Part shown: positions 1-58,353 of the stretch, one piece after another | Numbering within the stretch: position 1 is the first letter of the stretch | Layout: every line of letters begins with the position of its first letter | DNA from: an uncultured Desulfatibacillum sp. | Lineage (GTDB): Bacteria; Desulfobacterota; Desulfobacteria; Desulfobacterales; SpSt-501 | Direction of reading: 5' to 3' | Length of the DNA: 58,353 nt | Assembly: GCA_964562235.1 (NCBI GenBank) | Contig: CAZLSV010000012.1 | Coordinates: 9,263 to 67,615, forward strand | Notes under the pieces: generated by a model | The model's input: only the letters and a program-made list of their open reading frames with translations | Databases searched by the model: none | What the model was told of the DNA's origin: nothing | Position numbers and translations under genes: made by a program

Positions 1-534
1 GTATCTCGCCTATTAGCTCAGGCCTCCCATCCAGCACGGCGACGATATCCTCCATATCGTGCGACAGCAGGTAATCTCCTTTCCCGCGACTTTTGAAGGC
101 TTCGAGTTTGGTGGCTAAAAAATAGGGCCCTGTCACCAACCGGATAGGCCGTTTTGTATAGAGCTCAATCGGAATCGCCGCTTGCAAAGCCGGTCCGAAC
201 CAGCAGTTCCCAAAACCCAGGATCTTCGGGTTGGTGGGCATGACGTCCAAGACGTAACCCCCGCCTTCCACCGACAAACCGGGGCCTCGGGGCTAATATC
301 TTCCCGGAAGCCTCGCTTGCGTAGCTCCTTTGAAAGACGGTGGTATCCGCTCAGCGTCGCCACTTCGACAATCACATCGACATCTTCGGTAATTCTTATG
401 GGAGCCGAAGCCGGGTCGCTTACCAGCATACCCGTAGCACATCCGCCTAAGAAAACCATTTCGTCTGCAAGCGACCCGAGCAGATCCACGGTGCCGACGA
501 GGATATCAATATTTGGGTTTCTGACTGTTCCCAT
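1..534 (-). pseudogene. Nucleotidyltransferase-fold (AbiEii/MNT-like) putative toxin, frameshifted; the 3' end runs off the window
   Basis: Track ORF 133..534 starts with an NTase-like pattern (VFLGGCATGMLV ... RITEDVDVIVEV) but degrades after ...PVCRWKAG. From the C5 run at 258..262 the adjacent frame reads GGYVLDVMPTNPKILGFGNCWFGPALQAAIPIELYTKRPIRLVTGPYFLATKLEAFKSRGKGDYLLSHDMEDIVAVLDGRPELIGEI and stays open to nt 1. One extra base in the run would join the two parts. Confidence 0.6.
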
Positions 535-1054
535 ACGCTTTTAATTTGGCCTTTAGCTCGCAGGCAGCCTTTTCCCGTTCACGCGCTCGCCCACCTCGTA
601 TCGAATCTACCAAGGCCAGCAACTCGTAAAGCCCCGGGTCTTTCTGCGCGGCCTTGGGTGCTGACCTATACAACGGCGAAAATGCTATTCCGCGGACATT
701 CCCGGAAGGTTCCGGCCAGACCGGCACTGGTTCGGCACTATTGGCGAATCTCCCCTTCAGGGGAGCAACCGCGTGGCCGGTCGGAATCCCCCTGGTCGGT
801 TCTCCTCTTTCTGGGATAAAGATATACTTGAGGCCGTGGATGAGGAATTCTTCAAGATTGCTGATGTTGGGAATAATTCTACTCCCCAGATTCATAGCCA
901 GTGCCGAGACGAGACATCTCTTCAAAGCCGCATGGACCTCGGATGGGCTCATCCCTAATTCGACGGCCAGGCTATTGTAAGACCAACTACCGTTTCCGAC
1001 GACAACCAGCTTCAGCAGCACGAGAATATCCTGGGGTTTAATGCTCACGCCCAT
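506..1054 (-). CDS. Winged-helix/HTH protein, putative antitoxin or regulator partner of the downstream nucleotidyltransferase
   Basis: 182-aa ORF with an HTH-like N-terminus (SYNSLAVELGMSPSEVHAALKRC). Its 3' end overlaps the NTase start by 29 nt, a bicistronic toxin-antitoxin-like layout. Confidence 0.55.
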   Translation of the reverse strand: MGVSIKPQDILVLLKLVVVGNGSWSYNSLAVELGMSPSEVHAALKRCLVSALAMNLGSRIIPNISNLEEFLIHGLKYIFIPERGEPTRGIPTGHAVAPLKGRFANSAEPVPVWPEPSGNVRGIAFSPLYRSAPKAAQKDPGLYELLALVDSIRGGRAREREKAACELKAKLKAYGNSQKPKY

Positions 1055-1137
1055 TCTCCTTTCGCGATTCGCGAATTCAGAATATCACATGCGGCTATTT
1101 TGTCGACTTCAAATGGAAACTCAACCACTAAAAATCA

Positions 1138-1197
1138 ATAATCAAGATTTGACACCTTTTCCCTTTTATAATCAAGATTTGACACCTTTTCCCTTTT
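1138..1197. repeat. Perfect 30-bp tandem direct repeat (2 units) upstream of the HTH/NTase pair
   Basis: ATAATCAAGATTTGACACCTTTTCCCTTTT occurs at 1138..1167 and again at 1168..1197, about 85 nt upstream of the minus-strand start at 1054. Confidence 0.9.
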
Positions 1198-1406
1198 CGC
1201 TTCAAACCGTAGGCGCTCTCCCCAACCCAGACAAGCTCGAACAGGGCAAGGAGGAGGATCAGGTGCACGGAAGATTGGCTCCGTGCCTATGGCCCGGCCG
1301 CGCGGGCCAAAGCCTACTGGTCACCTACGACGATGCCCTCCGGGCCATCAAGAACTGCTGCCCGCTGTTCCGTATGTAGGAACTCTGGCGCGTTTATTCT
1401 TCAAGA

Positions 1407-4079
1407 TTACGTGGAAGAGCTGGGAAGCGGATATATTTCAAAACCCGCTGCTTTAAATTTCCCCGGCAATGTGCGGATGATCTTAAAATCATACTCTTTG
1501 ATATCCGGCGCCAGAGCGCTCCAGGGAATTAGATGTGGCGAGTGCTTTTTCGTTACATCTTTTGTATCTGCATAATGCCACCCGTGAAGCAGTCTCTCGA
1601 CATTCCATCGGCCGTGTTCCATTTCGGCCAGCTTCTCTATGCTATTTTCCTTTTCTCTAAGGTAGGCTTCAATGTCGAACAGCTCCCCGCTCGGATTTGT
1701 TGATTCACGTAGGCCCAAACCGACGGTCTTCAGAATGTTTTCGGCATAGGCAACCTGGTGGTAACATGAAACTTTAAATTCTGGCGGGTGCTTTTCGTGC
1801 TCCCACGGCAGCAACGCAGGCTCTTTCGGAGTCGCAAAGTTGACATAGTCAAGGTGGGCCTGTCGGGCGGCTTTCTCGAACTTCTTCCGCTCTCCGGGAA
1901 GTTCGTCAATTATCAAGAAAGCACGCAGGGTCATCGCATCCATAGGCAACCGAATCAGGCTTTTGTGGTCCTGCCAGCCCGGATCGCGGAACTGCCGGCC
2001 CTGGGGTATGGCTGGGTCTTCCACCACCCCCACTCGCGCGCCCAAAGCAAGCCCGACTGCGCATTCGGTTTGCGATATTTTCCCGCCGCAATAGCTGAGG
2101 CCCTTTACCCGGCAGGGATCGACGCCAGCAGCAACAATGTCGGTCCAGCCTTGCAGAGGTTCGAGGGGTGTAAAATCGCTTCCCGTGGAGGGAATAAGGA
2201 AAGCAAACCTGCCGGGATCTTCATCCCTCTTTACACCGTGGGGCAGTAAGTTGGGGTGATAACCAAAGCCTTTAATCTTACCACTTGAGCTTTGAGCGAT
2301 TTCGCCAGCCAGGCCGCTGATGCCCGATGTCGTCCCGCCGCAGATGAGCTTCAACGCCAATCCCTCAGAGGCGCGGAGCAGATGAGGCCTGAAGCGGTCA
2401 ATAGCGCTCTGCACCTCGGGAGCGCAGCCGCCAGAAAGAATGACAATGCTTCCACTTTGAGAAATGTCATTATTAGAAATAGGCTGCGGTTTCTTGTTCC
2501 AGGAAGCCCGCTCGGCCAGATCCTGGATGGCTCCCGGATCATGAACCCGCACCGCCAAACCCAGCAAAAGCGCCCTTTCACACCATTTAAAGCCATCGAG
2601 CTCTTTGCGAATGCACCGGATACGCCTGAACGTTTCTCTCATCCGGAGCAGTGCGCGATTGGCGGCGCATGGACGGTCGGCAATGCCGCAGGCATGCGCA
2701 CCAGCAGGCTCCTCTTGGGGAGGATCGCACAACCGTATGAGCTGCGCCATGGCCATCAGAGCCTCAAAGGGCTCTTTAGTGAAAAGGTGGAACACTGCGA
2801 GGCTGGCCCAGGCCAGAGGCAAGTTCACACCCGCCTCTATCTGCTTCCGGCAGCGCTCCACGGCATTTCGGATCATTGGGGAAGCCAGCCGAATGACGGT
2901 GTCGTTGGTGAGATGGGCGACCTCGAATTCCAGGTAGCGACAGAGCGTCACCGGCTCAGTCGGATCAAGGGTCACCGCCTGCTGAAAAATATTGCGTGCC
3001 TTGGTTTCGTCTTCGCGAGCCCAGCTCTCGGCCAATGCGCACAGCGTCTCTGCGTCGGGTTGGGGGTGGTTGCAGGCTGCTTGCAGCGCTTGGCGGCCTT
3101 CGATATACTCCTTGTTTTTGGGTGTATCCCAGTGAAGTTCGGTCAATGCTATCCCTCGCGCACGCTGGACTCCCTGATGAGGCTCTTTGGAATAATCGGC
3201 CAGTACTGCAAGGGCCGTCGAGTGTTCTCCGATCGAAAGAGCCAACTGGCCAATCTTGACAGCCATTTCAGTATTGCCAGGGTCCTGCTCAAGCACGATG
3301 CGCAACCGGGCGATCTCGGGCTCTACCATTTCGGGTTTGCGATAGGCCCCGCTATTCGACTTGAATGCATCCAGCGCCTGCACGATTCGTCCGAATTCAC
3401 GATCAGCCCCCTCGAGCACGGCTGCCAGCGCAGCGAATTGCCGGCGGATATTGGCCGGAACCTTGACCTCGGTTTTATAGGCCATGTCGTGGCCGATGTC
3501 GGCCCAGGCATGCTCCAACAGCGTGCGGACCTGGATCTCCGCCTTGAGGTTCTGAATCGTCGTGGGAAAATCGGTGCCTATCCCGGAGTCTCTGAGCTTC
3601 GTTGCATTGACCGACACGATGAAATGCACCGATCGGTAACCGAACTCCGTGGGCGTCAATCTCTGGCTGATGTCTCCGCTGTTGGCTCGGTCAATATCGA
3701 ATGCGTGTTCGATGAATCGGCAGACCGCAATGACCTGGGCAGACGTCTGGACGATCACTCGCCCTCCGCAAAGGTCGGTTACGCGCAGCAGCGGGTCGGG
3801 CGGAAGCGGGTCTTGCGGATCGGTGTAGAGCGCCTTTTTTCTGAGGATTTTTTCCGCAAAGCTGGCCACCGATTTTGCCCGCGCTTCCACGATGGCCAAT
3901 GGAGCCAATTTGCGACACGCTTCTTTGAGAACGACCCTTAAAAATTTTTCGTATTCAAGGTAGTTTTCCCTATCCTGTTTGAAACGCCCTACGTGCTCAG
4001 CCACCCATTGGTTGTCACTTAGTTTGGACCACTTCTGCACAGTGGTGGGGTCATTCTCGCTGATGGCCATGATTCCCAT
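1407..4079 (-). CDS. RelA/SpoT-family nucleotide pyrophosphokinase fused to a TPR-like helical region, a SLOG/LOG-like domain and a C-terminal RyR-type module
   Basis: 890 aa. RelA/SpoT motifs: DLCGGRVIV, GYRSVHFIV, EIQVRTLLEHAWADIGHD. SLOG/LOG-like Rossmann motifs: IVILSGGC, LICGGTTSGISGLAGE, YCGGKISQTECAVGLALGARVGVV. RyR-like C-terminus: LAEMEHGRWNVERLLHGWHYADTKDVTKKHSPHLIPWSALAPDIKEYDF. Confidence 0.85.
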   Translation of the reverse strand: MGIMAISENDPTTVQKWSKLSDNQWVAEHVGRFKQDRENYLEYEKFLRVVLKEACRKLAPLAIVEARAKSVASFAEKILRKKALYTDPQDPLPPDPLLRVTDLCGGRVIVQTSAQVIAVCRFIEHAFDIDRANSGDISQRLTPTEFGYRSVHFIVSVNATKLRDSGIGTDFPTTIQNLKAEIQVRTLLEHAWADIGHDMAYKTEVKVPANIRRQFAALAAVLEGADREFGRIVQALDAFKSNSGAYRKPEMVEPEIARLRIVLEQDPGNTEMAVKIGQLALSIGEHSTALAVLADYSKEPHQGVQRARGIALTELHWDTPKNKEYIEGRQALQAACNHPQPDAETLCALAESWAREDETKARNIFQQAVTLDPTEPVTLCRYLEFEVAHLTNDTVIRLASPMIRNAVERCRKQIEAGVNLPLAWASLAVFHLFTKEPFEALMAMAQLIRLCDPPQEEPAGAHACGIADRPCAANRALLRMRETFRRIRCIRKELDGFKWCERALLLGLAVRVHDPGAIQDLAERASWNKKPQPISNNDISQSGSIVILSGGCAPEVQSAIDRFRPHLLRASEGLALKLICGGTTSGISGLAGEIAQSSSGKIKGFGYHPNLLPHGVKRDEDPGRFAFLIPSTGSDFTPLEPLQGWTDIVAAGVDPCRVKGLSYCGGKISQTECAVGLALGARVGVVEDPAIPQGRQFRDPGWQDHKSLIRLPMDAMTLRAFLIIDELPGERKKFEKAARQAHLDYVNFATPKEPALLPWEHEKHPPEFKVSCYHQVAYAENILKTVGLGLRESTNPSGELFDIEAYLREKENSIEKLAEMEHGRWNVERLLHGWHYADTKDVTKKHSPHLIPWSALAPDIKEYDFKIIRTLPGKFKAAGFEIYPLPSSST

Positions 4080-4309
4080 CCTTTTTATGTAAGTTGAAAG
4101 GCGGATAAGAATTGCGCTTGGTTCCCTGGAATACTTTTATGTCGTGATGCATAAAGCGGTTAAGGCCTTTGTTTAAGACCTTAAAACAGGAGCGCATAGC
4201 CGAATGGAAAGTGGCAAAAGGAGTATCAGGAATTAAAATTTATGGCAAGCCTCGGCGAAGCCCATCCAATTCTTCCCAGTTGATAGAAGTCCTTCCTTTT
4301 GATAATTGA

Positions 4310-4768
4310 ATGGGGCTTCAAAATAACGAAGGAGACCTTTCGGTGAGCAACCAAGCTTCGCACCCCGTGCCGGTGATACGCCTTATAATCCCCAATGAAG
4401 CAGCCAAAGCACTCATCCTTTGCCGCCAGAACACCTCATACTCAGAGGGGCTATGGAACCTTCCGGGCGGCAAGGTGGACTACGGGCGGCTGGTGGAAGA
4501 TGAAGTGCGCAAGGAGCTGATGGAGGAGACCTCCCTCGCGTGCACCTCCATGCGTTTCCTTTTCTACCAGGACAGCCTGCCGCTGGAACCGGGCGGCATG
4601 CACTGCATCAATCTCTACTTTGAGTGCTCCGTGGAGGGCTCTTTTAATCTCAACGAAGAGTCCAGCCGATTCGCCTGGATCGGCCCGGAGGACTTGAGTC
4701 GCTTCCCCCTGACCTTCCGAAACGACGTGGGGCTTTTAAGGTACTGGGAAGAATTCCGGGACCGCTGA
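4310..4768 (+). CDS. Nudix hydrolase
   Basis: Nudix box GGKVDYGRLVEDEVRKELMEETSL (core KELMEE). An alternative GTG start at 4343 lies 8 nt after AAGGAG. The gene is divergent from the RelA/SpoT-SLOG gene. Confidence 0.8.
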   Translation: MGLQNNEGDLSVSNQASHPVPVIRLIIPNEAAKALILCRQNTSYSEGLWNLPGGKVDYGRLVEDEVRKELMEETSLACTSMRFLFYQDSLPLEPGGMHCINLYFECSVEGSFNLNEESSRFAWIGPEDLSRFPLTFRNDVGLLRYWEEFRDR

Positions 4769-4779
4769 ATCTTCCGCAT

Positions 4780-4798
4780 CCGGAACGCTCCGGTTTTT
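4780..4798 (+). terminator. Weak intrinsic terminator after the Nudix gene
   Basis: CCGGA-ACGC-TCCGG hairpin followed by TTTTT, 12 nt after the stop codon. The stem is short (5 bp). Confidence 0.35.
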
Positions 4799-4819
4799 CC
4801 TCCTAAATCCGAGTTTTCG

Positions 4820-6514
4820 TCAGATGGTCCGGATCAGCTTGTCCGCCGCCTTGGCGATGAGGGCCTCCATGCCTTTCAGTTCCCTCTCAAGGGAGCGCAT
4901 TCGCGATCTAGCGCCCTCGAGGTCTTTCTGAAGCATGATTCCCATGAATTTCATGGAGCCGGTCAACCCGGGCAGCACCGATTCCACGCTTTTAAGGGGG
5001 CTGGACCTGAATTTTTCTTGATTGTGGCTCAGCAAAGGCAGTTCGTCCAGGCGGTTCTGAATGGACATCCGCATGGCGGCTACCATTGAGTCTTCCGGCA
5101 GTCCTCTTCGGGCCAGAGGTAATAGATTTTCGCGGATGGTGTTGATGAGATCCTGAAGCTGTTTCAAGTGGTCGAGCTGATCCACCCAGAGGGGACCCGG
5201 GGGTGCCGGGGCGTGCGCCGCGACCTGCCGGGTCTGGCTCAAATCGCTTTCGGATAACCACAACACCCTTATGTGCTCGACCCGGAGCGCTTCCCCGAAC
5301 AGGGCGAAGGCCTGGGAGAGAACGGCCTTGAGTTGCCGCACGTTGCCTTGCCACGGGTAGTTCTTGAGCTCCCTCAAAACCTTTGCGGACAGCGGCTTGG
5401 CTTTTTTCCCCGCGATTTTATTGAACCACAGGTGGGTTGCAATCACCCGGATGTCCTCGGGGTGGCTGCGCAAGGCCGGAGTCCGGAGCACCAGGCCTCG
5501 CAAACGGTAATACAGGTCTTCGCGGAACTGGTTCGTGGCCACCAGGGAGAAAAGGTCACGATTGGTCGCCGCGACGACCCTTCCGGCGAAGCGGATTTCC
5601 GCCGAGCCGCCGACCCTGCAAAATGGCTTCCCGTCGATGGCCCGCAGGATCTTGGCCTGGTGGCTGAGCGGCATGTCGCCTATCTCGTCCAGAAAAAGGG
5701 TCCCTCCCCTCACCTGCTCGAGCGCGCCCTCCTTGTCGCTCAACGCCCCGGTGAAGGCACCTCTCACGTGGCCGAAGAGCTCAGACTCCAGAAGGTCCGT
5801 CGGGATCGCTGCGCAATTGACCACTTTAAATGGCCGGCCGGCTCTTGGACCGCAGAAGTGGATCTCCTGCGCGATGATCTCCTTACCGGTGCCGGTCTCG
5901 CCGAGAATGAGCACCGGGCCGCTCGAGCCGGCGGCGGCCATGGCCATCTGCAACGCCAGCTGGACGTCCCGCGCGCCGCCCGCATAGGCTTTGGACATGC
6001 GCGGCGGGATCCGGTAACGGCCCACGAGATGGAAAAGAGTCTCCTTGGCGAAGTCCTTTGTAAGCGAGATCCTGAAGGCCCGTGACGGCCGACGCACTTT
6101 GTCCCTGCCGGCCACCGGGGTCAGTACTTCAACGCAAAGCGTTTGAAAAACGTTGGCGTCAACACCGATCAGATAGATATTCCTCTCGCCTTTTCGGTCG
6201 GCGCTCTCCAGCAGGCTGCGGATACCGCTCTTGACTTTTTTGGCGGCGCTGTAGTTCCCGTCAATCAGCGGAATCTTGTCCTTGGAGAGAAGATACCCCG
6301 AGAGGCCTTTTCGCGAATCCTTTCGACCCCGGTCGGTTACGGCATCCTTGAACTCCCGAAGGGCCTTGAGCTGCTCCACCGGGAAAACCAGGGCCGCCTG
6401 CGGATGGCCCAATCTGAATTCGTTGAGGTCTTGACCCGAATCAAAGGAGACCTCTTGCGGGGTAGGTGGCTCGCCTCCCCCGCTGCCCGGAAACAGCAAA
6501 ACCGACGTTTGCAT
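4820..6514 (-). CDS. Sigma-54-dependent transcriptional activator (bEBP AAA+ core) with an unassigned N-terminal domain and no recognisable C-terminal Fis-type HTH
   Basis: Motifs: Walker A GETGTGKE, GAFTGA loop (HVRGAFTGA), Walker B LFLDEIGDM, RVVAATN, FREDLYYRL. ATG at 6514 is preceded by GAGG; the track ORF extends to a TTG at 6562. The C-terminal ~130 aa look coiled-coil-like rather than HTH. Confidence 0.85.
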   Translation of the reverse strand: MQTSVLLFPGSGGGEPPTPQEVSFDSGQDLNEFRLGHPQAALVFPVEQLKALREFKDAVTDRGRKDSRKGLSGYLLSKDKIPLIDGNYSAAKKVKSGIRSLLESADRKGERNIYLIGVDANVFQTLCVEVLTPVAGRDKVRRPSRAFRISLTKDFAKETLFHLVGRYRIPPRMSKAYAGGARDVQLALQMAMAAAGSSGPVLILGETGTGKEIIAQEIHFCGPRAGRPFKVVNCAAIPTDLLESELFGHVRGAFTGALSDKEGALEQVRGGTLFLDEIGDMPLSHQAKILRAIDGKPFCRVGGSAEIRFAGRVVAATNRDLFSLVATNQFREDLYYRLRGLVLRTPALRSHPEDIRVIATHLWFNKIAGKKAKPLSAKVLRELKNYPWQGNVRQLKAVLSQAFALFGEALRVEHIRVLWLSESDLSQTRQVAAHAPAPPGPLWVDQLDHLKQLQDLINTIRENLLPLARRGLPEDSMVAAMRMSIQNRLDELPLLSHNQEKFRSSPLKSVESVLPGLTGSMKFMGIMLQKDLEGARSRMRSLERELKGMEALIAKAADKLIRTI

Positions 6515-6728
6515 GGTATTCCTCGGAGAATGGTGTGACGAGCTGAAGAGAACCCCTTTCAAGTAAAAGCGAACTGCCGAAAGTATTGATCTCTCTTTAA
6601 CAAAAGCCGCAACTCAACACAATACCAACCCAACAGACCGCCAACTATACCGCCCAACTCAACCCGGTCTTCCCTTCAATTCAAACAACATATTGGAACC
6701 AATAGAAAATTAAGCGGCTTCGATCCCC

Positions 6729-6743
6729 TGGTACGGCATTTGC
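6729..6743 (+). promoter_or_regulatory. Sigma-54 (-24/-12) promoter for the 6805..14579 operon
   Basis: TGGTAC-GGCAT-TTGC matches TGGCAC-N5-TTGC with the exact GG/GC spacing. It lies about 60 nt upstream of ATG 6805 and next to the divergent bEBP gene. Confidence 0.7.
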
Positions 6744-6804
6744 CATGCTTTACTAAAAAGTACTGCAACCGGTGCTTGTCTTTAGAAAAGCCAGGGAGGA
6801 TCGC

Positions 6805-9054
6805 ATGGTGGAGGCGCAGCCGCACAAAGTCTGGGACGAGAATTCGGCGCAGCAGACGCTGCTTCAGGTGGCGGAGTTTTGCAAGAACGCGGTGCAGCTC
6901 GAGCTCAAGGTGGCATCCGACGGCTCATCGTTTCTGCTGAGCGCGCGCGGCGGGATTCCGCCCCCGCCGGGCATCTTCTCGGTCGCCGGCCGGCTCACCG
7001 ACGAGGGGCTCGTCGTCGTGAAGGTCGAGCTCTTCAGGAGCCTGGATGAGGTCCGGGTGTCGGCCCCCGCCTTCTGCGGGCTGCTCTCGCGCCTGGGAGA
7101 AAAGACGCGGCTTTGCCCCCCTCCGGACGGCCGGGCCGTGGAGGGCTCCCTGTGGGCGGAGCTCAGGGTCCGGGCCACGCCGCTTTCCGTGGAGCGCGCT
7201 TCGGCGCTGCTGGCCGAGTTCACCACTTTGTCCGAAATGGCCAGGCTCATGCAGGCCGGCCTGCCCGCGGCGCTGACCGACGGCGCGGTCACTCAGCTCT
7301 ACGCCGAGCTGGGGGGCGTCCTCTCCCCGATCCACCCCTGGGTGCTGCCGGATCCTGCATCCGCGGAACCGCTGCTCGCCTTCGGCCGCCGAGTCATGGA
7401 TTATCTGAATGCGGGCTTGAGCATCGCCATCGCTTCCCCGTTCAGCGTCCAGCAGGATGCAGCCCTGGCCCTCGTGGCCCGGGAGGCCCGTGAGAGCAAC
7501 CGCACCCTGGGTCGCCTGGTGCTTCCATCGGTCAATGCCCGCAGTCTGATGGAGGTGGTGCGCAAGGCGCCCGGCCTGATCGCGGCGCCCGTTGCCAACA
7601 TCAGCCTGGGGTCCAGCCCGTACGAACTCGGCAACGAAATGCCGGCGCTGCTTTTCGCACTGGCGGAGGCCAACGCCCCGATGGTTTTCTACGGTCGGTT
7701 CGAGGAGCATCAGACCCTCTTTCATGGCGGCCAGGGCGGCGCCAGCGACCCATTGCGCCCGGTGCTGGTCCGTGCGCCGGAGGTCCCTTTTGAGAGTCTG
7801 GTCCGGTTCGCCGTGATCTCGGCCGGCCGTCTCCACCCGGGCGGACTTCCTCAATCGGCGCTGGATGAACTGACGGTCGATGCGCTCGCCGCCCTGGGTG
7901 GTTTACCCCCGGCCGGTCGGGCCAGAATCCTGCCGGCGCTGGCCCGCCGGTCCGTGAACGCCCGGGCCGCCGGCCGCAAGTCGCATCCGGGCGCCGCCGC
8001 CGAATTTGCCGCCCGGGCCGCCGGTTTGTCCGAGACCCTGTCCGGCCTGAGTCCGCAGCCCAGAGCCGTGCGCACTCCGCAGGTCCAGCAGCGCATCACC
8101 GAGGTCCTGACCGACCCTTCGTTGCTGGCGTATTTCCAGGAGCATCTGCTGGCCCAGGACCCGGCGCTGCTCGCTTTGGTTGATCGTTTGGGGGGCGAGG
8201 CCCTGACGCGGCCCCCGCACCAGCCGATCCGCTACTGCGCTCTGGGGACGCCCGGGACGGGCAAATCCGAGAGCGCCGCCCTGCTGGCCCGCCGCCTCGG
8301 CGTCCCCTTCATCAACATCGACGCCGCCAGCATGTCGGACTACCACACCGCCGCCGCCCAGCTTCTGGGCTCGGGCCGCGGCATCGTGGGTTCGCACCAG
8401 AGCGGGCGCCTGGAACAGGCCGCCAAGCACCACACGGGCGTGGTGGTCGAGGTGAGCGACATCGACCACGCCGTGCCTTCGGTGCAGTCCTACATGGCGG
8501 ATCTTTTTCTGCAGGTGCTGGACATGGGCGAAGCCCAGAGCTCGATCGGCCCGAAGTTCTCCTGCGCCAACCTGATCTTCGCCTTCACCATGAACCTGCC
8601 GGGCGGCATGGACGAGCGCATCCGCCAGAGCATGGGCTTCAGCCCCACCCCCAGCCGACAGGAGGTGACGCGCGGGGTGGCGGCGGAGGTGAAGTCGATG
8701 TTGTCGGGCGCGTTTCTCAGCCGCATCGGAACCCCGGTGGTTTTCGACCCGCTGGAGGGCGCGGCCCTGGTGAAGATCGTCGTCCGTGCCGTTCAAAACG
8801 CCGTGCGCTCGGCGGCCGAACGGTTGGGTTTCACCGTTCTGGAAGTCGCCGTGTCGCCCGCCACGGGCGAAGCGGCGCTGAACCTTCTGCGCTCGAAGCT
8901 GGTCTCTTTCGGTGCCCGGGCGCTCCTTGAGCACGCCCGGGATCTGTCCGCGAAAGCCGTCCTTGAATGGATGCGTTCGGCTCCGGCCGTACGCTCCGTA
9001 AAACTAAGTGTCGCCGTCGATGCCGGCGGTGATCTCATCGTCACGTCCACCTGA
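6805..9054 (+). CDS. ClpA/ClpB-like AAA+ protein (D2-type module with small C-terminal domain) carrying a large unassigned N-terminal half
   Basis: Walker A GTPGTGKS (8245..8268); Clp-D2-like context LLGSGRGIVGSHQSGRLEQAAKHH; the Walker B position reads VVVEVSDIDHA; D2-small-like tail FLSRIGTPVVFDPLEGAALVKIV. ATG 6805 follows GGGAGG; the track ORF begins at 6772. Confidence 0.75.
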   Translation: MVEAQPHKVWDENSAQQTLLQVAEFCKNAVQLELKVASDGSSFLLSARGGIPPPPGIFSVAGRLTDEGLVVVKVELFRSLDEVRVSAPAFCGLLSRLGEKTRLCPPPDGRAVEGSLWAELRVRATPLSVERASALLAEFTTLSEMARLMQAGLPAALTDGAVTQLYAELGGVLSPIHPWVLPDPASAEPLLAFGRRVMDYLNAGLSIAIASPFSVQQDAALALVAREARESNRTLGRLVLPSVNARSLMEVVRKAPGLIAAPVANISLGSSPYELGNEMPALLFALAEANAPMVFYGRFEEHQTLFHGGQGGASDPLRPVLVRAPEVPFESLVRFAVISAGRLHPGGLPQSALDELTVDALAALGGLPPAGRARILPALARRSVNARAAGRKSHPGAAAEFAARAAGLSETLSGLSPQPRAVRTPQVQQRITEVLTDPSLLAYFQEHLLAQDPALLALVDRLGGEALTRPPHQPIRYCALGTPGTGKSESAALLARRLGVPFINIDAASMSDYHTAAAQLLGSGRGIVGSHQSGRLEQAAKHHTGVVVEVSDIDHAVPSVQSYMADLFLQVLDMGEAQSSIGPKFSCANLIFAFTMNLPGGMDERIRQSMGFSPTPSRQEVTRGVAAEVKSMLSGAFLSRIGTPVVFDPLEGAALVKIVVRAVQNAVRSAAERLGFTVLEVAVSPATGEAALNLLRSKLVSFGARALLEHARDLSAKAVLEWMRSAPAVRSVKLSVAVDAGGDLIVTST

Positions 9055-9067
9055 AAAGGAGGGTCTC

Positions 9068-10090
9068 ATGAGCAAACAGATCTACCGTGTCTGGAATCCA
9101 GATGAATTCCGCAAGGCCGGTCCCAGCGACCTGATCGAGCTGCGGCCGGTGCCGGGGTTCCATGCCCTGTTTTTTAAAAAGGCGGACCTCGAGCTGATCG
9201 TCTACGCCATCGCCTCGAACGAGTACTGCCACATATCCGGGCCGACCGGCACGGCCAAGACCTCGCTGATAGAGGCCCTCTACCGGGTGCCGGAGAATTT
9301 CTTTGCGCTCTGCCAGGCGTTGGATTTTCCGAAAAAGCCGCTCCGGCTCTACCCCATCCAGGTTCTCGTCTTCGAGACCCCGGGCGAGCTCTACGTGCGC
9401 CGCGCCCTCAAGGACGGCGCGACCTTCGACGAGAAAAGCATGGTGGTGCTCTCCCTGGAGGACGCCTACCGCCACCGCAAGACCTGCTACGCCCTCCTCT
9501 GGCTGCGGGAGCTGGGCCGCGTGCACTCCTCCAGCGTCCAAGGCGGGCTGCTCGACATGATGTACCCGGGCGATATCACGCTGCCCGACGGCTCGCGTAT
9601 CGACGGCAGCGAGATCTCCTGGATCGCCGACAGCAACTACCAGGCGGAGAGCGACGCCACCCACACCCTGGTCGTCTTCGACGCCGCCCTCAAGCGCCGA
9701 TTCTGCATCAACGCCACGCTGGATTACCTGCCGCCCCAGCAGGAAAGCCTGGTGGTGCGGGAGATCCTCAAAAAGGAAAAACCGCGCGGTTTCCAGAAGG
9801 GGGACGAGGAACTGATCGACAAAGTTGTCCAGCTGGGCGACGCCATCCGGCGCCAGCGGGCCGAGGGCAACCTGCACTCCGCCCCGCCGCCCACGATCAG
9901 CGGTTATCTGGCGTTCATGCGCATGGCCATCCGGCTGCGGCACCTCAGCCTGCAGCACCTGGCCATGGCGACCCTGCTCGGCCACTGCAGCCAGGAGGAC
10001 TCCAAGCAGGCCGCGGCCGTTTTGAACGAGGTTTTCGGGCTGCAGGCGGTCGAAGCGGACGACACGGCCATGGGAGTGAATCTCTTTTAA
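9068..10090 (+). CDS. AAA_5 / MoxR-CbbQ-NorQ-like AAA+ ATPase
   Basis: Walker A GPTGTAKT (9239..9262). ATG 9068 follows AAAGGAGGG; the track ORF begins at 9008. It sits directly upstream of a VWA protein, the classic MoxR-VWA pairing. Confidence 0.75.
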   Translation: MSKQIYRVWNPDEFRKAGPSDLIELRPVPGFHALFFKKADLELIVYAIASNEYCHISGPTGTAKTSLIEALYRVPENFFALCQALDFPKKPLRLYPIQVLVFETPGELYVRRALKDGATFDEKSMVVLSLEDAYRHRKTCYALLWLRELGRVHSSSVQGGLLDMMYPGDITLPDGSRIDGSEISWIADSNYQAESDATHTLVVFDAALKRRFCINATLDYLPPQQESLVVREILKKEKPRGFQKGDEELIDKVVQLGDAIRRQRAEGNLHSAPPPTISGYLAFMRMAIRLRHLSLQHLAMATLLGHCSQEDSKQAAAVLNEVFGLQAVEADDTAMGVNLF

Positions 10091-10105
10091 TCAAGGAAGG
10101 GCCCC

Positions 10106-12232
10106 ATGCAATACAGAGGACATTATTCGCCCGGTTACGCTTATGGCGTCTGCCGGCGCCGGTCGAAGACCGATTGGGCCGGCATCAGCCGCAACGACGC
10201 CTACAAGCTCAACATCGAATGGGATTATCGACTCCAGGCGCAGCGCCTGTTCTATATCGCGTGCAAGCAGGCGCAGCTGGCCGTGGCGCGCCAGGTAAAC
10301 CCGGCGCTCGATTCGAGCTTCACCCCCAAGGTAAAACCGCAGATCAGCGCCGCCTACACGAGCTATCCGGCGAGCCTGGCAGTGCCGGCGTGCATCGGCC
10401 AAACGGCGTTCCTAGAGTATCAGCAGTGGATGAAGGAAAAAATTCTCATCACCTATCTGGCCGATTATCTGAAAAACCCGGCCGAATTCGACGAGGTGCG
10501 CACCAACCCCGAGGCCTATCGGCATCTGGCTCAAACGGTGGCCGAAACCGTTCAGACGCGGCTGCTGCTCGAGTCGCTCAGCCGCCTGCGGCCGGCGGCC
10601 ACGGTCGAAACCGCCCGTCTCTTTTTGGCGAGCCAGCAGACCCTGCGATTCGATTCTCTGCCCGAAATCCTGCGGGCGGTCATTCTTTTTGGAGATGTCT
10701 TGCCCGGCTGGCGAAATCGTCTGTTGCATCCGTTGACTGCATCCATCCTGAATGATGCCACCGAGGTCAGCACCCCGTATCTGGCGCGCCTGCACCACAC
10801 CAAGTCTCATTTGCTGGTCGACGAGGGGGTCAGCTGGGTCAAAACGCTCAGCCGCCGCTTGGCCGTTTATCTGCCGGAGCCGCCCCCCCAGCCGGCACCG
10901 CCTCAGCCGGATCAGGGCGGCGCTTCCGGCAGCGGCAAGGCGGGGACGCCGGAGAATCAACCGCCGCATCGAGCAAGGAGTTTTAACCCGTATTCGCCCC
11001 TCGCCCCGCCGCTCAATTCCAGCCGGGCGCCGACCCTCTTCGAAGAGCCCAATCCCATGCGGCAGTTCGCCCAAGGGCTTTCGTCCGCGCAAAACCGCGA
11101 TGGCGGCGGCTCGTTTGAAGGAATCCCAGCGCCGGCCGCCAAAGGGTCCGTCGACCCGTTGTCGCAGCTGGTCAACGATTTTTTCCAGACCCTCCAGCAA
11201 GCGGGTGGACAGACGCAGCAGTACCAGGACATGCGCTCGGATCTGGTCGAGCAGGCGGCCCGCAGCGCCGGGTTCAAGGAGGGCCCGCTGCAGGGCAACC
11301 CCGCCGACGGCCACAACGTAAAGGTTTCGCTCGGAGACGGTCGAGAGGCCGGGGGGGAGATCTTCGACCGGCCGGTGGAGCTTGCCGACGATTTTTCGGG
11401 CTACGAACTCCTCAAGCGCGAGGCCCAGTCGGTAACCGAGGATCTGCGCCGCACGCTCTATCCCAATTTCACCCAGGTGCCTGAAACCGAGCGATTGCGC
11501 ACCACCGGCACGCTCGACCCGGCGCGCCTTCCACTGGCCGACCTGGTCTCCGCCGTTTTCAGGCGCTACAAGGTCTGCGAACAGGCCGACAAGCGCGGCC
11601 GGCCGGTGCTGCTGGTGGCCTGCGACGGCTCCGGGTCGCTCAACAGCTCCCAGATCCGCATGCTGAAGATCCTCTGCTGCGCCTGGCTTCTCGCGACGGT
11701 CGGCAAGGCGATTCAGGTATTGGCTGGGCTTTACCACAGCGGCATCATCCGGCAGGGGCTCAGCGGGCCGCTCGTGCAGTGGATATTCCACCCTCGCAAA
11801 ACACCGGCCACCGGACGCAAGGACGCCGCACGGGCACTGCTGTCGCTGCCCAACTCCGGCACGGGGGCCCAGTCCGATGCCTTGTCGCTGGCCTTCATGC
11901 TCGATGAGGCAGCGGCGCTGGCCGCCGGGCGCCGGATCTATCTGATTCTTTTAACGGATTGTGCCTGGAACACCAGCTTCTCCATCGGAAAGTCCGGCAA
12001 GGAGGAGGTTTTATCCTTCTTCCAGGGAGCCTACGAGCGGTTCGGCGACAAGCTCCACACCACCCTGGTGGCCCTGGGCGTGACCGGGGAGACCGGGTTC
12101 GAGAGCCTGCTCGACAAGGTGATCACGGTCAGCAACGACGAGTTGAAGGACCCGTCGACGGTTGCCGCTAAAATCGGGCTCTACGTGGCCGCCTGCATGA
12201 AGGAGCGCCGCCGGATGGTGGCCCGCAAATAA
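10106..12232 (+). CDS. von Willebrand factor A (VWA) domain protein (CbbO/NorD-like partner)
   Basis: 708 aa. The C-terminal VWA has a MIDAS DxSxS motif (VLLVACDGSGSLNSS). A Pro/Gly-rich linker (EPPPQPAPPQPDQGGASGSGKAGTPENQPP) sits mid-protein. The gap to the upstream AAA+ gene is 15 nt. Confidence 0.75.
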   Translation: MQYRGHYSPGYAYGVCRRRSKTDWAGISRNDAYKLNIEWDYRLQAQRLFYIACKQAQLAVARQVNPALDSSFTPKVKPQISAAYTSYPASLAVPACIGQTAFLEYQQWMKEKILITYLADYLKNPAEFDEVRTNPEAYRHLAQTVAETVQTRLLLESLSRLRPAATVETARLFLASQQTLRFDSLPEILRAVILFGDVLPGWRNRLLHPLTASILNDATEVSTPYLARLHHTKSHLLVDEGVSWVKTLSRRLAVYLPEPPPQPAPPQPDQGGASGSGKAGTPENQPPHRARSFNPYSPLAPPLNSSRAPTLFEEPNPMRQFAQGLSSAQNRDGGGSFEGIPAPAAKGSVDPLSQLVNDFFQTLQQAGGQTQQYQDMRSDLVEQAARSAGFKEGPLQGNPADGHNVKVSLGDGREAGGEIFDRPVELADDFSGYELLKREAQSVTEDLRRTLYPNFTQVPETERLRTTGTLDPARLPLADLVSAVFRRYKVCEQADKRGRPVLLVACDGSGSLNSSQIRMLKILCCAWLLATVGKAIQVLAGLYHSGIIRQGLSGPLVQWIFHPRKTPATGRKDAARALLSLPNSGTGAQSDALSLAFMLDEAAALAAGRRIYLILLTDCAWNTSFSIGKSGKEEVLSFFQGAYERFGDKLHTTLVALGVTGETGFESLLDKVITVSNDELKDPSTVAAKIGLYVAACMKERRRMVARK

Positions 12233-12245
12233 GAGGAGGCATACG

Positions 12246-13400
12246 ATGATCATAGGACCTTTAGGCAATCCAACAGGGGGAGGGAATCGCGGCGGTGGAT
12301 TCGACGATGATTGGAACTGGTCCTCGCGCCGCATGGACCGCCGGAAGCTCGAAGCGGCCCTTTCAACGCTGGTCCAGCAGCTCGGAGCGTACGATGAAAA
12401 GCGCTCCGAGATGGAAAAGCGTGCCGTCACACCGGCCATGCTTCTGTCTACCATGGAGCTCCTCAAGCTTACGTTCGAAGTGGAGGTCCTCGGCCGCACC
12501 CACAAGGTAGCCCTCGTAAACCAAGCCTCGGTCCGGGAGCTCCTGCGGGATCTGTGGCACTATGAATGCCGCTTTGAGATCCGCACCTCCGCCGCGGGCA
12601 TGCCGCTTTATTACCTGCCCCGCGTCTGGCACGACTACGACGCTGTTTACAGCCTGGTGCTCGAGGACTTGTACCAGAGCCCCGGGTACCCCATGGGAGA
12701 GGAGCGTTTCGTCAAGATCATGTGGGGCGGCCACGAGGTTTACTTCATCCGCCTGTCGCCGTTTCGCAAGTCCCTCCTCGAGGCCCGCTCCCCGTTGAGA
12801 GATCCGGACGCGGAAGACGAAATCGATGCGCTTCTCAAAAAGATCGGCCGCCTGGTCTTCCAGGCCTGCTGGCACGAGGACCAGTACGTGGGAATGGTGG
12901 CGGCCGATCAGTTCGAGCTCGTCCATTTTCGCCGGGCTGTCGAACTGCTCTACCTCTGCCTGACCGCCGAGCTTTGTGAGCTTCGCGGCGCCGTTGATGA
13001 GACCATGATAGCGTTCTTCAGAAACGTCTATGCCCAGCCCGCCATCGTCTCTTTTCTGAACCGCCTCGTACGGCTGGACGGCAAGGCCCTGGCCGAGGTG
13101 CCGCAGGCGGCGCTCAAACACTTCCCGGCCCTGTCCCGGACCTTCAGCCGGTTTCTGGCGGTGGAGCTCCCCTGGGGCCGCAGCAAGGCGCTGGTGCCGC
13201 TTTACAAGCTTCTCTTCGCCAACTTCTCGCGCCTGGACAGTGTGCGAGGCGCGATCGCCGCCACCGAGGAGCTCCGCAAGGCGGCTGAGCGGCTCGAGAA
13301 GCAGTCTCTGGCCGTCATCGAGGCACTTCTGGATGGAGCTGGAGATGTGGGGCTGGAGCCCGGCCCGGACCGGGCTGAAAAAATGGCGGTTGCCGTTTAA
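12246..13400 (+). CDS. Hypothetical protein (helical, no family recognised), fourth gene of the sigma-54 operon
   Basis: 384-aa ORF with coding-like composition. It lies 13 nt after the VWA gene and is preceded by AGGAGG. Confidence 0.6.
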   Translation: MIIGPLGNPTGGGNRGGGFDDDWNWSSRRMDRRKLEAALSTLVQQLGAYDEKRSEMEKRAVTPAMLLSTMELLKLTFEVEVLGRTHKVALVNQASVRELLRDLWHYECRFEIRTSAAGMPLYYLPRVWHDYDAVYSLVLEDLYQSPGYPMGEERFVKIMWGGHEVYFIRLSPFRKSLLEARSPLRDPDAEDEIDALLKKIGRLVFQACWHEDQYVGMVAADQFELVHFRRAVELLYLCLTAELCELRGAVDETMIAFFRNVYAQPAIVSFLNRLVRLDGKALAEVPQAALKHFPALSRTFSRFLAVELPWGRSKALVPLYKLLFANFSRLDSVRGAIAATEELRKAAERLEKQSLAVIEALLDGAGDVGLEPGPDRAEKMAVAV

Positions 13401-13412
13401 TCGGAGGGGACC

Positions 13413-14579
13413 GTGCGAATTCGAATCCAAGCGATTCCGTTGACGTCGGTGTTCGAGGGCTTCCACCCGCGGCTGTGGGTGCTGGCGTTCATTGCCCTGG
13501 TGTTTATCAGCATCGCCTGGCTGGATATTACCCGCCCACCGCCCATCCGGCCCTCGTTCCATTCCATATTTTCATCGCACGAGGAGATGGGACAGGATTC
13601 CGAAACGCCCGAGCAGGAGCGCACTCCGTTGTTCACCGCCGGCATCCGCTCCGCCCCGCCGGAGGGGATCACCAAAGAGATCGGCGACTGCGAGCACAGC
13701 TTGACCGTCGATGTGGACGGCATCGGCCGACGCGAACGCGTTTGCGTGCGCACCGCCGTTTACAGAAATCGGGATGGACAGGCCCTCTACGATTCGCTGA
13801 TCGTGGACATCTATAAAAACGGGGACTGGCTTCTGCGCCAGGAACTCGATCGCGGCCTCTTTGGGGCGGAACGCTTTCACCTGCTGCGCGATCTCGACAT
13901 GGACGGCCGGGCGGAGCTCATCACGGTCCTTTCGGCCCGCCCGGAGGGCTCCGGCGAGGACGCCTGCCGGATCTACAAGTTCGACGGCTACGCCTTCGTT
14001 GAGGCTCTCCACGTTTTCGGCCTGCCCCCGCAGGATGCGTCGGTGGCCTTCTTCCTGCGCCACCTCCCCGAGATCCAGGCGGACATCAGCGCGCGCTATG
14101 CCGATGCCATCGCCAGCCCGGATCTGTGCGCGGACGCCGGCGATGAGGGCGACTGTTTCGCGGGCTCGCCCTGGCTGCTCGACTCCAACGGCGACGGACG
14201 CCTGGAGCTGGTCCAGCTGCTGGAGCCGCCCGACAGCCTCGAGAGTTCCAAAACCGGCCCGTTCCAGCTCTTCGTTAAGGAATTTAGGCGCCGCGGGATG
14301 GAGGGCCGAAGCCGCTTCCACGCGATGGGGCCGGGGCCCGCCGGCTCCAAAACTGGATCGATCCTCTTTCACCGATCAGACGACGGTCCGGTGATCCTGC
14401 TGGTCTCCTTTACCGATCCCGGCGCCCGGGCCGCCCGCGCCTCCTTGGTCGCTTTCGAAATCGCCGGAATCCGCGTGAAGAAAGCTCCCAGGCTCAGCGG
14501 CTTCGCGCTGCCCGGGCTCAACGAGCGGCTGCACTTCGCCAACAAAGAGGAGCCCCTGGAAACCCGGTATTTGAAGTGA
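13413..14579 (+). CDS. Membrane-anchored protein with FG-GAP/VCBS-like repeats
   Basis: GTG start after GGAGGGGA. N-terminal TM segment HPRLWVLAFIALVFISIAWL. Calcium-loop-like repeats LRDLDMDGRAELI and LLDSNGDGRLELV. Confidence 0.6.
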   Translation: MRIRIQAIPLTSVFEGFHPRLWVLAFIALVFISIAWLDITRPPPIRPSFHSIFSSHEEMGQDSETPEQERTPLFTAGIRSAPPEGITKEIGDCEHSLTVDVDGIGRRERVCVRTAVYRNRDGQALYDSLIVDIYKNGDWLLRQELDRGLFGAERFHLLRDLDMDGRAELITVLSARPEGSGEDACRIYKFDGYAFVEALHVFGLPPQDASVAFFLRHLPEIQADISARYADAIASPDLCADAGDEGDCFAGSPWLLDSNGDGRLELVQLLEPPDSLESSKTGPFQLFVKEFRRRGMEGRSRFHAMGPGPAGSKTGSILFHRSDDGPVILLVSFTDPGARAARASLVAFEIAGIRVKKAPRLSGFALPGLNERLHFANKEEPLETRYLK

Positions 14580-14721
14580 CGCTTATTGCCCTGCCCCGGG
14601 AGCAAGCTTCAATGAGTGAACCATGCGTGTTGTGCGGAAACGCAGGAGTGCGAGACCCGAATATCGAAATTCTATAACAACTTCGAATATCCAAATCGCC
14701 CGAATTCTAAACAACTGTTGA

Positions 14722-14758
14722 TTCCCCTCCCCTTGCGGGAGGGGCCAGGGGAGGGGAA
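14722..14758. repeat. G/C-rich palindromic intergenic element (family copy 1)
   Basis: TTCCCCTCCCC (14722..14732) pairs with GGGGAGGGGAA (14748..14758) around a 15-nt loop. It shares the CCCTCCCC/GGGGAGGGG theme with the elements at 31150 and 31910. Confidence 0.7.
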
Positions 14759-14867
14759 CATGCATGTTTTCAAGAGCGATCATCTTGAGGAGAAGCGATT
14801 CTATTTTCCGTTTTCGCCGCAGAGGCGCAGAGGATTTAATCTTTGCCGTTGCCCGGCATGGTTTGGT

Positions 14868-14895
14868 CCGCTGCCCGCAGGGCGAGCCGTTTTTT
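14868..14895 (+). terminator. Possible intrinsic terminator, part of a bidirectional hairpin region
   Basis: Imperfect hairpin CCGCTGCCC-GCA-GGGCGAGCCG followed by TTTTTT (14890..14895). TTTTTGAAC ... GTTCAAAAA (14891..14925) forms a second inverted repeat. Confidence 0.35.
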
Positions 14896-15198
14896 GAACC
14901 GCAGCCTCTCACGGCAGTTCAAAAAGAATTGTCCCCCTCGGCGTCCTCCGTGCCTCGAGCGCAGCGTGCGCTGAGCTGAACCCTTTTCCGGCGCGTGGTT
15001 ACAAGGTGTTTCATAACCCCGTCTGACGCCTGGGGGCGGCGTTGCCGGCCTCTCGAAAATGCTCACCACCCATGGCGGTGGCTCCGCTTTCCGAATCGGC
15101 CGGCGCCTTGACCGCAGACGTGATCCAGGGTTTTGAACCCACTTGTAGGCTTTCGGCTTTGGCAATCGATCAACCGCTCATGTAAAAGGAGATGGAGG

Positions 15199-16692
15199 AT
15201 GAAAAAGCAACCGCGGGTATTGCACCTGGTGTTTGCGCTGGCATTGTCTTTTCTGACGGCTTTTCACTCCGGATGCGGCGGCGGAGGCGGGGGCGACAAC
15301 GGTCAAACGGACAACGGGCCGTCTCCTCCACCCCCTCCAATCGCCTACCAGTTGTATGGACTGAACTTCAGCCCTTACGAGGGCGATCAAGACCCCAACC
15401 AGGGGGCGGTGGTGAGCGCCGAGCAGATCGAGCGGCGCATGCGCATCATAGCACCCTACACGAAATGGGTCCGAACCTTCGGCTGCACGCGCGGCCTCGA
15501 ACATGCCGGGGCCATCGCCCACCGCCTGCAGCTCAAGATCGCCATGGGCGCATGGATCGGCCCCGACCAAACCGCCAACGAGATCGAGCTGGATACCCTG
15601 ATCCGCGAGGCGCTCAGCGGCAACGTGGATCTGGCCGTCATCGGCACCGAGGTGCTTTTGCGGGGCGATGTGCCGCCAGCCGACCTGATCGCCTACATCC
15701 GGCGCTTCCGGCTGGAAGTCCCCAATGTCCCGGTGACCACCGCCGACACCTATGCCGATCTGCTCGATAACCCGGTTGTGATGGCCGCTTGCGATGTGAT
15801 CATAGCCAACTACTACCCTTATTGGGAAGGGGTGGATGTGAACAACGCCGTGACCTGGCTGCACGCCCGCCACCAACGCCTGGTGTCCGCGGCCGCCGGG
15901 AAAGAGGTGCTTGTTTCCGAAACCGGCTGGCCGAGCGCCGGCGACACCATCGCCGATGCTCTCCCCTCACCCGGAAACGCCGCGTTCTACTTCCAGAACT
16001 TCGTTTCGTGGGCCCGGGCCGAGGGGGTCGATTATTTCTATTTCGAAGCCTTTGACGAGAGCTGGAAGTCGGCCTACGAGGGGCCACAGGGCGCGGCCTT
16101 CGGGACATGGACCTCCGACGGGGAGCTGAAACCCGGCATGCAGGCGGTATTCGATGGCCAGACTGTGGCGGACAACTGGACCTGCATGGACATCCCGGGC
16201 GGAACAGGGACCCCAGCCGTCGAACTTACCGCTGTGCCGCCGATCGGCTCTTCATCGGACCTACGCGGCCAGGTGTGGCACGTCGCGCCCGCCAACTACG
16301 GAGTCGCGGTCTACATCAAGGTCCTCGGCGGATGGTGGACCAAGCCGTTCTGGAATGACCCGGTCACCTCGATCAACTGCGACGGCTCCTGGACATGCGA
16401 CATCACCACCGGCGGTGAAGATCCTCAGGCCACCGACATCGCCGCCTTCCTGATCCCGCTGGCCTACACGCCGCCAACCGCCGCCGGGGAGGGAGTGCTG
16501 CCGGTCGAGCTCTACACGAACAGCATGGTGTATGTTGAGGTGAAGCGGGATTTATCATCGCCGGCAATCGGGGCAGGGAGAAAAATAAATTACTTTGCCG
16601 AATCCAAGGAGAACTACAAAAACATGTTGCCGCTCCACTTGCTCAACAATCACTGTGCTGAGAAGTTTTCAGCAAAAACACCAATACGCTGA
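15199..16692 (+). CDS. Glycoside hydrolase family 17-like (beta-1,3-glucanase/transglycosylase) lipoprotein
   Basis: Lipoprotein signal MKKQPRVLHLVFALALSFLTAFHSGC. GH17 signature LVSETGWPSAG. ATG 15199 follows AAAGGAG; the track ORF starts at 15133. The last ~45 codons are encoded by AT-rich DNA unlike the rest of the gene. Confidence 0.7.
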   Translation: MKKQPRVLHLVFALALSFLTAFHSGCGGGGGGDNGQTDNGPSPPPPPIAYQLYGLNFSPYEGDQDPNQGAVVSAEQIERRMRIIAPYTKWVRTFGCTRGLEHAGAIAHRLQLKIAMGAWIGPDQTANEIELDTLIREALSGNVDLAVIGTEVLLRGDVPPADLIAYIRRFRLEVPNVPVTTADTYADLLDNPVVMAACDVIIANYYPYWEGVDVNNAVTWLHARHQRLVSAAAGKEVLVSETGWPSAGDTIADALPSPGNAAFYFQNFVSWARAEGVDYFYFEAFDESWKSAYEGPQGAAFGTWTSDGELKPGMQAVFDGQTVADNWTCMDIPGGTGTPAVELTAVPPIGSSSDLRGQVWHVAPANYGVAVYIKVLGGWWTKPFWNDPVTSINCDGSWTCDITTGGEDPQATDIAAFLIPLAYTPPTAAGEGVLPVELYTNSMVYVEVKRDLSSPAIGAGRKINYFAESKENYKNMLPLHLLNNHCAEKFSAKTPIR

Positions 16693-17629
16693 GATCTGTC
16701 ACGGACAGCGCCAGTGAGTTCCTCCTTGGTTAAAATACCGGAGGGCACGTACATTGATATTTCGCTTATGAAAATAACCAGTTGTCCAGGTTATGCAAAT
16801 TTTACATTTCGTATAGGTTTCGGCTCCTGCTTTTGGTTTTCTCGAACGGGTCCCACCTCCCAATCCACCCGGCGGAGACACTCTTTTAGCTCGACTACAC
16901 TATTTTGCTTTTTGGGTGGTGTAGTCTTCCAATCTTTAGGTGGCCGGCCGACTGCCAGGAAACAATCAACTGCTGGATACACCATTTTTTCCTTTAAACA
17001 CAACTTTTAATAATTGCTCCGGTGAAGTTTACAGACATCGACTAAGTTCTGGAACTATTTGGAAATCAGGGCATTCAGCTGATTCGAACCGACAGGTATA
17101 AAGTGGTGTAACTATGTGGCATCTCACCTTTTCAATTTTTTTCTTGATTTTACTTTGCTGGTTCGCTTATCTTAGCAATGTAGTTTTTCTCATAATTCCA
17201 TCGGGCCTGAAGCGACTTTTTTTGGTTTCACTGAACGGTTCGGACCTCATTTCTCCATCTGTTTGTCTCGAATAATGCTCCTTTAAATATTCCTTGAATT
17301 TTGCACCAAGTAGATATTTTTTGTTTTCATCGTGAAAAAATATCTTGCACGGAAGTCCGCCAGCATAGGGTGTTCACCAGTTGCCTTGTGTATGTGCCAG
17401 AGTTATGGCCTCGCTGGCAGGTGACTGCGTATAGTGGAAATGTGCCATTCTCTTATTTTGTGGCAGCCATGCAGCGGAGCACAATCACACCCACGGAAAA
17501 CAGATGCCTGCCAATAGCGAGCTCTTATCACTAATTCGACGTGTTGGAGAAGTTTCTACATCCTTGTGGGTTACGGCATAGGATTACTCTGCCGGGTAGC
17601 GGTTTCGTCCAACAATTAGGAGGAAAATC

Positions 17630-18337
17630 ATGAAACTGAACGGGAAATCACTATTTGTAAGCATTCTGGCAGTTGCCTGCGTTGTCACAACATCCGCCAT
17701 AGCGGACATTCAGGGTTCGGGTTTTAGTAACGAACGAGGAATAACGCTCACAGACCCAAGGGTCCGACTGGGGGTGCACTCCTCGAGTGAAACATTGCAG
17801 CTCGCCTGGTGTCAGGCGATGGGCGGTTATCCTAGCTATGAGGCGCAAGCCCGCGCACAGGCAGCCGAGCGTGCTTCCGCCAGACGGAAGGCCGACGAAG
17901 CAGCGAGTAAAGCGCAGAGCGCCCAGGTGATGACGGATCAGCAGTCGCTTAAGAATCTTGGCTATTACCGGGGCACGGTAGATGGGCGCACCGGCCCAGC
18001 GACTATCGGCGCGATTCGTCAGTTTCGCAGCGCTAACAATCTCGGTGACGGAACCACCCTCGACGCGAGCAGCCGGCAACTAATCACGAGTGGAAAAGCG
18101 GTCCGCAAGGAGTCATCCGTGAATATTGGCTATGCAAGCATGTTGCGCACCGATCAAAAGGCGCTCGCGGATCTCGGTTTCTACAAAGGGAAAGTTGATG
18201 GAATTCATGGCAGGATGACGAGCTCGGCGATCCGGGAGTTTAAGACCAAGAATGGACTGGACGCGAGCACCGATAAGCTCGATGCTGCTGCTCGTGCAAG
18301 ACTTACGGAACTGCACACAGCACAGTTTCCCCGGTAG
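17630..18337 (+). CDS. Secreted protein with two peptidoglycan-binding (PG_binding_1-like) domains
   Basis: Signal peptide. Two repeats: LKNLGYYRGTVDGRTGPATIGAIRQFRSANNL and LADLGFYKGKVDGIHGRMTSSAIREFKTKNGL. RBS AGGAGG. Confidence 0.7.
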   Translation: MKLNGKSLFVSILAVACVVTTSAIADIQGSGFSNERGITLTDPRVRLGVHSSSETLQLAWCQAMGGYPSYEAQARAQAAERASARRKADEAASKAQSAQVMTDQQSLKNLGYYRGTVDGRTGPATIGAIRQFRSANNLGDGTTLDASSRQLITSGKAVRKESSVNIGYASMLRTDQKALADLGFYKGKVDGIHGRMTSSAIREFKTKNGLDASTDKLDAAARARLTELHTAQFPR

Positions 18338-18355
18338 CCTTAAAGATCGACTGCT

Positions 18356-19303
18356 ATGAGCGGCATCTTGGAGGCCAAGGGCCATACCAATGGGGCGCGC
18401 GGACGGTGGCTGCTTCTGGCTGGAGCCGCTGCCGGCATCGCGCTACTTGCAGTGGGAGTCCTCCGTACGCCCACAGGTAACAAACCGGTGGCTGAGCAAC
18501 CTGCACATTCCACGCCTGCTCTCAATCGAGGCTTGCTCCCACCTGAGGCTGTCGCGCGGGTAAACGACCGGTTGATTACCCGCAAAGACTTCGAGCAGGT
18601 GCTCGCTCGGGAAGTCGAGGAGGGGGCTGTACCTGACGCATCTACAAAGCGCCTCATCCTCGACCGAATGATCGACGAAGAGCTCCGCGTCCAGCGCGCC
18701 ATCGAGCTTAAACTCCACCTGAGTGATCCGCGCGTACGAATGGATCTTGCTTCCGCGGTCGCGGAAGCCGCGGCCGTGACGGCCATGCAGGAGTCAACGG
18801 ATGAATCATTGCTACGCGCCTACTTTGATAGAAATCGGGATTATTTCGCCAGGCGCGGGCCGCTCCGCATGCGGCGAATCTGGGTCGCGATCGTGGGCGG
18901 AAATCTCGGCGAAGCCTTTACTCGCGCGCGAACGGCGATGACACGCCTGCGCGAAAAGCAGCCGTTCGATGTCGTGAAGGAAATCACTGGCAGAAACGAC
19001 CCGAGACCGATACCGGACGAACTGATGTCTCCTGACAGACTCATCGAATTGATCGGCCGCAGCGTGCTGAACGCCGCATTAACACTGCAGCCCGGTGAAA
19101 TCAGCGATCCGATTCGTACGATGGACGGCTTTAATGTGCTCCAGATGCTGGAGCGGCGCAATCACGTGAATCCCAGTTTTGAGGCCTGCCGTGAAGATGT
19201 TGAAGCCGAGTACTGGGCAGAGTTGGTGCGCGAGGCGCTGGAGGCCAATGCCGCAGGACTGCGCAAGTTGGCCATTATCCAGCGAGCAGACTTCTTCCAA
19301 TGA
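18356..19303 (+). CDS. Parvulin/PpiC-type peptidyl-prolyl isomerase (SurA-like)
   Basis: N-terminal TM/signal anchor. The C-terminal region resembles a PpiC rotamase (RRIWVAIV ... LQPGEISDPIRTMDGFNVLQMLER). Its stop overlaps the next start (ATGA). Confidence 0.5.
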   Translation: MSGILEAKGHTNGARGRWLLLAGAAAGIALLAVGVLRTPTGNKPVAEQPAHSTPALNRGLLPPEAVARVNDRLITRKDFEQVLAREVEEGAVPDASTKRLILDRMIDEELRVQRAIELKLHLSDPRVRMDLASAVAEAAAVTAMQESTDESLLRAYFDRNRDYFARRGPLRMRRIWVAIVGGNLGEAFTRARTAMTRLREKQPFDVVKEITGRNDPRPIPDELMSPDRLIELIGRSVLNAALTLQPGEISDPIRTMDGFNVLQMLERRNHVNPSFEACREDVEAEYWAELVREALEANAAGLRKLAIIQRADFFQ

Positions 19304-20499
19304 ATAGTCGGGCGCTTCGCCGCGTGACGCTCGCCGTGCTCGGCTTCGCAGTCCTCCCTGGCTTAACGAGCGCACACGACCGGACCACGTCATACTCTTC
19401 GTGGCGCATTTCAACACAGCGGGCAAAGATTGTCCTCACTTTGAATGAGGCAGACGCGGAGAGTCTGAAGTTGGCGGATCGGGAAGATGCGCTCGATCAG
19501 TATGCGATGAGTCGGCTCGCGCTTCTCGCGGACGGAAAACCGTGTGCGGTAGCCTCACCATTACGCCGGCTGGCTACTTCCGCAGGGCGGATACGATTCG
19601 AGTGGAGTGTCGCCATTCCTGCCAACACTGCGCTTGACATTCGCAGCGACCTGTTCGCCGAGGGCGGCTCCGGGCACCTCCATTTTGCGAGCCTGCACCA
19701 GACCCAGACCGATGGTGTTACGGAACGCGTGCTGACGAGTGCCGAACGATCTTGGCGCATCGAGTCGAATGGCAGCTTCACTCTTGAGAAAACGATGCCC
19801 ATTAGATTCATCGGCTACATGCTCGTGGGCGTGGAGCACATTTTAAGCGGCTACGACCATTTGGTCTTCCTGTTCGTACTCCTCCTTTCCGGTGGCACGT
19901 TTCGTGCGCTCGTGAGGGTCATCACCGGATTCACCGTTGGGCACAGTATAACGCTTGGCCTTGCAGTTCTCGGTGTCATCCGCCCCCAGAGCGCGCAGAT
20001 TGAGGCGCTCATCGGCCTCTCGATCGTGCTGGTGGCGGTCGAAAACGTTTGGCTGCTCGGGCGGACCGACCGTTTATTGCCCGTCACTACGATCTCCTTG
20101 CTCGCTGTGCTGGGCGGATTCGCTAACGCCGGTTTTGGACGCATCCCGGCTCTGTGTTGGTTCGGCATGGTAGTATTTCTTTCGTGCTACTACCCGCTGC
20201 TGCACCGTAGTGCCGCAGCTGAGTCCGCGCGATGGGTTGTTGCTCTGATTTTCGGGCTTGTTCATGGGTTCGCCTTCGCCTCTGTGCTGCAGGAGGCGGA
20301 AGTGACTGCAGATAGACTCGTTGGCGCTCTCCTTGGGTTCAACCTCGGCGTCGAAGCTGGCCAGATCGCGGTGGTGGCTGTGGCGTGGCCGATGCTATGC
20401 TTCGCAATGGCGCGATGGCGCGATAGCGTAATCGAGGTTGGGTCGGCCGTTGCCCTTTTGTTTGGCGTCTACTGGATGGCTGGGCGCAATTACCTCTAA
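19300..20499 (+). CDS. HupE/UreJ-family membrane protein with an N-terminal extracytoplasmic extension
   Basis: MLVGVEHILSGYDHLVFLFVLLL and GFTVGHSITLG motifs, with multiple TM segments. Confidence 0.65.
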   Translation: MNSRALRRVTLAVLGFAVLPGLTSAHDRTTSYSSWRISTQRAKIVLTLNEADAESLKLADREDALDQYAMSRLALLADGKPCAVASPLRRLATSAGRIRFEWSVAIPANTALDIRSDLFAEGGSGHLHFASLHQTQTDGVTERVLTSAERSWRIESNGSFTLEKTMPIRFIGYMLVGVEHILSGYDHLVFLFVLLLSGGTFRALVRVITGFTVGHSITLGLAVLGVIRPQSAQIEALIGLSIVLVAVENVWLLGRTDRLLPVTTISLLAVLGGFANAGFGRIPALCWFGMVVFLSCYYPLLHRSAAAESARWVVALIFGLVHGFAFASVLQEAEVTADRLVGALLGFNLGVEAGQIAVVAVAWPMLCFAMARWRDSVIEVGSAVALLFGVYWMAGRNYL

Positions 20500-20523
20500 C
20501 CGCTCTATTTTCACTGCCCTATT

Positions 20524-23500
20524 ATGCATGCAAATCCTCGATTTCCTGCAACGGCAAACCGACGCGTGCGAGTATTCGTGTCCTCGACGTTCCAGGACAT
20601 GGTCGAGGATCGCAATGAGCTGATGAGCCATACGTGGCCGCTCCTCCGTGTCTTCTGCCGAGAGCGACAGGTGGAACTGGTTGAAGTGGATCTGCGCTGG
20701 GGGATCTCTGAAGAGCAGAGCGAACGCAATGAAACACTGATATTGTGCTTAAACGAGATCCGCGCGTGCCGCCCGTTCTTCATCGGTCTCCTCGGCGAGC
20801 GCTACGGTTGGATTCCGAGTAAAAAGGCATTCACGCCGGACCTGCTTCAGGAGCAGCCATGGATTTCCGAGTCCGCGCGAAAGAGCATCACCGAGCTCGA
20901 GATTATGCACGGTGTGCTGAACGACCCCAATAGGGCGTTGCACGCGTTTTTCTATTTCCGCGACCCAGTCTATGCGGGCAACCGTGGGTGTGGGTTCTTG
21001 CCTGAGGACGCAGAGTCCGCGGTTCGCATGGGCTCACTCAAGGAGCGCATCAGAGCCGTGTGCGCCAAGGGGAAAATCACGCTGCACGAAGACTATTCCG
21101 GACCACGCGAGCTGGGGGAAGTCGTCCTGCAGGATCTCAAGGCGGCTATCGGAGCATGCTTTCCCGCGGAGGAAATCCCCGACCCTCTTACGCGCCAGGC
21201 GCTCGATCACGAGGCCTTGGCTGAGATCCTCCGCCGCACCTATGTCGCTTGCCCGGCCTATTTCGATAGGCTCGACAAGCTCGCGCTGGATTCAAGCCTG
21301 CCGCTGGCGGTGATCGGCCCTTCTGGCAGTGGAAAGTCGGCGCTGCTTGCGAACTGGATCCAGCATTGGCGGCAGGCGCAGCCGAACGACTTCGTTTTTC
21401 AGCACTTCATTGGAGCTACACACGACAGCACCGCGCATTGGGAAATCGCACAGCGACTCATCGGCGAAATCGCGCGATGGATAGGCGACGAAGATGATTT
21501 GCCACGTTCGCAGCCGGAAATTCTGAATGCTCTCCCGCACTGGTTGGCAAAAGCGCGAGCCAAGGCAGAACGGGATGGTGTGCGCTGCATCATAGCGTTG
21601 GACGCACTGAACCAGCTCAACGATCAAGACCACGCTCAACACCTCGGATGGCTACCAGAGGCCGCGCTCACGGGACCGCTTCGGCTCGTCGTCTCGACGA
21701 CGGGCGGCGACTCGCTCCGGGCTGTAGAATCACGAAAATGGGTCTGCTTGCCGATCAAGCCGCTAAAGCCAGGAGAATGCCGCAGCATGATCACTGGTTA
21801 TTTAGCTCTTTTCGGTAAGAAACTCGATGAGCGGCGATTGGAGCGCCTCGCTCTTACACCGACTTCAGGAAGTCCGCTGTACCTGAAAATCCTTCTCGAC
21901 GAATTGCGCGTGACGGGTGTTTACGACCGGCTGGATGAACGTCTGGATGATTACATTTCCGCAAGCAACATCCCAATGCTGCTAAGACAGGTATTGCGGC
22001 GATACGTGAACGATTACGAACGCGATCGTCCGGGACTCGTCGGCGAAGTCCTGGAACTCATTCGCGCCGCGCGCCGCGGACTTACCGAGGCTGAGATTCT
22101 CCGCCTGGTGCGGCCGGCGGATCTCCCGCAGTTGCCGCCTGCCGTTTGGGCACCGCTGCGAGCAGCGCTCGAAGAGGGTCTGGTAGATCGAGGCGGCGTT
22201 CTGAATTTCGCACATGATTTCCTGCGCACAGCGGTCAAGGAGGAGTTCGGGCTGTCTGGATCCATGACAGAACTGCGGCTGCGACTGGCAAAGGAATTCG
22301 AAGCGCAACCCGTATCCGCGCGAAGCTGCGAAGAGCTGCCCTGGCTGCTGTATCACACCGGCCAGTGCGACCGGCTGCGGCTTTGCTTGCTTGAGATCGA
22401 TCGTCTGATCGAAATTGAAAAGCGGGATGTGCAGGAACTGATGCACTACTGGATTTGGCTGGGCGAGGAGAGGACGATGGGGTGCGCGTACCTCGCTCCA
22501 TTTCGTGCCTGGTGCCAAGTAGTGCGCAACGAAGAAGCGCTGGCCTACGGTGCAAGCCATGTCGCATATTTTCTGAACGCAGCGGCGCTCTATTCGGAGG
22601 CGGAGCCGATCATGCGCGAAGTACTGGAGATGGTCGAGCAACGTCTTGGGGCGGATCACAAAGATGTGGCGCCGCACCTAAACAACCTCGCGCTCTTGCT
22701 CAAGGCCAGGGGTCGGCTCCGCGACGCCGTGCCCATGATGGAGCGCGCGTTAAATATCGCTGAGCGGTACTATGGACGCGCGCACCCCAACGTGGCAACC
22801 GCCCTGAATAATCTTGCCCAGTTGGTCGGTGAAAAAGGTGATCCTGCAGAGGCTGAGCGGATGATGCGGCGCGCGCTGGAGATCGACGAGGCGGAGTACG
22901 GCCCGGAACACGCGAAGGTCGCAACCCGCCTGAGCAATCTCGCGCAATACCTCCCGGCGCGCGGGTCGAAGGAGGCCGAGCAAATGATGCGTCGTGCGCT
23001 GGAGATCGACAACAAACGCCTCGGCAAGGATCACCCGGTCGTTGCAATCCGTTTGAACAACCTCGCGCAGTTTCTTCTTGCAACGGGCCGCCTGGGAGAA
23101 GCGGAACCAATGATGCACGAGGCGCTGAGAATCGACGAGCGAAGCCTCGGCAAAGCTCACCCCACAGTGGCGATTCGGCTCGGCAACCTGGCCCAATTGC
23201 TCCAGGCCAAGGGCCACTTCGACGAAGCCGAGATTCTGATGAAGCGAGCGCTCGAGATCGACAAACTTTGCCTCGGACCTGACCACTCTGACGTGGCGGC
23301 GGATCTCGCTGCCCTAGGCAGGTTGTACCAGGCTGGAAACCGGCTGACTGAGGCCGAGGCGAATCTCCGCAGCGCCATTCAAATAATCGAACGCAGTTCC
23401 ACGCGGAACTATCATAGGCTATTGGCCATCCTGGATCAACTCGCGCAAGTCCTCTACGAAGCTGACCGGTCGGAAGAAGCTGCTAACCTGACCAACAGAG

Positions 23501-24180
23501 CGATGCAAATTGCACAAGAGCGTTTCGGGCCGGAACACCCGAACACCGCCGAGCGCATGGACACCCGAGCGCGGTTGCTTCATGCCTGTGGTGAACTGGA
23601 GGAGGCGCAGACGCTTATGCGCCGTGCGCTGAAGATAGCGGAGGCACAAGTACCACCCCAGCCTATCGTGATAGCCAGCCGCCTCCGTAACCTTGCGCTT
23701 CTTCTGCACGACGACGGCCAGCTCCCGGAGGCCGCGTCGTTGTTTCGCCGCGCGTTGGAGATGTCAAAAGAAATTTATGGGTTGGAAGACCCGGAGGTTG
23801 CAACCTGCCTAGGAGACCTTGCCCGTCTGCTTCACGACTTTTCTGGGGGCGAGCTGGCGGAAGCGGAACACCTCTTACGCCGCGCAGTGACAATCAACGA
23901 GCGTAGATACCCCATAGATCATCCGGCCATGGTCGCGGACCTGAAGTCGATGGCGCGGCTGTTGAAAAAGACGGGCCGGCTCGCAGAGGCGAAAATCCTC
24001 ATGCGCCAGGCGTTAATAATCGACATCGACCGTTACGGCAAAGCCAGCCGGATTGTCTCTGACGACATTGATTGGATAGTACAGTTAGGGAGGTCTGAAC
24101 GCGAGGACCTGCACAGCGAATTGTCCGGTGATAAGAAGTTTCCTTTCTTCCATCCTGCCGAGCACATATTACAAAAATAA
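20524..24180 (+). CDS. STAND NTPase: DUF4062-like N-terminal domain, NACHT/P-loop domain and a TPR array
   Basis: 1218 aa. N-terminus RVRVFVSSTFQDMVEDRNELMSHTWPLLRVFC...LLGERYGWIP (DUF4062 pattern). Walker A VIGPSGSGKSALLANW. Walker B-like CIIALDALNQLND. About 12 kinesin-light-chain-type TPR units follow (…HPNVATALNNLAQL…AEAERMMRRALEI…). Confidence 0.85.
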   Translation: MHANPRFPATANRRVRVFVSSTFQDMVEDRNELMSHTWPLLRVFCRERQVELVEVDLRWGISEEQSERNETLILCLNEIRACRPFFIGLLGERYGWIPSKKAFTPDLLQEQPWISESARKSITELEIMHGVLNDPNRALHAFFYFRDPVYAGNRGCGFLPEDAESAVRMGSLKERIRAVCAKGKITLHEDYSGPRELGEVVLQDLKAAIGACFPAEEIPDPLTRQALDHEALAEILRRTYVACPAYFDRLDKLALDSSLPLAVIGPSGSGKSALLANWIQHWRQAQPNDFVFQHFIGATHDSTAHWEIAQRLIGEIARWIGDEDDLPRSQPEILNALPHWLAKARAKAERDGVRCIIALDALNQLNDQDHAQHLGWLPEAALTGPLRLVVSTTGGDSLRAVESRKWVCLPIKPLKPGECRSMITGYLALFGKKLDERRLERLALTPTSGSPLYLKILLDELRVTGVYDRLDERLDDYISASNIPMLLRQVLRRYVNDYERDRPGLVGEVLELIRAARRGLTEAEILRLVRPADLPQLPPAVWAPLRAALEEGLVDRGGVLNFAHDFLRTAVKEEFGLSGSMTELRLRLAKEFEAQPVSARSCEELPWLLYHTGQCDRLRLCLLEIDRLIEIEKRDVQELMHYWIWLGEERTMGCAYLAPFRAWCQVVRNEEALAYGASHVAYFLNAAALYSEAEPIMREVLEMVEQRLGADHKDVAPHLNNLALLLKARGRLRDAVPMMERALNIAERYYGRAHPNVATALNNLAQLVGEKGDPAEAERMMRRALEIDEAEYGPEHAKVATRLSNLAQYLPARGSKEAEQMMRRALEIDNKRLGKDHPVVAIRLNNLAQFLLATGRLGEAEPMMHEALRIDERSLGKAHPTVAIRLGNLAQLLQAKGHFDEAEILMKRALEIDKLCLGPDHSDVAADLAALGRLYQAGNRLTEAEANLRSAIQIIERSSTRNYHRLLAILDQLAQVLYEADRSEEAANLTNRAMQIAQERFGPEHPNTAERMDTRARLLHACGELEEAQTLMRRALKIAEAQVPPQPIVIASRLRNLALLLHDDGQLPEAASLFRRALEMSKEIYGLEDPEVATCLGDLARLLHDFSGGELAEAEHLLRRAVTINERRYPIDHPAMVADLKSMARLLKKTGRLAEAKILMRQALIIDIDRYGKASRIVSDDIDWIVQLGRSEREDLHSELSGDKKFPFFHPAEHILQK
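22540..24045 (+). repeat. Intragenic tandem array of ~126-bp (42-aa) TPR units
   Basis: Recurrent DNA and peptide units, e.g. ATGATGCGGCGCGCGCTGGAGATCGAC / ATGATGCGTCGTGCGCTGGAGATCGAC encoding MMRRALEID, spaced about 42 codons apart. Confidence 0.75.
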
Positions 24181-24267
24181 AACTATCACTGCCGTACAGA
24201 GGCGTTTAACCGCAGTTTTCATCTTCTCCCCCTCTTTTGGTTTATCATAAGCCTCGATTGTTTGCTG

Positions 24268-25347
24268 CTACGAAAAGTCTAACTCGGATGCCAGGGCGTT
24301 TATCTTGCTGTAATTTCGATTTTCATAAGGTTTGGAGTATTCTTCAAGGATCTGCAGCATTCGGGGGTGCATAAGGCACTGTCGAGCGACATTGCAGTCC
24401 TTGCAGGTGGTCTTCCCGGCAACGCCGATTTTCCCGACCCCCGCGAGCTCCCCCGAGCCGGCGGCTTTGATCACGGTTCCCAAACCTTGGGGCTCGACCC
24501 AGAATGCCAAGTGACAGTGCAGCGCCTCCACTTCAAGCCAGTCGCCTGCTTCCAAGGTCACGCAGCGCCACGTCCGCACCCCCCGCTCGGTCATGGGCTT
24601 GTGCCATACCTGCAAGCGGCCCTCGATGACACCGTAGATCTCGACCGCGGGTAGCCCGTGGACATGGACGTCCTGCTTGTCCCTCGGGGTGAAGAAGCTC
24701 CAGGTAAAGCCAAGGCCCTGCTTCTGGTAGGGAAGATAGGGGTCGGCCACGCGCAGGTTGAAAGCACGGTCGCCGGCCTCCAGAATGCCGCGGATGTCAG
24801 CCCCTTTCACATGCCGAACCCCGCCCTTGTTCCGGCCGGCCCAGTGAGAGGCCAGGGCGTCCATGCTGGGCTGCGAATAGGCGGAGTTTAGCAATTCCGG
24901 GTGCCGTTGTAGAATGAATCGGGCGATGGCGCGAACGTTCGGTTCTTTGGCGTTCTGCAGGATCTCATCCAGAGTCCACCAGACCGATTCACTCCCGTCA
25001 ACCTTCACAGAAGCAGCCGCCTCAGGGGTCAGCGAAACATCGACCGGGTAGAGAAACCACTGCTTGGTGAGCCCCGGATACCGCGGGCTCTCCCCCTCGT
25101 TCGGAATCATCCCAAGCTCGTTCTCAGGATAGTAGCTCAGCGGTGGAAGTCCAAGATCCTCCTCCATGGGACGGGCGAGCGCCGAGTATAGCCCCTCTCC
25201 CTGCCTGAACCTGGTCGGCGGAAAAGTCAGGTGCCCCTGCTTGCGAAGCATTAGAAATCGAACCGACCCTTTCTCATGGGCTCTCGTTCTAATGAGGCAA
25301 TAGAGCACAAGAGAGGCTCTATGATTTTCCAGTACGCCAGTCTCCAC
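24268..25347 (-). CDS. Nudix-like domain fused to a cupin domain, third gene of the TIR operon
   Basis: GTG start after AGGGGGA. Partly degenerate Nudix box GEGLYSALARPMEEDLGL. Cupin motifs DVHVHGLPAVEIYGVIEG and GDWLEVEALHCHLAF. Cys-rich tail CKDCNVARQC. Confidence 0.7.
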   Translation of the reverse strand: METGVLENHRASLVLYCLIRTRAHEKGSVRFLMLRKQGHLTFPPTRFRQGEGLYSALARPMEEDLGLPPLSYYPENELGMIPNEGESPRYPGLTKQWFLYPVDVSLTPEAAASVKVDGSESVWWTLDEILQNAKEPNVRAIARFILQRHPELLNSAYSQPSMDALASHWAGRNKGGVRHVKGADIRGILEAGDRAFNLRVADPYLPYQKQGLGFTWSFFTPRDKQDVHVHGLPAVEIYGVIEGRLQVWHKPMTERGVRTWRCVTLEAGDWLEVEALHCHLAFWVEPQGLGTVIKAAGSGELAGVGKIGVAGKTTCKDCNVARQCLMHPRMLQILEEYSKPYENRNYSKINALASELDFS

Positions 25348-25398
25348 CCCTATCCCCCTGAATTCGCCTAATTTGTAAATGCGGTAAATTTCCGAGAA

Positions 25399-27543
25399 TC
25401 AAATGGCATTCGGGAATTGGGACAATTTCTCGGAAAGATCCGAAGGCTGCCCGGTGGTGGATTTTACGGATTTCCAGAAAATTCCCTCTTTCGGTATCCT
25501 CTTCCTGCCCAACACAACCAATTCCAGCGGGATCATGACATACTCGGTCAACCATTGGCTTATCATAAAATCCCGGTATCCAGCCATTGAACCATCCACC
25601 GCCAAGCACCCCAATCTTTCACCAAATATGATATCGGCGGAACTCGGCGGAATTGACCGTATGAGATGTCGCGGTTCATTTTTGAATACACGAAATTCCT
25701 TCCAATACCCGCCCCTGTTATTGAGTGCTTCGCGGAGCGAGTTGGTTATAATCTTGATCCCGGCGCTTCGCAATTCATCGGGGGTCTGTCCCTTGACCCT
25801 ACATCCGTTTTCAAAAAATTTTTGTACTTCTGCGATCTCTTCGGCATTCATTTTAGCTGTTCGTATCGTTTCGGTTTCGAGAGCATCCGTTGGCAATGCC
25901 GTTTCCGCCAGCAGGACTATACCATATGGAGTTTTTGCCTCCGGCCCTTGGGAATATCGCTTTTCAAGTTTCTCGATAATATAGTCAACGACTTTTGTGG
26001 TCTTGAAGGGGTGCTCCGGAATAAGCACTAAATCGCATACCCCGCTGGCGATGGCCGCATGAGTTACGACAAAGCCGGAATCAGACCCAAACAATTGGAT
26101 GATACAAATTCTGGGGTTGGAAGTGACTTCGGTGTATATTTGCCGAATGGCTCCCGTCGCCCATTCTACAGCTGACAGGAATCCAAATGATTGCCAGACC
26201 CAAAGTATGTCATTGTCCATGGTTTTGGGGATCCCGATTATCGCTATTCCCTCATCCCTCTCTGCCGTCAACTCTTTTCTTTCTTTCGCCAGTTCTCTGG
26301 AAAAATTTGACAATGCATGCGCAGCCCGCATGCTTCCGTCACCTCCGATAATATATAAAATATTGATTTCATCATTTCGCAATCTGTCAGCAACCTCTCT
26401 TAAATGGCTCCCACGATTCAATGGATTCATCAAATCATCGGCCCTGGATGTGGGAATAATGGAACCCCCCTCGTCAATCTTCGTGTAAATTGTCTTTTCG
26501 AGCCAATTGGGGTTGCGGTCTCTGCCATGAACATGGGTTGAATAAAGCACTTTTCGCCGTGCCCCCAAGAAATTCCGCATCAGTGATTTAAACCCTTCAA
26601 GGTACCCATAAATCGTAAGGTTATAGTGAGGTTGCCCGCCGTTGTCGGCGGTGGAGTCGTACAGAACGTGCCTTTTGATGATACCCGCGATGACCGCATT
26701 TATCCCAGGTGCGATTCCTCCGGAGACCACAATTCCCACGTTCAGAGATCGGCTGGGCCTTGGGAAATGCAGAAATTTTCGTGGCCCCGCCTCCGGGAAT
26801 GTCAATTGCAGCTTTGTCAAGCATTTTGAGCCGTCATTGGGGTGGTACTCGGAGAGAGCCGCCGGCACGACGCGGGGATCCTTGGGCTTGTCCGTTGCTG
26901 AGTCGACATCCCGGTAGGCCCCGATTTTGTCTTCAGAAACCGGATTGATGGTATTGCCCTCTACCCTATCAATGATCGGCCACTCAATCGGGCACCCCTG
27001 CTTAACCCTTTCAATAGACAGTGTTCCATTACCTCTAATAAACTCTTTGATTATGTCTTTCTCATAATCAAAGGGATAACCGATCGGCAACCCATCTTCC
27101 GATGTCCACCCCAGTTTTAAAATCCGCATGAGCTCTTTTGCGCATCGCAGTGCCTCACCCTCAATGTGTTTCATAAAATTTTCATTTACGACAATCGCTG
27201 TTAGATCCTCCAGTTTTTTGAAAAGATCCTTTTGTTCATTTGACGGGCTTAAAGGAATCGATTGCTTGTAGTTCGGAAGCTTTATCGGAATGATGACTTT
27301 GTTCAAATTGTTAGCCCGGGTCAGTTCTTCAAATTGTATCAGACCCAGTTCTGTGCCCCAGAAAAAAATAAAAAAATCACAATCGTCGATTTCTTTTTTT
27401 AATTGTTCTTTAAAAACTCCCGCCTCCCCCGACTCATTCCAATAGAAAAATTCAACGGATGGTTGTTTTTTTATAAAAAAAAGAAGTTTGCTTGAGAAAA
27501 TTTCTTCTTCTGATTTGAACTTGTAGCAAAAGAAAAACTTCAT
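25399..27543 (-). CDS. TIR-like N-terminal domain fused to a phosphofructokinase-family (PFK) domain
   Basis: 714 aa. N-terminus FFFCYKF...DCDFFIFFWGTELGLIQFEEL follows the TIR-type beta-alpha pattern. PFK motifs: GIVVSGGIAPGINAVIAG, YIIGGDGSMRAAHAL, IIGIPKTMDNDI, SFGFLSAV. The SD GAGGGG overlaps the upstream gene's stop. The DNA is AT-rich. Confidence 0.8.
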   Translation of the reverse strand: MKFFFCYKFKSEEEIFSSKLLFFIKKQPSVEFFYWNESGEAGVFKEQLKKEIDDCDFFIFFWGTELGLIQFEELTRANNLNKVIIPIKLPNYKQSIPLSPSNEQKDLFKKLEDLTAIVVNENFMKHIEGEALRCAKELMRILKLGWTSEDGLPIGYPFDYEKDIIKEFIRGNGTLSIERVKQGCPIEWPIIDRVEGNTINPVSEDKIGAYRDVDSATDKPKDPRVVPAALSEYHPNDGSKCLTKLQLTFPEAGPRKFLHFPRPSRSLNVGIVVSGGIAPGINAVIAGIIKRHVLYDSTADNGGQPHYNLTIYGYLEGFKSLMRNFLGARRKVLYSTHVHGRDRNPNWLEKTIYTKIDEGGSIIPTSRADDLMNPLNRGSHLREVADRLRNDEINILYIIGGDGSMRAAHALSNFSRELAKERKELTAERDEGIAIIGIPKTMDNDILWVWQSFGFLSAVEWATGAIRQIYTEVTSNPRICIIQLFGSDSGFVVTHAAIASGVCDLVLIPEHPFKTTKVVDYIIEKLEKRYSQGPEAKTPYGIVLLAETALPTDALETETIRTAKMNAEEIAEVQKFFENGCRVKGQTPDELRSAGIKIITNSLREALNNRGGYWKEFRVFKNEPRHLIRSIPPSSADIIFGERLGCLAVDGSMAGYRDFMISQWLTEYVMIPLELVVLGRKRIPKEGIFWKSVKSTTGQPSDLSEKLSQFPNAI

Positions 27544-27555
27544 AATTTTTCCCCT

Positions 27556-28623
27556 CTATATTTTTTTGATAATACTGACAATTGATTTCAAAACAAATTT
27601 CCTTGAGTTGGCAGCCCCACCCGGTTGTGTTTTCAGCAATTCCCCAATCTCCCGGTCGAACAGTTCCAGTTTCGCCTGGATGCTGGGTGCATGACGAGTA
27701 AAAATCGTCTGCTGGTAGCCTCCTCCGATAGCCGCCGATACGGATTCGGCCAAAAACCAGTTGCCCACCATGGTGATGTTGCTCGAGGTCGGCATTCGCT
27801 CGCTGACCGCTACTCGCACGAGATGATCCGGCATGGATTCCAGGAATGCCAAAAGCTCCGTCAAGCGGACTTTTCTGGCGACTTCTCCATACTTGCTGTA
27901 AGTCAAGGAAGGCTTGATAATTAGGCTGCACCCGGACTGGCGGGCATGCTCCTCGAGCGCCAGTCGTTCTTCGCGTTGCAACCGGCACCGGTAATCGCCG
28001 GGCTTGAGAGGCCCATATCGCGCTTCCCAATCCGGATGAGTGATCGGCTTGTCGGGTATGTGGAAGGAACTGAGGGCTCCTTTTTGCCTCACATGTCCGT
28101 GGGCGCCCAGCTCAAGGACCTTCTTGGCATAAGCCACCATCATAGTTGTTCTCTCTTCCTGGTACTGTGCGCACTCAAACAGCGCCTGTGATTCCAACTG
28201 CGCGCGCCGCACCAGGGAGTCGAACACCTTAATGTCCAATTTCGGTTTGTTGATCCGGCGCCAATATTTTCCCTCTTCCCACCGGACGGCCTGCAGCTCC
28301 TGGATCATCGCTCCCGGCATCTGGCCGTTGCTGATCGGCAGCACCGGTATGTTCAGCGCCATGGCATAACCGATTTCCTGGTGAACCCAACCGCGGCTGC
28401 TGGATTCCTTGGTGATGACCGGCATGAAAACGTGGGCGTGGGAGATGAAATTCTTGATTTGGTTTGTGAAGCCGTGTCCAGATGAAAAGCTTCTATCCAG
28501 CATGGACTGCAGACCGTTTTCCTCCAGAATGGTGGAGATCCGGTCCACTAATTCCGCATCTTGGTGGGAATAGCTGATGAAAACCCGGTATTTGTTTTCT
28601 TCTTCAGCTCTGTGGTTCACCAT
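27556..28623 (-). CDS. TIR-domain protein with an unassigned ~220-aa C-terminal domain, first gene of the operon
   Basis: YRVFISYSHQDAELVDRISTILEENG ... HVFMPVITKESSSRGWVHQEIGYAMALNIPVLPI is a TIR_2 pattern with Glu in the W..E position. I recognised no family for the rest of the protein. Confidence 0.8.
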   Translation of the reverse strand: MVNHRAEEENKYRVFISYSHQDAELVDRISTILEENGLQSMLDRSFSSGHGFTNQIKNFISHAHVFMPVITKESSSRGWVHQEIGYAMALNIPVLPISNGQMPGAMIQELQAVRWEEGKYWRRINKPKLDIKVFDSLVRRAQLESQALFECAQYQEERTTMMVAYAKKVLELGAHGHVRQKGALSSFHIPDKPITHPDWEARYGPLKPGDYRCRLQREERLALEEHARQSGCSLIIKPSLTYSKYGEVARKVRLTELLAFLESMPDHLVRVAVSERMPTSSNITMVGNWFLAESVSAAIGGGYQQTIFTRHAPSIQAKLELFDREIGELLKTQPGGAANSRKFVLKSIVSIIKKI

Positions 28624-28905
28624 AACGACTATTTTGCTGGCCCCGGTGGTTCAGCGCATGCCTCTTCAAAGCGAAGAGGTTAAAAAGCAAACTTTTGACG
28701 GCTGCCGAGAAGAGCGCAGAAAATGAAAAAAGCGCTCGTATTTCGCATCGTTGGAAAGGGACAAATAAAGTCTGACACCAACTTTACATCAATGCGCAGG
28801 CCGGTGTGCGGCCGAAGAGTCAGGCGGTAGGGGGGCGGATATCCGACCGAAACGGACAGAGACATCAGCCAATCCCAAAGGGTCTTGGGGTTCATGAGGA
28901 GGGAT

Positions 28906-28939
28906 GAAAAACGTGCTCCGTCCTGAGCACCGACGGAGC
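28906..28939 (-). terminator. Intrinsic terminator of the 28979..29242 gene
   Basis: The minus strand reads GCTCCGTC-GGTGCTCAG-GACGGAGC followed by ACGTTTTTC. It separates the core gene from the TIR operon promoter region. Confidence 0.6.
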
Positions 28940-28978
28940 ATGTCTTCCATTATTTTATAGACCTGAAAAAGTCAAGCC

Positions 28979-29242
28979 TCAGCAGGTGAACGGGTAGAAG
29001 TGATGGTAGCAGTAACCGCCGGGGTCGCCGTAGGCCACTTCGACGTCCGCCAGGCAGGAGCCGATCGCCTCTTTTGAGACATCCTCGTAATCGGGCCGCT
29101 TCTCCTCGGCGCGTTTGCAGGGCAGGCAGATCGGCTCGTGATCGTAGACCGAGAGGATGCGCTGGTCTTTCGGGGCTAGCTTGGCGTTGCAGCGATGGCA
29201 TTGGGTCGCGCAGGAGAGTTTTTCCTTCCAGCTTTCGGACAT
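28979..29242 (-). CDS. Small Cys-rich (zinc-ribbon-like) protein
   Basis: 87 aa with CATQCHRCN ... ICLPCK Cys pairs. RBS GAGGAG. GC-rich like the core genome. Confidence 0.55.
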   Translation of the reverse strand: MSESWKEKLSCATQCHRCNAKLAPKDQRILSVYDHEPICLPCKRAEEKRPDYEDVSKEAIGSCLADVEVAYGDPGGYCYHHFYPFTC

Positions 29243-29370
29243 GGGAGGCTCCTCGAGAGAGTTTTACGTTTCAAGTTTTAAGTTTTAAGTTAACCACGAA
29301 CGCCCCCAGGTACAGGGGAATATTGATCCGGACGAAGCGCAGTGCCGAAGTCGGGCTTTCGGCGAGGTCG

Positions 29371-29583
29371 TCATTTTTTCTTCATAAAATCCTGCACCAG
29401 CTCCTTCATGATGTCAAGCAGGTTGCCGCCGCGCTCCTTGGCGATGCGGTGGGCGTCGTCGACGATCCTGCCGGCCTGCTGCCGGATCTCGCCCTCGGAG
29501 GGCGCCGTCAGTTTCTGCTTCTCGTACTGCCAGCGCAGGAATCGCGCCGCCAGTTTTTCTTCCTGATTTCTGAAAAATCCCAT
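29371..29583 (-). CDS. Small conserved-looking hypothetical protein (70 aa), translationally coupled to holA
   Basis: MGFFRNQEEKLAARFLRWQYEKQKL...DIMKELVQDFMKKK. Its ATG lies 2 nt after the holA stop. It is the only credible part of the 569-aa track ORF 29371..31080. Confidence 0.55.
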   Translation of the reverse strand: MGFFRNQEEKLAARFLRWQYEKQKLTAPSEGEIRQQAGRIVDDAHRIAKERGGNLLDIMKELVQDFMKKK

Positions 29584-29585
29584 GT

Positions 29586-31055
29586 TCAGCCCTTCGGCGG
29601 AGCGGACGCGCACATCTTCAGAACGACCCGCTCCAGAATCAGGCGCGGCGCGATGGGCGATGACTTCAGCTTCAGGTCGGCCTCGTTCGCCGCCTCCAGC
29701 GCCGCCAGCAGTTCGGCCGGGCTGAAGCGGTCCGATTTTTTCAAAAGCTGGTAAACCGGAAACGCATTGGCGGGCGATTTGGCCATCACCAGGTCCGTGA
29801 CGGCCTTGGTCTTTTTCTTCTTCTCCCCGCCGGTCTCCGGGTCCGCCAGGGCTTTGTCCCAGCCCTCCAGGCGGGCCAGGAGGTCGCGGTCGTACTGCAC
29901 GACGGCCGGCATGACGTTCTTCTGGAACTGAGGGTAGCTGCAGCCCGGATTCCAGGCCGCGCCGGCCGGGCTCGAGGTGAAATCCTTGGCCACGATCAGC
30001 TTGCGCACCTGGTTCACGATGGCCGCCAGCGCCTGCAGGCCGTGAATCTCGCCCGCCAGCAGCGCCTTCAGGAAAAAGAGCGCCTTTTCCGCGTCCCGGT
30101 CCGTGACCGCGTTGGTGAATTCGAACAGGGGGTCCTTCTTGGTGCGCGTGAGGGCCGCCCCCACGTCCTCGGGCGTGATCTCGCGGCGTTCGCCGGCGTA
30201 ATCGACGAGGGTCCGCAGGTTGTTCGAAAAGGTGCCGGGCTCGAAGCCGGTCGTCTCGCAGAGGGCCAGGAAGGCCGCGCGGCTCATGGTTTTGCCGGAA
30301 GGCCCGAGGATCGCCTTCATGTGCTCGGAGAGCACCGCCTCCTGGGCCTCCTTGTCGGCCTTGCGCTCGCCCGTGGGCACCGAGCAGTCGACCACGACCC
30401 CTTTTTCGCGAATGAGTTTGTAGAGGCTGCGCCGCCGATCGGCGATGTCCGTGGCGATGATGAGGTGGTGCCCCTTCGGAAAACCGTTTGCGACCGCCTG
30501 CTCCAGAAGGCCGGCGGCGTCTGCCCCCGCCGGAACCGTGAGGCGACCGGAGGCGCAGTGCTCCAGGATGCGATCGATCCAGGCGTCGTCCTCTCCCGGA
30601 TCGTATCCGGAAGGCAGGAGTTCCGAGCGGCTCGAGGCTTTCACCTCCTCCAGGGAGAGTTTCAACTGGGCCAGCAGCGCCAGGAAACGCCGGGCGGCGC
30701 GGGGCAGGTCGCCCTCGGACTGGGCCTCGCGGGCGCCGGCCAGCAGCTTTCCGGCATCCTCCCGAGTGTGAAACAGCCGCGCATCCTTGAGGGCCACGAC
30801 CTTGGTCCCCCCCAGCAGAGAGTAAGTGTTGAGGCTTGCCACCACGTCGCCGATCCCGGCCGCGGCGCCGTCGAACGGTTCGTAGTTGAGGCTCTCCTGG
30901 GCGCCGGGAAGGAGGCAGCGCAGGACCTCGTCGAAGGCCATGCGGACGAACAGTTCCTCGCCGTGGATCAGGTGCACGGCGGCCGGGGCGCGCAGGGCCG
31001 GCGGCTCGATGCTTTCGAGGTAGGTCCTGAACTCCTGGTAGGTGATTTCGGGCAT
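29586..31055 (-). CDS. holA: DNA polymerase III delta subunit (HolA-like), long form
   Basis: The N-terminus (AVHLIHGEELFVRMAFDEVLRCLLP ... NYEPFDG) and overall helical clamp-loader pattern are typical of HolA. At 489 aa it is longer than the usual ~340 aa. Confidence 0.65.
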   Translation of the reverse strand: MPEITYQEFRTYLESIEPPALRAPAAVHLIHGEELFVRMAFDEVLRCLLPGAQESLNYEPFDGAAAGIGDVVASLNTYSLLGGTKVVALKDARLFHTREDAGKLLAGAREAQSEGDLPRAARRFLALLAQLKLSLEEVKASSRSELLPSGYDPGEDDAWIDRILEHCASGRLTVPAGADAAGLLEQAVANGFPKGHHLIIATDIADRRRSLYKLIREKGVVVDCSVPTGERKADKEAQEAVLSEHMKAILGPSGKTMSRAAFLALCETTGFEPGTFSNNLRTLVDYAGERREITPEDVGAALTRTKKDPLFEFTNAVTDRDAEKALFFLKALLAGEIHGLQALAAIVNQVRKLIVAKDFTSSPAGAAWNPGCSYPQFQKNVMPAVVQYDRDLLARLEGWDKALADPETGGEKKKKTKAVTDLVMAKSPANAFPVYQLLKKSDRFSPAELLAALEAANEADLKLKSSPIAPRLILERVVLKMCASAPPKG

Positions 31056-31062
31056 GAGAAAT

Positions 31063-31094
31063 AAGGGTCCAAGGGGTCAAGGGGTCGAGGGGTT
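31063..31094. repeat. 8-bp tandem microrepeat (4 units) just upstream of holA
   Basis: AAGGGTCC AAGGGGTC AAGGGGTC GAGGGGTT. Confidence 0.8.
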
Positions 31095-31149
31095 TTTCCT
31101 CTGCTTAGTGGCCTTTTTCATAAATACCATCACGAATTGCGCCACACCG

Positions 31150-31196
31150 CCACCCTCTCCCTGCCCTCCCCCTGAGGAAAAGGGTTAGGGTGGGGG
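31150..31196. repeat. G/C-rich palindromic intergenic element (degenerate family copy 2)
   Basis: CCACCCTCTCCCTGCCCTCCCC...GGGTTAGGGTGGGGG shares CCCTCTCCC and GGGTTAGGGTG-GGGG with the perfect copy at 31910..31965. Confidence 0.55.
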
Positions 31197-31266
31197 TAGC
31201 GCGACGCATGTGGCCGTATTCATGAAACGATGTACTTAGGGATCGACCCCCCCCATTTTTCCCTGC

Positions 31267-31303
31267 ATAAGAATCCGGCCTTCGGTTCAGGCCGGATTCT
31301 TAT
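31267..31303 (-). terminator. Perfect 14-bp hairpin spanning the lspA stop codon (probable U-tract-less terminator or mRNA stabiliser)
   Basis: ATAAGAATCCGGCC-TTCGGTTCA-GGCCGGATTCTTAT. The stop codon lies in the loop. No T-run follows on either strand. Confidence 0.4.
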
Positions 31304-31772
31304 GGAAAAGGAGGTGAAAGGCGAATATGAAAACGCCGATCGTGATGGCGCTGTCGGCGACGTTGAAGGCCGGCCAGTGCAGGTCCCCGACGTACACGTC
31401 GAGAAAATCCACCACGACCCCGAAGCGGATGCGGTCCACCAGGTTGCCGACCGCGCCGCCGAAGACAAGGGCCAGCCCGCAGGCGAGCAGCCGCTGGCCG
31501 GGCGGCGTCTGCCAGTAGAAACAGACGATCAACCCGGCCGCCAGCAGCGACACCGCGATGAACAGCAAGCTCCGGTACTCGTCGCTCATGCCGGCCAGAA
31601 ACCCGAAGGCTCCGCCCGGGTTGTGGACATGGGTGATGTCGAAAAACCCGGGGATGACCGGCACGCTCCGGCCGAGCGGCAGCCGGGCGAGAACCAGCGC
31701 CTTCGTGACCAGGTCCAGGATCAGGACCGTTCCGGAGACCCCGGCCAAGGTGATGAGTTTTTTCGAAAACAT
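31287..31772 (-). CDS. lspA: Lipoprotein signal peptidase II
   Basis: LDLVTKALV, PGFFDITHVHNPGGAFGFLAG, GGAVGNLVDRIRFGVVVDFLDV, WPAFNVADSAITIG. The ATG at 31772 gives 161 aa; the track ORF extends to a TTG at 31856. Confidence 0.9.
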   Translation of the reverse strand: MFSKKLITLAGVSGTVLILDLVTKALVLARLPLGRSVPVIPGFFDITHVHNPGGAFGFLAGMSDEYRSLLFIAVSLLAAGLIVCFYWQTPPGQRLLACGLALVFGGAVGNLVDRIRFGVVVDFLDVYVGDLHWPAFNVADSAITIGVFIFAFHLLFHKNPA

Positions 31773-31909
31773 AAAATCCGCATCCGGTTGGATCTTCGAC
31801 TCAGGGGGAACTTCCGATGATGTCGATTCCTCAATCCCCCCAACCCCCTTTGCCAAAGGGGGCGAAGGGGAATTACTAATCGTCTCGAAATAGTATCGAC
31901 GGAGAGCGG

Positions 31910-31965
31910 CCCCCTCACCCTAACCCTCTCCCCCAAGCCTGGGGGAGAGGGTTAGGGTGAGGGGG
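31910..31965. repeat. Perfect 25-bp-stem G/C-rich palindromic element between ileS and lspA (family copy 3)
   Basis: CCCCCTCACCCTAACCCTCTCCCCC-AAGCCT-GGGGGAGAGGGTTAGGGTGAGGGGG. Confidence 0.9.
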
Positions 31966-32041
31966 TGTCCGCGTCAATACTATTATGCGAAGCTTAGTAT
32001 GTCGCAGCGCGAGGATGACGCCGCTTGCCATGACCCGTTTC

Positions 32042-34849
32042 TTAAGCGACCCCCAATGCGGTGCGACAGCGGCCGCAGATCCCCGGGTGCTCCGCACTGG
32101 CACCCACCGAAGTCTCGTGCACCCAGCAGCGCTCGCACTTGGGGCCCGGTGCCGCTTCGACGTGGATGCGAAGCCCCTTGACCTCCCCGCTTTCGAAAGT
32201 CCCCTCAAGGCTCGCATCCTTGAGCAGCTCCGCCGCGGAAACAATGAACAGCGACCGCAACTCGGCGGCATAGGGTGCCAGCGCCTCGTAGAGCTCGCCG
32301 CCGGCCGAGAGGGTCACGGCCGCGTCCAGCGCATGGCCGATGAGCTTTTTCACCCGGGCCTCCTCGAGCGCCTTGGTCACCTCGCCGCGCACCTGCAGCA
32401 GCCGCTCCCAGCGTTCAGCCAGCCCGGCGTCCATACAAGCCGCGTCCGGAACCGGCAACAGGGCCATGTGGATGCTCGCCGCCTTGCCCGGGACCGCCGG
32501 CATGTGCCGCCAGATCTCCTCGGCCGTGATGGGCAGGATGGGCGCCATGATGCGTGCGAGCACGTCGAGCAGCACGTGGAGCACCGTCTGGGCGCTGCGC
32601 CGCTCCAGCGACCGGGCCGGCGAGGTGTAGAGCCGGTCCTTGAGGATGTCGAGGTAGAGCGCCGACAGGTCGATGGCGCAGAAATTGTGCAGCGCATGGT
32701 AGATGGTGTGGTACTCGTAAAGATCGTACGCCCGGCGGACCTTCTCCACCAGCAGCTGCAGCTTGTGCAGGGTGAACCGGTCGATCTCCAGCATCCGACC
32801 GACCGCCACGGCGTCGGTGTCCGGATTGAAATCGTAGAGGTTGCCGAGCATGAACCGGCTGGTGTTGCGGATGCGGCGGTAGGCGTCGCTCAGCTGGGAG
32901 AGGATGTTGTCCGAAATGCGAATGTCCTCGCGGTAGTCCGAGGCGGAGACCCACAGCCGCAGGATCTCGGCCCCGTATTTGTCGATCACCTGCTTGGGGG
33001 CGATCACGTTGCCGAGGGACTTGGACATCTTGCGCCCCTCCGCGTCCACGACAAAGCCGTGGGTCAGCACGGAGTCGTAAGGAGCCCGTTCGCGGGTGCC
33101 GACCGCCGTCAGCAGCGAGCTGTGGAACCAGCCGCGGTGCTGGTCGCTGCCCTCCAGGTAGAGGTCGGCCGGCCAGCGCAGGTCCGGACGCAACTCGAGC
33201 ACGGCCGCGTGGCTCACGCCGGAGTCGAACCACACGTCCAGAATGTCGACCTCCTTGACGAACCGGTCGTGCCCGCACGCGCGGCAGCGAGCGCCGGGCG
33301 GCAGAATTTCGGCGGCCTCCCGTTCGAACCACACGTCCGCCCCGTGCTCGGCGAAGAGGCGGAAGATCCGGTCGATGATCTCCTGATCCAGCAGCAGCGC
33401 CTCGCACGTCTCGCAGTAAAACACCGTGATCGGCACTCCCCAGGCGCGCTGGCGGGAGACGCACCAGTCGGGCCGGTTTTCGATCATGCCGTAGATCCGT
33501 TCCCGCCCCCAGGCGGGGACCCATTTCACCCGGTCGATCGCCGCCAGGGACTTCTGGCGCAGGCCGGTTTTGTCCATGGAAATGAACCACTGGGGGGTGG
33601 CCCGGAAAATGACGGCCTGCTTGCACCGCCAGCAGTGGGGGTAGGAGTGTTTGAACGCACCCTCGTTGACCAGAAATCCCTCTTCCTTGAGCTTGGCGCT
33701 GATCTTGCGGTTGGCCTCGAAGACGAACTGGCCGTCGAAGAACTCCACCTCGGACGTGAAACGTCCGCGGTCGTCCACCGGCGAAAAGGCGTCCAGGCCG
33801 TACTGCAGGCCCACCTCGTAGTCTTCCCGGCCGTGCCCCGGGGCCGTGTGCACGCAGCCGGTGCCGGCATCGAGAGTGACGTGGGTGCCCAGGACGATGA
33901 CCGAGTCGCGGCCGTAAAGCGGGTGCCGGCAGCGTTTGCGCTCGAGCCGCTTGGGGTCGAGGCCGGCGAGGACGGAATAATCCCGGACGCCGAAGGTGCG
34001 CATGCAGGCCTCCGCCAGGTCCTTGGCCAGCACGTACACCTCGCCGTTTCCGACCTCCACGGCGACATACTCGAAATCCGGGTGCAGCGCGATGGCCAGG
34101 TTGGCCGGCAGCGTCCAGGGGGTGGTGGTCCAGATAATGACGGAAACCTTCTTGCCGCCCAGTTCCGGGTAGTCGGCCGCCAGATCGTCCTTCAGCGGGA
34201 ACTTCACGTAAACGGAGGCCGTGGATTCGTCCTGATACTCGATTTCGGCCTCGGCCAGCGCCGTCTGGCAGGTGAAGCACCAGTGAATGGGCTTCTTGCT
34301 GCGGGTCAGGTCGCCGGAGAGGCCGAACTTCATGCACTCGCGGGCGATGACCGCCTCGTACTCGTAGTTCATGGTCAGGTAGGGGCGGGTCCAGTCCCCC
34401 ATGACGCCGAGGCGTTTGAACTCCTCGCGCTGGATGTCGATGAACTTCTCGGCATAGGTGCGGCAGAGCTTGCGCACCTGGGATCGGGTGAGGCTCTTTT
34501 TTTTCTCCCCGAGTTCCTTGTCGACGTTGTGCTCGATGGGCAGGCCGTGGCAGTCCCATCCGGGCACGTAGACGGCATCGAAGCCCGCCATCTGCCGGGA
34601 GCGCACGATGATGTCCTTCAGGATCTTGTTCAGGGCGGTCCCGATGTGGATGTGGCCGTTGGCGTAAGGAGGGCCGTCGTGCAGGATGAAGGGCTCGCGG
34701 CCCTTGGAGGCCTTGCGGATCTCCTCGTAGAGCTTCTGCTGCTCCCACTCCTTGAGCTGTTCGGGCTCCCGCCGGGCGAGGTTGGCTTTCATGGGAAACT
34801 CGGTCGACGGCAGGTTGAGCGTCTGCTTGTACTCCATCATCTCCTCCAC
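32042..34849 (-). CDS. ileS: Isoleucyl-tRNA synthetase
   Basis: 935 aa. HIGH motif [17 protein letters not shown] motif KMSKSLGN, C-terminal Zn-finger CERCW...CGRC. Confidence 0.95.
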
Positions 34850-34934
34850 AGGGGGTCTATTGCCGAACTTGAACTTTTAACTGCAAGCACGCGCAGTGTC
34901 AAGAAGTTCGCCGTGAGAAACAGGGGGCCGGAGG

Positions 34935-35816
34935 CTAAAACGGCGAACTGCCTTCGTTGGCGACGTCCACCAGATAGCGCCCGTAATCGTTCTTGCTGTA
35001 GTCGGCGGCGAGGGCGAGCAGCCGGCCGCGGTCGATGTAGCCGAGGCGGAAGGCGATCTCTTCGATACAGGATATTTTCAGCCCTTGTCGTTCCTGGATG
35101 GCCTGGACGTAGCTGGCGGCCTGCTGGAGCGCCTCGTGGGTGCCCGTGTCCAGCCAGGCGAAGCCGCGCCCCAGCGTTTCGACCCGCAGGTCTCCGCGAC
35201 GCAGGTAGGCGAGGTTCACGTCCGTGATCTCGAGCTCTCCGCGGGCGGACGGCTTGAGATCGGCGGCGATCCGGACGACGTCGTTGTCGTAGAAATAAAT
35301 GCCTGGAACGGCCCACGTCGATTTGGGTTTCTCCGGTTTTTCTTCGATCCCGACAACCCGGAAATCGCGGTCGAACTCCACCACCCCGTAGCGCTCGGGG
35401 TCCCGTACCGGGTAGCCGAAGATCAGCCCGCCGCGGGTCAGCGCGACCGCCCGGCTCAGGATGGCCGGAAAGCCCGGTCCGTAGAAGATGTTATCGCCCA
35501 GGATGAGGCAGACCGAGTCCGCGCCGATGAACTCGCGACCGATCACGAACGCCTGGGCCAGCCCCTCGGGCCGCGGCTGCTCGGCGTAGGCGAAGCGGAC
35601 CCCCAGCCGGGAGCCGTCGGCCAGCAGACGCCGGAACACCGGCAGGTCCAACGGGGTCGAAATGAGCAGAATGTCACGGATGCCCGCCAGCATCAGCACG
35701 GACAGCGGGTAATAGATCATGGGCTTGTCGTAGACCGGAAGCAGTTGCTTGCTGACCCCCAGGGTGAGCGGGTAAAGCCGGGTGCCGGAGCCCCCGGCAA
35801 GAATAATCCCTTTCAT
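34935..35816 (-). CDS. rfbA: Glucose-1-phosphate thymidylyltransferase
   Basis: [54 protein letters not shown]. The ATG at 35816 gives 293 aa; the track ORF starts further upstream. Confidence 0.9.
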
Positions 35817-35956
35817 GAAGGTCGCCTTTCTCGCTGCCGATGAAGTCGATTTCCAGCAAAACCGCGGGAGCGGCTTTCCAGCCGCGATCATCGGGGCTGA
35901 ACGCCGCTCCCACGCTTCTTTACCGCACAGAAGGGTACCGCCCGCCGCCAGCGGCC

Positions 35957-36460
35957 TTAAAACCCGAACTCGGCAAGGATCTCATGCAGCCCGAGATGCT
36001 GGAATTTCAGCCGGAGGAACTCGGAAATGGTCGGTTGAAAAGCCTTGATCCGCAGAAACATTCCGGCCTCGCTGGGCGTGCGTCCGCCTTTTTTCAGGTT
36101 GCAGCCCTTGCACGCGGCCACGCAGTTTTCAAAAGTGGTCTTCCCCCCGCGCGAGCGGGGGATAATGTGATCGATCGAAAGCCGGTCCCGGGAGTGGCCG
36201 CAGTAGGCGCACCGGAAACCGTCCCGCACCAGAACGTTGCGTTTGGTGAAGGCGACCCCGGCCCGGTAGATCGTCCGAATCAATTTAATCAGGCGCAGGA
36301 CCGCCGGCACCCGCAGGGTGAGGCCGCCGGGGCTGCGCACCGTGGCGTGCGAATCCTTGACGACCTCAGCCTTCCCGTTGGCCATAAGGCAAACGGCTCT
36401 TTTCCAGTTGACGAGGTTCAAAAAGGTGTAGTCGGCGTTCAGAAGGATGCACTGGCCCAT
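35957..36460 (-). CDS. HNH endonuclease-domain protein
   Basis: [42 protein letters not shown]. Confidence 0.8.
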
Positions 36461-36752
36461 GCCCTTATCCCTCGCCTCGTGCCGCGCTCACACCGGCAGG
36501 CCCGCCTCGCGACTGCCGGAGGCTCGGCCGCCATCGGGTAAAGCGGTGGACATTTCCGGCAAAAATACTCTATCCGTCGCACGAAGTCAACGCCCCGCCT
36601 GCGCGCCGGGCTTGTCTTGCGTGGCCGTCGGCCCGAAAAAAGAGCCGGTCAAGGCCTCCGCTGGAGCCGTTTCCCGAATCTCCCAACCCCCTTCGGCAAT
36701 GGAACCGGCCCTTGAAAGTACCGGCCATGTTGGTTAGTATCAAGACGACTCC

Positions 36753-37406
36753 ATGCTGAATCATTTCGACATCCTGGCCCCGATCTACGACCGTCTGATG
36801 GGGGCACCCGATGTGGCGCGCCTGGGGCTGCATCTGCGGCTGCCGCCCCACGGGTGGCTGCTGGATCTCGGCGGCGGGACCGGCCGGGTGTCGAGCCGGC
36901 TGCGCGGGCGATTCGACCGGGCGGTGGTCTGCGACCCCAGTGGGCGGATGCTCGCAAAAGCCCGCCAGAAGAGACTCGATGGGGTTTGCGCCCGCGCGGA
37001 GGTGCTGCCGTTTCCGGATGCGGCGTTTGACCGGGTCCTGGTGGTCGACGCCCTGCATCATTTCGCCGACCCGCCGTCGGCGATGGGCGAGATCGCCCGC
37101 GTGCTGAAACCCGGCGGACGCGTCGTGATCGAAGAATTCGATGCCGACCGCGCCGTGGTCCGGATGGCCGCTCTGGCCGAAAAAATCGCCTGGATGAAAA
37201 GCCGGTTCTTCCGGCCCCAGGGCATTCGGCGCATGATGCGGCTGTGCGGCCTGGAAGCCGACATCGCCGACCGCCACCGTTTCTCGGCCTGGGTGGTCGG
37301 CGACAAGCCCTGGCCGGCGGGCGGGATCAGGGGAATTGAAAACGGCCGGCCTCGATATTGGCGGACGGTCCCACAAGCGCAAAAACGGGCAAGCGATGAT
37401 CCTTGA
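36753..37406 (+). CDS. Class I SAM-dependent methyltransferase
   Basis: LLDLGGGTGRVSSRL (motif I) and VLKPGGRVVIEEF. Confidence 0.75.
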   Translation: MLNHFDILAPIYDRLMGAPDVARLGLHLRLPPHGWLLDLGGGTGRVSSRLRGRFDRAVVCDPSGRMLAKARQKRLDGVCARAEVLPFPDAAFDRVLVVDALHHFADPPSAMGEIARVLKPGGRVVIEEFDADRAVVRMAALAEKIAWMKSRFFRPQGIRRMMRLCGLEADIADRHRFSAWVVGDKPWPAGGIRGIENGRPRYWRTVPQAQKRASDDP

Positions 37407-38328
37407 ACCAGCGGGGAGATCCCCCGCCGAAGCTCGCCATCGAAGGGCGCCGGGCATTCTTCCGTCCCTGCGGCTCGCGGCCTCGATTTTGATGCTGCTC
37501 TCCTGCGGGGCGTGCTCCTACCTGCGGTCGACGCACTCCTATGGCGCCGGCGCCGCCGCCGTTCGGGACCTGGCGCCCATACAGCAAAAGCTTCAGGCGG
37601 CGGACGCCGCCTCGGCCCGCGTGCTCCTCTCGGACGTCGGCCGGGTCAGCTACCCGGACTTTGCGGCGCCCCTCTGGTATGTGGCTTATCGGCCGTTCCA
37701 GCCCGAGCTGAAAAAGGTGCTGGTGCTGGCCGGTGTCCATGGCGACGCGCCCGCCGCCGTGGACTACGTGGTGGACTTCATCGGCACACGGGCCGGCGCC
37801 GGGGATGCCGTCGACTGCGACATGGACATCATTCCCGTCGTCAACCCCTGGGGCTATGTCCACGGCCTGCCCTTTAACGGGAACGGGGTCGAAATCGATC
37901 GGGACTTCGCCAAGTTCGACTCGCATGAGGCCAGGATCCTTCGCCGGTTCCTTCGCGAAAAACATTACGACCTCGTGATCGACCTGCGGGAAGACCCCGA
38001 CGCCGACGGTTTTTATTTGTGGCAATATGGATTGGCGGACGAAACCGTAGCATCGGCTATTGTGAGCAGCGTTCAGGCGGGCGGTCACCCCATCGAAAAC
38101 GACTCGAGCCTGGTAATGCTCAGGCCTCGCAACGGGGTCGTCGCCGCCCCCATGTGGGGACTGAGGTTTTTGCGCCTGTTTCGCCAGTTGACCCTCGCCG
38201 GATATATTCGCCAGCAGGTGAGCGAAGTGGTCTATACGGTGGTGACGCCGTCCCGGCGGCCGCTGGCGGAGCGCGTCGCCATGCAACGGATCGCCGTCGA
38301 GATGCTGTTAAAAGCTTATGAAAAATAA
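37396..38328 (+). CDS. M14-type zinc carboxypeptidase-like lipoprotein
   Basis: Lipobox LMLLSCGAC. VLAGVHGDAPAA and IIPVVNPWGYVHGLPFNGNGVEIDRDF. The start is chosen at 37396; the track ORF starts at 37336. Confidence 0.6.
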   Translation: MILEPAGRSPAEARHRRAPGILPSLRLAASILMLLSCGACSYLRSTHSYGAGAAAVRDLAPIQQKLQAADAASARVLLSDVGRVSYPDFAAPLWYVAYRPFQPELKKVLVLAGVHGDAPAAVDYVVDFIGTRAGAGDAVDCDMDIIPVVNPWGYVHGLPFNGNGVEIDRDFAKFDSHEARILRRFLREKHYDLVIDLREDPDADGFYLWQYGLADETVASAIVSSVQAGGHPIENDSSLVMLRPRNGVVAAPMWGLRFLRLFRQLTLAGYIRQQVSEVVYTVVTPSRRPLAERVAMQRIAVEMLLKAYEK

Positions 38329-38350
38329 CCGTTGACACGGAGCGTTCAAT

Positions 38351-38743
38351 TTGGAAGAAACCCCGCGGGTGACGCCTCTCAAGCAGGTGAGATTGGCGGT
38401 TGAATCGGCCGCGAAGGCCACGGGTCCGGCGGCGGTGAGTTCCGAGGTGGCCCTCATCTACGGCATCGGTGTTCGTGGCCTGCCGCCCTTCGAGTGCCTC
38501 CTGACCGACAAACGGGAAGGCGATGCGATCTCCTTCCAGGTCGCAACAGCCGAAGCGGAGGATTTCTTCGGCCACCTGGCCGCGCGCTTTCTTGTTTTTT
38601 TCGGTCCGGCGGCCGAGGCCTTCTTCAGCGCCCGGATCATCCGCATCGAGACGCCGGAGCCGCGCGAGGTCATAAAGGCCATTGCCGAAATGACGGGACA
38701 CGGACACGGCGGGGGCTGCGATTGCGGCTGCGGCTGCCGATGA
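38351..38743 (+). CDS. Small hypothetical protein with a His/Cys-rich metal-binding-like tail
   Basis: 130 aa ending GHGHGGGCDCGCGCR. The body loosely resembles an FKBP/SlyD-type fold (IYGIGVRGLPPFECLLTDKREGDAISFQV). The start codon (TTG/GTG) is uncertain. Confidence 0.45.
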   Translation: MEETPRVTPLKQVRLAVESAAKATGPAAVSSEVALIYGIGVRGLPPFECLLTDKREGDAISFQVATAEAEDFFGHLAARFLVFFGPAAEAFFSARIIRIETPEPREVIKAIAEMTGHGHGGGCDCGCGCR

Positions 38744-38805
38744 GCCGACCCCGCCGTCTTAAAAACGACGGCGCAAGCCGTGGTTAGTGGTTAAAGGAGG
38801 ACTCC

Positions 38806-39321
38806 ATGCCGGTGCTGTCTCGGTTCCGCACCCCCTTCGTTTTGTTATGCGCCCTGGTCGGGTTTCAGGTCCTTGCCGGGATGGCCGCCAGTTCCCCGTC
38901 GGCCGCCGAGCGGCGCTCATACGGCCAGACGCTCTACGTGCCCGTTTATTCCCACATCCTTTTCGGCAACCGGGCCGCCACCTTCGATCTGGCCGCCACG
39001 CTTTCGATTCGCAACATTGACCCGGTGCACTCCATTGCCGTGATCGCGGCCGACTACCATGACTCCGACGGCCGTTTACTGAAAAAACGCATCGAAAAAC
39101 CCGTCGTCCTGAAGCCGCTCGCAGCAACCGATGTGTTCGTCGCCGAAAGCGACACCAGCGGCGGGTTCGGCGCCAGCTTCATCGTGCGCTGGAAATCCGA
39201 AAACCCGGCCGTGCCGGCGGTGGTCGAATGCGTCATGATCGGCGTCCGCTCCGGCCAGGGCATCTCCATCGTCAGCCCGGGCCGGGTGATCTCAGAAAAT
39301 GAAAAACCGGAAGGTAAATAG
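38806..39321 (+). CDS. DUF3124-like secreted protein
   Basis: Signal peptide, then YGQTLYVPVYSHILFGNRAATFDLAATLSIRNIDP ... FVAESDTSGGFGASFIVRW. RBS AAAGGAGG. Confidence 0.6.
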   Translation: MPVLSRFRTPFVLLCALVGFQVLAGMAASSPSAAERRSYGQTLYVPVYSHILFGNRAATFDLAATLSIRNIDPVHSIAVIAADYHDSDGRLLKKRIEKPVVLKPLAATDVFVAESDTSGGFGASFIVRWKSENPAVPAVVECVMIGVRSGQGISIVSPGRVISENEKPEGK

Positions 39322-39330
39322 GAGGATGCA

Positions 39331-40203
39331 ATGAAGCGCAAGCTGACCCGTTTCGACCTGCAGCAGATGAAAGAAAAAGGAGAAAAAGCCGTCTGGATGA
39401 CCGCCTACGACTTCACCACGGCCCAACTCGCGGAGAAGGCCGGCATGGACATGCTGCTCGTGGGCGACAGCCTCGGCATGGCCGTCTACGGCTACCCCGG
39501 CACCATCCCGGTGACCATCGAGCAGAGCCTCTACCACACCGAGGCCGTCCGCCGCGGCGCGCCCAACACCTTTGTCATCGGCGACATGCCCTTCGGCACC
39601 TACCACGGCAGTGTGGAGGACGCCGTGCGCAACGCCGTGCGCTATTACAAATCCTGCAACGTGGACTGCATCAAGCTCGAAGGCGGCAAACGGGCGGCCC
39701 ACATCATCCGCGCCATTGCCGACAACGGCATGCTCGTCATGGGCCACGTCGGTCTGACCCCCCAGAGCACGGCCGCGCTGGGAGGCTTCAAGGCCCAAGG
39801 CCGTACGGCCGAATCGGCGCTGGCCGTCATCGAGGACGCCCAGGCCGTGTACGAGGCCGGCGCGTTCGCCATGCTGGTGGAGGCCGTGCCCCCGGAGGTG
39901 ACCCGGATGATCGCCAAGGAGCTGCCGATCCCCATCTACGGCATCGGCGCCGGGGCGGACTGCGACGGGCAGGTCATGATCGTCTCGGACATCCTCGGCA
40001 TCTTCCAGGCCTTTACGCCGAAGTTCGTCAAGAAGTACGCCAACCTCGGCGCCGAGATGCTGAAGGTGTTCGAGGCCTACATCAAGGACGTCCGCACGGG
40101 CGTTTTCCCGGCCGCGGAGCACACCTACAACATGATCGAAGGCGAAATGAAAAAACTGGCGGCCCTGCGCAAAAAACAAACCAAGAAATCGAAAAAGAGC
40201 TGA
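39331..40203 (+). CDS. panB: 3-methyl-2-oxobutanoate hydroxymethyltransferase
   Basis: MTAYDFTTAQLAEKAGMDMLLVGDSLGMAVYGY ... FVIGDMPFGTY ... VKLEGG-type motifs (CIKLEGG). Confidence 0.9.
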   Translation: MKRKLTRFDLQQMKEKGEKAVWMTAYDFTTAQLAEKAGMDMLLVGDSLGMAVYGYPGTIPVTIEQSLYHTEAVRRGAPNTFVIGDMPFGTYHGSVEDAVRNAVRYYKSCNVDCIKLEGGKRAAHIIRAIADNGMLVMGHVGLTPQSTAALGGFKAQGRTAESALAVIEDAQAVYEAGAFAMLVEAVPPEVTRMIAKELPIPIYGIGAGADCDGQVMIVSDILGIFQAFTPKFVKKYANLGAEMLKVFEAYIKDVRTGVFPAAEHTYNMIEGEMKKLAALRKKQTKKSKKS

Positions 40204-40214
40204 CAAGGCACCCC

Positions 40215-41519
40215 ATGGGAAATCGCACGTTCACCCTCAAATACGGCAAAGGCAACGTCACGTTTGAAATCCCGGAAAAGCAGGTGCTCCACGAGCTGCT
40301 CGGCCGCAACCGGCCGCCGGCAACGGACCTGCGCGCCGCCTATTTGGCGGCGCTGGATCACCCGGTCGACTCCGCGCCCCTGCGGGAGGTGGTCCGGCCG
40401 GGGGAGACCGTGGCCATCGCCGTGAGCGACATCACCCGCGGCTGGCAGAGAAACGCCGAGACCCTGCCGCTTTTGCTGGACTACCTGAACGAGGCCGGCG
40501 TCGCCGACGACCAGGTGACCATCATCATCGCCGTCGGCGCGCACCGCAAAAACACCCCCGACGAGTTTGTCGAGCTCTGCGGGGAGCAGGTGTGCCACCG
40601 GGTGCGGGTGGTCAACCACGACGCCCTTGACGCGGACAACGCCGTCTTTCTCGGCCGCACCAGCCGAGGGACTCCGGTCGAGGCCAGCCGGATCGCCATG
40701 GCGGCCGACAAACTCGTTCTGACCGGCGGGGTCATCTACCACTACATGGTCGGCTACGGCGGCGGACGCAAGAGCGTCATGCCCGGCATCTGCTCCAACA
40801 CCACCATCCAGGCCTGCCACCTGTGGTCGATGGCGCCCGAGGTCGGCGGGGGCCGCAGCCCGCTGGCCCAATCGAAGATGACCGACGGCAACCCCGCCCA
40901 CGAGGACATGATGGAGTGCGCCTCGCTCGTAAGGCCGGATTTCATCGTCAACGTCGTGCCCAACCTGGACGGGGAACTCTGCGGGATTTTTGCCGGGAAC
41001 TGGGTCTCGGCCTGGCTGAAGGCCACCCGACTGGTGGACGCGATGTACGGCGTCGAGATCCGGGAGAAGGCCGACATCGCCATCGCCTCCGCCGGGGGCT
41101 ACCCCAAGGACATCAACCTCTACCAGACCACCAAGACCATGGACAACGCCGTGCACGCCGCGAAAGACGGCGGCGTTTCGGTGATCCTGTCGGAGTGCCC
41201 GGACATCCGGGAGCCCTTGGAGTACTTCCGCTGGTTCGACTACCCGACCATCGAGGAGCACGACCGCGCCCTGCGGGCCGGCTACACCATCGCCGGCTGG
41301 TGCGCCCTGATCACGCGGGAGTACTGCCGCCGGAGCCCGACGATCATGCTCACCCGCCCGGACAACGCCGAGCTGGCCCGCAAAGCCGGGCTGATCCCGG
41401 TGGCCACCATCGACGAGGCGCTGAAGATGGCCTACGAGCTCTGCGGCAAGAAGGACCCGTCGGTCACGATCCTGCCCAACGGGGCCAACACCTTGCCCTA
41501 CCTGGCGGAAGGGCGCTAA
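40215..41519 (+). CDS. larA: LarA-family (nickel-dependent lactate racemase-like, DUF2088) protein
   Basis: VAIAVSDITRGWQ, IIIAVGAHRKNTPDEF, GGVIYHYMVGYGGGRKSVMPGI. Confidence 0.8.
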   Translation: MGNRTFTLKYGKGNVTFEIPEKQVLHELLGRNRPPATDLRAAYLAALDHPVDSAPLREVVRPGETVAIAVSDITRGWQRNAETLPLLLDYLNEAGVADDQVTIIIAVGAHRKNTPDEFVELCGEQVCHRVRVVNHDALDADNAVFLGRTSRGTPVEASRIAMAADKLVLTGGVIYHYMVGYGGGRKSVMPGICSNTTIQACHLWSMAPEVGGGRSPLAQSKMTDGNPAHEDMMECASLVRPDFIVNVVPNLDGELCGIFAGNWVSAWLKATRLVDAMYGVEIREKADIAIASAGGYPKDINLYQTTKTMDNAVHAAKDGGVSVILSECPDIREPLEYFRWFDYPTIEEHDRALRAGYTIAGWCALITREYCRRSPTIMLTRPDNAELARKAGLIPVATIDEALKMAYELCGKKDPSVTILPNGANTLPYLAEGR

Positions 41520-41600
41520 ACACTCGCTTCCCCGCGCCCGGGTGGAGGAACTGCTTTAACCAGGGAATATAATATGTCCGGGTCTTGGCCCCGGTCTCCT

Positions 41601-41993
41601 TCAACGTAAAGACCTGAAGAACGCCCTTATTTCAGTTGCCAGCGCCTCCGGTTGCTCCAGCGCGGCAAAATGGCCGCCTTTGGGCATCACCGTCCAGCGC
41701 CGGATATCGGTGTACATGCGCTCGGCCAGGGAGCGCGGGGGGCGAAGGATCTCTTTGGGAAACTCGACATAGCCGGCCGGCACATCAACCGTCGAGGCCT
41801 CTGGGATCGGCCACGGTCCGTGCATGCGGGCGTAGTAGGGCCAGAAGGATGAGCCGGTGGCGCCGCTCACCCAATACAGCATGATGCCGGTAAGCATCTC
41901 GTCCAGGCTGAGCGCATTCTCGGGGTTCCCATCACAATCCGCCCAGGTTCGGGTACGGAAAGCTTGAAAGGGCGCAGCATAAAACTGCCTCAC
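41601..41993 (-). pseudogene. C-terminal remnant of an epoxide hydrolase / alpha-beta hydrolase
   Basis: The 130-aa ORF covers only the C-terminal third (LTGIMLYWVSG ... VPAGYVEFPKEILRPPRSLAERMYTDIRRWTVMPKGGHFAALEQPEALATEIRAFFRSL). The nucleophile-containing N-terminal part is absent, and the adjacent upstream DNA belongs to the next gene. Confidence 0.6.
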
Positions 41994-42046
41994 TGTTGAA
42001 TGGCGTTAAAGCCGTTGGGAGGTCATGTCGGTTAAACCGAAAAAAG

Positions 42047-43543
42047 TTAATCAACCAACTCACGACCGAGTCTTACTACCTCTCTTGCAAGTATCTCGAA
42101 ATCATCTTTCGTGCTGCGATGATTGGCAATCGCCATACGCAAACAGTACTGGCCGTGTAATGTGGTATAGGAGGGCGCAGCAATCCCACGCTCCTGCAGT
42201 TGTATCAAAATCTCCTTGTTCAGAGCGTTCAGGGCCGCGTCATCCATCCCGCCTGGATTGAATCGAAAACAAACAATGTCCAACCTAATCGGTGCCAAAA
42301 GTTCCATGGCCGGTTCATTTGCGATCAGCTGCCCAAAGTATTTTGCCTGTTCGACGTTGCGCGCCATCATCCGCCCGAATCGCTCGAGACCATGCTCTTT
42401 GATCGACATCCACACCTTGAGCGCACGAAACTGCCGCGACAACTGCAAGCCCAGGTCGCTGAACCAGAGATTCCCCGCGGCTAATCCTCGTGATTCATGC
42501 GCCAGGTATTCCGGTGTCAGTGAAAACGTTTGCCGATGGGCCTCAGCATGCCGCACCAGCACGCAGCCGGCCTCAAACGGGATGTGCATCCATTTGTGGA
42601 GGTCCAGCGCGATTGAATCGGCTCTCTCGATTCCTAAAAGTTGGGGCTTTACATTATCAGCGAGCACGCCCACCGCCCCAATGGCACCATCCACGTGAAA
42701 CCAAATCTTTTCACGCTTGCACAAGTCGGCTAACGCATTCAGATCATCAACCGCTCCGGTATTAACGGTACCCGCACTGCCGATAATGCAAATGGGCCGG
42801 CAACCCGCCGCCCGGTCCGCCGACAGAGCTGCCTCCAGTGCATTCAGGTCGATCGTGAAATCGTCCTTCACGGGCACCTTTCTGAGACTGCTGCTGCCGA
42901 GCCCAAGCAGTTCAACCGCCTTCTGGTTGCAGCTGTGTATTTCCGTAGAGGCATACACCGTGAAGGGTTGTGGGGCCGCTTTCAAACCATGCTCTCGAAC
43001 ATTGAACCCGGTTTGAGTGTTTCGGGCAACAGTGATGCCGACAAGGTTGGCCATAGAAGCGCCACTGACCAGCAATCCGCTTGAATCCGGCGGGAAGCCC
43101 AGCATCGCCTTCATCCAGTTGACGACCTGCCTCTCAACCAAATTGGCCACGTGATTGCCCCCGCCCAGGTTGGGATTCATGATCGCGGCCATGAAATCCG
43201 CCAGGGCGCCAAAAACCGTTCCGTTGCCCATATACCAGGCCCAAAATCGGGGATGAATGTTTCCCATTGGGTAGGGGAATATATTCTCCAGAAATTCCTG
43301 ATACACCGCATCGGCGCCGGCAGGTTTTTCAGGAGCCGGAGCATCGAACCGGGCGGCGACCTCATCCGGCACCGGCTTCCACACGGGGCGTTCGCGAACC
43401 GTTTCAAGATACGTGATGGCGTCATCAACCATGCGGTGTGCCAGCGCACGCATCTCATTCCAGTCATCCGGATCAAGTGTTTCATACGGGATTTTATTTG
43501 TCACGTAGTTCCCTCCTCGCGAAGGAAATCCAAAAAATTTCAT
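42047..43543 (-). CDS. Group II pyridoxal-phosphate-dependent (aromatic-amino-acid-type) decarboxylase
   Basis: SGASMANLVGITVARN, and the PLP-lysine motif SIALDLHKWMHIPFEAG. Confidence 0.85.
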   Translation of the reverse strand: MKFFGFPSRGGNYVTNKIPYETLDPDDWNEMRALAHRMVDDAITYLETVRERPVWKPVPDEVAARFDAPAPEKPAGADAVYQEFLENIFPYPMGNIHPRFWAWYMGNGTVFGALADFMAAIMNPNLGGGNHVANLVERQVVNWMKAMLGFPPDSSGLLVSGASMANLVGITVARNTQTGFNVREHGLKAAPQPFTVYASTEIHSCNQKAVELLGLGSSSLRKVPVKDDFTIDLNALEAALSADRAAGCRPICIIGSAGTVNTGAVDDLNALADLCKREKIWFHVDGAIGAVGVLADNVKPQLLGIERADSIALDLHKWMHIPFEAGCVLVRHAEAHRQTFSLTPEYLAHESRGLAAGNLWFSDLGLQLSRQFRALKVWMSIKEHGLERFGRMMARNVEQAKYFGQLIANEPAMELLAPIRLDIVCFRFNPGGMDDAALNALNKEILIQLQERGIAAPSYTTLHGQYCLRMAIANHRSTKDDFEILAREVVRLGRELVD

Positions 43544-43816
43544 GGTTGGCGGTGAATATCAACATGGCTGTTCCCGTGGCCGCACCTCGTTGTATCCGAA
43601 TACATGAACAGGGTCAATTTTCCCACTCAAGGGTCAAGGCGCAAGCGACCCACCTGAAGGTGGTATTCACCTCCCCTGTGACCTTCGGAGAATTACGGTC
43701 ACCTTTGTCCCCGGATCCGGCGCCCCGTTTGCGATCGTCAGCAAGGTGATCCTGGATAGACGCACTGATGATATCTCCTTTTGGAATATTATTGAGGCCC
43801 ATCAAAGGGCCTTCTT

Positions 43817-44728
43817 TCAATCGTGGCTGTGGCCTTGCTTCCCGAGCTTCATTTTCAGGAATTCGACGCAGACTCGAATTTTGGCCGATTCGGTCAACTT
43901 CAACGGGTAGACGGCACAAATATCTGCCTGTTGGTGATATCCTGGAAGAACTCTTACCAGACGCCCTCCTTTCAGATCCGATCCCACGTCCCACAACGAA
44001 CGCAATATAATCCCATGCCCATCCATAGCCCATTGGCGGATGATTTCACCATTGTTGCTCGAAAGCGATCCTGCTATTTTTATGGTTTCTATTCCCTTTG
44101 GTCCTTGCAGCTTCCAAACACCGAAGCTTTGATCGCGTTCGCGCATAAACAGGCAGTTGTGTTTCCCGAGATCGGAGGGCCGCAGGGGCATCCCCTTGAG
44201 CTTCACATAACTTGGCGCGGCACACAAAACGCGTGTGTTGGAGGCAATCTTTTGAACGATCAGGTTTGGCTCGGAAGTGCCGCCGACCCGGATATCGATG
44301 TCAAATCCCTCACCGATAAGGTCAACGGGCCGGTCCAGCAGTTCAAGTTGAATACGCAGTGCCGGGTAGCGCTGTGCGATTTCGGAGAGTGCCGGCGCGA
44401 CCCTTTTGCGTCCGAATCCGGCACTTGTGCTTATCCTCAATTGACCTCGCGGCGTCGTCTTGGACATGGTGACCGACTCGGTCATCTGCTCCACATCTTC
44501 AATAATCTGTTGCGCCCAGCGGCAGATCGTTTCTCCATAATCGGTCATGCTTACACGTCGAGTGGTCCGATGCAGCAGACGAACATTCAGAACATCCTCC
44601 AGCATACCGATTCTCTTGCTTACATAGGCCGGCGATGTTCCCAACTCCTTAGCGGAGGCGATAAAGCTCATGTTTCGGGCCACAACACAAAACAGGCGCA
44701 AGTCCTCCAGCAGGGGCATATTGTTCAC
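43817..44728 (-). CDS. LysR-family transcriptional regulator
   Basis: LEDLRLFCVVARNMSFIASAKELGTSPAYVSKRIGMLEDVLNVRLLHRTTRRVSMTDYG. It is divergent from the dehydrogenase gene. Confidence 0.9.
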   Translation of the reverse strand: MNNMPLLEDLRLFCVVARNMSFIASAKELGTSPAYVSKRIGMLEDVLNVRLLHRTTRRVSMTDYGETICRWAQQIIEDVEQMTESVTMSKTTPRGQLRISTSAGFGRKRVAPALSEIAQRYPALRIQLELLDRPVDLIGEGFDIDIRVGGTSEPNLIVQKIASNTRVLCAAPSYVKLKGMPLRPSDLGKHNCLFMRERDQSFGVWKLQGPKGIETIKIAGSLSSNNGEIIRQWAMDGHGIILRSLWDVGSDLKGGRLVRVLPGYHQQADICAVYPLKLTESAKIRVCVEFLKMKLGKQGHSHD

Positions 44729-44739
44729 GATCTGTGTCC

Positions 44740-44753
44740 TTTGTGCTCACAAA
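44740..44753. promoter_or_regulatory. Putative LysR-type T-N11-A operator
   Basis: TTTGTGCTCACAAA (inverted arms TTTGTG/CACAAA) in the 97-nt divergent intergenic region. Confidence 0.4.
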
Positions 44754-44825
44754 TTAGCCGTTTATTTACAAAACAGATACTGCTATTTTCCAAACAGGTC
44801 AACAATGCATTCAAGGAGGAACATC

Positions 44826-45893
44826 ATGAAGACGTATCGAATCGCCACAATTCCCGGTGACGGTATCGGGAAGGAAGTCATTCCCGCCGGAGCAGAGGCA
44901 CTTGAGGCATTGGCATCTGCAAGCGGGACGCTCCAATTCGAGTTTGAAAACTTTGATTGGGGCGGGGACTATTATCGCAAGCACAGCGAAATGATGCCGG
45001 CCGACGGCCTGGATGCCTTGCGGAACAAGGATGCCATACTCTTTGGCTCTGCGGGTGACCCTGACATTCCCGACCACATTACGCTGTGGGGACTTCGCCT
45101 GAAAATTTGCCAGGGATTTGATCAGTACGCGAATGTGCGGCCGACGCGCATTCTCCCCGGCATCGATGCTCCACTCAAGCGCTGCCGGCCCGAGGATCTG
45201 AACTGGGTCATTGTCAGAGAAAATTCGGAGGGGGAATATTCGGGCGTTGGAGGGCGTGCCCATCAGGGTCACCCGATTGAAGTCGCCACCGATTTGTCTA
45301 TCATGACCCGTGTCGGCATTGAACGCATCATGCGCTTCGCTTTCAAGCTCGCCCGATCTCGTCCCCGCAAATTGCTGACCGTTATCACAAAAAGCAACGC
45401 CCAGCGCCATGCGATGGTGTTGTGGGACCAGGTAGCAAAAGAAGTATCCGTCGATTACCCCGATGTCACCTGGGGGAAGGAACTGGTTGACGCAGCCACC
45501 GTTCGGATGGTTCACCGGCCATCTTCGCTGGACACCATCGTCGCAACAAACTTACATGCCGATATTTTGAGCGATCTTGCCGCTGCGCTTGCCGGCAGCA
45601 TGGGGATTGCTCCAACGGGCAACATTGACCCTGAACGGCGTTACCCTTCCATGTTCGAGCCGATCCATGGATCCGCCTTCGACATCATGGGGAAGAAACT
45701 GGCAAACCCGGTGGGAACGTTTTGGTCGTGCGTGATGATGCTGGAGCATCTTGGCGAGCCTGACGCTGCCAACCGCATGATGCGGGCCATTGAAAAAGTA
45801 ACCGCAACGCCCGAATTGCACACCCGGGATCTCGGCGGGAAGGCCAACACGGATGATGTAACCAAAGCCGTCTGTGATTTTCTGGCTCGTTAA
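44826..45893 (+). CDS. Tartrate dehydrogenase/decarboxylase or D-malate dehydrogenase (isocitrate/isopropylmalate dehydrogenase family)
   Basis: MKTYRIATIPGDGIGKEVIPAG ... FENFDWGGDYY ... LFGSAGDPDIPDHITLWGLRLKICQGFDQYANVRP. ATG 44826 follows AAGGAGGA. Confidence 0.85.
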   Translation: MKTYRIATIPGDGIGKEVIPAGAEALEALASASGTLQFEFENFDWGGDYYRKHSEMMPADGLDALRNKDAILFGSAGDPDIPDHITLWGLRLKICQGFDQYANVRPTRILPGIDAPLKRCRPEDLNWVIVRENSEGEYSGVGGRAHQGHPIEVATDLSIMTRVGIERIMRFAFKLARSRPRKLLTVITKSNAQRHAMVLWDQVAKEVSVDYPDVTWGKELVDAATVRMVHRPSSLDTIVATNLHADILSDLAAALAGSMGIAPTGNIDPERRYPSMFEPIHGSAFDIMGKKLANPVGTFWSCVMMLEHLGEPDAANRMMRAIEKVTATPELHTRDLGGKANTDDVTKAVCDFLAR

Positions 45894-45914
45894 AGCAACA
45901 ACAAAGCATAGAGC

Positions 45915-45940
45915 CGACCTGGAAATCATGTTCCAGGTCG
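45915..45940. terminator. Hairpin terminator between convergent genes
   Basis: CGACCTGGAA-ATCATG-TTCCAGGTCG followed by ACTTTGTC. It lies between the stops at 45893 (+) and 45988 (-). Confidence 0.5.
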
Positions 45941-45987
45941 ACTTTGTCATCTCTATCGAACACGACCAGATCCAGTTGATCCATACC

Positions 45988-46842
45988 TCACTCCATCGGG
46001 TTTTCGATTTCGGTCAGCACCTGGAACTTCCGGGCCGCCGTGCGGTGGCGGAACAAAGCGGTGTGCGGCAGTTTTTCAACCGAGCGGGAACTGTCGTCCG
46101 GGTGGGTTTGTGGATCGAAAATTCTGAGGAAGTAGGGCTGCCGGTGGCTGCCGGTGGACTCCTTCAGCCAGCGGGCCGTCTCGGCGATCTCCTCCGGGGT
46201 CAGGTAGCCGATGCTCGCACGGCCTCCTTCGGCCCGCGGGACAGGCGCAACCATGGTCTCGAATCGGTACTCGGGAAACCGGGAGACCAGGGCCAAGCTC
46301 CGGCCCACCTCCGCCGGGTCGATTTCCGGGCCGGTAATCACGCCGTAAAGCGAGGCCGGCCCCTTGATCTCCATGACCGCCCGGTCGCCGAGGCCCAGTT
46401 CCAGCAGGCGCTCCAAGATCGCCGGGTTCCGGCCGTCGGTGTCCAGCTGCAGCTTCAGGCCGTTTTGCTTCAAAAAGCCGAGCACCTCGGAGAGCTCGCT
46501 TGCGGCCGCCGGGCCGCCGGCCGACACATGGATCCCGCCGACCCAGCCCTTGGAAAACGCGCCGGGTCCGATGAACCCGTCAAGACGCGTGCCCGCGTGC
46601 AGATAGGCGATGACCGGGGCCATGCCCTGACGGATCGCATCCCTGTCCGCCAGCACGGGAAACTCGACGCCCTCTCGGCCCCGGACGACGGCGTGGCGGT
46701 GGGTCCGGTAGAATTGCCCGAAGCGCTCTTTGCCCTCCCCCACGGCGTCGTGCTCTTCGAAGGCGATATTCTTCTCGCGCATGAATTTCTTCGCTATGTT
46801 GCACCGCACGCAGCCGGTGGCGGTGAACAACGTGAGGCCCAT
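45988..46842 (-). CDS. Glutaredoxin-like (CxxC) domain fused to a radical-SAM-activase-like barrel that lacks the CX3CX2C cluster motif
   Basis: 284 aa. MGLTLFTATGCVRCNIAKKFMREKNIAFEEHD (Grx/NrdH-like), then GGIHVSAGGP ... LKQNGLKLQLDTDGRNP (activase-like). There are no further Cys residues. It is the only credible part of the 1028-aa track ORF 45988..49074. Confidence 0.6.
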   Translation of the reverse strand: MGLTLFTATGCVRCNIAKKFMREKNIAFEEHDAVGEGKERFGQFYRTHRHAVVRGREGVEFPVLADRDAIRQGMAPVIAYLHAGTRLDGFIGPGAFSKGWVGGIHVSAGGPAAASELSEVLGFLKQNGLKLQLDTDGRNPAILERLLELGLGDRAVMEIKGPASLYGVITGPEIDPAEVGRSLALVSRFPEYRFETMVAPVPRAEGGRASIGYLTPEEIAETARWLKESTGSHRQPYFLRIFDPQTHPDDSSRSVEKLPHTALFRHRTAARKFQVLTEIENPME

Positions 46843-46871
46843 CCGATCATCTCCTCGACGGTTGAAATTCT

Positions 46872-48335
46872 TCAGGCCTGCTCTTCGGTCTTGCCGCCTA
46901 CGTCGGTGCGCACGCACAGGGCGGCATCGGGCCGGTAGGGGAGCACGCCGGGGACGTCGACGATCCGGCGCGCGCCGCCCGGGGAAGCGCCCGGCACCCG
47001 GAAGCGGCTCACGTCGATGCGCTCGATCGCCCGCTCCTGCGGCTTCTCGACCTGCGGCACCCATTCGTAGGGCAGCCGGTAGGCGCGGTAGATCATGTTG
47101 ATCTTGAGCATCTTGCCCCAGTAGGGGCTGATGTACTCCCAGACGATCTCGTGGCCGGCCGTGACCTCGATGATGCGCCCGCCCGAGCCCTCGGTGATCA
47201 GGGTGTTGCCGTTGGGCAGGCGCTGGGCCGAGCTGATGAAGGGGCTGTAGAAGCGGTTCGCGTCCACGGGGAACGGCAGCCCGGCCTCGACCGGGGTGTA
47301 CTGCCAGACCACTTTGAGCGAAACCGGATCGATCTCGAGCACCCGCGAGTAGTCCCGCAGGGCGTTGCGGAAACCCGTGGGCGAGCCGGGGTTCGGCGAG
47401 CCGTAGCCCGCCCAGCCGCCGTTGTCGAAAATCAGGAGGTTGCCCGCGCCGGGAAGCCCGCGGGGGATCATGTGGGCGTGGTGCTGGCCGATGATCCAAC
47501 CCAGCTGCCGCAGCTCGGCCGTTTCGTCGTAGTTGGGCCCGAGCCGCCAGACGATCCGGCCGGTCTTTTTGTCCACAATGGCCGTGATGTTGGATTCGCG
47601 GGCGCACCAGATGACGTTGTCGGGGTGAAAGCGGCCGTCCCCGGCGTCGAACCAGCGGTTGGGCCCCAGGAGCGACATGGAGTTGATGTGCATCCAGTCG
47701 CCGATGCCGCCCCCCGATTTGAGCCAGTTGGGGTTGCGGAACAGGAGGTTTCGGGCGTCCTCCCGGAAGCCCAGTTCCTCGAAGTGCTCGCTGCACACCC
47801 ACTCCCAGATGAGGTCCCCCTCCCAGGTGACCTCGATGATGGTGTCGTCCAAAAGCGGCTTGTCGCAGATGGCGGGGTTGGTGAGGTTCTTGTGGGAGAG
47901 GATCATGGTGTTGCCCCGATCCGTCAGGGGCTCGAGACCCGGGGCGTAGTAGCCGGCCGGGTTGCCTTCCCGCTGATAGTCGTGGTGCTGGCGGGCCATC
48001 CACTGCGGCGCCTCGCCCGGGTCCTCGATGAACTCGTACTGGTTGAAGCGCCACACGACGTTGCCGTCCCAGTCCACCTGGATGAGGTCGATCCCGTCCT
48101 GGCTGCCGAAGGCCGTACTGCGCTCCCCGGTGCTGCCGATGAGGTGGCCGCCCGGCAGAATGCGGTTGGGCATGCCGTGCAGCTCCCTCCACAGCTGGAC
48201 CTCGCCGCCGTTCATGTCGATCAGCAGGGCCCCGACCTCCTTGGCCTGAAAAACCGTGTAGCCGCTCCAGCAGCGCGCCGGATCGTAAATCGTGACCCCG
48301 GTGGGATGGACACTGGGATAGGTCATCTGGAACAC
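46872..48335 (-). CDS. Arylsulfotransferase (ASST)-family beta-propeller protein
   Basis: 487 aa with an ASST-like pattern (HHAHMIPRGLPGAGNLLIFDNGG, RLPNGNTLITEG). The family call is from memory of motif style only. Confidence 0.5.
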   Translation of the reverse strand: MFQMTYPSVHPTGVTIYDPARCWSGYTVFQAKEVGALLIDMNGGEVQLWRELHGMPNRILPGGHLIGSTGERSTAFGSQDGIDLIQVDWDGNVVWRFNQYEFIEDPGEAPQWMARQHHDYQREGNPAGYYAPGLEPLTDRGNTMILSHKNLTNPAICDKPLLDDTIIEVTWEGDLIWEWVCSEHFEELGFREDARNLLFRNPNWLKSGGGIGDWMHINSMSLLGPNRWFDAGDGRFHPDNVIWCARESNITAIVDKKTGRIVWRLGPNYDETAELRQLGWIIGQHHAHMIPRGLPGAGNLLIFDNGGWAGYGSPNPGSPTGFRNALRDYSRVLEIDPVSLKVVWQYTPVEAGLPFPVDANRFYSPFISSAQRLPNGNTLITEGSGGRIIEVTAGHEIVWEYISPYWGKMLKINMIYRAYRLPYEWVPQVEKPQERAIERIDVSRFRVPGASPGGARRIVDVPGVLPYRPDAALCVRTDVGGKTEEQA

Positions 48336-48347
48336 CTCCTGTCGCTG

Positions 48348-49847
48348 TTATTCTTTGAACGCCTTCTCCCGGCCGCGGCGGATGCCCGGCAGGGCCACCA
48401 CGATCAGCATGGCCGCCGCCAGGATCAGGAAGGCGAGCGAGAGCGGTCGGGTGAAAAAAACCGATGGGTCCCCGCGCGAGAGCAGCATGGCCCTTCGCAG
48501 GTTCTCCTCCATCATGGGCCCCAGGACAAAGCCTAAAATCAGGGGCGCCGGTTCGCATTCCAGCTTGTGAAACACATAGCCCAGAAGCCCGCACATGGCC
48601 GTCAGGCCGATGTCGAAGGTGTTGTTGTTCACGCTGTAAAGACCGATGCAGCAGAACAGGAGGATCGCGGGATAGAGCAGGCGATAGGGCACCGAGAGCA
48701 GCCGCACCCAGACCCCCACCAGCGGCAGGTTCAGCAGCACCAGGATCACGTTGCCCACCCACATCGAAACGATAACGCCCCAGAAAAGATCCGGGTTGCT
48801 GCTGATGACCCGGGGGCCCGGCTGGATCCCGTGGATCATCATGGCGCCGGCCATCATCGCCAGCACCACATTGGGGGGGATGCCGAGGGTGAGCAGCGGC
48901 ACGAAGGAGGTCTGGGCCGCGGCGTTGTTGGCGGATTCCGGGGCGGCCACGCCACGGATATCCCCCTTGCCGAAGCCTTCGGGGTCGCGCGCGCTCTTCT
49001 TCTCGATCATGTAGGCGGTGAAGGAGGAGATGATAGCGCCGCCGCCCGGCAGGATCCCCAGCAGCGACCCGCACAGGGTCCCGCGCAGTATCGCCGGCAA
49101 CGCGGCTTTGAGCTCCTCTTTTTTCAGCCAGAACCCGGTGAGCTTGCTTTTCAGGATGTCGCGCTTTTCGCGCTTTTCAAGGCTGTTGATGATGTCGCAG
49201 ATGCCGAAGAGCCCCATGGCGAGAGAGACAAACCCCACGCCGTCCGCCAGTTCGGGGACGCCGAAGGTGAAGCGGTGCACGCCGCTGGTGACATCGGTGC
49301 CGATCATCCCCGCCAGAAGCCCCAGCACAATCATGCCCACCGCCTTGAGCATCGACCCGGAGGCCAGCACCACCGAGCCGATCAGGCCGAAGACCATGAG
49401 CGAAAAGTATTCCGCCGCCCCGAACTTGAACGCCAGCTCGGAGAGCGGCACGGCCATGACGACCAGGACCAGTGTGGCAAACGTGCCGGCCACGAAAGAG
49501 CCCAGGGCCGAGATGGTCAGCGCCGCACCCGCCCGCCCCTGGCGCGCCATTTGATGCCCATCGATGCAGGTCACCACCGAGGAGGCCTCGCCCGGCACGT
49601 TGAGCAGGATGGAAGTCGTCGATCCGCCGTACTGGGCGCCGTAATAGATGCCCCCCAACATGATCAAGGCCGACACCGGCGGCAGGGCAAACGTGGTGGG
49701 CAGGAGAATGGCGATGGTCTGAACCGGCCCGATGCCCGGCAGGACCCCGATGAGGGTGCCGATCAGCGCGCCGACCAGGCAGTAGAAAAGGTTCATCGGA
49801 GAGACGGCCGTCTGAAAGCCGAGGGCCAGGTTGGCGAGCAGGTCCAT
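48348..49847 (-). CDS. tctA: Tripartite tricarboxylate transporter, large permease
   Basis: MDLLANLALGFQTAVSPMNLFYCLVGALIGTLIGVLPGIGP. About 12 TM segments over 499 aa. Confidence 0.9.
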   Translation of the reverse strand: MDLLANLALGFQTAVSPMNLFYCLVGALIGTLIGVLPGIGPVQTIAILLPTTFALPPVSALIMLGGIYYGAQYGGSTTSILLNVPGEASSVVTCIDGHQMARQGRAGAALTISALGSFVAGTFATLVLVVMAVPLSELAFKFGAAEYFSLMVFGLIGSVVLASGSMLKAVGMIVLGLLAGMIGTDVTSGVHRFTFGVPELADGVGFVSLAMGLFGICDIINSLEKREKRDILKSKLTGFWLKKEELKAALPAILRGTLCGSLLGILPGGGAIISSFTAYMIEKKSARDPEGFGKGDIRGVAAPESANNAAAQTSFVPLLTLGIPPNVVLAMMAGAMMIHGIQPGPRVISSNPDLFWGVIVSMWVGNVILVLLNLPLVGVWVRLLSVPYRLLYPAILLFCCIGLYSVNNNTFDIGLTAMCGLLGYVFHKLECEPAPLILGFVLGPMMEENLRRAMLLSRGDPSVFFTRPLSLAFLILAAAMLIVVALPGIRRGREKAFKE

Positions 49848-49922
49848 GATACTTCCTCAGCGTCGGATTTTATTGAGGCTCCGATCAAGAGCACGGGACG
49901 GCCCGCTGAAATCGCAGCAGGC

Positions 49923-49996
49923 TTGAAGCTGGAAGCTGGAAGTTGAAAACGAAAAATGGATTCGCATTCTTCAAACTTTCAGCTTTGAGCTTTCAA
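49923..49996. repeat. Imperfect inverted repeat built from heptamer microrepeats in the tctB-tctA spacer
   Basis: TTGAAGCTGGAAGCTGGAAGTTGAA (49923..49947) faces TTCAAACTTTCAGCTTTGAGCTTTCAA (49970..49996). Confidence 0.6.
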
Positions 49997-49998
49997 CT

Positions 49999-50457
49999 TT
50001 ACACTATCCACATCGGCCAGACCGGCAATTGGAATTCGAGAAAGTACACGAACACCACCAGCACGATGGCGACCAGAACGGCGGCGTTCAGCAGGGCCTC
50101 CTTCCAGCGGAACTCATGGCTCGCCTTGCTGGCCAGGACCACCAGGGCAGCGGTCGACACCAGAAGGCCCAACGGCCTCAGGATCTGGCTGAAGAGAACC
50201 ACGGAGACAAGTACGATCGCCAGCGGCTTGAGTTGCAGAACCGGCCAGCCGTGGATTCCCTTGGCATAAAGGACCCCCCTCAGCAGGATCACAGCGCCCA
50301 AGAGGGCCAGAAACACGCCGAGCGCGAACGGGAAATACCCCGGGCCCATCTTCGCGGCCGTGCCGATCTTCAGGCCGAACGACAAAACCACCGCCGCCGC
50401 ACCGAAAAAAACGAACATCACGCCGGTCAGAAAATCCTTGGGATGCCGGATGCGCAT
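49999..50457 (-). CDS. tctB: Tripartite tricarboxylate transporter, small membrane subunit
   Basis: 152 aa with 4 predicted TM segments, positioned between tctC and tctA. Confidence 0.75.
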   Translation of the reverse strand: MRIRHPKDFLTGVMFVFFGAAAVVLSFGLKIGTAAKMGPGYFPFALGVFLALLGAVILLRGVLYAKGIHGWPVLQLKPLAIVLVSVVLFSQILRPLGLLVSTAALVVLASKASHEFRWKEALLNAAVLVAIVLVVFVYFLEFQLPVWPMWIV

Positions 50458-50562
50458 GCATGGCCCCGCAGCACGAATCCCGCCCGACCTCTTGAAAAGT
50501 TCAAGGAGGCCAGGCGGATCGGGTTTAGAAAGAGTCTATCACCGGGCGTTCCGGGCGCCCGT

Positions 50563-51525
50563 CTATTCCGCCTTGAAACCGGAGGCCTTGATAATCGGCA
50601 CCCAGCGCTCGCGGTCCTTCTTCAGGACAGCGGCGCACTCCTCCGGCGTCGTGCCGACGGGGTCGCTGCCCAGCCCCTGGATCTTCTCCGCCACGTCCGA
50701 GGACTTGACCGCCTTGACGATGGCCGCGCTCAGCTTGTCGATGACGGGTTTCGGTGTCTTGGCCGGCACGACGATGGCGTTCCAGCCCACCCCTTCGATC
50801 TCTGGGAAACCCTGCTCCTTGAAGGTGGGGATGTCGGGCCGCTTGCGGGAAGCGCCGGCCGTGGCCAGAATGCGGATCTTGTCCGGGTGGTAGGCGGACT
50901 GGGCGTCGTAGGCGTCGACGCCGATGGGGATCTGGTTGCCGATCAGGGCCGTCACCAGCGGGCCCGACCCGTTGTAGGAAGAGTGCACCATTTCAACCCC
51001 GGCGGCCTTGCCGATCATGAGCCCGAAAAAGTGCGGCAGGCTGCCGGCGGCCGGAGACCCGTAGTTGGCCTGGTTCGGGTTCTTCTTGATCCATTCGATC
51101 AGACCCTTGACGTCCTTGATCGGGGAGTCCGGCGGCACCGAGGCGCAGAACTGGTAGTTCTGGATGAGGGAGACCGGCGCAAAGTCGGCATCCGGGTCGT
51201 AGGCGAGCTTCGAGAAAACCACCGGCGCAACGACAAACAAGGCCGGGTTGACCACCAACATGGTGGTGCCGTCCGCGGGCTGGCCCTTGGCGTACTCCGT
51301 GCCGATGCGGCCGCCGGCGCCGGGCTTGTTCTCCACGATGACCGTCTGGCCCAGGGAATCCTTCAGCTTGTCGGCGATGAGCCGCGCGACCACGTCCGAG
51401 CCGCCGCCGGCCGGGTACGGCACGACGATCTTGATGGGCCCCTTGATCTCCTGGGCCTCCGGCACACCGGTTCCGCAAAGACCGACCATCGCCGCGACAA
51501 GCACCGCTACGCACAGTCTACGCAT
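50563..51525 (-). CDS. tctC: Tripartite tricarboxylate transporter substrate-binding protein (Bug family)
   Basis: Signal peptide MRRLCVAVLVAAMVGLCG, then IKIVVPYPAGGGSDVVARLIADKL. The start is taken at the internal Met (51525). Confidence 0.85.
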   Translation of the reverse strand: MRRLCVAVLVAAMVGLCGTGVPEAQEIKGPIKIVVPYPAGGGSDVVARLIADKLKDSLGQTVIVENKPGAGGRIGTEYAKGQPADGTTMLVVNPALFVVAPVVFSKLAYDPDADFAPVSLIQNYQFCASVPPDSPIKDVKGLIEWIKKNPNQANYGSPAAGSLPHFFGLMIGKAAGVEMVHSSYNGSGPLVTALIGNQIPIGVDAYDAQSAYHPDKIRILATAGASRKRPDIPTFKEQGFPEIEGVGWNAIVVPAKTPKPVIDKLSAAIVKAVKSSDVAEKIQGLGSDPVGTTPEECAAVLKKDRERWVPIIKASGFKAE

Positions 51526-51637
51526 GACGACACCTCCTTTTGATGAGTTTTCTTGACTCTTTATTGGGCTAACGTTATACAAATAATGCTGACCGTGTCA
51601 AGCCTATTAACTTGCAGCCGTCCGTGGGTGAGCCGCC

Positions 51638-52366
51638 ATGGCTTTCATGCCCGTCAAGCAGAACCGCATCGCCGTCGGGATCGTGAACCAACTCAAGGCC
51701 GCGATCCTCTCCGGGCGCTTCCGGCCCGGCGAACGGCTGCCCACGGAGCGGGAGCTGACCGAGCAGTTCAAGGTCAGCCGGGTGGTGGTGCGCGAAGCCG
51801 TGCGGGAGCTCGAGATCAAGGGTCTGGTGAAGATCCTGCAGGGGCCGGCCGGCGGCGCCTATGTGACCGATCTCTCCCCCGATCACCTGAACAGCGCCTT
51901 CCTGGATCTGTTTCTTTACAACAAGGTGTCGGTGGCGGAGCTGATCCAGGCCCGGCTCCTGATCGAGGGCGAAATCGCCCGCGTCGCCGCTGCGCGCATC
52001 TCAGCGGAATCCGCTCGGCGCCTGCAGGCGGCCCTCGACGCCGAACGGGGCGACAGCGCTTCCCATGCCGAATTTGTCTCCAACCGGATGATGTTTCATT
52101 ACCTCCTGGCCGAACTGAGCGGCAATCGCCTGCTGCAGGCCATCGCCAGCGCCCTTTTCCGCCTGACCGGCGACGTGATCCTGGAAGTGAAGCCGGTGCG
52201 GAAAGTCATCCACCGGCCCGAGGAGCACACGGAGATCCTTCGCGCCATTTTGGATCATGATGCCGATGCGGCCGCCCGGGCCATGAAAAGCCACCTGGAG
52301 AACATGGGAAAAAGACTCGCCCGGCTGGAGGGGGTCTATCGCAAAAAGATGGTGCGAAATGGCTGA
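51638..52366 (+). CDS. GntR/FadR-family transcriptional regulator
   Basis: RLPTERELTEQFKVSRVVVREAVRELEIKGLV plus an FCD-like C-terminal domain. It is divergent from tctCBA. Confidence 0.9.
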   Translation: MAFMPVKQNRIAVGIVNQLKAAILSGRFRPGERLPTERELTEQFKVSRVVVREAVRELEIKGLVKILQGPAGGAYVTDLSPDHLNSAFLDLFLYNKVSVAELIQARLLIEGEIARVAAARISAESARRLQAALDAERGDSASHAEFVSNRMMFHYLLAELSGNRLLQAIASALFRLTGDVILEVKPVRKVIHRPEEHTEILRAILDHDADAAARAMKSHLENMGKRLARLEGVYRKKMVRNG

Positions 52367-52451
52367 ATTGCTTCACGCACCGGGTATTGGCATCACCATC
52401 GATGAAATGAAAGTGGCCCGGTTACGGCGCCCCTTTTGATCCGGCAGGCTC

Positions 52452-52889
52452 ATGACGAACCGCTTTTCGCCCGCCCCTGATTTCGACTCCCGCATCCGGG
52501 CCAGCTTCGGCCGGCAGGGCCTGATGAAAACCATCGGGGCCCGGCTGGCAAAGGTCGCCCCGGGGGAAGTCCGGATCGAGATCCCCTTCGGAGAAGGCCT
52601 GACCCAGCAGCATGGGTTTGTCCATGCCGGCATCGTCACCGCCATCGTCGACAACGCCTGCGGTTTTGCCGCCAACACGCTCATGCCGCCGGACTGCGAA
52701 GTGCTCACGGTCGAATACAAGGTCAATTTCCTCTCCCCCGCCACGGGCGAGACCTTCGTCGCGATCGGCAAGGCGGTCAAACCCGGAACCACGCTGACCG
52801 TGTGCACGGGCGAGGTCTGGGCGCACGCCAAGGGCGACCGGAAGCTCATCGCCGTTATGCAGGCGACGATGATGGCGGTGAAACGGTAG
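52452..52889 (+). CDS. PaaI-family hotdog-fold thioesterase
   Basis: LTQQHGFVHAGIVTAIVDNACGFAA. Confidence 0.8.
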   Translation: MTNRFSPAPDFDSRIRASFGRQGLMKTIGARLAKVAPGEVRIEIPFGEGLTQQHGFVHAGIVTAIVDNACGFAANTLMPPDCEVLTVEYKVNFLSPATGETFVAIGKAVKPGTTLTVCTGEVWAHAKGDRKLIAVMQATMMAVKR

Positions 52890-52961
52890 TTTTTCGCTGA
52901 AGCACTCGCCAAAGATGTTGACCTGCGCCTTCGGCCCGTGGTAGAAGCTCCGCGAAAATCA

Positions 52962-53145
52962 GGTGCGATCGGGGTGCTCCCTTGCGGGAGAACCTTAGGG
53001 AAGCCGGTGTGAATCCGGCGCGGACCCGCCGCTGTAAGCGCCGACGAAAGCCGCAGGAGTGCCACTGGAGCGTAAGTGGTGTTGACGAAACGCTCCGGGA
53101 AGGCGCGGCCGGTAGGATGACGCGCAAGCCAGAAAACCTGCCCTT
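52962..53145 (+). promoter_or_regulatory. Cobalamin (B12) riboswitch aptamer
   Basis: Core GGGAAGCCGGTGTGAATCCGGCGCGGACCCGCCGCTGTAA (52998..53037), GCCACTG (53061..53067), CCGGGAAGGC (53095..53104), and the B12 box AAGCCAGAAAACCTGCC (53126..53142). Confidence 0.85.
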
Positions 53146-53177
53146 GATCGCTGGTTGAGCAACTTGGTGGAGACGGT

Positions 53178-53220
53178 AAATCCCCAGGCTGGAAACTTTT
53201 CAGCCCTGGGGATTTTTTAT
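53178..53220 (+). terminator. Riboswitch expression-platform intrinsic terminator
   Basis: AAATCCCCAGG...CCTGGGGATTT stem followed by a T6 run (53213..53218), 32 nt before the ThiC-like start. Confidence 0.8.
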
Positions 53221-53251
53221 TTGGCCCGGGGCCGGACGCAAGCGAAAGGAG

Positions 53252-54574
53252 ATGGGTATGCAAGGCACACAGCTTGAATTGGCAATCGCCGGGGTTACGA
53301 CGCCGCAGATGGCCGCCGTGGCCGAATCCGAGGGTCTGGAAGCCGAGGGGGTCAGAGCCCGGATCGCCGAAGGGCAGATCGTTCTGCCCTTGAACCGGAA
53401 CCGAGCCTGCCGGCAAATCGGCATCGGCCGGGGGCTTCGCACCAAGGTGAACGCCTCGATCGGAACCTCGACCGACATCGCCGATGTGGAGGCGGAAATC
53501 CGCAAGGCCCTGGCCGCCGAGGCCGCCGGCGCGGACACGTTGATGGAGCTTTCGGTCGGCGGCGACCTGGACCGGATCCGGCGCGAGGTTCTGGGGGCCG
53601 TCCGCCTGCCGGTGGGCAACGTGCCGCTGTACCAGGCGTTCTGCGAAGCCATCCGCCGCTACGGCGACCCTAACCGGCTGGACGAGGAGATGCTTTTCGA
53701 CACCATCGAGCAGCAGTGCGCCGACGGCATCAGCTTCATGGCGATCCACTGCGGCATCAACCTCTACACCATCGAGCGGCTGGAGAAGCAGGGCTATCGC
53801 TACGGCGGCCTGGTCAGCAAGGGCGGGGCCTCCATGGTGGCCTGGATGAAGTCCAACCGCCGGGAAAACCCGCTTTACGCCAGGTTCGACCGCGTGGTCT
53901 CGATCCTGAAGAAATACGACGTGGTGCTCTCCCTCGGAAACGGGCTGAGGGCCGGCTCGATCGGCGACTCCTTCGACCGCGCCATGATCCAGGAGCTGTT
54001 GATCAACTGCGAACTGGCCGAGGAAGGCCGCCGGATGGGCTGTCAGATGATGGTGGAGGGGCCGGGGCACGTCCCCCTGGAGGAGATCGAGGCCAACATC
54101 ATCTTGCAGAAGCGCATGAGCAACCACGCGCCCTATTACATGCTGGGGCCGCTGCCCACCGACATCGGCGCCGGGTACGACCACGTGGCCGCCGCCATCG
54201 GCGCGGCCCAGTCGGCCCGCTACGGTGCGGACCTGATCTGCTACATCACCCCGGCCGAGCACCTCGCCCTGCCGAACGAAGCCGATGTGGTCGAAGGCGT
54301 CAAGGTGGCGCGCCTGGCGGTGCACATCGGGGATCTGGTCAAGAACCCCCGCTCCACCCGCGGGCGCGACCTGGCCATGAGCCGGGCGCGCCGGGACCTG
54401 GACTGGGACGGCCAGTTCCGAAACGCCCTGTTCCCCCAGGATGCCCTGCGCATCCGCAGCGAGCGCCTGCCGGAATGCGATGCCAAGGTCTGCACGATGT
54501 GCGGGGAGTTCTGCGCCAACCGGGCCTCGAACGGGCTGTTTGCGGAGGCCTTGCGACATAGCCGGAAAGCCTGA
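53252..54574 (+). CDS. bzaF: ThiC-family radical SAM enzyme; the B12-riboswitch context suggests 5-hydroxybenzimidazole synthase (BzaF-type) rather than HMP-P synthase
   Basis: ThiC-like throughout (GLRTKVNASIGTS, MVEGPGHVPL, GPLPTDIGAGYDHV, ITPAEHLALP, C-terminal CTMCGEFCA). Conserved ThiC positions deviate (SLGNGLRAGSIGDSFDRAM). The second ATG at 53258 has better SD spacing. Confidence 0.7.
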   Translation: MGMQGTQLELAIAGVTTPQMAAVAESEGLEAEGVRARIAEGQIVLPLNRNRACRQIGIGRGLRTKVNASIGTSTDIADVEAEIRKALAAEAAGADTLMELSVGGDLDRIRREVLGAVRLPVGNVPLYQAFCEAIRRYGDPNRLDEEMLFDTIEQQCADGISFMAIHCGINLYTIERLEKQGYRYGGLVSKGGASMVAWMKSNRRENPLYARFDRVVSILKKYDVVLSLGNGLRAGSIGDSFDRAMIQELLINCELAEEGRRMGCQMMVEGPGHVPLEEIEANIILQKRMSNHAPYYMLGPLPTDIGAGYDHVAAAIGAAQSARYGADLICYITPAEHLALPNEADVVEGVKVARLAVHIGDLVKNPRSTRGRDLAMSRARRDLDWDGQFRNALFPQDALRIRSERLPECDAKVCTMCGEFCANRASNGLFAEALRHSRKA

Positions 54575-54647
54575 AACATTTGAATTGCCTATTGATGACC
54601 CGGTGTGGTTTAAGATAGGATTCGACTGATACGCCGCCTGCGGCCGG

Positions 54648-54684
54648 CCCATCTCCAGGCCTCTGACTGGGGCCTGGGGATGGG
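54648..54684. other. Strong GC hairpin downstream of the ThiC-like gene
   Basis: CCCATCTCCAGGCC-(9 nt)-GGCCTGGGGATGGG matches at 13 of 14 positions. An A-run rather than a T-run follows on the plus strand. Confidence 0.4.
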
Positions 54685-54785
54685 AAAAAGCACCGCGCGT
54701 GCCGGGTTTGAAGATTCCCGCCGCAAGCCGCGGGGAAGGCACTCGCTATTGCGGTTCCACCGCCGGCGACCAAAAGGAGGAGCCG

Positions 54786-55849
54786 ATGCCCGCCCACGTC
54801 TACCGCGATCTGTTGAAAGTCATGCAAGCCCGCCGGGGGCGCTACGCCGGCATGGACATTCCGGAATTCTACGAACTGGTCGAACACCTCTTCACCCCGG
54901 AGCAGGCCACCCTCAACAACGCCCTGCCCTCGCACCCGACGGCCGCGACGCGGCTGCGACGGCCCGCGCCCTGGAAGAGATGGCCGACCAGGGGCTCTGC
55001 ATGACCTTCCTCCTGGACGGAAAGCGGGTCTACCAAGGGGCGCCCTTCATTCCGGGCATCTTCGAGTACCAGTTCATGTCCGGCCGCGCGACCGTTCGGG
55101 AGCGGCGGACAGCCGAGCTGATTCATGCCTACAAGGCCGCTTTCGATGCCGCCGCGGGCGAGCCTCGGATCACTTTCCCGCTCACCCGGGTCATCCCCGT
55201 GGAGCGCGCCATCCAGGCCGGCAACACCATCCACACCTACGACCAGGTGGCCACCTACATCGACAAATACGATTCCATCGGAGTGGGGACCTGCTACTGC
55301 CGGCACACGGCCAAACTGCGCGGCCAGGAGACCCACGGTATGCCCATGGATGTGTGCATGTGGTTCGGAAAAGGCGCCGAATACGCCATCGAGCGCCTCG
55401 GCGGACGGCGGCTCAGCAAGGAGGAGGCGAAAAAGCTCCTGGACGCCACCGAGGAGGCCGGCCTGCTGCACATGAGCCGCAACACCACCGAGGAGATCGA
55501 TTTTCTGTGCAACTGCGACCGCTGGCACTGCGGGGTGGTCTCCTCCGTTCTGAAACAGCCGAAGCCCGGCTGGATCTTCAATTCGGGATTTCAGCCGGCC
55601 TTCGACCCGGAGCGATGCACGGCCTGCGAGACCTGCCTGGACCGCTGCCCGGCAACCGCCCTCGCCATGGGGGCCGCCGACCTGCCGCAGGTGGACCTGG
55701 AGCGCTGCTTCGGGTGCGCGATCTGCGCCACCGGCTGCCCGGAAGATGCCGTTCAGATGAGGGCCAAGCCGGGGTTTCCGACCCCGCCGCGCGACACGGC
55801 CCAACTGGTGGCCGCCGTGAAAGCGAGCATCGCCAAACCGGCCGGGTGA
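54786..55849 (+). pseudogene. 4Fe-4S dicluster-domain protein, apparently frameshifted near codon 50
   Basis: MPAHVYRDLLKVMQARRGRYAGMDIPEFYELVEHLFTPEQATLNNALPS (frame of track ORF 54699, ATG 54786 after AAAGGAGG) continues sensibly only in the frame of track ORF 54680 (..RDAAATARALEEMADQGLCMTFLLDGK ... CTACETCLDRCP ... CFGCAICATGCP). The switch lies at about 54925..54950. Confidence 0.6.
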
Positions 55850-55890
55850 GTCCTGGCCGCCAGGCCCGATCACGGCTCGAGGAGGTGAGC

Positions 55891-56175
55891 ATGCCTGCCT
55901 TTCTGATTGGTCACATCACGGTCAAAGACCCACTGCTCTGGAAAACTTACGTCGCCGGGGTCCAGAAATCCTTGACCCCTTTCGGGGCTGACGTCATATT
56001 CCGGGGAACGCGCGCGGCCGTTCTCTGCGGCGAACACGACCACCGGAGCACCGTCGTCATCAGGTTTTTGGACCAACCCGCGCTGCAAGGCTGGTACGCG
56101 TCAAAAGCCTACCAGGACCTGATCCCCATTCGCGACCAGGCCGCGGACGTGGTGTTGATAAGCTATGATGCCTGA
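55891..56175 (+). CDS. DUF1330-domain protein
   Basis: MPAFLIGHITVKDPLLWKTYVAGVQKSLTPFGADVIFRG. ATG 55891 follows GGAGG. Confidence 0.7.
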   Translation: MPAFLIGHITVKDPLLWKTYVAGVQKSLTPFGADVIFRGTRAAVLCGEHDHRSTVVIRFLDQPALQGWYASKAYQDLIPIRDQAADVVLISYDA

Positions 56176-56707
56176 GGGTGCCGGCACACGGAAGGGAGAT
56201 CAGAAATTGACTTCGATCGAGTGCATCGACTCCTCACCGGTTCAGCGGGTCGTGCAATTCAGGATCAAACCCGGTTCGGATCTTCTGCAGGCGATCGCCG
56301 AAGCGCTGAAGACGGAAAGGGTTCGGGCCGGGGTTTTTGTTTCCGGGTTGGGGGCCCTTCGCAAAGGGATTTTTCGAAACCTCAAAGTGTTTCCGGAAAA
56401 ATTCCCTGTGCGACCTGAAGACCGCCTCTATCTGGAAATCACCACGCCCATGGAACTGGTGTCGTTGACGGGTTGGATCGCCCCCCGGGACGATGGGGAC
56501 CCGGAAATCCATGCCCACTTCGCCGCCTCCACGGTCCAAAACGACACCGTCCTCACCCTGGGGGGCCACCTGACGGAAGGCACCATCTGCGGGATCAAAG
56601 TGGTGGTCGCGGTTCTGGTGACAGGCGAGGACCGTGTGCGTGCCGTCGTGGATCCGCACACCAAATCCTTCGATATTTCCTTCGGCGAAAACGCCGGGCA
56701 AGGCTAA
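56165..56707 (+). CDS. PPC (DUF296) domain protein
   Basis: VQFRIKPGSDLLQAIAEAL ... LVSLTGWIA ... EIHAHFAAS ... GGHL. It overlaps the previous stop. Confidence 0.65.
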   Translation: MMPEGAGTRKGDQKLTSIECIDSSPVQRVVQFRIKPGSDLLQAIAEALKTERVRAGVFVSGLGALRKGIFRNLKVFPEKFPVRPEDRLYLEITTPMELVSLTGWIAPRDDGDPEIHAHFAASTVQNDTVLTLGGHLTEGTICGIKVVVAVLVTGEDRVRAVVDPHTKSFDISFGENAGQG

Positions 56708-56739
56708 CCGTGTCCAGGGAAGCCGTCGTTCCGAAGCGA

Positions 56740-57642
56740 ATGCCGATGGGGTGGGCATGGGCGGGGGCGCTGCTGTGGCTTCTCAGCGCCGTGCCATCCG
56801 AGGCCTGCACCCTTTGGGGGGCGGTCGGAGATGCGGTTGAAGGCGGAGGCACGCTGGTCGCCAAGAACCGCGACTGGGCCCCCGATCACCGGCAGGAGCT
56901 GGTCGTTCTATCGCCGTCGGAAGGCTACAGGTCCGTGGCCTTGATGGCGGTCGGCAACGACGATCCCGGCATCAAGGCGGGAGTGAACGAAAAGGGCCTG
57001 GTCATCGTCAGCGCCACGGCCGGCCAGTTTCCGAGCGCCGAGCGGAAAAAAATCCAGCAGAAAAGAGAGCTGATGCGTCACTTCCTGGCCTCCTGTGCGA
57101 GCGTCGAGGAGGTCTTGAAGCATGTCGAGCTGATGCGCCGCCCGGTGTTTTACCTGGTGGGCGACCGGAGCGAGCTGGCCGTGATCGAAGTGGCCCCCGA
57201 CGGACGCCGCTCGGTAACGCGCAGGGTTTCCGGCACCCTGAACCACACGAACCACTATTGCGCGATCGAGCCTCCGGGGCTCAAACGCAAACCCGGCGCC
57301 AGCAGCCTGCTGCGCCAGGAACGAATCCAGGAGCTGCTGAAAACGCCTGGAAGGCCCTTTGATTTTGAAGGGTTCATCCGCTTCAGCGAGGACCGGAACG
57401 CCGGGCCGGACAACAGCATCTGGCGCACCGGCAGCGACCCGGCCAAGCAGCGCACCCTGGCCACGTGGCTGGTATCGGTCCCCCCATCCGGCAGCCCGCA
57501 GCTCTTTCTCAGGACTGCCGACCCTGGGGAACCCGAACGCACCTGCCGCCTGTCCGTCGAAGAAGCACTGCGCCTGAAAGGCTACGACCGGATCCCGCTG
57601 ACGGCCGGTCTTTGCAGCGGGCCGGCCCCAAGGACATTTTAG
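56740..57642 (+). CDS. Secreted Ntn-hydrolase (C45/choloylglycine-hydrolase-like) with an N-terminal Cys nucleophile
   Basis: Signal peptide MPMGWAWAGALLWLLSAVPSEA followed by CTLWGAVGD...TLVAKNRDW. The track ORF starts upstream in non-coding-looking sequence. Confidence 0.65.
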   Translation: MPMGWAWAGALLWLLSAVPSEACTLWGAVGDAVEGGGTLVAKNRDWAPDHRQELVVLSPSEGYRSVALMAVGNDDPGIKAGVNEKGLVIVSATAGQFPSAERKKIQQKRELMRHFLASCASVEEVLKHVELMRRPVFYLVGDRSELAVIEVAPDGRRSVTRRVSGTLNHTNHYCAIEPPGLKRKPGASSLLRQERIQELLKTPGRPFDFEGFIRFSEDRNAGPDNSIWRTGSDPAKQRTLATWLVSVPPSGSPQLFLRTADPGEPERTCRLSVEEALRLKGYDRIPLTAGLCSGPAPRTF

Positions 57643-57829
57643 GGCAGACTGGCCGCGCTTTGAGCTCCGCATTCCGCCGCTTCCTCAACCCCAACCGTCG
57701 AGAGGGTGCGCCATGACCCGCCGCGACTTCGCCCGAATGCCTTTGCTTCCGAGGGTCCTGGCATTGCCGGGCTTCGTGCTTATTATGTGGCGAAAAATGT
57801 TGAACCCATCAAACGGAACGAGGAAAGCG

Positions 57830-58353
57830 ATGAAGAATTCCCCGCATACGATCGGCAGACCAATTTGTCGGGCAGCCGTTTGGCTGGCCGCACTCGCCTT
57901 TTCCGTGTTCACGGCATCCGCCGGCCTGGCACAGGCCGGCGCAGGGGCGCCCCCCCCGCCCCCGTCCCTGGTGGTTACCGGGACCGGGGAGGTTTCGGCG
58001 CCGCCCGATCGCTCCATGGTGAGCCTCGGGGCCGTGGTCGAGGCCAAAAACGCCCTGGACGCCCAGAAGCAGATCGCCCAGGTCATGCAGCGGGTGATCA
58101 AGGAGATCAAGGCGCAGGGCATCCCGGAGGAAAAAATCCGCACCGCCGGCCTGTCCCTGAACCCCGTTTACTCCCACCCCGCCCCCAAGGTCGGCCAGGA
58201 GCCGGAAGCCCCGCGCATCGTCGGCTACCGGGCCTCCAACACGGTCCGGGTGCAGGTCGATGACATGGAACGGGTGGGCGCGGTGATCGATGCCGGCATC
58301 GGCGCCGGCGCCAACCAGCTCAACAGCCTCTCTTTCGATTTGCGCGACGACCT
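57830..58353 (+). CDS. SIMPL (DUF541) domain periplasmic protein, 3'-truncated by the window end
   Basis: This ORF is not in the track. ATG 57830 gives MKNSPHTIGRPICRAAVWLAALAFSVFTASAGLAQA... then LVVTGTGEVSAPPDRSMVSLGAVVEAKNALDAQKQ ... IVGYRASNTVRVQVDDMERVGAVIDAGIGAGANQLNSLSFDLRDD. Confidence 0.75.
   Translation, partial: MKNSPHTIGRPICRAAVWLAALAFSVFTASAGLAQAGAGAPPPPPSLVVTGTGEVSAPPDRSMVSLGAVVEAKNALDAQKQIAQVMQRVIKEIKAQGIPEEKIRTAGLSLNPVYSHPAPKVGQEPEAPRIVGYRASNTVRVQVDDMERVGAVIDAGIGAGANQLNSLSFDLRDD

Follow-up and report, generated by a model that had tools for sequence, protein, structure and literature searches.

One 890-aa polypeptide unites a RelA/SpoT-type alarmone synthetase domain with a TPR-like linker, a SLOG domain, and a tandem RyR module, an arrangement supported by Pfam, Foldseek, and homologs. 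Its gene occupies positions 1407 to 4079 of the minus strand, as an uninterrupted open reading frame with the stop codon at 1407 to 1409, in the window, by which we mean the whole 58,353-nucleotide stretch of an uncultured Desulfatibacillum sp. contig that was analyzed. Homologs number 694 at an E value of ≤1e-5, and many of them are full length at an E value of 0; the four-part protein is thus no chance feature. We found no account of the family in the published literature searched. Judged from sequence and genomic context, the gene probably represents an uncharacterized kind of signal-triggered growth-arrest (defense) switch and not a housekeeping stress enzyme. The reading that we favor, tentatively and with slightly less than even confidence, is of a ligand-gated alarmone synthetase that would act as the effector of a Thoeris-like nucleotide-signaling conflict module, with a Nudix hydrolase as its off-switch.

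Domain architecture of the 890-aa protein

The four parts had been proposed in a preliminary description of the sequence, and they are borne out by Pfam, by AF2 modeling with Foldseek, by PF18171 matches across the family, and by residue conservation. All the motifs that it quoted are present, with DLCGGRV (residues 102 to 108), YRSVHF (148 to 153), EIQVRT (181 to 186), and EHAWA (189 to 193) in the synthetase domain and GGTTSGISG (581 to 589), CGGKISQTE (664 to 672), EMEHGRWNVERLLHGWHYA (819 to 837), and KKHSPHLIPW (844 to 853) in the C-terminal part. The AF2 model of the full-length protein has a pLDDT of 84.8 and a pTM of 0.80, and that of residues 510 to 890 has a pLDDT of 91 and a pTM of 0.91. 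Neither Pfam nor NCBIfam matches an HD hydrolase, TGS, or ACT domain in the protein, in agreement with the same description.

The small-alarmone-synthetase-like N-terminal domain (residues ~22 to 240; positions 3360 to 4016, minus strand) is, by sequence comparison, a RelQ/RelP-like pyrophosphokinase with a complete predicted catalytic site. Pfam RelA_SpoT (PF04607) matches residues 67 to 204 (positions 3468 to 3881) with an E value of 1.7e-16 and 60.9 bits, against a cutoff of 27, and all catalytic motifs are kept, so that the complete RelA/SpoT core originally recognized stands. Eleven residues (R67, K69, D102, G105, R107, Y148, R149, E181, Q183, R185, and T186) show no variation in the 37 closest relatives and are 85 to 91% conserved over 74 family sequences; some family copies have degenerate catalytic residues. 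The family profile matches RelQ/RelP structures with E values of 4e-20 to 3e-14, compared with 5e-4 for CapRel, 0.09 for FaRel2, and only 6e-3 to 0.15 for long Rel structures. Fold comparison also places the domain nearest RelQ/RelP, and CapRel (9erv) is among the fold matches of the full-length model. The comparison with toxSAS/CapRel enzymes that had been drawn thus gives way to one with RelQ/RelP.

Three established classes were considered for the protein as a whole and ruled out. A long RSH (Rel/RelA/SpoT) would have HD, TGS, and ACT/RRM domains, which are missing here, and the match to long Rel is weak; a strict small alarmone synthetase is a single domain of ~200 to 300 aa, compared with 890 aa and three further domains; and membership in a validated toxic subfamily (FaRel, FaRel2, PhRel, PhRel2, or CapRel) is contradicted by the CapRel and FaRel2 profile values given above.

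Next in the chain is a TPR-like alpha-solenoid linker (residues ~249 to 525; positions 2505 to 3335, minus strand), in which Pfam matches to TPR_14/TPR_19 are sub-threshold in the window copy and above threshold in homologs; TPR-S “sensor” repeats are also present in homologs. The region is all-helical in the AF2 model, and the full-length model finds SPY/OGT TPRs and consensus TPR proteins by Foldseek, which confirms the helical spacer noted at the outset.

The SLOG domain (residues ~540 to 725; positions 1905 to 2462, minus strand), with the loops GGTxxGxSG and GGxISxxE, is assigned through its family and predicted fold to LSDAT_prok (TRPM type). Taken by itself, the segment of the window copy gave no Pfam match at an E value of ≤10 and no PDB sequence match, so its membership in PF18171 rests on the family: LSDAT_prok (PF18171) matches 49 of 71 homologous segments (best E value, 3e-10), with scores above the 25.4-bit cutoff for several full-length members. 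Foldseek with the model of residues 510 to 890 returned MHR1/2 of TRPM2/3/4/5/8, including the TRPM2 chanzyme, among the top matches (E value, 1e-6), and the conserved positions include G550 (100%), G581, G582, and G586 (83 to 86%), G666 (95%), and E672 (85%). Of the initial “SLOG/LOG-type” assignment, SLOG is retained and LOG proper is replaced by the TRPM-type LSDAT_prok family; in the Pfam check of the domains, RelA_SpoT and RyR pass curated cutoffs, and SLOG fails with the single sequence and draws its support from homologs and Foldseek. PpnN, a LOG-family protein, reportedly binds (p)ppGpp. ThsA senses 3'cADPR through its SLOG domain (10.64898/2025.12.03.692087).

The C-terminal tandem RyR (Repeat12-like) module (residues ~730 to 886; positions 1422 to 1892, minus strand) matches Pfam RyR (PF02026) over residues 809 to 882 with an E value of 2e-10; the score of 41.1 bits, which rises to 45 bits when the segment is searched in isolation, exceeds the cutoff of 27.4. 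By Foldseek it spans 186 to 205 alignment columns of the 205-aa RyR3 Repeat12 domain (6uhb, 9l9b, and 6uhh), and because ~190 columns align to this whole tandem domain, the earlier wording “tandem RyR” holds. The RyR3 R12 structures so matched were crystallized with ATP and ADP, and in BFVD the module matches phage RyR-domain proteins. Repeat 1 is degenerate (H742, Y745, and W759); repeat 2, which is the Pfam match, carries H822-x-x-W825 and D864, as well as W853. The putative ligand-site residues are among the best-conserved positions of the protein (H822, 97%; W825, 93%; D864, 97%; H742, 97%). The spacing of H822, W825, and D864 (+3, +42) equals that of H75, W78, and D117 in RyDEP, an R12 domain that acts as a cADPR glycosidase via an H/D dyad (PMC13232231); this dyad is conserved here, and the equivalent of RyDEP H100 is not, with L or Y in the consensus where the window copy has H846 or H849. 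In phage RyDEP and RyR Tad, 2'/3'cADPR is bound or cleaved through the equivalent residues (PMC13232231; 10.64898/2026.06.04.730250). Elsewhere, the SLOG-RyR sensor unit occurs with a protein kinase (P0231), TrkA_N, AAA, or a KaiC ATPase and, being found on several other output domains, is modular. To our knowledge, the phage anti-Thoeris proteins of 2026 preprints are the only source from which RyR/Repeat12 domains have so far been known in prokaryote biology.

Nudix partner, family distribution, and gene neighborhoods

A gene for a 152-aa Nudix hydrolase (positions 4310 to 4768, plus strand) is divergent from the synthetase gene across a 230-bp intergenic region (positions 4080 to 4309) that presumably holds the promoters. 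This region contains one weak sigma-70-like match (4211 to 4239, plus strand) and no sigma-54-like site. Pfam NUDIX matches the gene product with an E value of 4e-13 and 49.8 bits; among PDB and NCBIfam entries it is closest to NudI, MutT/MTH1, and NudG, and its sequence resembles NTP-type enzymes and not ADPR pyrophosphatases. In 33 of 77 loci a Nudix homolog is found no more than 300 bp from the family gene, and in 30 of these it stands upstream and shares the strand; the neighbor that the preliminary description had pointed out is therefore the most consistent partner of the family. NUDIX-RelA_SpoT-TPR-LSDAT-RyR fusions exist as well, with Nudix at the N terminus (P0130 and P0160); given adjacency and fusion, the Nudix gene is predicted to be functionally tied to the synthetase. 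The Nudix box (Gx5Ex7REUxEExGU) is near-invariant across 35 partners. In the window it reads GGKVDYGRLVEDEVRKELMEETSL, in which R60 replaces the first Glu (97% E elsewhere), K68 stands for Arg, and E69, E72, and E73 are kept. This R60, the divergent orientation, and the assignment of the window copy to a minority subtype weigh against reading the pair as a gated effector with its off-switch.

A genome-wide search for the architecture recovered a patchy family: a pattern scan of 185,579 GTDB species representatives, which gives a lower bound, found the family in at least 239 species. It extends over PVC bacteria, Chloroflexota, Gemmatimonadota, Actinomycetes, Gammaproteobacteria, and several archaea, with members only from MAGs and metagenomes. 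The closest relatives come from Verrucomicrobiota, Planctomycetota, and Lentisphaerae MAGs; full-length identity within PVC is 47 to 74%, and tandem or multiple copies per locus or genome occur often. Searches of phage, plasmid, and viral collections recovered no family member, nor did any cultured genome seen contain one, and there is thus no direct tie to mobile elements or phage. Many family-bearing phyla already carry Rel, sampled PVC genomes held no RSH, and archaea were likewise reported to be without RSH enzymes (Atkinson 2011, PMC3153485).

Scoring of the neighborhoods, also proposed at the outset, showed that 32 of 77 loci have Pfam-verified TIR_2 genes in their flanks; in 19 loci such a gene is no more than 1 kb away, and in 12 the arrangement is operon-like (same strand, gap of ≤150 bp). 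The density of TIR genes is 1.02 per 10 kb at 0 to 1 kb and drops to ~0.2 per 10 kb beyond 3 kb, and TIR genes are 4- to 6-fold enriched near the family genes relative to far from them. NACHT and WD40 conflict genes are also enriched beside family genes, and most of the adjoining TIR proteins are large ones of the TIR-WD40, TIR-TPR, or NACHT kinds. The window itself has no TIR gene beside the synthetase gene, the closest one (27556 to 28623) lying ~21 kb off, and 17 of 46 well-flanked loci have neither TIR nor Nudix nearby; TIR proximity could reflect defense-island clustering and not coupling. PADLOC matches only the synthetase domain, as candidate PDC-S33, with no system model otherwise. An AbiE-like toxin-antitoxin pair that had been cited as support matches PADLOC candidate PDC-M21A/B, but with a frameshift in the B gene and no conservation of the pair alongside the family, it provides island context only. 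The conflict or signaling role, as opposed to housekeeping, that had been suggested for the gene finds its support in the patchy spread, the phyla with Rel, the duplications, and the TIR/STAND-rich neighborhoods.

A putative ligand-gated switch and its alternatives

If the protein is a ligand-gated effector, the resting synthetase would be kept inactive until an NAD-derived nucleotide, for which ADPR and a 2'/3'cADPR-type signal are candidates, binds the SLOG and/or RyR pocket. Such a signal might be made by a nearby TIR protein after invader sensing. Ligand binding, possibly with TPR-mediated oligomerization, would then let the enzyme pyrophosphorylate a purine nucleotide with ATP as the donor, and growth would be arrested by the surge in (p)ppGpp and/or (p)ppApp and by the accompanying drain on ATP and GTP. 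The Nudix enzyme would set the threshold and reset the system by hydrolyzing the product or, alternatively, the ADPR-type signal, a role akin to that of the HD domain of long Rel enzymes or the SAH antitoxin of toxSAS. A more specific version would make the family a new class of TIR/NAD-signal-activated effectors in which an ADPR-type immune signal switches on alarmone synthesis and Nudix serves as a “timer,” as the hydrolase domain does in Rel; Thoeris-like cADPR signaling and (p)ppGpp/(p)ppApp signaling, two major nucleotide-based systems, would thereby become joined. We regard this version as rather unlikely. The SLOG-RyR ligand need not be an immune signal, since both domains bind ordinary adenine nucleotides, for example, ATP and ADP in RyR3 R12.

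Those RyR3 R12 crystals with ATP and ADP would equally suit a physiological alarmone circuit in which SLOG-RyR reads the cell's own pool of adenine or guanine nucleotides (ATP/ADP, NAD metabolites, or product feedback) and Nudix is the dedicated hydrolase, an explanation that we consider unlikely though it has several points in its favor. It would constitute a Rel-independent “stringent-like” circuit in lineages without long RSH, such as the PVC superphylum, whose MAGs hold the closest relatives, with 47 to 74% full-length identity, and whose sampled genomes had no RSH (PMC3153485); the synthetase is nearest the nontoxic RelQ/RelP, and where Nudix and synthetase are fused, the arrangement is like that of hydrolase and synthetase in Rel. 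However, ~239 species among 185,579 representatives (a lower bound) is far from lineage-wide, and the family also occurs in Rel-bearing phyla (Actinomycetes, Chloroflexota, and Gammaproteobacteria) and in archaea. Tandem or multiple copies, some with degenerate catalytic residues, the enrichment of TIR, NACHT, and WD40 genes nearby, and the swapping of the sensor unit onto other outputs, which is typical of conflict systems, likewise argue against such a circuit.

Less probable still is a toxSAS/CapRel-style toxin, restrained by its own C-terminal half and/or a Nudix antitoxin and triggered by a phage protein at the TPR with no diffusible signal. The conserved pairing with a small hydrolase recalls toxSAS-SAH pairs (PMC7229694), and CapRel, a fused RSH and one of our fold matches (9erv), is autoinhibited and recognizes a capsid protein (PMC9712102); the TPR-S “sensor” repeats of homologs would fit, and the conserved H/D dyad of the R12 cADPR glycosidase RyDEP (PMC13232231) might point to a different role for the RyR module, the destruction or sponging of cADPR-type molecules. 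Yet the profile is far nearer RelQ/RelP than CapRel or FaRel2, the C-terminal half comprises two nucleotide-binding folds unlike the CapRel antitoxin domain, Nudix is missing from over half of the loci, and the conserved SLOG and RyR pockets would be left without a role. Gating of the same kind but with a macromolecular output, namely tRNA, strikes us as improbable. The classical (p)ppGpp regulon is missing from archaea and PVC bacteria, and an output of this kind would explain how the protein can function there; a family that spans bacteria and archaea favors a universal target, and characterized defense-associated RSH enzymes act on tRNA (10.1101/2021.04.30.441581; PMC9712102). Against this, sequence and fold group the domain with the nucleotide-producing RelQ/RelP, a MutT/NudI/NudG-like Nudix suits a small-nucleotide product over modified tRNA, and ATP/GTP depletion and (p)ppApp synthesis are outputs that would be just as universal.

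Significance and relation to known systems

Should the reading as a ligand-gated synthetase with a Nudix off-switch be correct, an alarmone synthetase would join the known outputs of signal-based prokaryotic immunity, the RyR/Repeat12 domain would have a cellular receptor role, and the Nudix enzyme would be the dedicated partner of an RSH synthetase. It would also explain an RSH homolog in PVC bacteria and archaea, reported to lack such enzymes (Atkinson 2011, PMC3153485). The more specific version, with a TIR/NAD signal, has a corollary for two animal Ca2+ channels: the ADPR-sensing SLOG-plus-Nudix pair of TRPM2 and the Repeat12 module of ryanodine receptors are coupled physically in one prokaryotic system, which would point to a common conflict-system origin of both and would support R12 as a cADPR/ADPR receptor. 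The Nudix-RSH fusions and the two-gene pair offer a tractable system for the reading of ADPR-type ligands by SLOG/R12, and this ligand question bears on TRPM2 and ryanodine-receptor pharmacology.

RelQ/RelP of Bacillota (PDB 5DED, 6EWZ, 6FGK, and 2BE3) have the same catalytic domain and are nearest by profile and fold: the DxxGxR, GYRSxH, and EIQxRT motifs and the H..YK helix align, the basic R/K motif is also intact here, and both lack HD, TGS, and ACT domains. They are, however, ~210-aa single-domain enzymes, whereas the protein described here adds TPR, SLOG, and RyR parts and a Nudix partner. Regulation of RelQ/RelP is through tetramerization and pppGpp. With toxSAS/CapRel the protein shares an RSH synthetase without a hydrolase domain, outside the stringent response; a conserved small adjoining gene that might neutralize enzymatically, compared with the SAH antitoxin ATfaRel; and, in the case of CapRel, a regulatory C-terminal part within one polypeptide. 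The partner here is a Nudix enzyme, in contrast to an HD-type SAH or protein antitoxin, and the regulatory part consists of nucleotide-binding domains in place of the pseudo-zinc-finger antitoxin of CapRel.

Thoeris (TIR ThsB plus SIR2-SLOG ThsA), like the newer TIR-signaling systems, resembles the present system in the fusion of a SLOG sensor to a growth-arresting enzymatic effector, which is predicted here, and in the TIR genes that often lie beside family members, 12 times in operon-like fashion. The effector here is a RelA/SpoT synthetase and not SIR2, Macro-TM, or similar (a 2025 survey of TIR systems includes no RSH effector), its SLOG domain belongs to the LSDAT (TRPM) type, and there are an extra RyR module and a Nudix gene. 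TRPM2 combines an ADPR-binding SLOG domain (MHR1/2) with the Nudix domain NUDT9-H. In structure, the SLOG domain here is matched best by this MHR1/2, and the C-terminal module by Repeat12 of the ryanodine receptor RyR3. A SLOG sensor is paired with Nudix here as in TRPM2; by sequence, the Nudix here is MutT/NudI-like and not NUDT9-like, and the output is a nucleotide pyrophosphokinase in place of an ion channel. The phage proteins RyDEP and RyR Tad (PF02026) have the same R12 fold and the same H-x-x-W and D residues at the same spacing. They are small dimeric anti-defense proteins that sponge or cleave cADPR isomers, whereas the repeats described here lie in one chain, at the C terminus of a cellular multidomain enzyme, presumably as its receptor.

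Domain architecture and ligand site of the RelA/SpoT-TPR-SLOG-RyR protein

The gene at 1407..4079 (-) was called as a single uninterrupted open reading frame (ORF) of 890 codons, and each motif quoted from it in the preliminary description was found at its expected position. Pfam placed RelA_SpoT at residues 67 to 204 (E = 1.7e-16) and RyR at residues 809 to 882 (E = 2e-10), both above the curated cut-offs, with sub-threshold TPR matches between residues 250 and 385 in the window copy. No HD, TGS, or ACT domain was detected in the 890-residue protein by Pfam and family profile scans, in agreement with the earlier reading. In a full-length AlphaFold2 model (pLDDT 84.8, pTM 0.80; confidence is low in the synthetase G-loop, residues 140 to 147 and 191 to 220), residues ~249 to 525 form an all-helical solenoid, for which the Foldseek matches are SPY/OGT TPR arrays and designed consensus TPR proteins.

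The 37 closest relatives share R67/K69, D102-x-x-G105-x-R107, G-Y148-R149-S-x-H, and E181-x-Q183-x-R185-T186 without variation, and these motifs line up position by position with the RelQ and RelP catalytic motifs. We built a profile from the N-terminal domains of 64 members of the family (homologues of the window gene) and scored it against PDB sequences, which returned RelQ/RelP structures at E values of 4e-20 to 3e-14, CapRel at 5e-4, long Rel/RelA at 6e-3 to 0.15, and FaRel2 at about 0.09. Judged by these invariant motifs and profile scores, the N-terminal domain is an intact pyrophosphokinase. Tandem second genes in loci L007, L023, L024, L036, L048, L064, L071, L073, and L080 are highly divergent, with 13 to 17% identity in the SLOG segment. 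The ~10% of aligned family sequences that have lost synthetase catalytic residues are these second copies, which may therefore be paralogues with a regulatory role and no activity.

Taken alone, the SLOG segment (residues ~540 to 725) had no match in Pfam at E ≤ 10 or in PDB by phmmer, and a family profile of the segment returned only spurious designed-repeat matches and weak LOG matches (E = 0.11) from PDB sequences. The C-terminal 381 residues, aligned with 36 homologues as AlphaFold2 input, gave a model (pLDDT 91, pTM 0.91) in which a Rossmann-like beta-alpha-beta domain precedes a helical module. Two groups led the Foldseek matches of this model in PDB. One was the N-terminal MHR1/2 region of TRPM channels, the best match being the ADP-ribose-bound TRPM2 “chanzyme” (E = 1e-6); MHR1/2 represents the LSDAT branch of SLOG in eukaryotes (PMC13143021). 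The other was human RyR3 Repeat12, with 186 to 205 columns aligned of its 205 residues. Because nearly the whole of Repeat12 aligns, the C-terminal ~160 residues comprise both repeats of the module, not one RyR repeat alone, as the earlier term “tandem RyR” had implied. As an independent sequence test of SLOG, we excised the segment from 71 family members and scanned it against Pfam: 49 matched PF18171 LSDAT_prok (“SLOG in TRPM, prokaryote”; best E = 3e-10), and the gathering score was exceeded in several full-length relatives. The homologue scan and the fold settle the SLOG assignment, and RyR is supported by Pfam directly. The four-part architecture proposed in the preliminary description is correct by Pfam, AlphaFold2, and Foldseek, with the amendment that its SLOG domain is of the TRPM/LSDAT type and not LOG proper.

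Both C-terminal folds have relatives with characterized nucleotide ligands. In type I Thoeris, ThsA binds TIR-made 3'cADPR through its SLOG domain (10.64898/2025.12.03.692087), and the MHR1/2 SLOG of TRPM2 binds ADP-ribose (PMC13143021). According to two 2026 preprints, phage RyR/Repeat12 proteins either cleave 2'/3'cADPR or bind it with nanomolar affinity, and the site that they use comprises a His-x-x-Trp motif, an Asp, and a second His (PMC13232231; 10.64898/2026.06.04.730250). These residues are H75, W78, H100, and D117 in the phage anti-defence protein RyDEP (PMC13232231) and H129, W132, and D171 in its counterpart RyR Tad (10.64898/2026.06.04.730250). Their equivalents here, with the same +3 and +42 spacing, are H822, W825, and D864, which are among the most conserved positions of the protein (97%, 93%, and 97%, respectively, over 74 family sequences). 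In repeat 1, H742 is retained (97%), as is an aromatic side chain at position 745; the second His of the phage site is not conserved in the 74 sequences. The conserved H/D pair is compatible with both binding and cleavage, since it is shared by sponges and glycosidase. Overall, the protein combines an intact RelQ/RelP-like synthetase, a TPR solenoid, and two nucleotide-binding folds with conserved pockets.

The sensor unit also occurs in other combinations. In member protein P0231, the SLOG-RyR (LSDAT-RyR) unit is fused to a Ser/Thr protein kinase; in L032 (1466-4648; a Bathyarchaeia MAG), RSH (RelA/SpoT)-TPR-LSDAT-RyR carries a C-terminal KaiC-like ATPase; and the tandem second copy of L024 (15279-18353) is an AAA-ATPase-RyR protein. 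A paralogue of ~580 to 610 residues with a TrkA_N domain and a RyR domain adjoins the synthetase gene in at least 11 loci, with TrkA_N confirmed by Pfam in five. Loci with this TrkA_N (NAD-binding)/C-terminal RyR paralogue include L025, L026, L029, L034, L043, L047, L048, and L056, among others, and in MAGs of Gemmatimonadota the paralogue is often part of an RSH-Nudix-TrkA_N/RyR trio.

Distribution of the family

A word-indexed search recovered 694 homologues, many of them full length (~870 to 900 residues), at 47 to 74% identity, with named sources in MAGs of Verrucomicrobiota, Planctomycetota, and Phycisphaerae. A GTDB scan of one genome per species found relatives in at least 239 species, from which 80 loci were fetched; all of these relatives are from MAGs and none from cultured isolates. 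The closest (47 to 70% identity) are mostly from PVC MAGs (Verrucomicrobiota, Planctomycetota, and Lentisphaerae), and the single nearest, L001 (70%), carries the label Desulfobacterales. At ~35% identity, full-length relatives bear the MAG labels Chloroflexota, Gemmatimonadota, Actinomycetes, Gammaproteobacteria, and Nitrospiraceae, as well as Bathyarchaeia, Halobacteriota, and methanogens. An exhaustive HMMER search with the SLOG-RyR half yielded 389 clusters (50% identity) at E < 1e-30, and in nearly all of them the module is C-terminal in proteins of 820 to 1,020 residues. Full-length copies were absent from 50,697 phage records, 72,556 plasmids, and 2.9 M viral contigs, which gave SAS-domain matches only.

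In several cases, two or three family genes share a locus, and copies in one MAG lie on separate contigs (L018 and L022). Because its occurrence is sporadic, including in phyla listed as carrying Rel by Atkinson 2011 (PMC3153485), the family behaves as a laterally moving accessory gene rather than a housekeeping factor of the stringent response. Both the scattered distribution and the multiple copies per locus bear out the earlier view that the gene lies outside the housekeeping stringent response.

Nudix, TIR, and other neighbouring genes

We clustered the ORFs called in each of the 80 loci and counted partners over 77 loci. The most consistent neighbour is a Nudix protein of ~140 residues, in the same cluster as window gene 4310-4768 (+), which is present in 35 of the 77 loci, within 300 bp in 33, and immediately upstream on the same strand in 30. 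Furthermore, in member proteins P0130 and P0160 Pfam identifies a NUDIX-RelA_SpoT-TPR-LSDAT-RyR order, with Nudix fused N-terminally, which by the Rosetta-stone argument points to a direct functional link. The significance originally attached to the Nudix gene is upheld by this proximity and these fusions. The Nudix box is almost invariant across family partners, the nearest characterized relatives of which are NudI, MutT/MTH1, and NudG, not ADP-ribose pyrophosphatases. The window Nudix is atypical. Its gene is transcribed divergently from the synthetase gene, Arg60 stands where 97% of partners have the initial Glu of the Nudix box, and Lys68 takes the place of Arg. It is of a minority subtype, marked by a FLFYQDSLP-type insertion that only L043, L045, L056, L075, and L076 share. 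Because these five loci are all from distant phyla, the window gene and the Nudix found with the nearest RSH relatives may not be orthologues.

Proteins with TIR, the domain of Thoeris signal generators, are the second recurrent class of neighbours, mostly TIR-WD40, TIR-TPR, and DUF4062-NACHT-TPR; the operons of L018, L026, and L030 are examples with a TIR-WD40 gene. The TIR profile was built iteratively from one Pfam-verified seed and spot-checked against Pfam, where 8 of 9 locus ORFs and window ORF 27556-28623 passed TIR_2; the L023 match was sub-threshold and window ORF 25399-27543 gave phosphofructokinase (PFK) only. By this profile, TIR genes flank the family gene in 32 of 77 loci, lie within 1 kb in 19, and are on the same strand at a gap of ≤150 bp in 12. 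With distance from the family gene as an internal control, TIR density per 10 kb was 1.02 within 1 kb, 0.41 at 1 to 3 kb, and 0.17 to 0.24 at 3 to 10 kb. The association is real but partial: among the 46 loci flanked on each side by 3 kb or more, 17 have neither TIR nor Nudix. Across the loci, the analysis shows a linked Nudix and a local enrichment of TIR genes.

In the window, a patch of conflict genes ~16 to 24 kb from the synthetase gene contains relatives of genes that flank the family elsewhere. A 1,218-residue DUF4062 (TIR-like)-NACHT/nSTAND1-TPR protein (20524-24180, +) shares 54% identity with the gene immediately upstream of the L078 RSH homologue and 34 to 36% with similar neighbours in L002 and L020. 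Beyond it, a low-GC stretch (0.47 to 0.54, versus ~0.63) holds a minus-strand trio (24268-28623) that is possibly a separate TIR system: a 359-residue weak Nudix-like protein (24268-25347; sub-threshold NUDIX match), a 714-residue PFK-domain protein (25399-27543) with a TIR-like N terminus by our own TIR profile only, and a Pfam TIR_2 protein (27556-28623). Homologues of the latter two adjoin family genes in L015 and L023.

Two other neighbours were considered and rejected. The pair at 133-1054 (-), originally described as AbiE-like, has no Pfam match to AbiE; PADLOC assigns 506-1054 (-) to the candidate defence model PDC-M21A (E = 7e-43) and 133-534 (-), nucleotidyltransferase-like, to PDC-M21B (E = 1e-17, first 93 of 234 profile positions only). 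The latter gene is frameshifted near residue 92, goes on in another frame to the window start, and may be a pseudogene or reflect a sequencing error. No such pair was found among the clustered neighbours of the 80 loci, and with no conservation and a frameshifted B gene it was dropped as a component. A sigma-54 enhancer-binding protein (4820-6562, -), the N-terminal 195-residue domain of which has no assignment, has homologues adjoining the family gene in L001, L034, and L004. Its control of the synthetase gene was also rejected: the only well-placed -24/-12-like element, TGGTACGGCATTTGCC (6729-6744), stands across from the activator gene and is directed at a Clp-like operon (6772-14579), and the window-wide count of such sites is that expected by chance. 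The operon consists of a Clp-like AAA protein (6772-9054) and four ORFs (360, 708, 384, and 388 residues) without a Pfam match.

The window is chromosomal and not a mobile element, because it includes ordinary metabolic genes: an NPN-dependent 2-hydroxyacid racemase of the LarAH10 family (40215-41519), a PLP-dependent decarboxylase (42047-43543), and a tartrate dehydrogenase (44670-45893). A cobalamin riboswitch (52955-53160, +; Rfam RF00174, 109 bits) precedes an ORF at 53252-54574 (+), and the overlapping long minus-strand ORF 52373-54742 is therefore probably spurious.

A candidate signal-to-alarmone circuit

The reading that we favour, tentatively, is an NAD-nucleotide-gated alarmone synthetase that stops growth and is reset by Nudix. 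The C-terminal unit would act as the receptor, its ligand being a nucleotide derived from NAD (ADPR, or a cADPR isomer that TIR proteins make), and ligand binding would switch on the synthetase; the resulting burst of (p)ppGpp/(p)ppApp, together with the drain on ATP/GTP, would arrest growth. The Nudix enzyme would hydrolyse the product or the signal, thereby setting the threshold and resetting the switch. Its likeness to NTP-type enzymes leans, weakly, towards the synthetase product as target.

Three other explanations appear unlikely to differing degrees. The protein could serve normal physiology, in an alarmone circuit that is independent of Rel and responds to ordinary nucleotide pools; such a circuit would suit the PVC genomes sampled without RSH by Atkinson 2011 (PMC3153485); set beside the accessory behaviour of the family and the TIR genes near it, we consider this unlikely, if the most credible of the three. 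A direct-sensing toxin-antitoxin module like CapRel/toxSAS, with Nudix as antitoxin, would accommodate the Nudix linkage and seems more doubtful, and it is improbable that the gating logic holds unchanged with tRNA as the substrate. By profile, the synthetase domain is nearest the nucleotide-producing small alarmone synthetases (RelQ/RelP) and only remotely like the tRNA-modifying toxSAS.

Database labels of family members are generic only (“RyR domain-containing protein” or “ppGpp synthetase/RelA/SpoT-type nucleotidyltransferase”). Full-text literature searches found no description of an RSH-TPR-SLOG-RyR protein, with a brief mention in the founding SLOG paper possible; Burroughs et al. 2015 reportedly defined SLOG and LSDAT. 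The architecture is unmentioned in Atkinson 2011 (PMC3153485), Jimmy 2020, Kaur 2020, and the 2025 TIR survey, and neither it nor an RSH-Nudix pairing is described in the RSH, conflict-system, and TIR-system surveys and RyR-domain preprints consulted. Each component is already known, as is the general logic of sensor domain, toxic enzyme, and hydrolase; the combination of components and the predicted coupling of signal to alarmone are not known from these sources. The proteins with Nudix fused to the synthetase are laid out like Rel, hydrolase followed by synthetase, except that Nudix replaces the HD domain.

Follow-up and report, generated by a model that had tools for sequence, protein, structure and literature searches.

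A rare four-gene MoxR–VWA cassette with a dedicated sigma-54 activator as a possible inducible conflict module

Couples of a MoxR ATPase and a vWA protein have been proposed to act as threshold switches in conflict systems, one class of which joins a divergent helical-domain–vWA protein to a third component with a double AAA+ (Kaur, Burroughs, Iyer & Aravind 2020, PMC7159879, section 21). The characterised MoxR–VWA pairs all serve a neighbouring client (PMC13036017; PMC7159879, section 8), and the structures of NorQD and CobST have shown a ring–VWA finger mechanism (PMC13036017; 10.64898/2026.07.21.739949). Separately, RyR (PF02026) domains are known to bind or cleave 2'/3'cADPR made by TIR proteins (PMC13232231). 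The described systems closest to the locus studied here are the 'FtsH ternary' MoxR–vWA systems of the simple type (PMC7159879, section 21), reported from deltaproteobacteria and other complex bacteria; the window, the whole 58,353-nt stretch of DNA analysed, has its nearest relatives among Desulfobacterales (deltaproteobacterial) MAGs.

Similar to the FtsH ternary systems, the cassette in this window encodes a MoxR AAA+ (B), a highly divergent vWA domain joined in one protein (C) to a large all-helical region at the N-terminus, and a further protein (A) with an active C-terminal AAA+, a private N-terminal domain and an N-terminal part that is inactive or cannot be recognised. The effectors of those systems, like the candidate effector D here, are adjacent stand-alone genes. 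By contrast, the active AAA+ of A is of the Clp-D2/AAA_2 type rather than the FtsH type, an inactive first AAA+ domain was looked for in A and could not be demonstrated, and there is no conserved radical SAM partner; a sigma-54 activator and RyR-domain partners are absent from the main text of the paper describing those systems (PMC7159879). An earlier, sequence-only reading had placed these genes in no known pathway. The outline of the FtsH ternary systems is similar enough to narrow that statement, but the lack of a classical client stands: NOR, Rubisco, CODH and CobN are absent from the window, and none of them is conserved in related loci.

The core unit consists of four genes, A-B-C-D, whose synteny holds wherever enough of a locus is sequenced. 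Neither a loss of synteny elsewhere nor a clear client enzyme, either of which would have spoken against the earlier reading, was found. The approximately 35 loci span around six phyla as named on database records, the taxa including Desulfobacterota, Acidobacteriota, Nitrospirota, Anaerolineales, Cytophagia, Lentisphaeraceae and others. With the start of B at 9068, which homologues back, the gaps A-B, B-C, C-D and D-E are 13, 15, 13 and 12 nt, the same 12–15-nt packing as first described for five genes. The module itself had been drawn too wide, as the conserved unit is A–D plus the activator, with the FG-GAP gene (E) in only about one-third of loci. All four core families lack existing annotation, and they are rare and patchy across phyla, judging from the counts for C (109 clusters among billions of proteins) and D (262 representatives among 1.84e9 proteins, and 31 relatives among 5.8e9 proteins). 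A–D contain no signal peptides, membrane segments or recognisable toxic or effector domains (nuclease, protease or pore), and a search for the cassette on phages, plasmids or viral contigs found none. PADLOC defence models match none of B, C, D and E, and match A in a generic AAA region only (PDC-M37B).

A (749 aa; 6805–9054, + strand) carries an AAA_2/Clp-D2 domain at approximately residues 440–700 (AAA_2, 1.9e-13). Its family profile matches ClpA at 1.2e-16, with the D2 domains of ClpA, ClpC and Hsp104 spanning 1e-16 to 1e-8, and the D2 domains of ClpA, ClpB, ClpC and Hsp104 are most alike to it. The C-terminal 300 aa align to the D2 module of the Hsp100/Clp proteins (ClpA, ClpB, ClpC, ClpV) and retain Walker A, the sensor-1 Asn, the Arg finger and the sensor-2 GAR. 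Unlike these proteins, A has no ClpN, detectable D1 or middle domain, its Walker B reads S-D instead of D-E and its pore loop is GIVG in place of GYVG. The N-terminal 430 aa gave no matches and are private to the A family, in keeping with the unassigned N-terminal half previously noted for this Clp-D2-type AAA+.

The MoxR-like and VWA assignments of the next two genes began as motif guesses, and profile and fold matches now uphold both. B (340 aa; 9068–10090, +) is a MoxR-clade, CobS/NorQ-like AAA+, with a family profile that matches CobS at 1.9e-7 and the MoxR structure 2r44 at 0.011; precomputed AAA_5 matches are weak in one related locus and faint in another. It carries the Walker A GPTGTAKT and an ALKRRF motif, and its Walker B is hhWLRE. 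C (708 aa; 10106–12232, +) has an all-helical domain at its N-terminus (approximately residues 25–255); a disordered linker rich in Pro and Gly leads from it to a small beta/alpha domain and, at the C-terminus, a VWA. In Foldseek, its AlphaFold model (pLDDT 75.5) comes closest to the VWA of NorD as seen in NorQD complexes (probability 1.0, E 2.6e-5); vWF A1, C2a and integrin I domains rank next. The MIDAS is intact (CDGSGS...GTGxQSD...TDC, fitting the DxSxS...T...D pattern). C is thereby predicted to carry a cryptic NorD-like VWA domain, one that Pfam VWA models match in 0 of 21 family members. The pair resembles NorQ/NorD and CobS/CobT(/CobN) in these nearest matches, in the adjoining genes, AAA+ then VWA, and in the NorD/CobT-type arrangement of N-terminal domain, flexible linker and C-terminal VWA with a MIDAS. 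It differs in lacking NOR, CobN or another known client, in having Arg for the Walker B Asp throughout the B family, in its two additional invariant partners, A and D, and in that B and C, like E, fall below every Pfam and NCBIfam threshold.

D (384 aa; 12246–13400, +) has no recognisable family or fold. It has no match in Pfam, NCBIfam, PADLOC or PHROGs, its AlphaFold model (pLDDT 81, pTM 0.77) has none in fold searches against the PDB and BFVD, and no solved relative was found, all of which agrees with its original description as an orphan. Its invariant residues are W209-H210-x-D212-Q213, C244-E245-L246-R247 and N326-x-S328-R329. D, the sole invariant non-ATPase partner, is a candidate client or effector of the cassette.

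Divergent from A lies the gene of a dedicated sigma-54 activator, a bEBP of 564 aa (4820–6514, −; Sigma54_activat 2.3e-59 plus AAA_lid_14); the open reading frame spans 4820–6562 (−), and the ATG at 6514 is the likely start, giving the same length as in homologues. Its AAA+ domain carries GAFTGA and matches RtcR/PspF-type PADLOC models best. Neither the N-terminal approximately 185 aa nor the helical C-terminal domain, which lacks a Fis-type HTH, received a domain assignment. The gene faces, as first read, a well-formed −24/−12 promoter, TGGTACGGCATTTGC (6729–6743, +), which is the sole TGGYAC-N5-TTGC match in the window (0.17 expected by chance) and sits 62 nt 5' of the ATG of A (6805), whose ribosome-binding site is GGGAGG. 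Two ACTCAAC repeats (6612–6618 and 6657–6663, +) are putative upstream activator sites, the motif ACTCAAC/GTTGAGT being 40-fold enriched in 15 activator–A intergenic regions (20 occurrences versus 0.5 expected).

An activator homologue adjoins the cassette in 21 of approximately 24 loci with context, and 17 of 21 loci have TGGCAC-N5-TTGN ahead of A (0.11 expected per region). The promoter and repeats accompany the activator, and promoter and activator co-vary: locus L031 has both, and L029 and L032 have neither. Sigma-54/bEBP control, as previously proposed, is therefore conserved in most loci but not universal; Desulfosarcina ovata and L032 are without both activator and promoter, and in L032 a SorC-type sugar-binding regulator stands where the activator would be. 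The arrangement is that of RtcR–rtcBA and PspF–psp, in which a receiver-less bEBP with a dedicated N-terminal sensing domain is divergent from the sigma-54 operon under its control. The cassette activator departs from these in an N-terminal domain that is not detectable as CARF or PspF-type, in having, where the Fis-type HTH would be, an unassigned helical C-terminal domain or, in L018 and L034, a RyR domain, and in ACTCAAC as its upstream repeats.

Further genes next to the cassette are optional. E (388 aa; 13413–14579, +), present in approximately 8 of 25 loci, is a membrane-anchored FG-GAP-like accessory protein with a single, N-terminal hydrophobic segment. The earlier description of it holds through its homologues, three of which score 30.5, 30.5 and 27.1 bits against FG-GAP_3 (threshold 26.9), whereas E itself reaches 14.2 bits. 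A GH17-family secreted or lipoprotein glycosidase follows (15133–16692, +; Glyco_hydro_17, 2e-11); it adjoins the cassette in six other loci and is missing from most. Downstream in the window lie peptidoglycan-binding and PPIase genes, and in L010 a dockerin/lectin-type secreted protein is encoded 3' of D.

On its other side, the cassette borders genes of immune type. An 890-aa RelA/SpoT-like nucleotidyltransferase–TPR–SLOG–RyR protein (1407–4079, −; RelA_SpoT 1.7e-16, RyR 2.1e-10, TPR_19), whose SLOG domain (LSDAT_prok) is detected in full-length homologues, is encoded next to a 152-aa NUDIX hydrolase (4310–4768, +; 4.4e-13). Six other loci carry a RelA/SpoT–SLOG–RyR gene, a frequent but facultative partner, no more than 10 kb from the cassette, adjoined by NUDIX in each. 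Neighbouring RyR proteins vary at the N-terminus (RelA/SpoT–SLOG–RyR, TrkA–RyR and two activator–RyR fusions, those of L018 and L034, the latter type on 12 contigs). The RelA/SpoT-SLOG gene had been noted simply as lying beside the cassette; the adjacency is recurrent, and the gene is one of several recurrent RyR-domain partners rather than an incidental neighbour. Farther downstream are a DUF4062–STAND(NACHT)–TPR NTPase (20524–24180, +), which sets the island context and has similar genes in six loci, and, in a low-GC patch (GC 0.47–0.53), a TIR–PFK fusion (25399–27543, −) and a 355-aa TIR protein (27556–28623, −), a pair (25399–28623) matching TIR_2 at 1.3e-15, ThsB_TIR at 2.8e-4 and PFK at 1.4e-45. 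The 355-aa TIR protein has orthologues near the cassette in eight loci, and TIR genes, including this one orthologous family, occur in at least 12. Overall, 17 of 24 loci have a TIR and/or RyR protein encoded within 10 kb, STAND NTPases and NUDIX often occur nearby as well, and some loci (L019, L021 and L022) lack immune-type neighbours altogether.

These neighbours recall Thoeris and RyDEP (PMC13232231), in which, as here, TIR genes (with a ThsB_TIR-like match in the window) accompany proteins that unite SLOG and RyR domains. The RyR ligand-pocket positions EHxRW + Asp described there are conserved in the RelA/SpoT–RyR protein. By contrast, the putative effector would be a RelA/SpoT enzyme, a transcriptional activator or both in place of SIR2 or Macro, the cassette's RyR neighbours are bacterial and multidomain, unlike those of phage RyDEP, and the phosphate-contacting His is not conserved.

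The recurrence beside TIR, RyR and STAND genes in several phyla argues for a new form of MoxR–VWA conflict system, one that is inducible. With a probability that we put at roughly 45%, the cassette would be an inducible, MoxR–VWA-centred anti-invader module tied to ADP-ribose-type nucleotide signalling. A trigger would switch on the bEBP. The most plausible one is a nucleotide signal of ADP-ribose or alarmone type, for which neighbouring TIR or RelA/SpoT enzymes would be the source and RyR/SLOG domains the readers; in two clades the RyR domain is part of the activator itself. The unusual C-terminal domain of the bEBP would bind the ACTCAAC repeats, and the sigma-54 promoter would open. The MoxR-type ring of B would then grip the VWA of C, as NorQ does on NorD and CobS on CobT, and C would use its MIDAS to capture a target, which could be D, A or a foreign protein, by an acidic peptide. 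A may add a second remodelling or threading activity, and D, as client or effector, would be released or activated.

The earlier suggestion of a conflict-system core thus gains from neighbourhoods rich in TIR, STAND, RyR/SLOG and NUDIX genes and loses from the absence of a PADLOC defence match for B–E. The conflict reading is also weakened because A–D have no recognisable effector domain, because neither TIR nor RyR genes occur within 10 kb in 7 of approximately 24 loci, because the cassette was not found on phages, plasmids or viral contigs, and because the activator's sensor domain has no assignment. Co-location in an island can come from shared mobility rather than shared function, and the RelA/SpoT–SLOG–RyR, NUDIX and TIR genes could be a Thoeris-like system of their own that merely adjoins the cassette. 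Neighbours of GH17, FG-GAP and SorC type also give a hint, in some loci, of a connection with the envelope or with carbohydrates.

That last hint leads to a cell-envelope or exopolysaccharide machine, in which the cytoplasmic ATPases would power the building or remodelling of a surface structure involving membrane-anchored E and the GH17 beta-glucan enzyme. E and GH17 come after D in the window and in five further loci, GH17 adjoins the cassette even in the distant L032, and the peptidoglycan-binding and PPIase genes of the window and the secreted protein of L010 fit the same picture. We nevertheless regard it as very unlikely, given that E is missing from about two-thirds of loci and GH17 from most, that A–D are without signal peptides and membrane segments, and that secretion or polysaccharide-synthesis genes are not conserved. 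An unlikely, if less strained, explanation is a maturation system complete in itself: with help from A, B and C would activate D or insert a metal or cofactor into it, D being a non-immune enzyme expressed under sigma-54 control on a metabolic cue. The closest solved relatives of B (the cobaltochelatase motor CobS and MoxR), the NorD match of C, the neighbouring clients of all characterised pairs, the loci without immune-type neighbours and the SorC-type regulator of L032 all agree with this, and the invariant His, Asp, Cys and Glu of D, the sole invariant non-ATPase partner, could bind metal. However, metabolic pathway genes are not conserved beside the cassette, its patchy distribution is not linked to lineage or pathway, TIR, STAND and RyR genes dominate the neighbourhoods, D has no recognisable enzyme fold and known maturation pairs include no second, Clp-like ATPase.

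Repair and stress operons such as rtcBA and pspABC are run by dedicated bEBPs with ligand-sensing N-terminal domains, and this favours a sigma-54-controlled proteostasis or damage-recovery response of similar logic, in which the cassette itself would not attack invaders. On induction, an Hsp100-like unfoldase and its MoxR–VWA co-chaperones would repair damaged proteins or take them apart, the damage possibly coming from nearby toxin-like systems (TIR NADases, RelA/SpoT toxins). The likeness of A to Clp and Hsp104 D2 domains, the RtcR/PspF-type matches of the activator and the lack of an evident effector domain in A–D are consistent with such a response. It is quite unlikely, in our estimate, because A has neither ClpN nor a D1 ring that could be detected, its Walker B is non-canonical and Ile replaces the pore-loop Tyr, and because housekeeping repair explains neither the very rare, horizontally scattered spread nor the need for D.

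For the inducible conflict module, the Walker B motifs, non-canonical family-wide in both A (S-D) and B (R-E), suggest slow, switch-like nucleotide turnover. Such ATPase turnover would suit a threshold device.

Five co-directional genes lie on the forward strand of the window as a tightly packed run delimited by ORF calling: A, encoding a Clp-D2-type AAA+ protein (6805-9054); B, a MoxR AAA+ protein (9068-10090); C, a helical domain joined to a VWA domain (10106-12232); D, a protein whose predicted fold has no match (12246-13400); and E, an FG-GAP-like membrane protein (13413-14579). The successive intergenic gaps are 13, 15, 13 and 12 nt. Divergent from A, on the reverse strand, is the gene for a sigma-54 activator of the bEBP type (4820-6514; Sigma54_activat 2.3e-59, GAFTGA present), beyond which ORF calling and HMM scans place a NUDIX hydrolase (4310-4768, forward strand) and a RelA/SpoT–TPR–RyR protein (1407-4079, reverse strand). 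Because gene order, gaps and the single promoter site were all verified, the sequence-only reading was accurate in describing an activator that faces a −24/−12 promoter and five genes spaced by 12-15 nt. Its five-gene module stands in part: A–D are syntenic across related loci, but E is detectable in only ~8 of 25 of them. With E this infrequent, and with the glycosidase gene GH17 that lies 3′ of E in the window (15133-16692, forward strand) found in seven loci, the distant L032 among them, the conserved unit is four genes, accompanied by the activator, with E and GH17 as optional additions. A search for an intrinsic terminator after E or D gave no more hits than expected from shuffled sequence.

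The cassette A-B-C-D is real, conserved and unannotated. We compared the window with 35 related loci, 22 drawn from species-representative genomes and 13 found by exact-protein look-ups, and in all loci with sufficient sequence the four genes keep one order, except L030, in which B and C have other partners. The record titles name Desulfobacterales, Desulfobaccales, Thermodesulfobacteriota, Acidobacteriota, Nitrospirota, Anaerolineales, Cytophagia and Lentisphaeraceae, among others, a patchy distribution across phyla. The sole locus found in a cultured isolate (L029) is that of Desulfosarcina ovata subsp. sediminis (AP021876.1, 1,307,257-1,329,416), where a NACHT NTPase and two HEAT-repeat proteins precede A–D in place of the sigma-54 activator. 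An origin on a mobile element was considered and rejected: searches for C in 72,556 plasmids and 50,697 phage records and for D in IMG/VR viral contigs found neither protein, and the window holds no tRNA.

The promoter TGGTACGGCATTTGC at 6729-6743 lies 62 nt before the ATG of A, itself preceded by GGGAGG. Nothing else in the 58 kb matches TGGYAC-N5-TTGC, for which chance predicts 0.17 sites. A bEBP AAA+ domain with GAFTGA and a −24/−12 promoter, two features of a sigma-54-dependent operon, are both present. An activator homologue adjoins the cassette in 21 of the ~24 loci with context, usually divergent from A, and 17 of 21 loci carry TGGCAC-N5-TTGN in the region upstream of A, where chance would give 0.11 sites per region. 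L031, with an activator, has the site; L029 and L032, with none, lack it. The motif ACTCAAC/GTTGAGT is enriched 40-fold between activator and A (20 copies across 15 intergenic regions versus 0.5 expected), and the window's copies, at 6612 and 6657, lie 66-117 nt upstream of the −24 element, the usual place for activator sites. HMM scans and alignment detected no Fis-type HTH in the activators, which have in common a helical C-terminal domain and an N-terminal domain of ~185 aa, neither assigned to a family. A word-indexed search with the N-terminal domain, the putative sensor, returned a single relative, and hhalign comparison with the TIR families and the families containing SLOG from these loci was negative.

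Two loci, L001 and L008, are the window's closest relatives. Their A–D proteins are 63-80% (L001) and 75-82% (L008, where the genes are fragmented) identical to those of the window, their activators (2643-4331 and 2572-4308, both on the reverse strand) are 32-37% identical and lack GAFTGA, and their promoters, at 4498 and 4427, keep TGGCAC with TTGT or TTGA as the −12 element. Either the regulator is evolving much faster than the operon or it has been replaced.

Among the activator and A–E, Pfam and NCBIfam recognise only the activator and A. The latter carries a Clp/Hsp100 D2-type AAA+ module (AAA_2 1.9e-13, Pfam scan), with AAA_2 scoring 51 bits and AAA 26 bits on the active domain; searched against the PDB, the family profile retrieved ClpA, ClpC, Hsp104 and ClpB at 1e-16 to 1e-8, Clp/Hsp100 proteins accounting for 37 of 37 matches. 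Walker A, the sensor-1 Asn, the Arg finger and the sensor-2 GAR are retained, and all 17 of the 17 aligned members have S-D rather than D-E in Walker B and GIVG rather than GYVG in the pore loop. Residues 1-430 gave zero matches in any search made, and comparison of the N-terminal half with PDB sequences revealed no AAA+ likeness. A degenerate Clp D1 there, suspected by eye only (SLG..YELGNE...PV.F.G...FHGGQGG..DPL.PV against the D1 core), found no support: neither a profile of the whole half nor a 195-column sub-profile matched the PDB, and hhalign against the locus's three AAA+ profiles came back empty. Members of the Hsp100/Clp class such as ClpA and ClpB have a ClpN domain and two Walker-competent rings, D1 and D2; when these were sought in A, the D2-like module alone was detected and every NCBIfam Clp model scored far under its cut-off, which places A outside that class.

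B and C are a MoxR–VWA couple, as the sequence-only reading had proposed, and belong to the NorQD/CobST kind. The window's B protein has no significant Pfam match, AAA_5 included; a 16-member profile of B retrieved the cobaltochelatase motor CobS at 1.9e-7 and the MoxR structure 2r44 at 0.011. The motifs GPTGxAKS and ALKRRF are present and Walker A is intact, with Walker B reading hhWLRE, an Asp-to-Arg substitution (R-E, not D-E) that is family-wide. For C, 0 of 21 members match Pfam VWA or CobT, even at E ≤ 1, and no PDB sequence matches; its VWA domain was revealed by structure prediction alone, not by sequence models. The AlphaFold model, built on 40 homologues (pLDDT 75.5), predicts an all-helical N-terminal domain (residues 25-255 helical, at high pLDDT), a disordered linker, a small beta/alpha domain and a C-terminal VWA. 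Foldseek placed the VWA of NorD from NorQ–NorD complexes best, followed by vWF A1, complement C2a and integrin I domains (probability 1.0, target-normalised TM-score 0.57-0.69), and the MIDAS residues (DxSxS, Thr, Asp) are conserved. In NorQD and CobST, the AAA+ ring grips the VWA finger and remodels a linker or client (PMC13036017; 10.64898/2026.07.21.739949).

No known client enzyme accompanies the couple, in agreement with the initial reading: NOR, Rubisco, CODH, CobN and methanol dehydrogenase are absent from the window, and none is conserved across the related loci. D and A are the only invariant partners of the B–C pair, and D is the sole candidate client. A link to cobalamin, raised by the likeness of B and C to CobS and CobT, was also rejected. 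The cobalamin riboswitch in the window (52955-53160, forward strand; Rfam RF00174, 109 bits) is judged unrelated because it is 38 kb away and lies directly upstream of, and controls, a ThiC-family radical SAM gene (53252-54574, forward strand), probably of the benzimidazole lower-ligand synthase type.

The couple also varies in form. B is split into two ORFs of ~240 and ~100 aa, corresponding to the ATPase core and the lid, in L003, L005/L006, L013, L015, L016, L019/L025 and L028, with a 4-nt overlap in L005/L006 and, by ORF coordinates, in L015 and L016; since the split recurs in unrelated assemblies, it looks like a true gene split rather than a sequencing error. A more distant variant, at 3418-9707 of L030 (C 38% identical), retains B and C alone, joined there by a TPR protein and by genes of 235 and 155 aa; the same pair (227/155 aa) follows D in L031 (13090-14270). 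MoxR–VWA cores may thus form a modular family whose partners can be exchanged.

Searches with D against Pfam, NCBIfam, PADLOC, PHROGs and PDB sequences found nothing. Its AlphaFold model is confident (pLDDT 81, pTM 0.77), and comparison with the PDB and viral predicted structures returned no match, the best E-values being ~0.1 and the TM-scores <0.2. We found 31 relatives of D among 5.8 billion proteins and, by exhaustive profile search, 262 representatives among 1.84 billion; C has 109 clusters, and all relatives of C and D are unnamed or tagged 'hypothetical'. E has a single N-terminal hydrophobic segment and matches FG-GAP_3 below threshold in the window and above threshold in three homologues.

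Beyond its own genes, the cassette has a repeated and specific association with RyR and TIR genes, one or both of which lie within 10 kb in 17 of ~24 loci; we count this association, with the four genes, activator, promoter and upstream activator-site motif, as part of the finding. The RyR domains beside the cassette occur in several architectures: RelA/SpoT–TPR–SLOG–RyR in seven loci, TrkA_N–RyR in four (L009, L024, L026, L027), AAA–RyR in two (L012, L014), a solo RyR in L012 and a 1051-aa RyR protein in L033. Activator–RyR fusions are encoded in L018 (11046-12617, reverse strand; RyR 35.3 bits, threshold 27.4) and L034 (13399-14970, reverse strand; seen on 12 contigs); in both, RyR stands in place of the activator's usual C-terminal domain, and the gene is convergent and follows D. 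The RyR domains conserve the EHxRW and Asp pocket positions but not the phosphate-contacting His, and SLOG (LSDAT_prok) reaches significance in homologues of the window's RelA/SpoT–RyR protein but not in that protein itself. TIR genes occur in at least 12 loci. A TIR protein of 350-420 aa, encoded at 27556-28623 in the window, has orthologues in eight other loci; in the window it is 13 kb from the cassette and not adjacent to the RelA/SpoT–RyR gene. STAND NTPases (DUF4062/NACHT/NB-ARC with TPR or WD40) are also frequent neighbours.

Several of these neighbourhoods have features of their own. Fusions of an N-terminal TIR to a phosphofructokinase-family domain, for which we found no published description, are encoded in the window (25399-27543, reverse strand), in L001 (16049-18118, reverse strand) and in L012 (11514-13793, forward strand), the last ~0.5 kb downstream of D. 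The GC content of the window falls to 0.47-0.53 at 24000-28000, against ~0.63 around, coinciding with the TIR, TIR–PFK and 359-aa genes, which are cassette-linked in L001 too; this points to a block that was acquired separately. In two loci without RyR genes, L032 (13382-14419, reverse strand) and L031 (16135-16539, reverse strand), the cassette has ADP-ribosylglycohydrolase and phosphoribosyltransferase genes at its flanks, a further ADP-ribose/NAD theme.

The closest described system is the computationally defined FtsH ternary class, which combines a MoxR AAA+, a divergent vWA with a large helical domain and a third protein whose N-terminal AAA+ is inactive and C-terminal AAA+ active, with effectors as stand-alone genes (PMC7159879, section 21). 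The likeness lies in C, a highly divergent vWA with a large N-terminal all-alpha-helical domain, encoded beside a MoxR protein. The third component, regulation and partners differ: that class has two FtsH-type AAA+ domains, whereas the active domain of A is of the Clp-D2 type and an inactive first domain was not detected, for which reasons we file the cassette as a variant rather than a member. A radical SAM gene, which in that class can stand alongside as an alternative to the effector NEFF1, is not conserved next to the cassette. In PADLOC-DB v2, only the AAA region of A finds a match (PDC-M37B, 2.4e-8), with none for B, C, D or E.

We read the cassette as an inducible conflict module of predicted function, at a probability of roughly 0.45. 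An ADP-ribose- or alarmone-type nucleotide signal would be read by the RyR/SLOG partners or by the activator, leading to sigma-54 transcription of A–D; the MoxR–VWA couple and the Clp-like ATPase may then work either on D, remodelling or releasing it, or on a target. The non-canonical Walker B motifs of A and B suggest switch-like behaviour. Several observations weigh against a conflict role: A–D have no recognisable toxic domain, B–E have no defence model in PADLOC, the cassette is missing from the phage, plasmid and viral-contig collections, and TIR, RelA/SpoT–SLOG–RyR and NUDIX could form an independent Thoeris-like system. If D were instead an ordinary enzyme, A–D could be its self-contained maturation system, a reading that we consider unlikely; a proteostasis or damage-recovery response seems to us somewhat less likely again. 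E and GH17, both optional, point to an envelope- or glucan-related machine, the least probable of these explanations.

The conflict reading also has a more specific form, which is speculative and which we rate as improbable as the maturation system. The cassette would be the transcriptional output arm of TIR/ADP-ribose-type immune signalling, in which RyR/SLOG domains, present in separate partners or built into the activator, detect a signal resembling cADPR and turn on the sigma-54 activator; this would induce a hitherto unknown Clp-like/MoxR/VWA machine, whose client D, of new fold, would carry out the response. Binding of TIR-made cADPR signals by RyR domains was shown very recently, in phages only (PMC13232231), and such an arm would tie bacterial RyR-domain proteins to host-side signalling.

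Whatever its role, the cassette yields four protein families that go unrecognised by public models, one of them with a confidently predicted fold for which neither the PDB nor the BFVD viral set has a counterpart, and Desulfosarcina ovata subsp. sediminis offers a cultured host for work on the core. The Walker B substitutions, which run through the families of both ATPases, are relevant to how AAA+ rings can act as switches rather than motors. To our knowledge, MoxR–VWA conflict systems have so far been inferred from genomics alone; the cassette would give them control at the level of transcription, through sigma-54 and a dedicated activator whose DNA-binding domain and site would both be new. 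If the immune-signalling reading is true, bacteria would have a circuit running from a nucleotide immune signal to sigma-54 gene induction, together with a new class of effector.

Follow-up and report, generated by a model that had tools for sequence, protein, structure and literature searches.

Immunity in bacteria, plants and animals depends centrally on TIR enzymes and the signals that they derive from NAD, and the known bacterial receivers of TIR signals are few (SLOG, Macro, SAVED and STING). A locus in an uncultured Desulfatibacillum sp. (GCA_964562235.1, CAZLSV010000012.1:9263-67615) raises the question of whether a TIR protein, a TIR-like/phosphofructokinase (PFK) fusion and a Nudix-cupin protein encoded side by side could make up an undescribed nucleotide-signal immune system, as the original prediction proposed. 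In this study, the window, that is the whole 58,353-nt stretch of DNA that was analysed, was compared with other loci that carry relatives of its genes. Positions are counted from the first letter of the window, and the other loci are given by our own numbers (L001 and so on).

A compact operon with a gene of foreign composition

The three genes, here called g1, g2 and g3, are arranged as follows.

27556..28623, minus strand: g1, TIR protein (355-aa ORF)
27544..27555, minus strand: g1-g2 junction, 12 nt (read from the sequence)
25399..27543, minus strand: g2, TIR-like/PFK fusion (714-aa ORF)
24268..25347, minus strand: g3, Nudix-fold and cupin-like protein (359-aa ORF, GTG start)

By the ORF coordinates, g1 and g2 are separated by 12 nt and g2 and g3 by 51 nt. 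The g1 stop codon, TAG, runs straight into AGGGG, the Shine-Dalgarno sequence of g2 (TAGAGGGGAAAAATTATG), so the two overlap, and this overlap implies translational coupling of g1 and g2. ORF calls and junction sequence agree with the tight, co-directional minus-strand layout that had been described. The composition of g2 is foreign (GC 0.46 and GC3 0.51, against a GC3 of 0.83-0.90 in core genes), which confirms the atypical composition predicted for this island. Judged by these features, g1-g2-g3 is a real operon, acquired horizontally.

TIR folds in g1 and g2

The domains of g1 and g2 are located as follows.

28279-28590, minus strand: g1 TIR domain, residues ~12-115 (Pfam TIR_2)
27559-28266, minus strand: g1 C-terminal alpha/beta domain, ~235 aa, conserved (family alignment)
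27199-27543, minus strand: g2 TIR-fold head, residues ~1-115 (hhalign, AF2/Foldseek)
26806-27198, minus strand: g2 conserved linker/N-extension, residues 116-246 (motif DGLPxGYPFxYEKDII..GCPxxWP)
25402-26805, minus strand: g2 PFK core, residues 247-714 (Pfam PFK)

Residues 14-115 of g1 match Pfam TIR_2 at 1.3e-15. The protein also lies above the cut-off of Pfam ThsB_TIR (2.8e-4; 21.6 bits, cut-off 21.2) and matches the PADLOC ThsB model at 2e-8. Against the PDB, the family profile found TIR domains only (TLR, bacterial TIR, Cat1 and SARM1 structures), and Foldseek matched the AF2 model (pLDDT 87) to the SARM1 TIR with a TMt of about 0.7. W79 and E83 in the motif WVHQE are invariant across 32 homologues, as expected from the TIR pattern with Glu in the W..E position that had been noticed. 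By sequence, g1 is a TIR protein carrying the catalytic Glu, and NAD+ cleavage is predicted for it. Its C-terminal domain contains the conserved motifs GHVRQKGALSSFHIP, GCSLIIDP, VGDWFxAES and QTIFTRHAP. No convincing Foldseek match was obtained for this domain; the top match was SPARTA TIR-APAZ, and at a TM of 0.28 the similarity to APAZ is not convincing either.

Pfam gave no match for the N-terminus of the window's g2 itself, but among the g2 homologues listed about half carry PF13676. The g2 and g1 families align in hhalign with 90% probability (E 1.4e-6), which places g2 E73 on g1 E83. In Foldseek, the AF2 model of g2 residues 1-246 retrieved the TIR domains of SPARTA, SARM1, SpbK and RUN1 (best E 1.3e-5) and matched the N-glycosidase folds of DNPH1, BcmB and NDT equally well. 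As modelled, the head has a conserved Glu position and a TIR / N-glycosidase fold that would fit more than one class of substrate. Profile, hhalign and AF2/Foldseek checks thus agree that both N-termini are TIR folds with Glu in the NADase-type position, as had been proposed; SPARTA TIR-APAZ and the SARM1 TIR are the best structural matches of g1 and of the g2 head. The N-module of g2 was found with PFK only; no fusion of it to another effector was seen.

The PFK core of g2

Residues 268-650 of g2 match Pfam PFK (PF00365) at 1.4e-45 (156.3 bits, cut-off 30.9). The equivalents of E. coli PfkA R72, D103, T125, D127, D129, R162 and E222 are kept, while F and S stand at E. coli M169 and R171, so that MGR reads FGS. 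The equivalents of H249 and R252, mapped via the T. brucei PFK alignment, are also kept. In the family alignment the Ser that replaces the MGR arginine is invariant across the family of g2, which we call TIR-PFK; this arginine is conserved in characterised PFKs. Read from the sequence, nearly all residues for phosphoryl transfer and sugar-phosphate binding are in place. The core that had been described as complete is therefore nearly so, but without the MGR arginine.

All 11 NCBIfam PFK models score g2 below their cut-offs (best PRK06830, 213.7 bits against 400), and the family has signature motifs of its own (ILWVWQSFGF and NEPRHLIRS). Together with the lost arginine, these results bear out the expectation that g2 does not belong, as NCBIfam defines them, with the ordinary housekeeping PFKs. 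Among solved structures, T. brucei PFK comes closest (2HIG, E 4e-58). With PRK06830 and the trypanosomatid ATP-PFKs (T. brucei PFK, 2HIG, 3F5M), g2 shares SGGxxPGxN, GGDG(S/T), PKT(I/M)DND, the PE motif and xxIR, as well as an N-terminal extension including the AGPR motif. It differs from that type in an extra 246-aa TIR-plus-linker module, in FGS for MGR and in its own motifs.

The Nudix-fold and cupin-like protein g3

Three regions were distinguished in g3.

24913-25320, minus strand: Nudix-fold N-domain with a degenerate box, residues ~10-145 (Pfam NUDIX in homologues)
24448-24768, minus strand: cupin-like region, residues ~194-300 (invariant H228, H230, E236 and H279)
within 24364-24405, minus strand: C-terminal CxxCx5C motif, residues 315-324

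Conservation of the first 60 aa in L168 shows that the long g3 ORF is real. Pfam NUDIX (PF00293) scores the window protein below cut-off (1.4e-3) and matches 25 of 29 homologues (best 3.3e-7). Compared with the consensus GX5EX7REUXEEXGU, the box reads T-x5-E-x7-R-P-M-E-E-D-L-G-L (RPMEED for REUxEE), so that the initial G is lost, as is the Glu of 'RE', and Asp stands for the second Glu of 'EE'. A box as degenerate as this speaks against g3 simply clearing a molecule by hydrolysis. H228, H230, E236 and H279 (HxH..E..H) are invariant in the family alignment. Of the predicted Nudix-cupin fusion, the Nudix fold stands in degenerate form, but the cupin is a likeness seen by eye and in the JGI label of homologues ('cupin superfamily'), and no cupin profile match was found in Pfam or the PDB. 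Identity within the g3 family is 54-83% among the top 120 matches.

Conservation and gene neighbourhoods

The TIR-PFK family has >1000 members, with 40-50% identity between those from Acidobacteriota, Chloroflexota, Planctomycetota and Desulfobacterota. No published description of the family was found, and PADLOC holds no model for g2 or g3. The order g1-g2-g3 is kept with different flanks in L163, L164-167 and L168/169; L163 has two g1 paralogues with its TIR-PFK. Between L168 and the window, g1 is 81% and g3 79% identical but g2 only 52%, from which it follows that these two partners kept a TIR-PFK between them through an exchange of its allele. Among 70 non-redundant TIR-PFK loci, g3 occurs in three, all in the window's own clade, and g1 in seven; of the 24 loci that span 12 kb or more, six have g1. 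Moreover, g1 and g3 each also occur elsewhere without TIR-PFK. The co-conservation expected of the trio is thus seen in relatives with different flanks but does not extend to the family.

Of the 24 long TIR-PFK loci, 10 contain RyR or g1, as against none of 50 loci with an ordinary PFK (p = 3e-6). On the TIR-PFK tree the partners are spread out, and g1 adjoins TIR-PFK in at least four separate branches. Contiguous clusters consist of RelA/SpoT-RyR, u191, TIR-PFK, g1 and Nudix genes in L097; Nudix, RelA/SpoT-RyR, RyR, TIR-PFK and g1 in L170; RelA/SpoT-RyR, Nudix, g1 and TIR-PFK in L010; STAND, RelA/SpoT-RyR, Nudix, g3-like and TIR genes in L172; and TrkA_N-RyR, RyR and g1-like genes in L178. 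The g3-like gene of L173 overlaps a TrkA_N-RyR gene and is flanked by two TIR/DUF4062-STANDs, and AAA-RyR proteins are also among the RyR neighbours of the three families. RyR accompanies TIR-PFK without g1 in L005, L160, L155, L150 and L117, and the TIR-PFK of L001 has a toxin-antitoxin, patatin and TIR context.

Other TIR-PFKs lie alone amid housekeeping genes on three long contigs (L174, L175 and L176), and a true galU (TIGR01099, 339.7 bits, cut-off 326.8) adjoins TIR-PFK in eight loci, with overlapping stop and start codons in four of them (L108, L110, L120 and L125). Inheritance is apparently vertical in the Acidobacteriaceae loci, and no TIR-PFK copy was found in viral contigs. The predicted defence-island context therefore holds for part of the family: TIR, RyR, Nudix, RelA/SpoT and STAND genes recur, but many members have housekeeping or galU settings.

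Neighbours of the operon in the window

The following neighbours bear on the operon.

1407..4079, minus strand: RelA/SpoT-TPR-RyR protein, 890 aa (Pfam RelA_SpoT 1.7e-16, RyR 2.1e-10)
4310..4768, plus strand: small canonical Nudix hydrolase, 152 aa, divergent from the RelA/SpoT-RyR gene (Pfam NUDIX 4.4e-13)
4820..6562, minus strand: sigma-54-type AAA+ protein, 580 aa, both end regions unassigned (Pfam Sigma54_activat 2.3e-59)
6772..14579, plus strand: convergent five-gene block (AAA_2 ATPase of 760 aa, then 340, 709, 355 and 379 aa)
16577..24178: strain-specific 7.6-kb segment (blastn against L164)
20524-24180, plus strand: DUF4062-NACHT-TPR STAND gene (Pfam)

The RelA/SpoT-RyR protein, encoded about 20 kb from the operon, matches an RyR HMM at 1.2e-36, with EHGRW and the YD residues present, and PADLOC PDC-S33 at 2.4e-15. 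Its homologues directly adjoin TIR-PFK and g1 in L097, L170 and L010 and a g3 homologue in L172. We regard it as a candidate for the receiver or effector in this gene set. The small Nudix protein matches PADLOC PDC-S07 (1.5e-9) and has homologues in the clusters of L097, L170, L010 and L172. Homologues of these two window proteins flank TIR-PFK and g1 elsewhere. The models matched, PDC-S33 (RelA/SpoT-like) and PDC-S07 (Nudix), are defence candidates of no known mechanism, and neither extends to g1, g2 or g3. The AAA part of the sigma-54-type protein matches PADLOC RtcR_PspF2 (3.7e-85), and its family adjoins TIR-PFK in L005, L006, L114, L122, L123 and L160. The five-gene block is kept beside the cassette in L164 and L168, and its 340-, 709-, 355- and 379-aa proteins match no Pfam family. 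A u379 homologue is convergent just past TIR-PFK in L121 and L122 and is present too in L123, which also carries u709, u340 and AAA_2 homologues. A tie between this block and the operon is uncertain.

The STAND NTPase noted beside the operon is present, with DUF4062, NACHT and TPR, but it belongs to a strain-specific insertion and its adjacency is not conserved. Window and L164 match in blastn at 8688-16576 and 24179-31770 only. The segment between, which also holds PG-binding, SurA-like and HupE/UreJ genes, is absent from L164-167, and a homologous NACHT region was found only in L104. Its place in the near-identical contigs is taken by a 0.9-kb stretch with a 300-aa TIR-like/Zn-ribbon gene, of which a remnant is left in the window at 16702-16818 (tblastn). 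As near-identical contigs do without the segment, the adjacent STAND was rejected as a partner of the operon. Other TIR/DUF4062-STANDs lie near relatives in L163, L172 and L173.

Relation to known systems

In gene content, the operon is similar to Thoeris in its stand-alone TIR protein with a catalytic Glu that matches ThsB models, in relatives with more than one TIR gene per locus (such as L163), and in the presence at these loci of RyR, a domain binding Thoeris signals. It differs in its partners, which are a PFK fusion, a Nudix/cupin-like protein and RyR proteins. No ThsA (SIR2/SLOG or Macro/TM) was detected among g2, g3 and the scanned neighbours using Pfam and PADLOC. With TIR-SAVED, TIR-STING and SPARTA TIR-APAZ, g2 shares an N-terminal TIR fold on a larger oligomerising protein. 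In contrast to these, g2 joins its TIR head to the whole fold of a metabolic enzyme whose catalytic residues are intact, and there is no cyclic-nucleotide sensor or Argonaute partner.

The 2'/3' gcADPR made by TIR enzymes is bound or cleaved by the RyR domains of phages (PMC13232231; 10.64898/2026.06.04.730250, 2026 preprints). It was reported as their ligand only in 2026, and this binding supports a Thoeris-like logic for the operon. The cellular neighbours share PF02026 with the phage anti-Thoeris proteins (RyDEP and RyR Tad) and keep H-x-x-W and Y-D, as EHxRW and YD, with ligand residues matched by spacing only. Unlike the phage proteins, the RyR domains here are cellular and fused to RelA/SpoT, AAA or TrkA_N. 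This suggests that they act as receivers or effectors, with predicted binding, rather than as sponges.

A tentative signalling role and its rivals

The recurrence of the cassette near RyR proteins, whose domain binds gcADPR, argues for a place in an NAD-derived signalling system. We tentatively regard g1-g2-g3 as part of a recurrent, Thoeris-like TIR/ADP-ribose-type nucleotide gene set, an undescribed form of NAD-derived signalling, with a likelihood somewhat short of even. In such a system, g1 and possibly also the g2 head would convert NAD+ to an ADPR-type signal. RyR-domain proteins would receive it, the candidate in this genome being the RelA/SpoT-RyR protein at 1407-4079, and the nucleotide would be bound or turned over by the small Nudix protein, and perhaps by g3. 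As a kinase, the PFK core could accept a furanose-phosphate, either fructose-6-P or, on an ADPR-type product, the ribose-5-P end; alternatively, it could form a tetrameric metabolite-sensing scaffold that switches the TIR head on. The purpose would be either anti-phage defence or regulation of carbon flux. The immune interpretation is supported in part, by the TIR folds, the non-housekeeping PFK and the recurrent RyR and Nudix company, but the trio is not a general unit, the STAND is no partner, and the distance of 20 kb between the window's RyR gene and the operon also counts against it. A bolder proposal, which we consider unlikely, is a cellular TIR-gcADPR-RyR network: g1-type proteins and the heads of TIR-PFKs would make the signal, RyR proteins with RelA/SpoT, AAA or TrkA_N would receive it, and the PFK would couple it to sugar-phosphate chemistry, whether as a kinase of a ribose phosphate derived from ADPR or as a switch of glycolytic flux.

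Because many TIR-PFKs are alone amid housekeeping genes or with galU, a metabolic role is a serious rival. TIR-PFK would then be a glycolytic or sugar-phosphate kinase isoenzyme with a regulatory or oligomerising head, sensing for example NAD+ or ADPR, and the operon a non-immune, NAD/ADPR-linked sugar-phosphate module running from a TIR N-glycosidase through a Nudix-fold/cupin sugar-phosphate enzyme to a kinase. The near-complete retention of catalytic and substrate residues across phyla would fit this, as would the size of the family and its 40-50% identity over four phyla, the neighbourhoods of L174, L175 and L176, the adjoining and partly overlapping galU genes, the restriction of the N-module to PFK, the lack of viral copies and of a PADLOC match, the resemblance of the TIR fold to DNPH1, BcmB and NDT (nucleoside 2-deoxyribosyltransferases), and the unusual conservation of g3 (at least 54% identity among the top 120 matches). 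We nevertheless hold it to be somewhat improbable, given the foreign GC3 of the window's g2, the exchange of its allele between otherwise similar cassettes, the significant association of TIR-PFK with TIR, RyR, Nudix and RelA/SpoT genes, the context of L001, the invariant Ser at the MGR arginine, and scores below every NCBIfam PFK cut-off. Moreover, we know of no metabolic pathway with a TIR enzyme.

The same housekeeping and galU settings would be odd for a suicide effector. In that role, the PFK core would be a ligand-binding, oligomerising sensor and the TIR head an NADase that depletes NAD+ (abortive infection), as in TIR-SAVED, TIR-STING and SPARTA, with g1 and g3 in accessory roles. Obligate oligomerisation and allosteric transitions are typical of PFKs, the g2 head has a TIR fold with a conserved Glu and has SPARTA and SARM1 TIR as best structural matches, and TIR-PFK often stands alone or has RyR without g1 (the five loci named above). 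On the other hand, the catalytic base and phosphoryl-transfer residues are strictly conserved, which suggests that the kinase is catalytically used and is not only a sensor, and the N-module is not swapped among sensors, unlike in the TIR-SAVED and TIR-STING families. We think such an effector quite unlikely. Finally, three unrelated accessory genes might merely have come together in a variable island, which would agree with the 7.6-kb segment missing from near-identical contigs and with the occurrence of g3 and of g1 without TIR-PFK. The 12-nt gap with a Shine-Dalgarno sequence on the stop codon, a gene order that persists in three contexts whose flanks differ and despite an exchange of the g2 allele, and the adjacency of g1 and TIR-PFK in at least four tree branches make coincidence very improbable.

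Returning to the signalling reading, a family annotated only as '6-phosphofructokinase' is genetically linked to TIR, Nudix and cellular RyR proteins. If this link is functional, it would represent either a Thoeris-like system of a new kind, in which RyR proteins are the receivers and a kinase step is included, or the first central glycolytic enzyme under TIR/ADPR control. The TIR-gcADPR-RyR network, if true, would be a prokaryotic counterpart of the animal cADPR/ryanodine-receptor axis and would add a new type, immune or regulatory, to the Thoeris-like systems.

Organization and composition of the operon

ORF calling and reading of the sequence confirmed the predicted layout of three minus-strand genes, with gaps of 12 nt (g1-g2) and 51 nt (g2-g3):

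27556-28623, minus strand: g1, TIR protein, ORF of 355 aa
25399-27543, minus strand: g2, TIR-like/phosphofructokinase fusion (TIR-PFK), ORF of 714 aa
24268-25347, minus strand: g3, Nudix-type protein with a cupin-like motif, ORF of 359 aa, GTG start

The sequence AGGGG directly follows the g1 stop codon TAG, eight bases 5′ of the g2 ATG, so the Shine-Dalgarno of g2 overlaps the g1 stop. The composition is atypical, as had been claimed, with GC dropping to 0.44-0.53 across 25-28 kb vs. ~0.63 in the surroundings and GC3 lowered to 0.51 (g2), 0.66 (g1) and 0.71 (g3) relative to 0.83-0.90 in the neighboring holA, lspA and ileS. Just upstream of g1 lies an 87-aa Cys-rich ORF (28979-29242; CHRC, CLPC) which is 95% identical in the comparison contig L164 and matched no Pfam family. 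Another lower-GC stretch (42000-46000, GC 0.52-0.56) encodes a PLP-dependent decarboxylase, a LysR regulator and an isocitrate/isopropylmalate dehydrogenase; these are ordinary metabolic genes and not an island like that of the operon.

Domains of the three proteins

The assignment of g1 as a TIR protein with Glu at the W..E position is well founded. Residues 14-115 match Pfam TIR_2 at 1.3e-15, the Pfam ThsB_TIR score is slightly over its cut-off, and PADLOC ThsB models reach down to 2e-8. The PDB matches of a profile built from 32 homologues were all TIR domains (TLR6, a bacterial TIR, Cat1, SARM1), and W79 and E83 of the WVHQE motif are invariant among these homologues. The C-terminal part (~235 aa) is a conserved alpha/beta domain for which no relatives were found in Pfam or PDB profiles. 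The AF2 model of g1 is confident (pLDDT 87), and SPARTA TIR-APAZ tops its Foldseek matches, but the TM of 0.28, the rmsd of 25 Å and E-values no better than for TIR alone leave the C-domain without an APAZ assignment. The g1 family comprises 726 matches of ~350 aa from several phyla.

The TIR-like pattern predicted at the N-terminus of g2 is borne out by both profile and structure comparisons. In hhalign, g2 residues 1-89 align to the TIR of the g1 family (probability 90%, E 1.4e-6), and the nearly invariant E73 falls on the catalytic E83 of g1. In an AF2 model of g2 1-246, residues 1-115 are confidently predicted as TIR-type and 116-246 are less ordered; Foldseek matched this model to the TIR domains of SPARTA, SARM1, SpbK and RUN1, and equally well to DNPH1, BcmB and nucleoside deoxyribosyltransferases. 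Among 1.84 billion representatives, a profile of the N-module picked up 216 proteins with E <= 1e-10, almost every one a PFK fusion or fragment. The module is thus not shared with other effectors, and effector swapping was dropped.

The remainder of g2 matches Pfam PFK at 1.4e-45, and its nearest solved structure is T. brucei PFK (E 4e-58). All NCBIfam PFK models score below cut-off, the best being PRK06830 (213.7 bits vs. a cut-off of 400). We compared g2 with the E. coli PfkA sequence, its numbering having been checked against literature positions. R72, D103 (in GGDGS), T125, D127, D129, R162 and E222 are kept, and the counterparts of H249 and R252 were placed via the T. brucei PFK alignment. 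M169-G170-R171, however, is F-G-S in g2, and the Ser is invariant across the family. The core that had been called complete therefore keeps nearly all catalytic and substrate residues, with M169 and R171 replaced by F and S, and these residues suggest that the g2 kinase is probably active yet not a textbook PFK.

A search found 1237 g2 homologues; the 120 matches listed consist almost entirely of full-length fusions (650-750 aa), roughly half of them have TIR_2 as a precomputed hit, and the source annotation is '6-phosphofructokinase' only. No copies of g2 were found in IMG/VR, leaving a phage origin unsupported. PADLOC has no models for g2 or g3, and neither TIR-PFK fusions nor cellular TIR/RyR/SpoT/Nudix systems (RyR, domain PF02026) were described in the literature searched.

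The reading of g3 as a Nudix-cupin protein holds for its first half. The Nudix box is degenerate (T-x5-E-x7-R-P-M-E-E-D-L-G-L) and the Pfam NUDIX match is weak in g3 itself (1.4e-3), although 25 of 29 homologues match, the best at 3.3e-7. For the C-half, neither Pfam (29 homologues) nor PDB profiles (full protein and C-region) detected a cupin; what it has is a motif, with H228, H230, E236 and H279 invariant at cupin spacing, and a CxxCx5C tail. Some homologues carry the JGI label 'cupin superfamily'. The family is small (404 matches) and unusually well conserved (54-83% identity for the best 120 of 404). Gene calls frequently start g3 at Met61, but the preceding 60 aa are conserved in contig L168, indicating that the long ORF is real.

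Conservation of the trio

The three genes stay together in close relatives. Contigs L164-167 have the order holA, g1, g2, g3 with g2 100% identical; in L163, whose flanks differ, a g1 paralogue precedes g1, g2 (81%) and g3, and a TIR-NB-ARC protein comes next; L168/169 have TrkA/TrkH, g1, g2, g3. Identity between L168 and the window is 81% for g1, 79% for g3 and only 52% for g2 (L168 11100-13169 vs. window 25399-27543). Together with the much lower GC3 of g2 in the window (0.51), these values suggest that the middle gene was replaced: the same partners keep a TIR-PFK between them while its allele is exchanged.

Family-wide the picture differs. A full-alignment scan of genome contigs returned mostly ordinary PFKs, with L003-L007 and L010 the only true members; metagenome contigs were then searched with a family-specific stretch, and the ordinary PFK loci of the first scan served as the control set. 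Among the resulting 70 non-redundant TIR-PFK loci (family-specific-motif fetches plus loci already collected), g3 occurs in 3/70 and the g1 C-domain in 7/70, and the immediate neighbors of TIR-PFK are highly variable. The trio is lineage-restricted, which rules it out as a universal system.

The DUF4062-NACHT-TPR STAND gene does lie beside the operon, as originally noted, but its link to it is incidental. By blastn against L164, a 7.6-kb segment (16577-24178) containing PG-binding, SurA-like PPIase, HupE/UreJ and the STAND genes is missing from L164-167, contigs that are otherwise 95-97% identical. What these contigs carry in its place is 0.9 kb of sequence with a 300-aa TIR-like/Zn-ribbon gene, and a remnant of its last 40 aa persists at window 16702-16818. 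The STAND gene thus joined the region recently and was no ancestral partner of the operon. Also in the window is a plus-strand block:

6772-14579, plus strand: five genes, AAA_2 (ClpA/ClpV-like) followed by proteins of 340, 709, 355 and 379 aa

The last four matched no Pfam, NCBIfam or PADLOC family. The block lies beyond the 7.6-kb segment and converges on the operon, as it also does in L164 and L168; in L121-L123 some of its genes come after TIR-PFK.

A wider gene set with RyR domains

Several loci place TIR-PFK, g1 or g3 homologues within a recurrent set of genes.

Contiguous gene clusters in other lineages, in gene order
L097: RelA/SpoT-RyR, u191 (unannotated), TIR-PFK, g1, Nudix
L170: Nudix, RelA/SpoT-TPR-RyR, RyR, TIR-PFK, g1
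L010 (Bacteroidales): RelA/SpoT-RyR, Nudix, g1, then TIR-PFK
L005, L006, L160, L155, L150: sigma-54-type AAA, TIR-PFK, u191, ~950-aa AAA-RyR; not all genes in each
L172 (g3 family): DUF4062-STAND, RelA/SpoT-RyR, Nudix, g3-like, TIR
L173 (g3 family): g3-like overlapping TrkA_N-RyR, flanked by two TIR/DUF4062-STANDs
L178 (g1 family): TrkA_N-RyR, 472 aa, RyR, g1-like
L177 (g1 family): WYL regulator, g1-like, amid transposases and a PemK toxin

With the RyR HMM, RyR was found in 6 of the 24 TIR-PFK loci that span 12 kb or more vs. 0/50 ordinary PFK loci (p = 7e-4); the lone match in the control set, L010, is itself a TIR-PFK locus and was not counted there. RyR or g1 occurs in 10 of the 24 (p = 3e-6), and the partner genes are scattered over a neighbor-joining tree of the TIR-PFK family. 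Two unannotated families recur near TIR-PFK in L005, L006, L160, L155, L150 and L097, the ~190-aa u191 and a ~950-aa P-loop protein ending in RyR repeats, and in this set a sigma-54-type AAA+ gene is often divergent upstream of TIR-PFK. The window has similar genes ~20 kb from the operon:

1407-4079: RelA/SpoT-TPR-RyR, 890 aa (PADLOC PDC-S33)
4310-4768: small Nudix, 152 aa (PADLOC PDC-S07), divergent to the former
4820-6562: sigma-54-type AAA+

Homologous RelA/SpoT-RyR and Nudix pairs adjoin TIR-PFK/g1 or g3 homologues in L097, L170, L010 and L172. In the AAA+ protein, residues 1-198 and ~440-580 (C-terminal) are without assignment, and PADLOC RtcR/PspF-type CARF_AAA_HTH models cover the AAA part, one reaching as far as residue 502 in the C-terminal region; the N-domain may serve in ligand sensing.

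Two 2026 preprints (PMC13232231; 10.64898/2026.06.04.730250) report phage RyR/Repeat12 (PF02026) proteins that bind the TIR products 2′cADPR and 3′cADPR or, for one protein, cleave these compounds, by means of an H-x-x-W pair together with an Asp. The cellular RyR domains seen here, including that of the 1407-4079 protein, keep EHxRW and Y-D with matching spacing, and from this spacing we infer that they may correspond to the phage ligand residues. It is thus plausible that the cellular RyR proteins receive a signal produced by TIR proteins, and the gene set would resemble Thoeris in its logic, a TIR-made signal with putative RyR receivers.

A possible signalling cassette or metabolic enzyme

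A metabolic or regulatory role of the TIR-PFK family is a serious rival. On three long contigs (L174, L175, L176), TIR-PFK stands alone amid housekeeping genes, in L175 between mfd and an NTP-transferase followed by purE and purD. True galU adjoins TIR-PFK in eight non-redundant loci, and in four of them (L108, L110, L120 and L125) the stop codon of one gene overlaps the start codon of the other, a hint that the family is linked to sugar nucleotides. Acidobacteriaceae-type loci (so annotated for two of L005, L006 and L160) look vertically inherited, and g2 and g3 lack a PADLOC model. The galU gene (UTP-glucose-1-phosphate uridylyltransferase) lies 5′ or 3′ of TIR-PFK in L108, L110, L120 and L125 and also in L083-L085, L156 and L175; the L125 copy scores above the cut-off of TIGR01099, and the other copies share 47% identity or more with it. 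Three more TIR-PFK loci have a distant NTP-transferase. The NTP_transferase near ileS in the window, at first a galU candidate, is RmlA, leaving the window itself without a galU link.

The original prediction of an undescribed nucleotide-signal immune system is therefore upheld in part: the TIR cassette and its RyR, Nudix and RelA/SpoT associations speak for it, while the lineage restriction of the trio, the incidental STAND and the housekeeping and galU contexts speak against it. The operon forms a conserved TIR-centred cassette that is undescribed in the literature searched and associated with a gene set for nucleotide signalling; within it, sensing or phosphorylation by the PFK and clearance by Nudix-cupin are putative roles, and the operon is a candidate for TIR/ADPR signalling, with a metabolic role as the rival reading.
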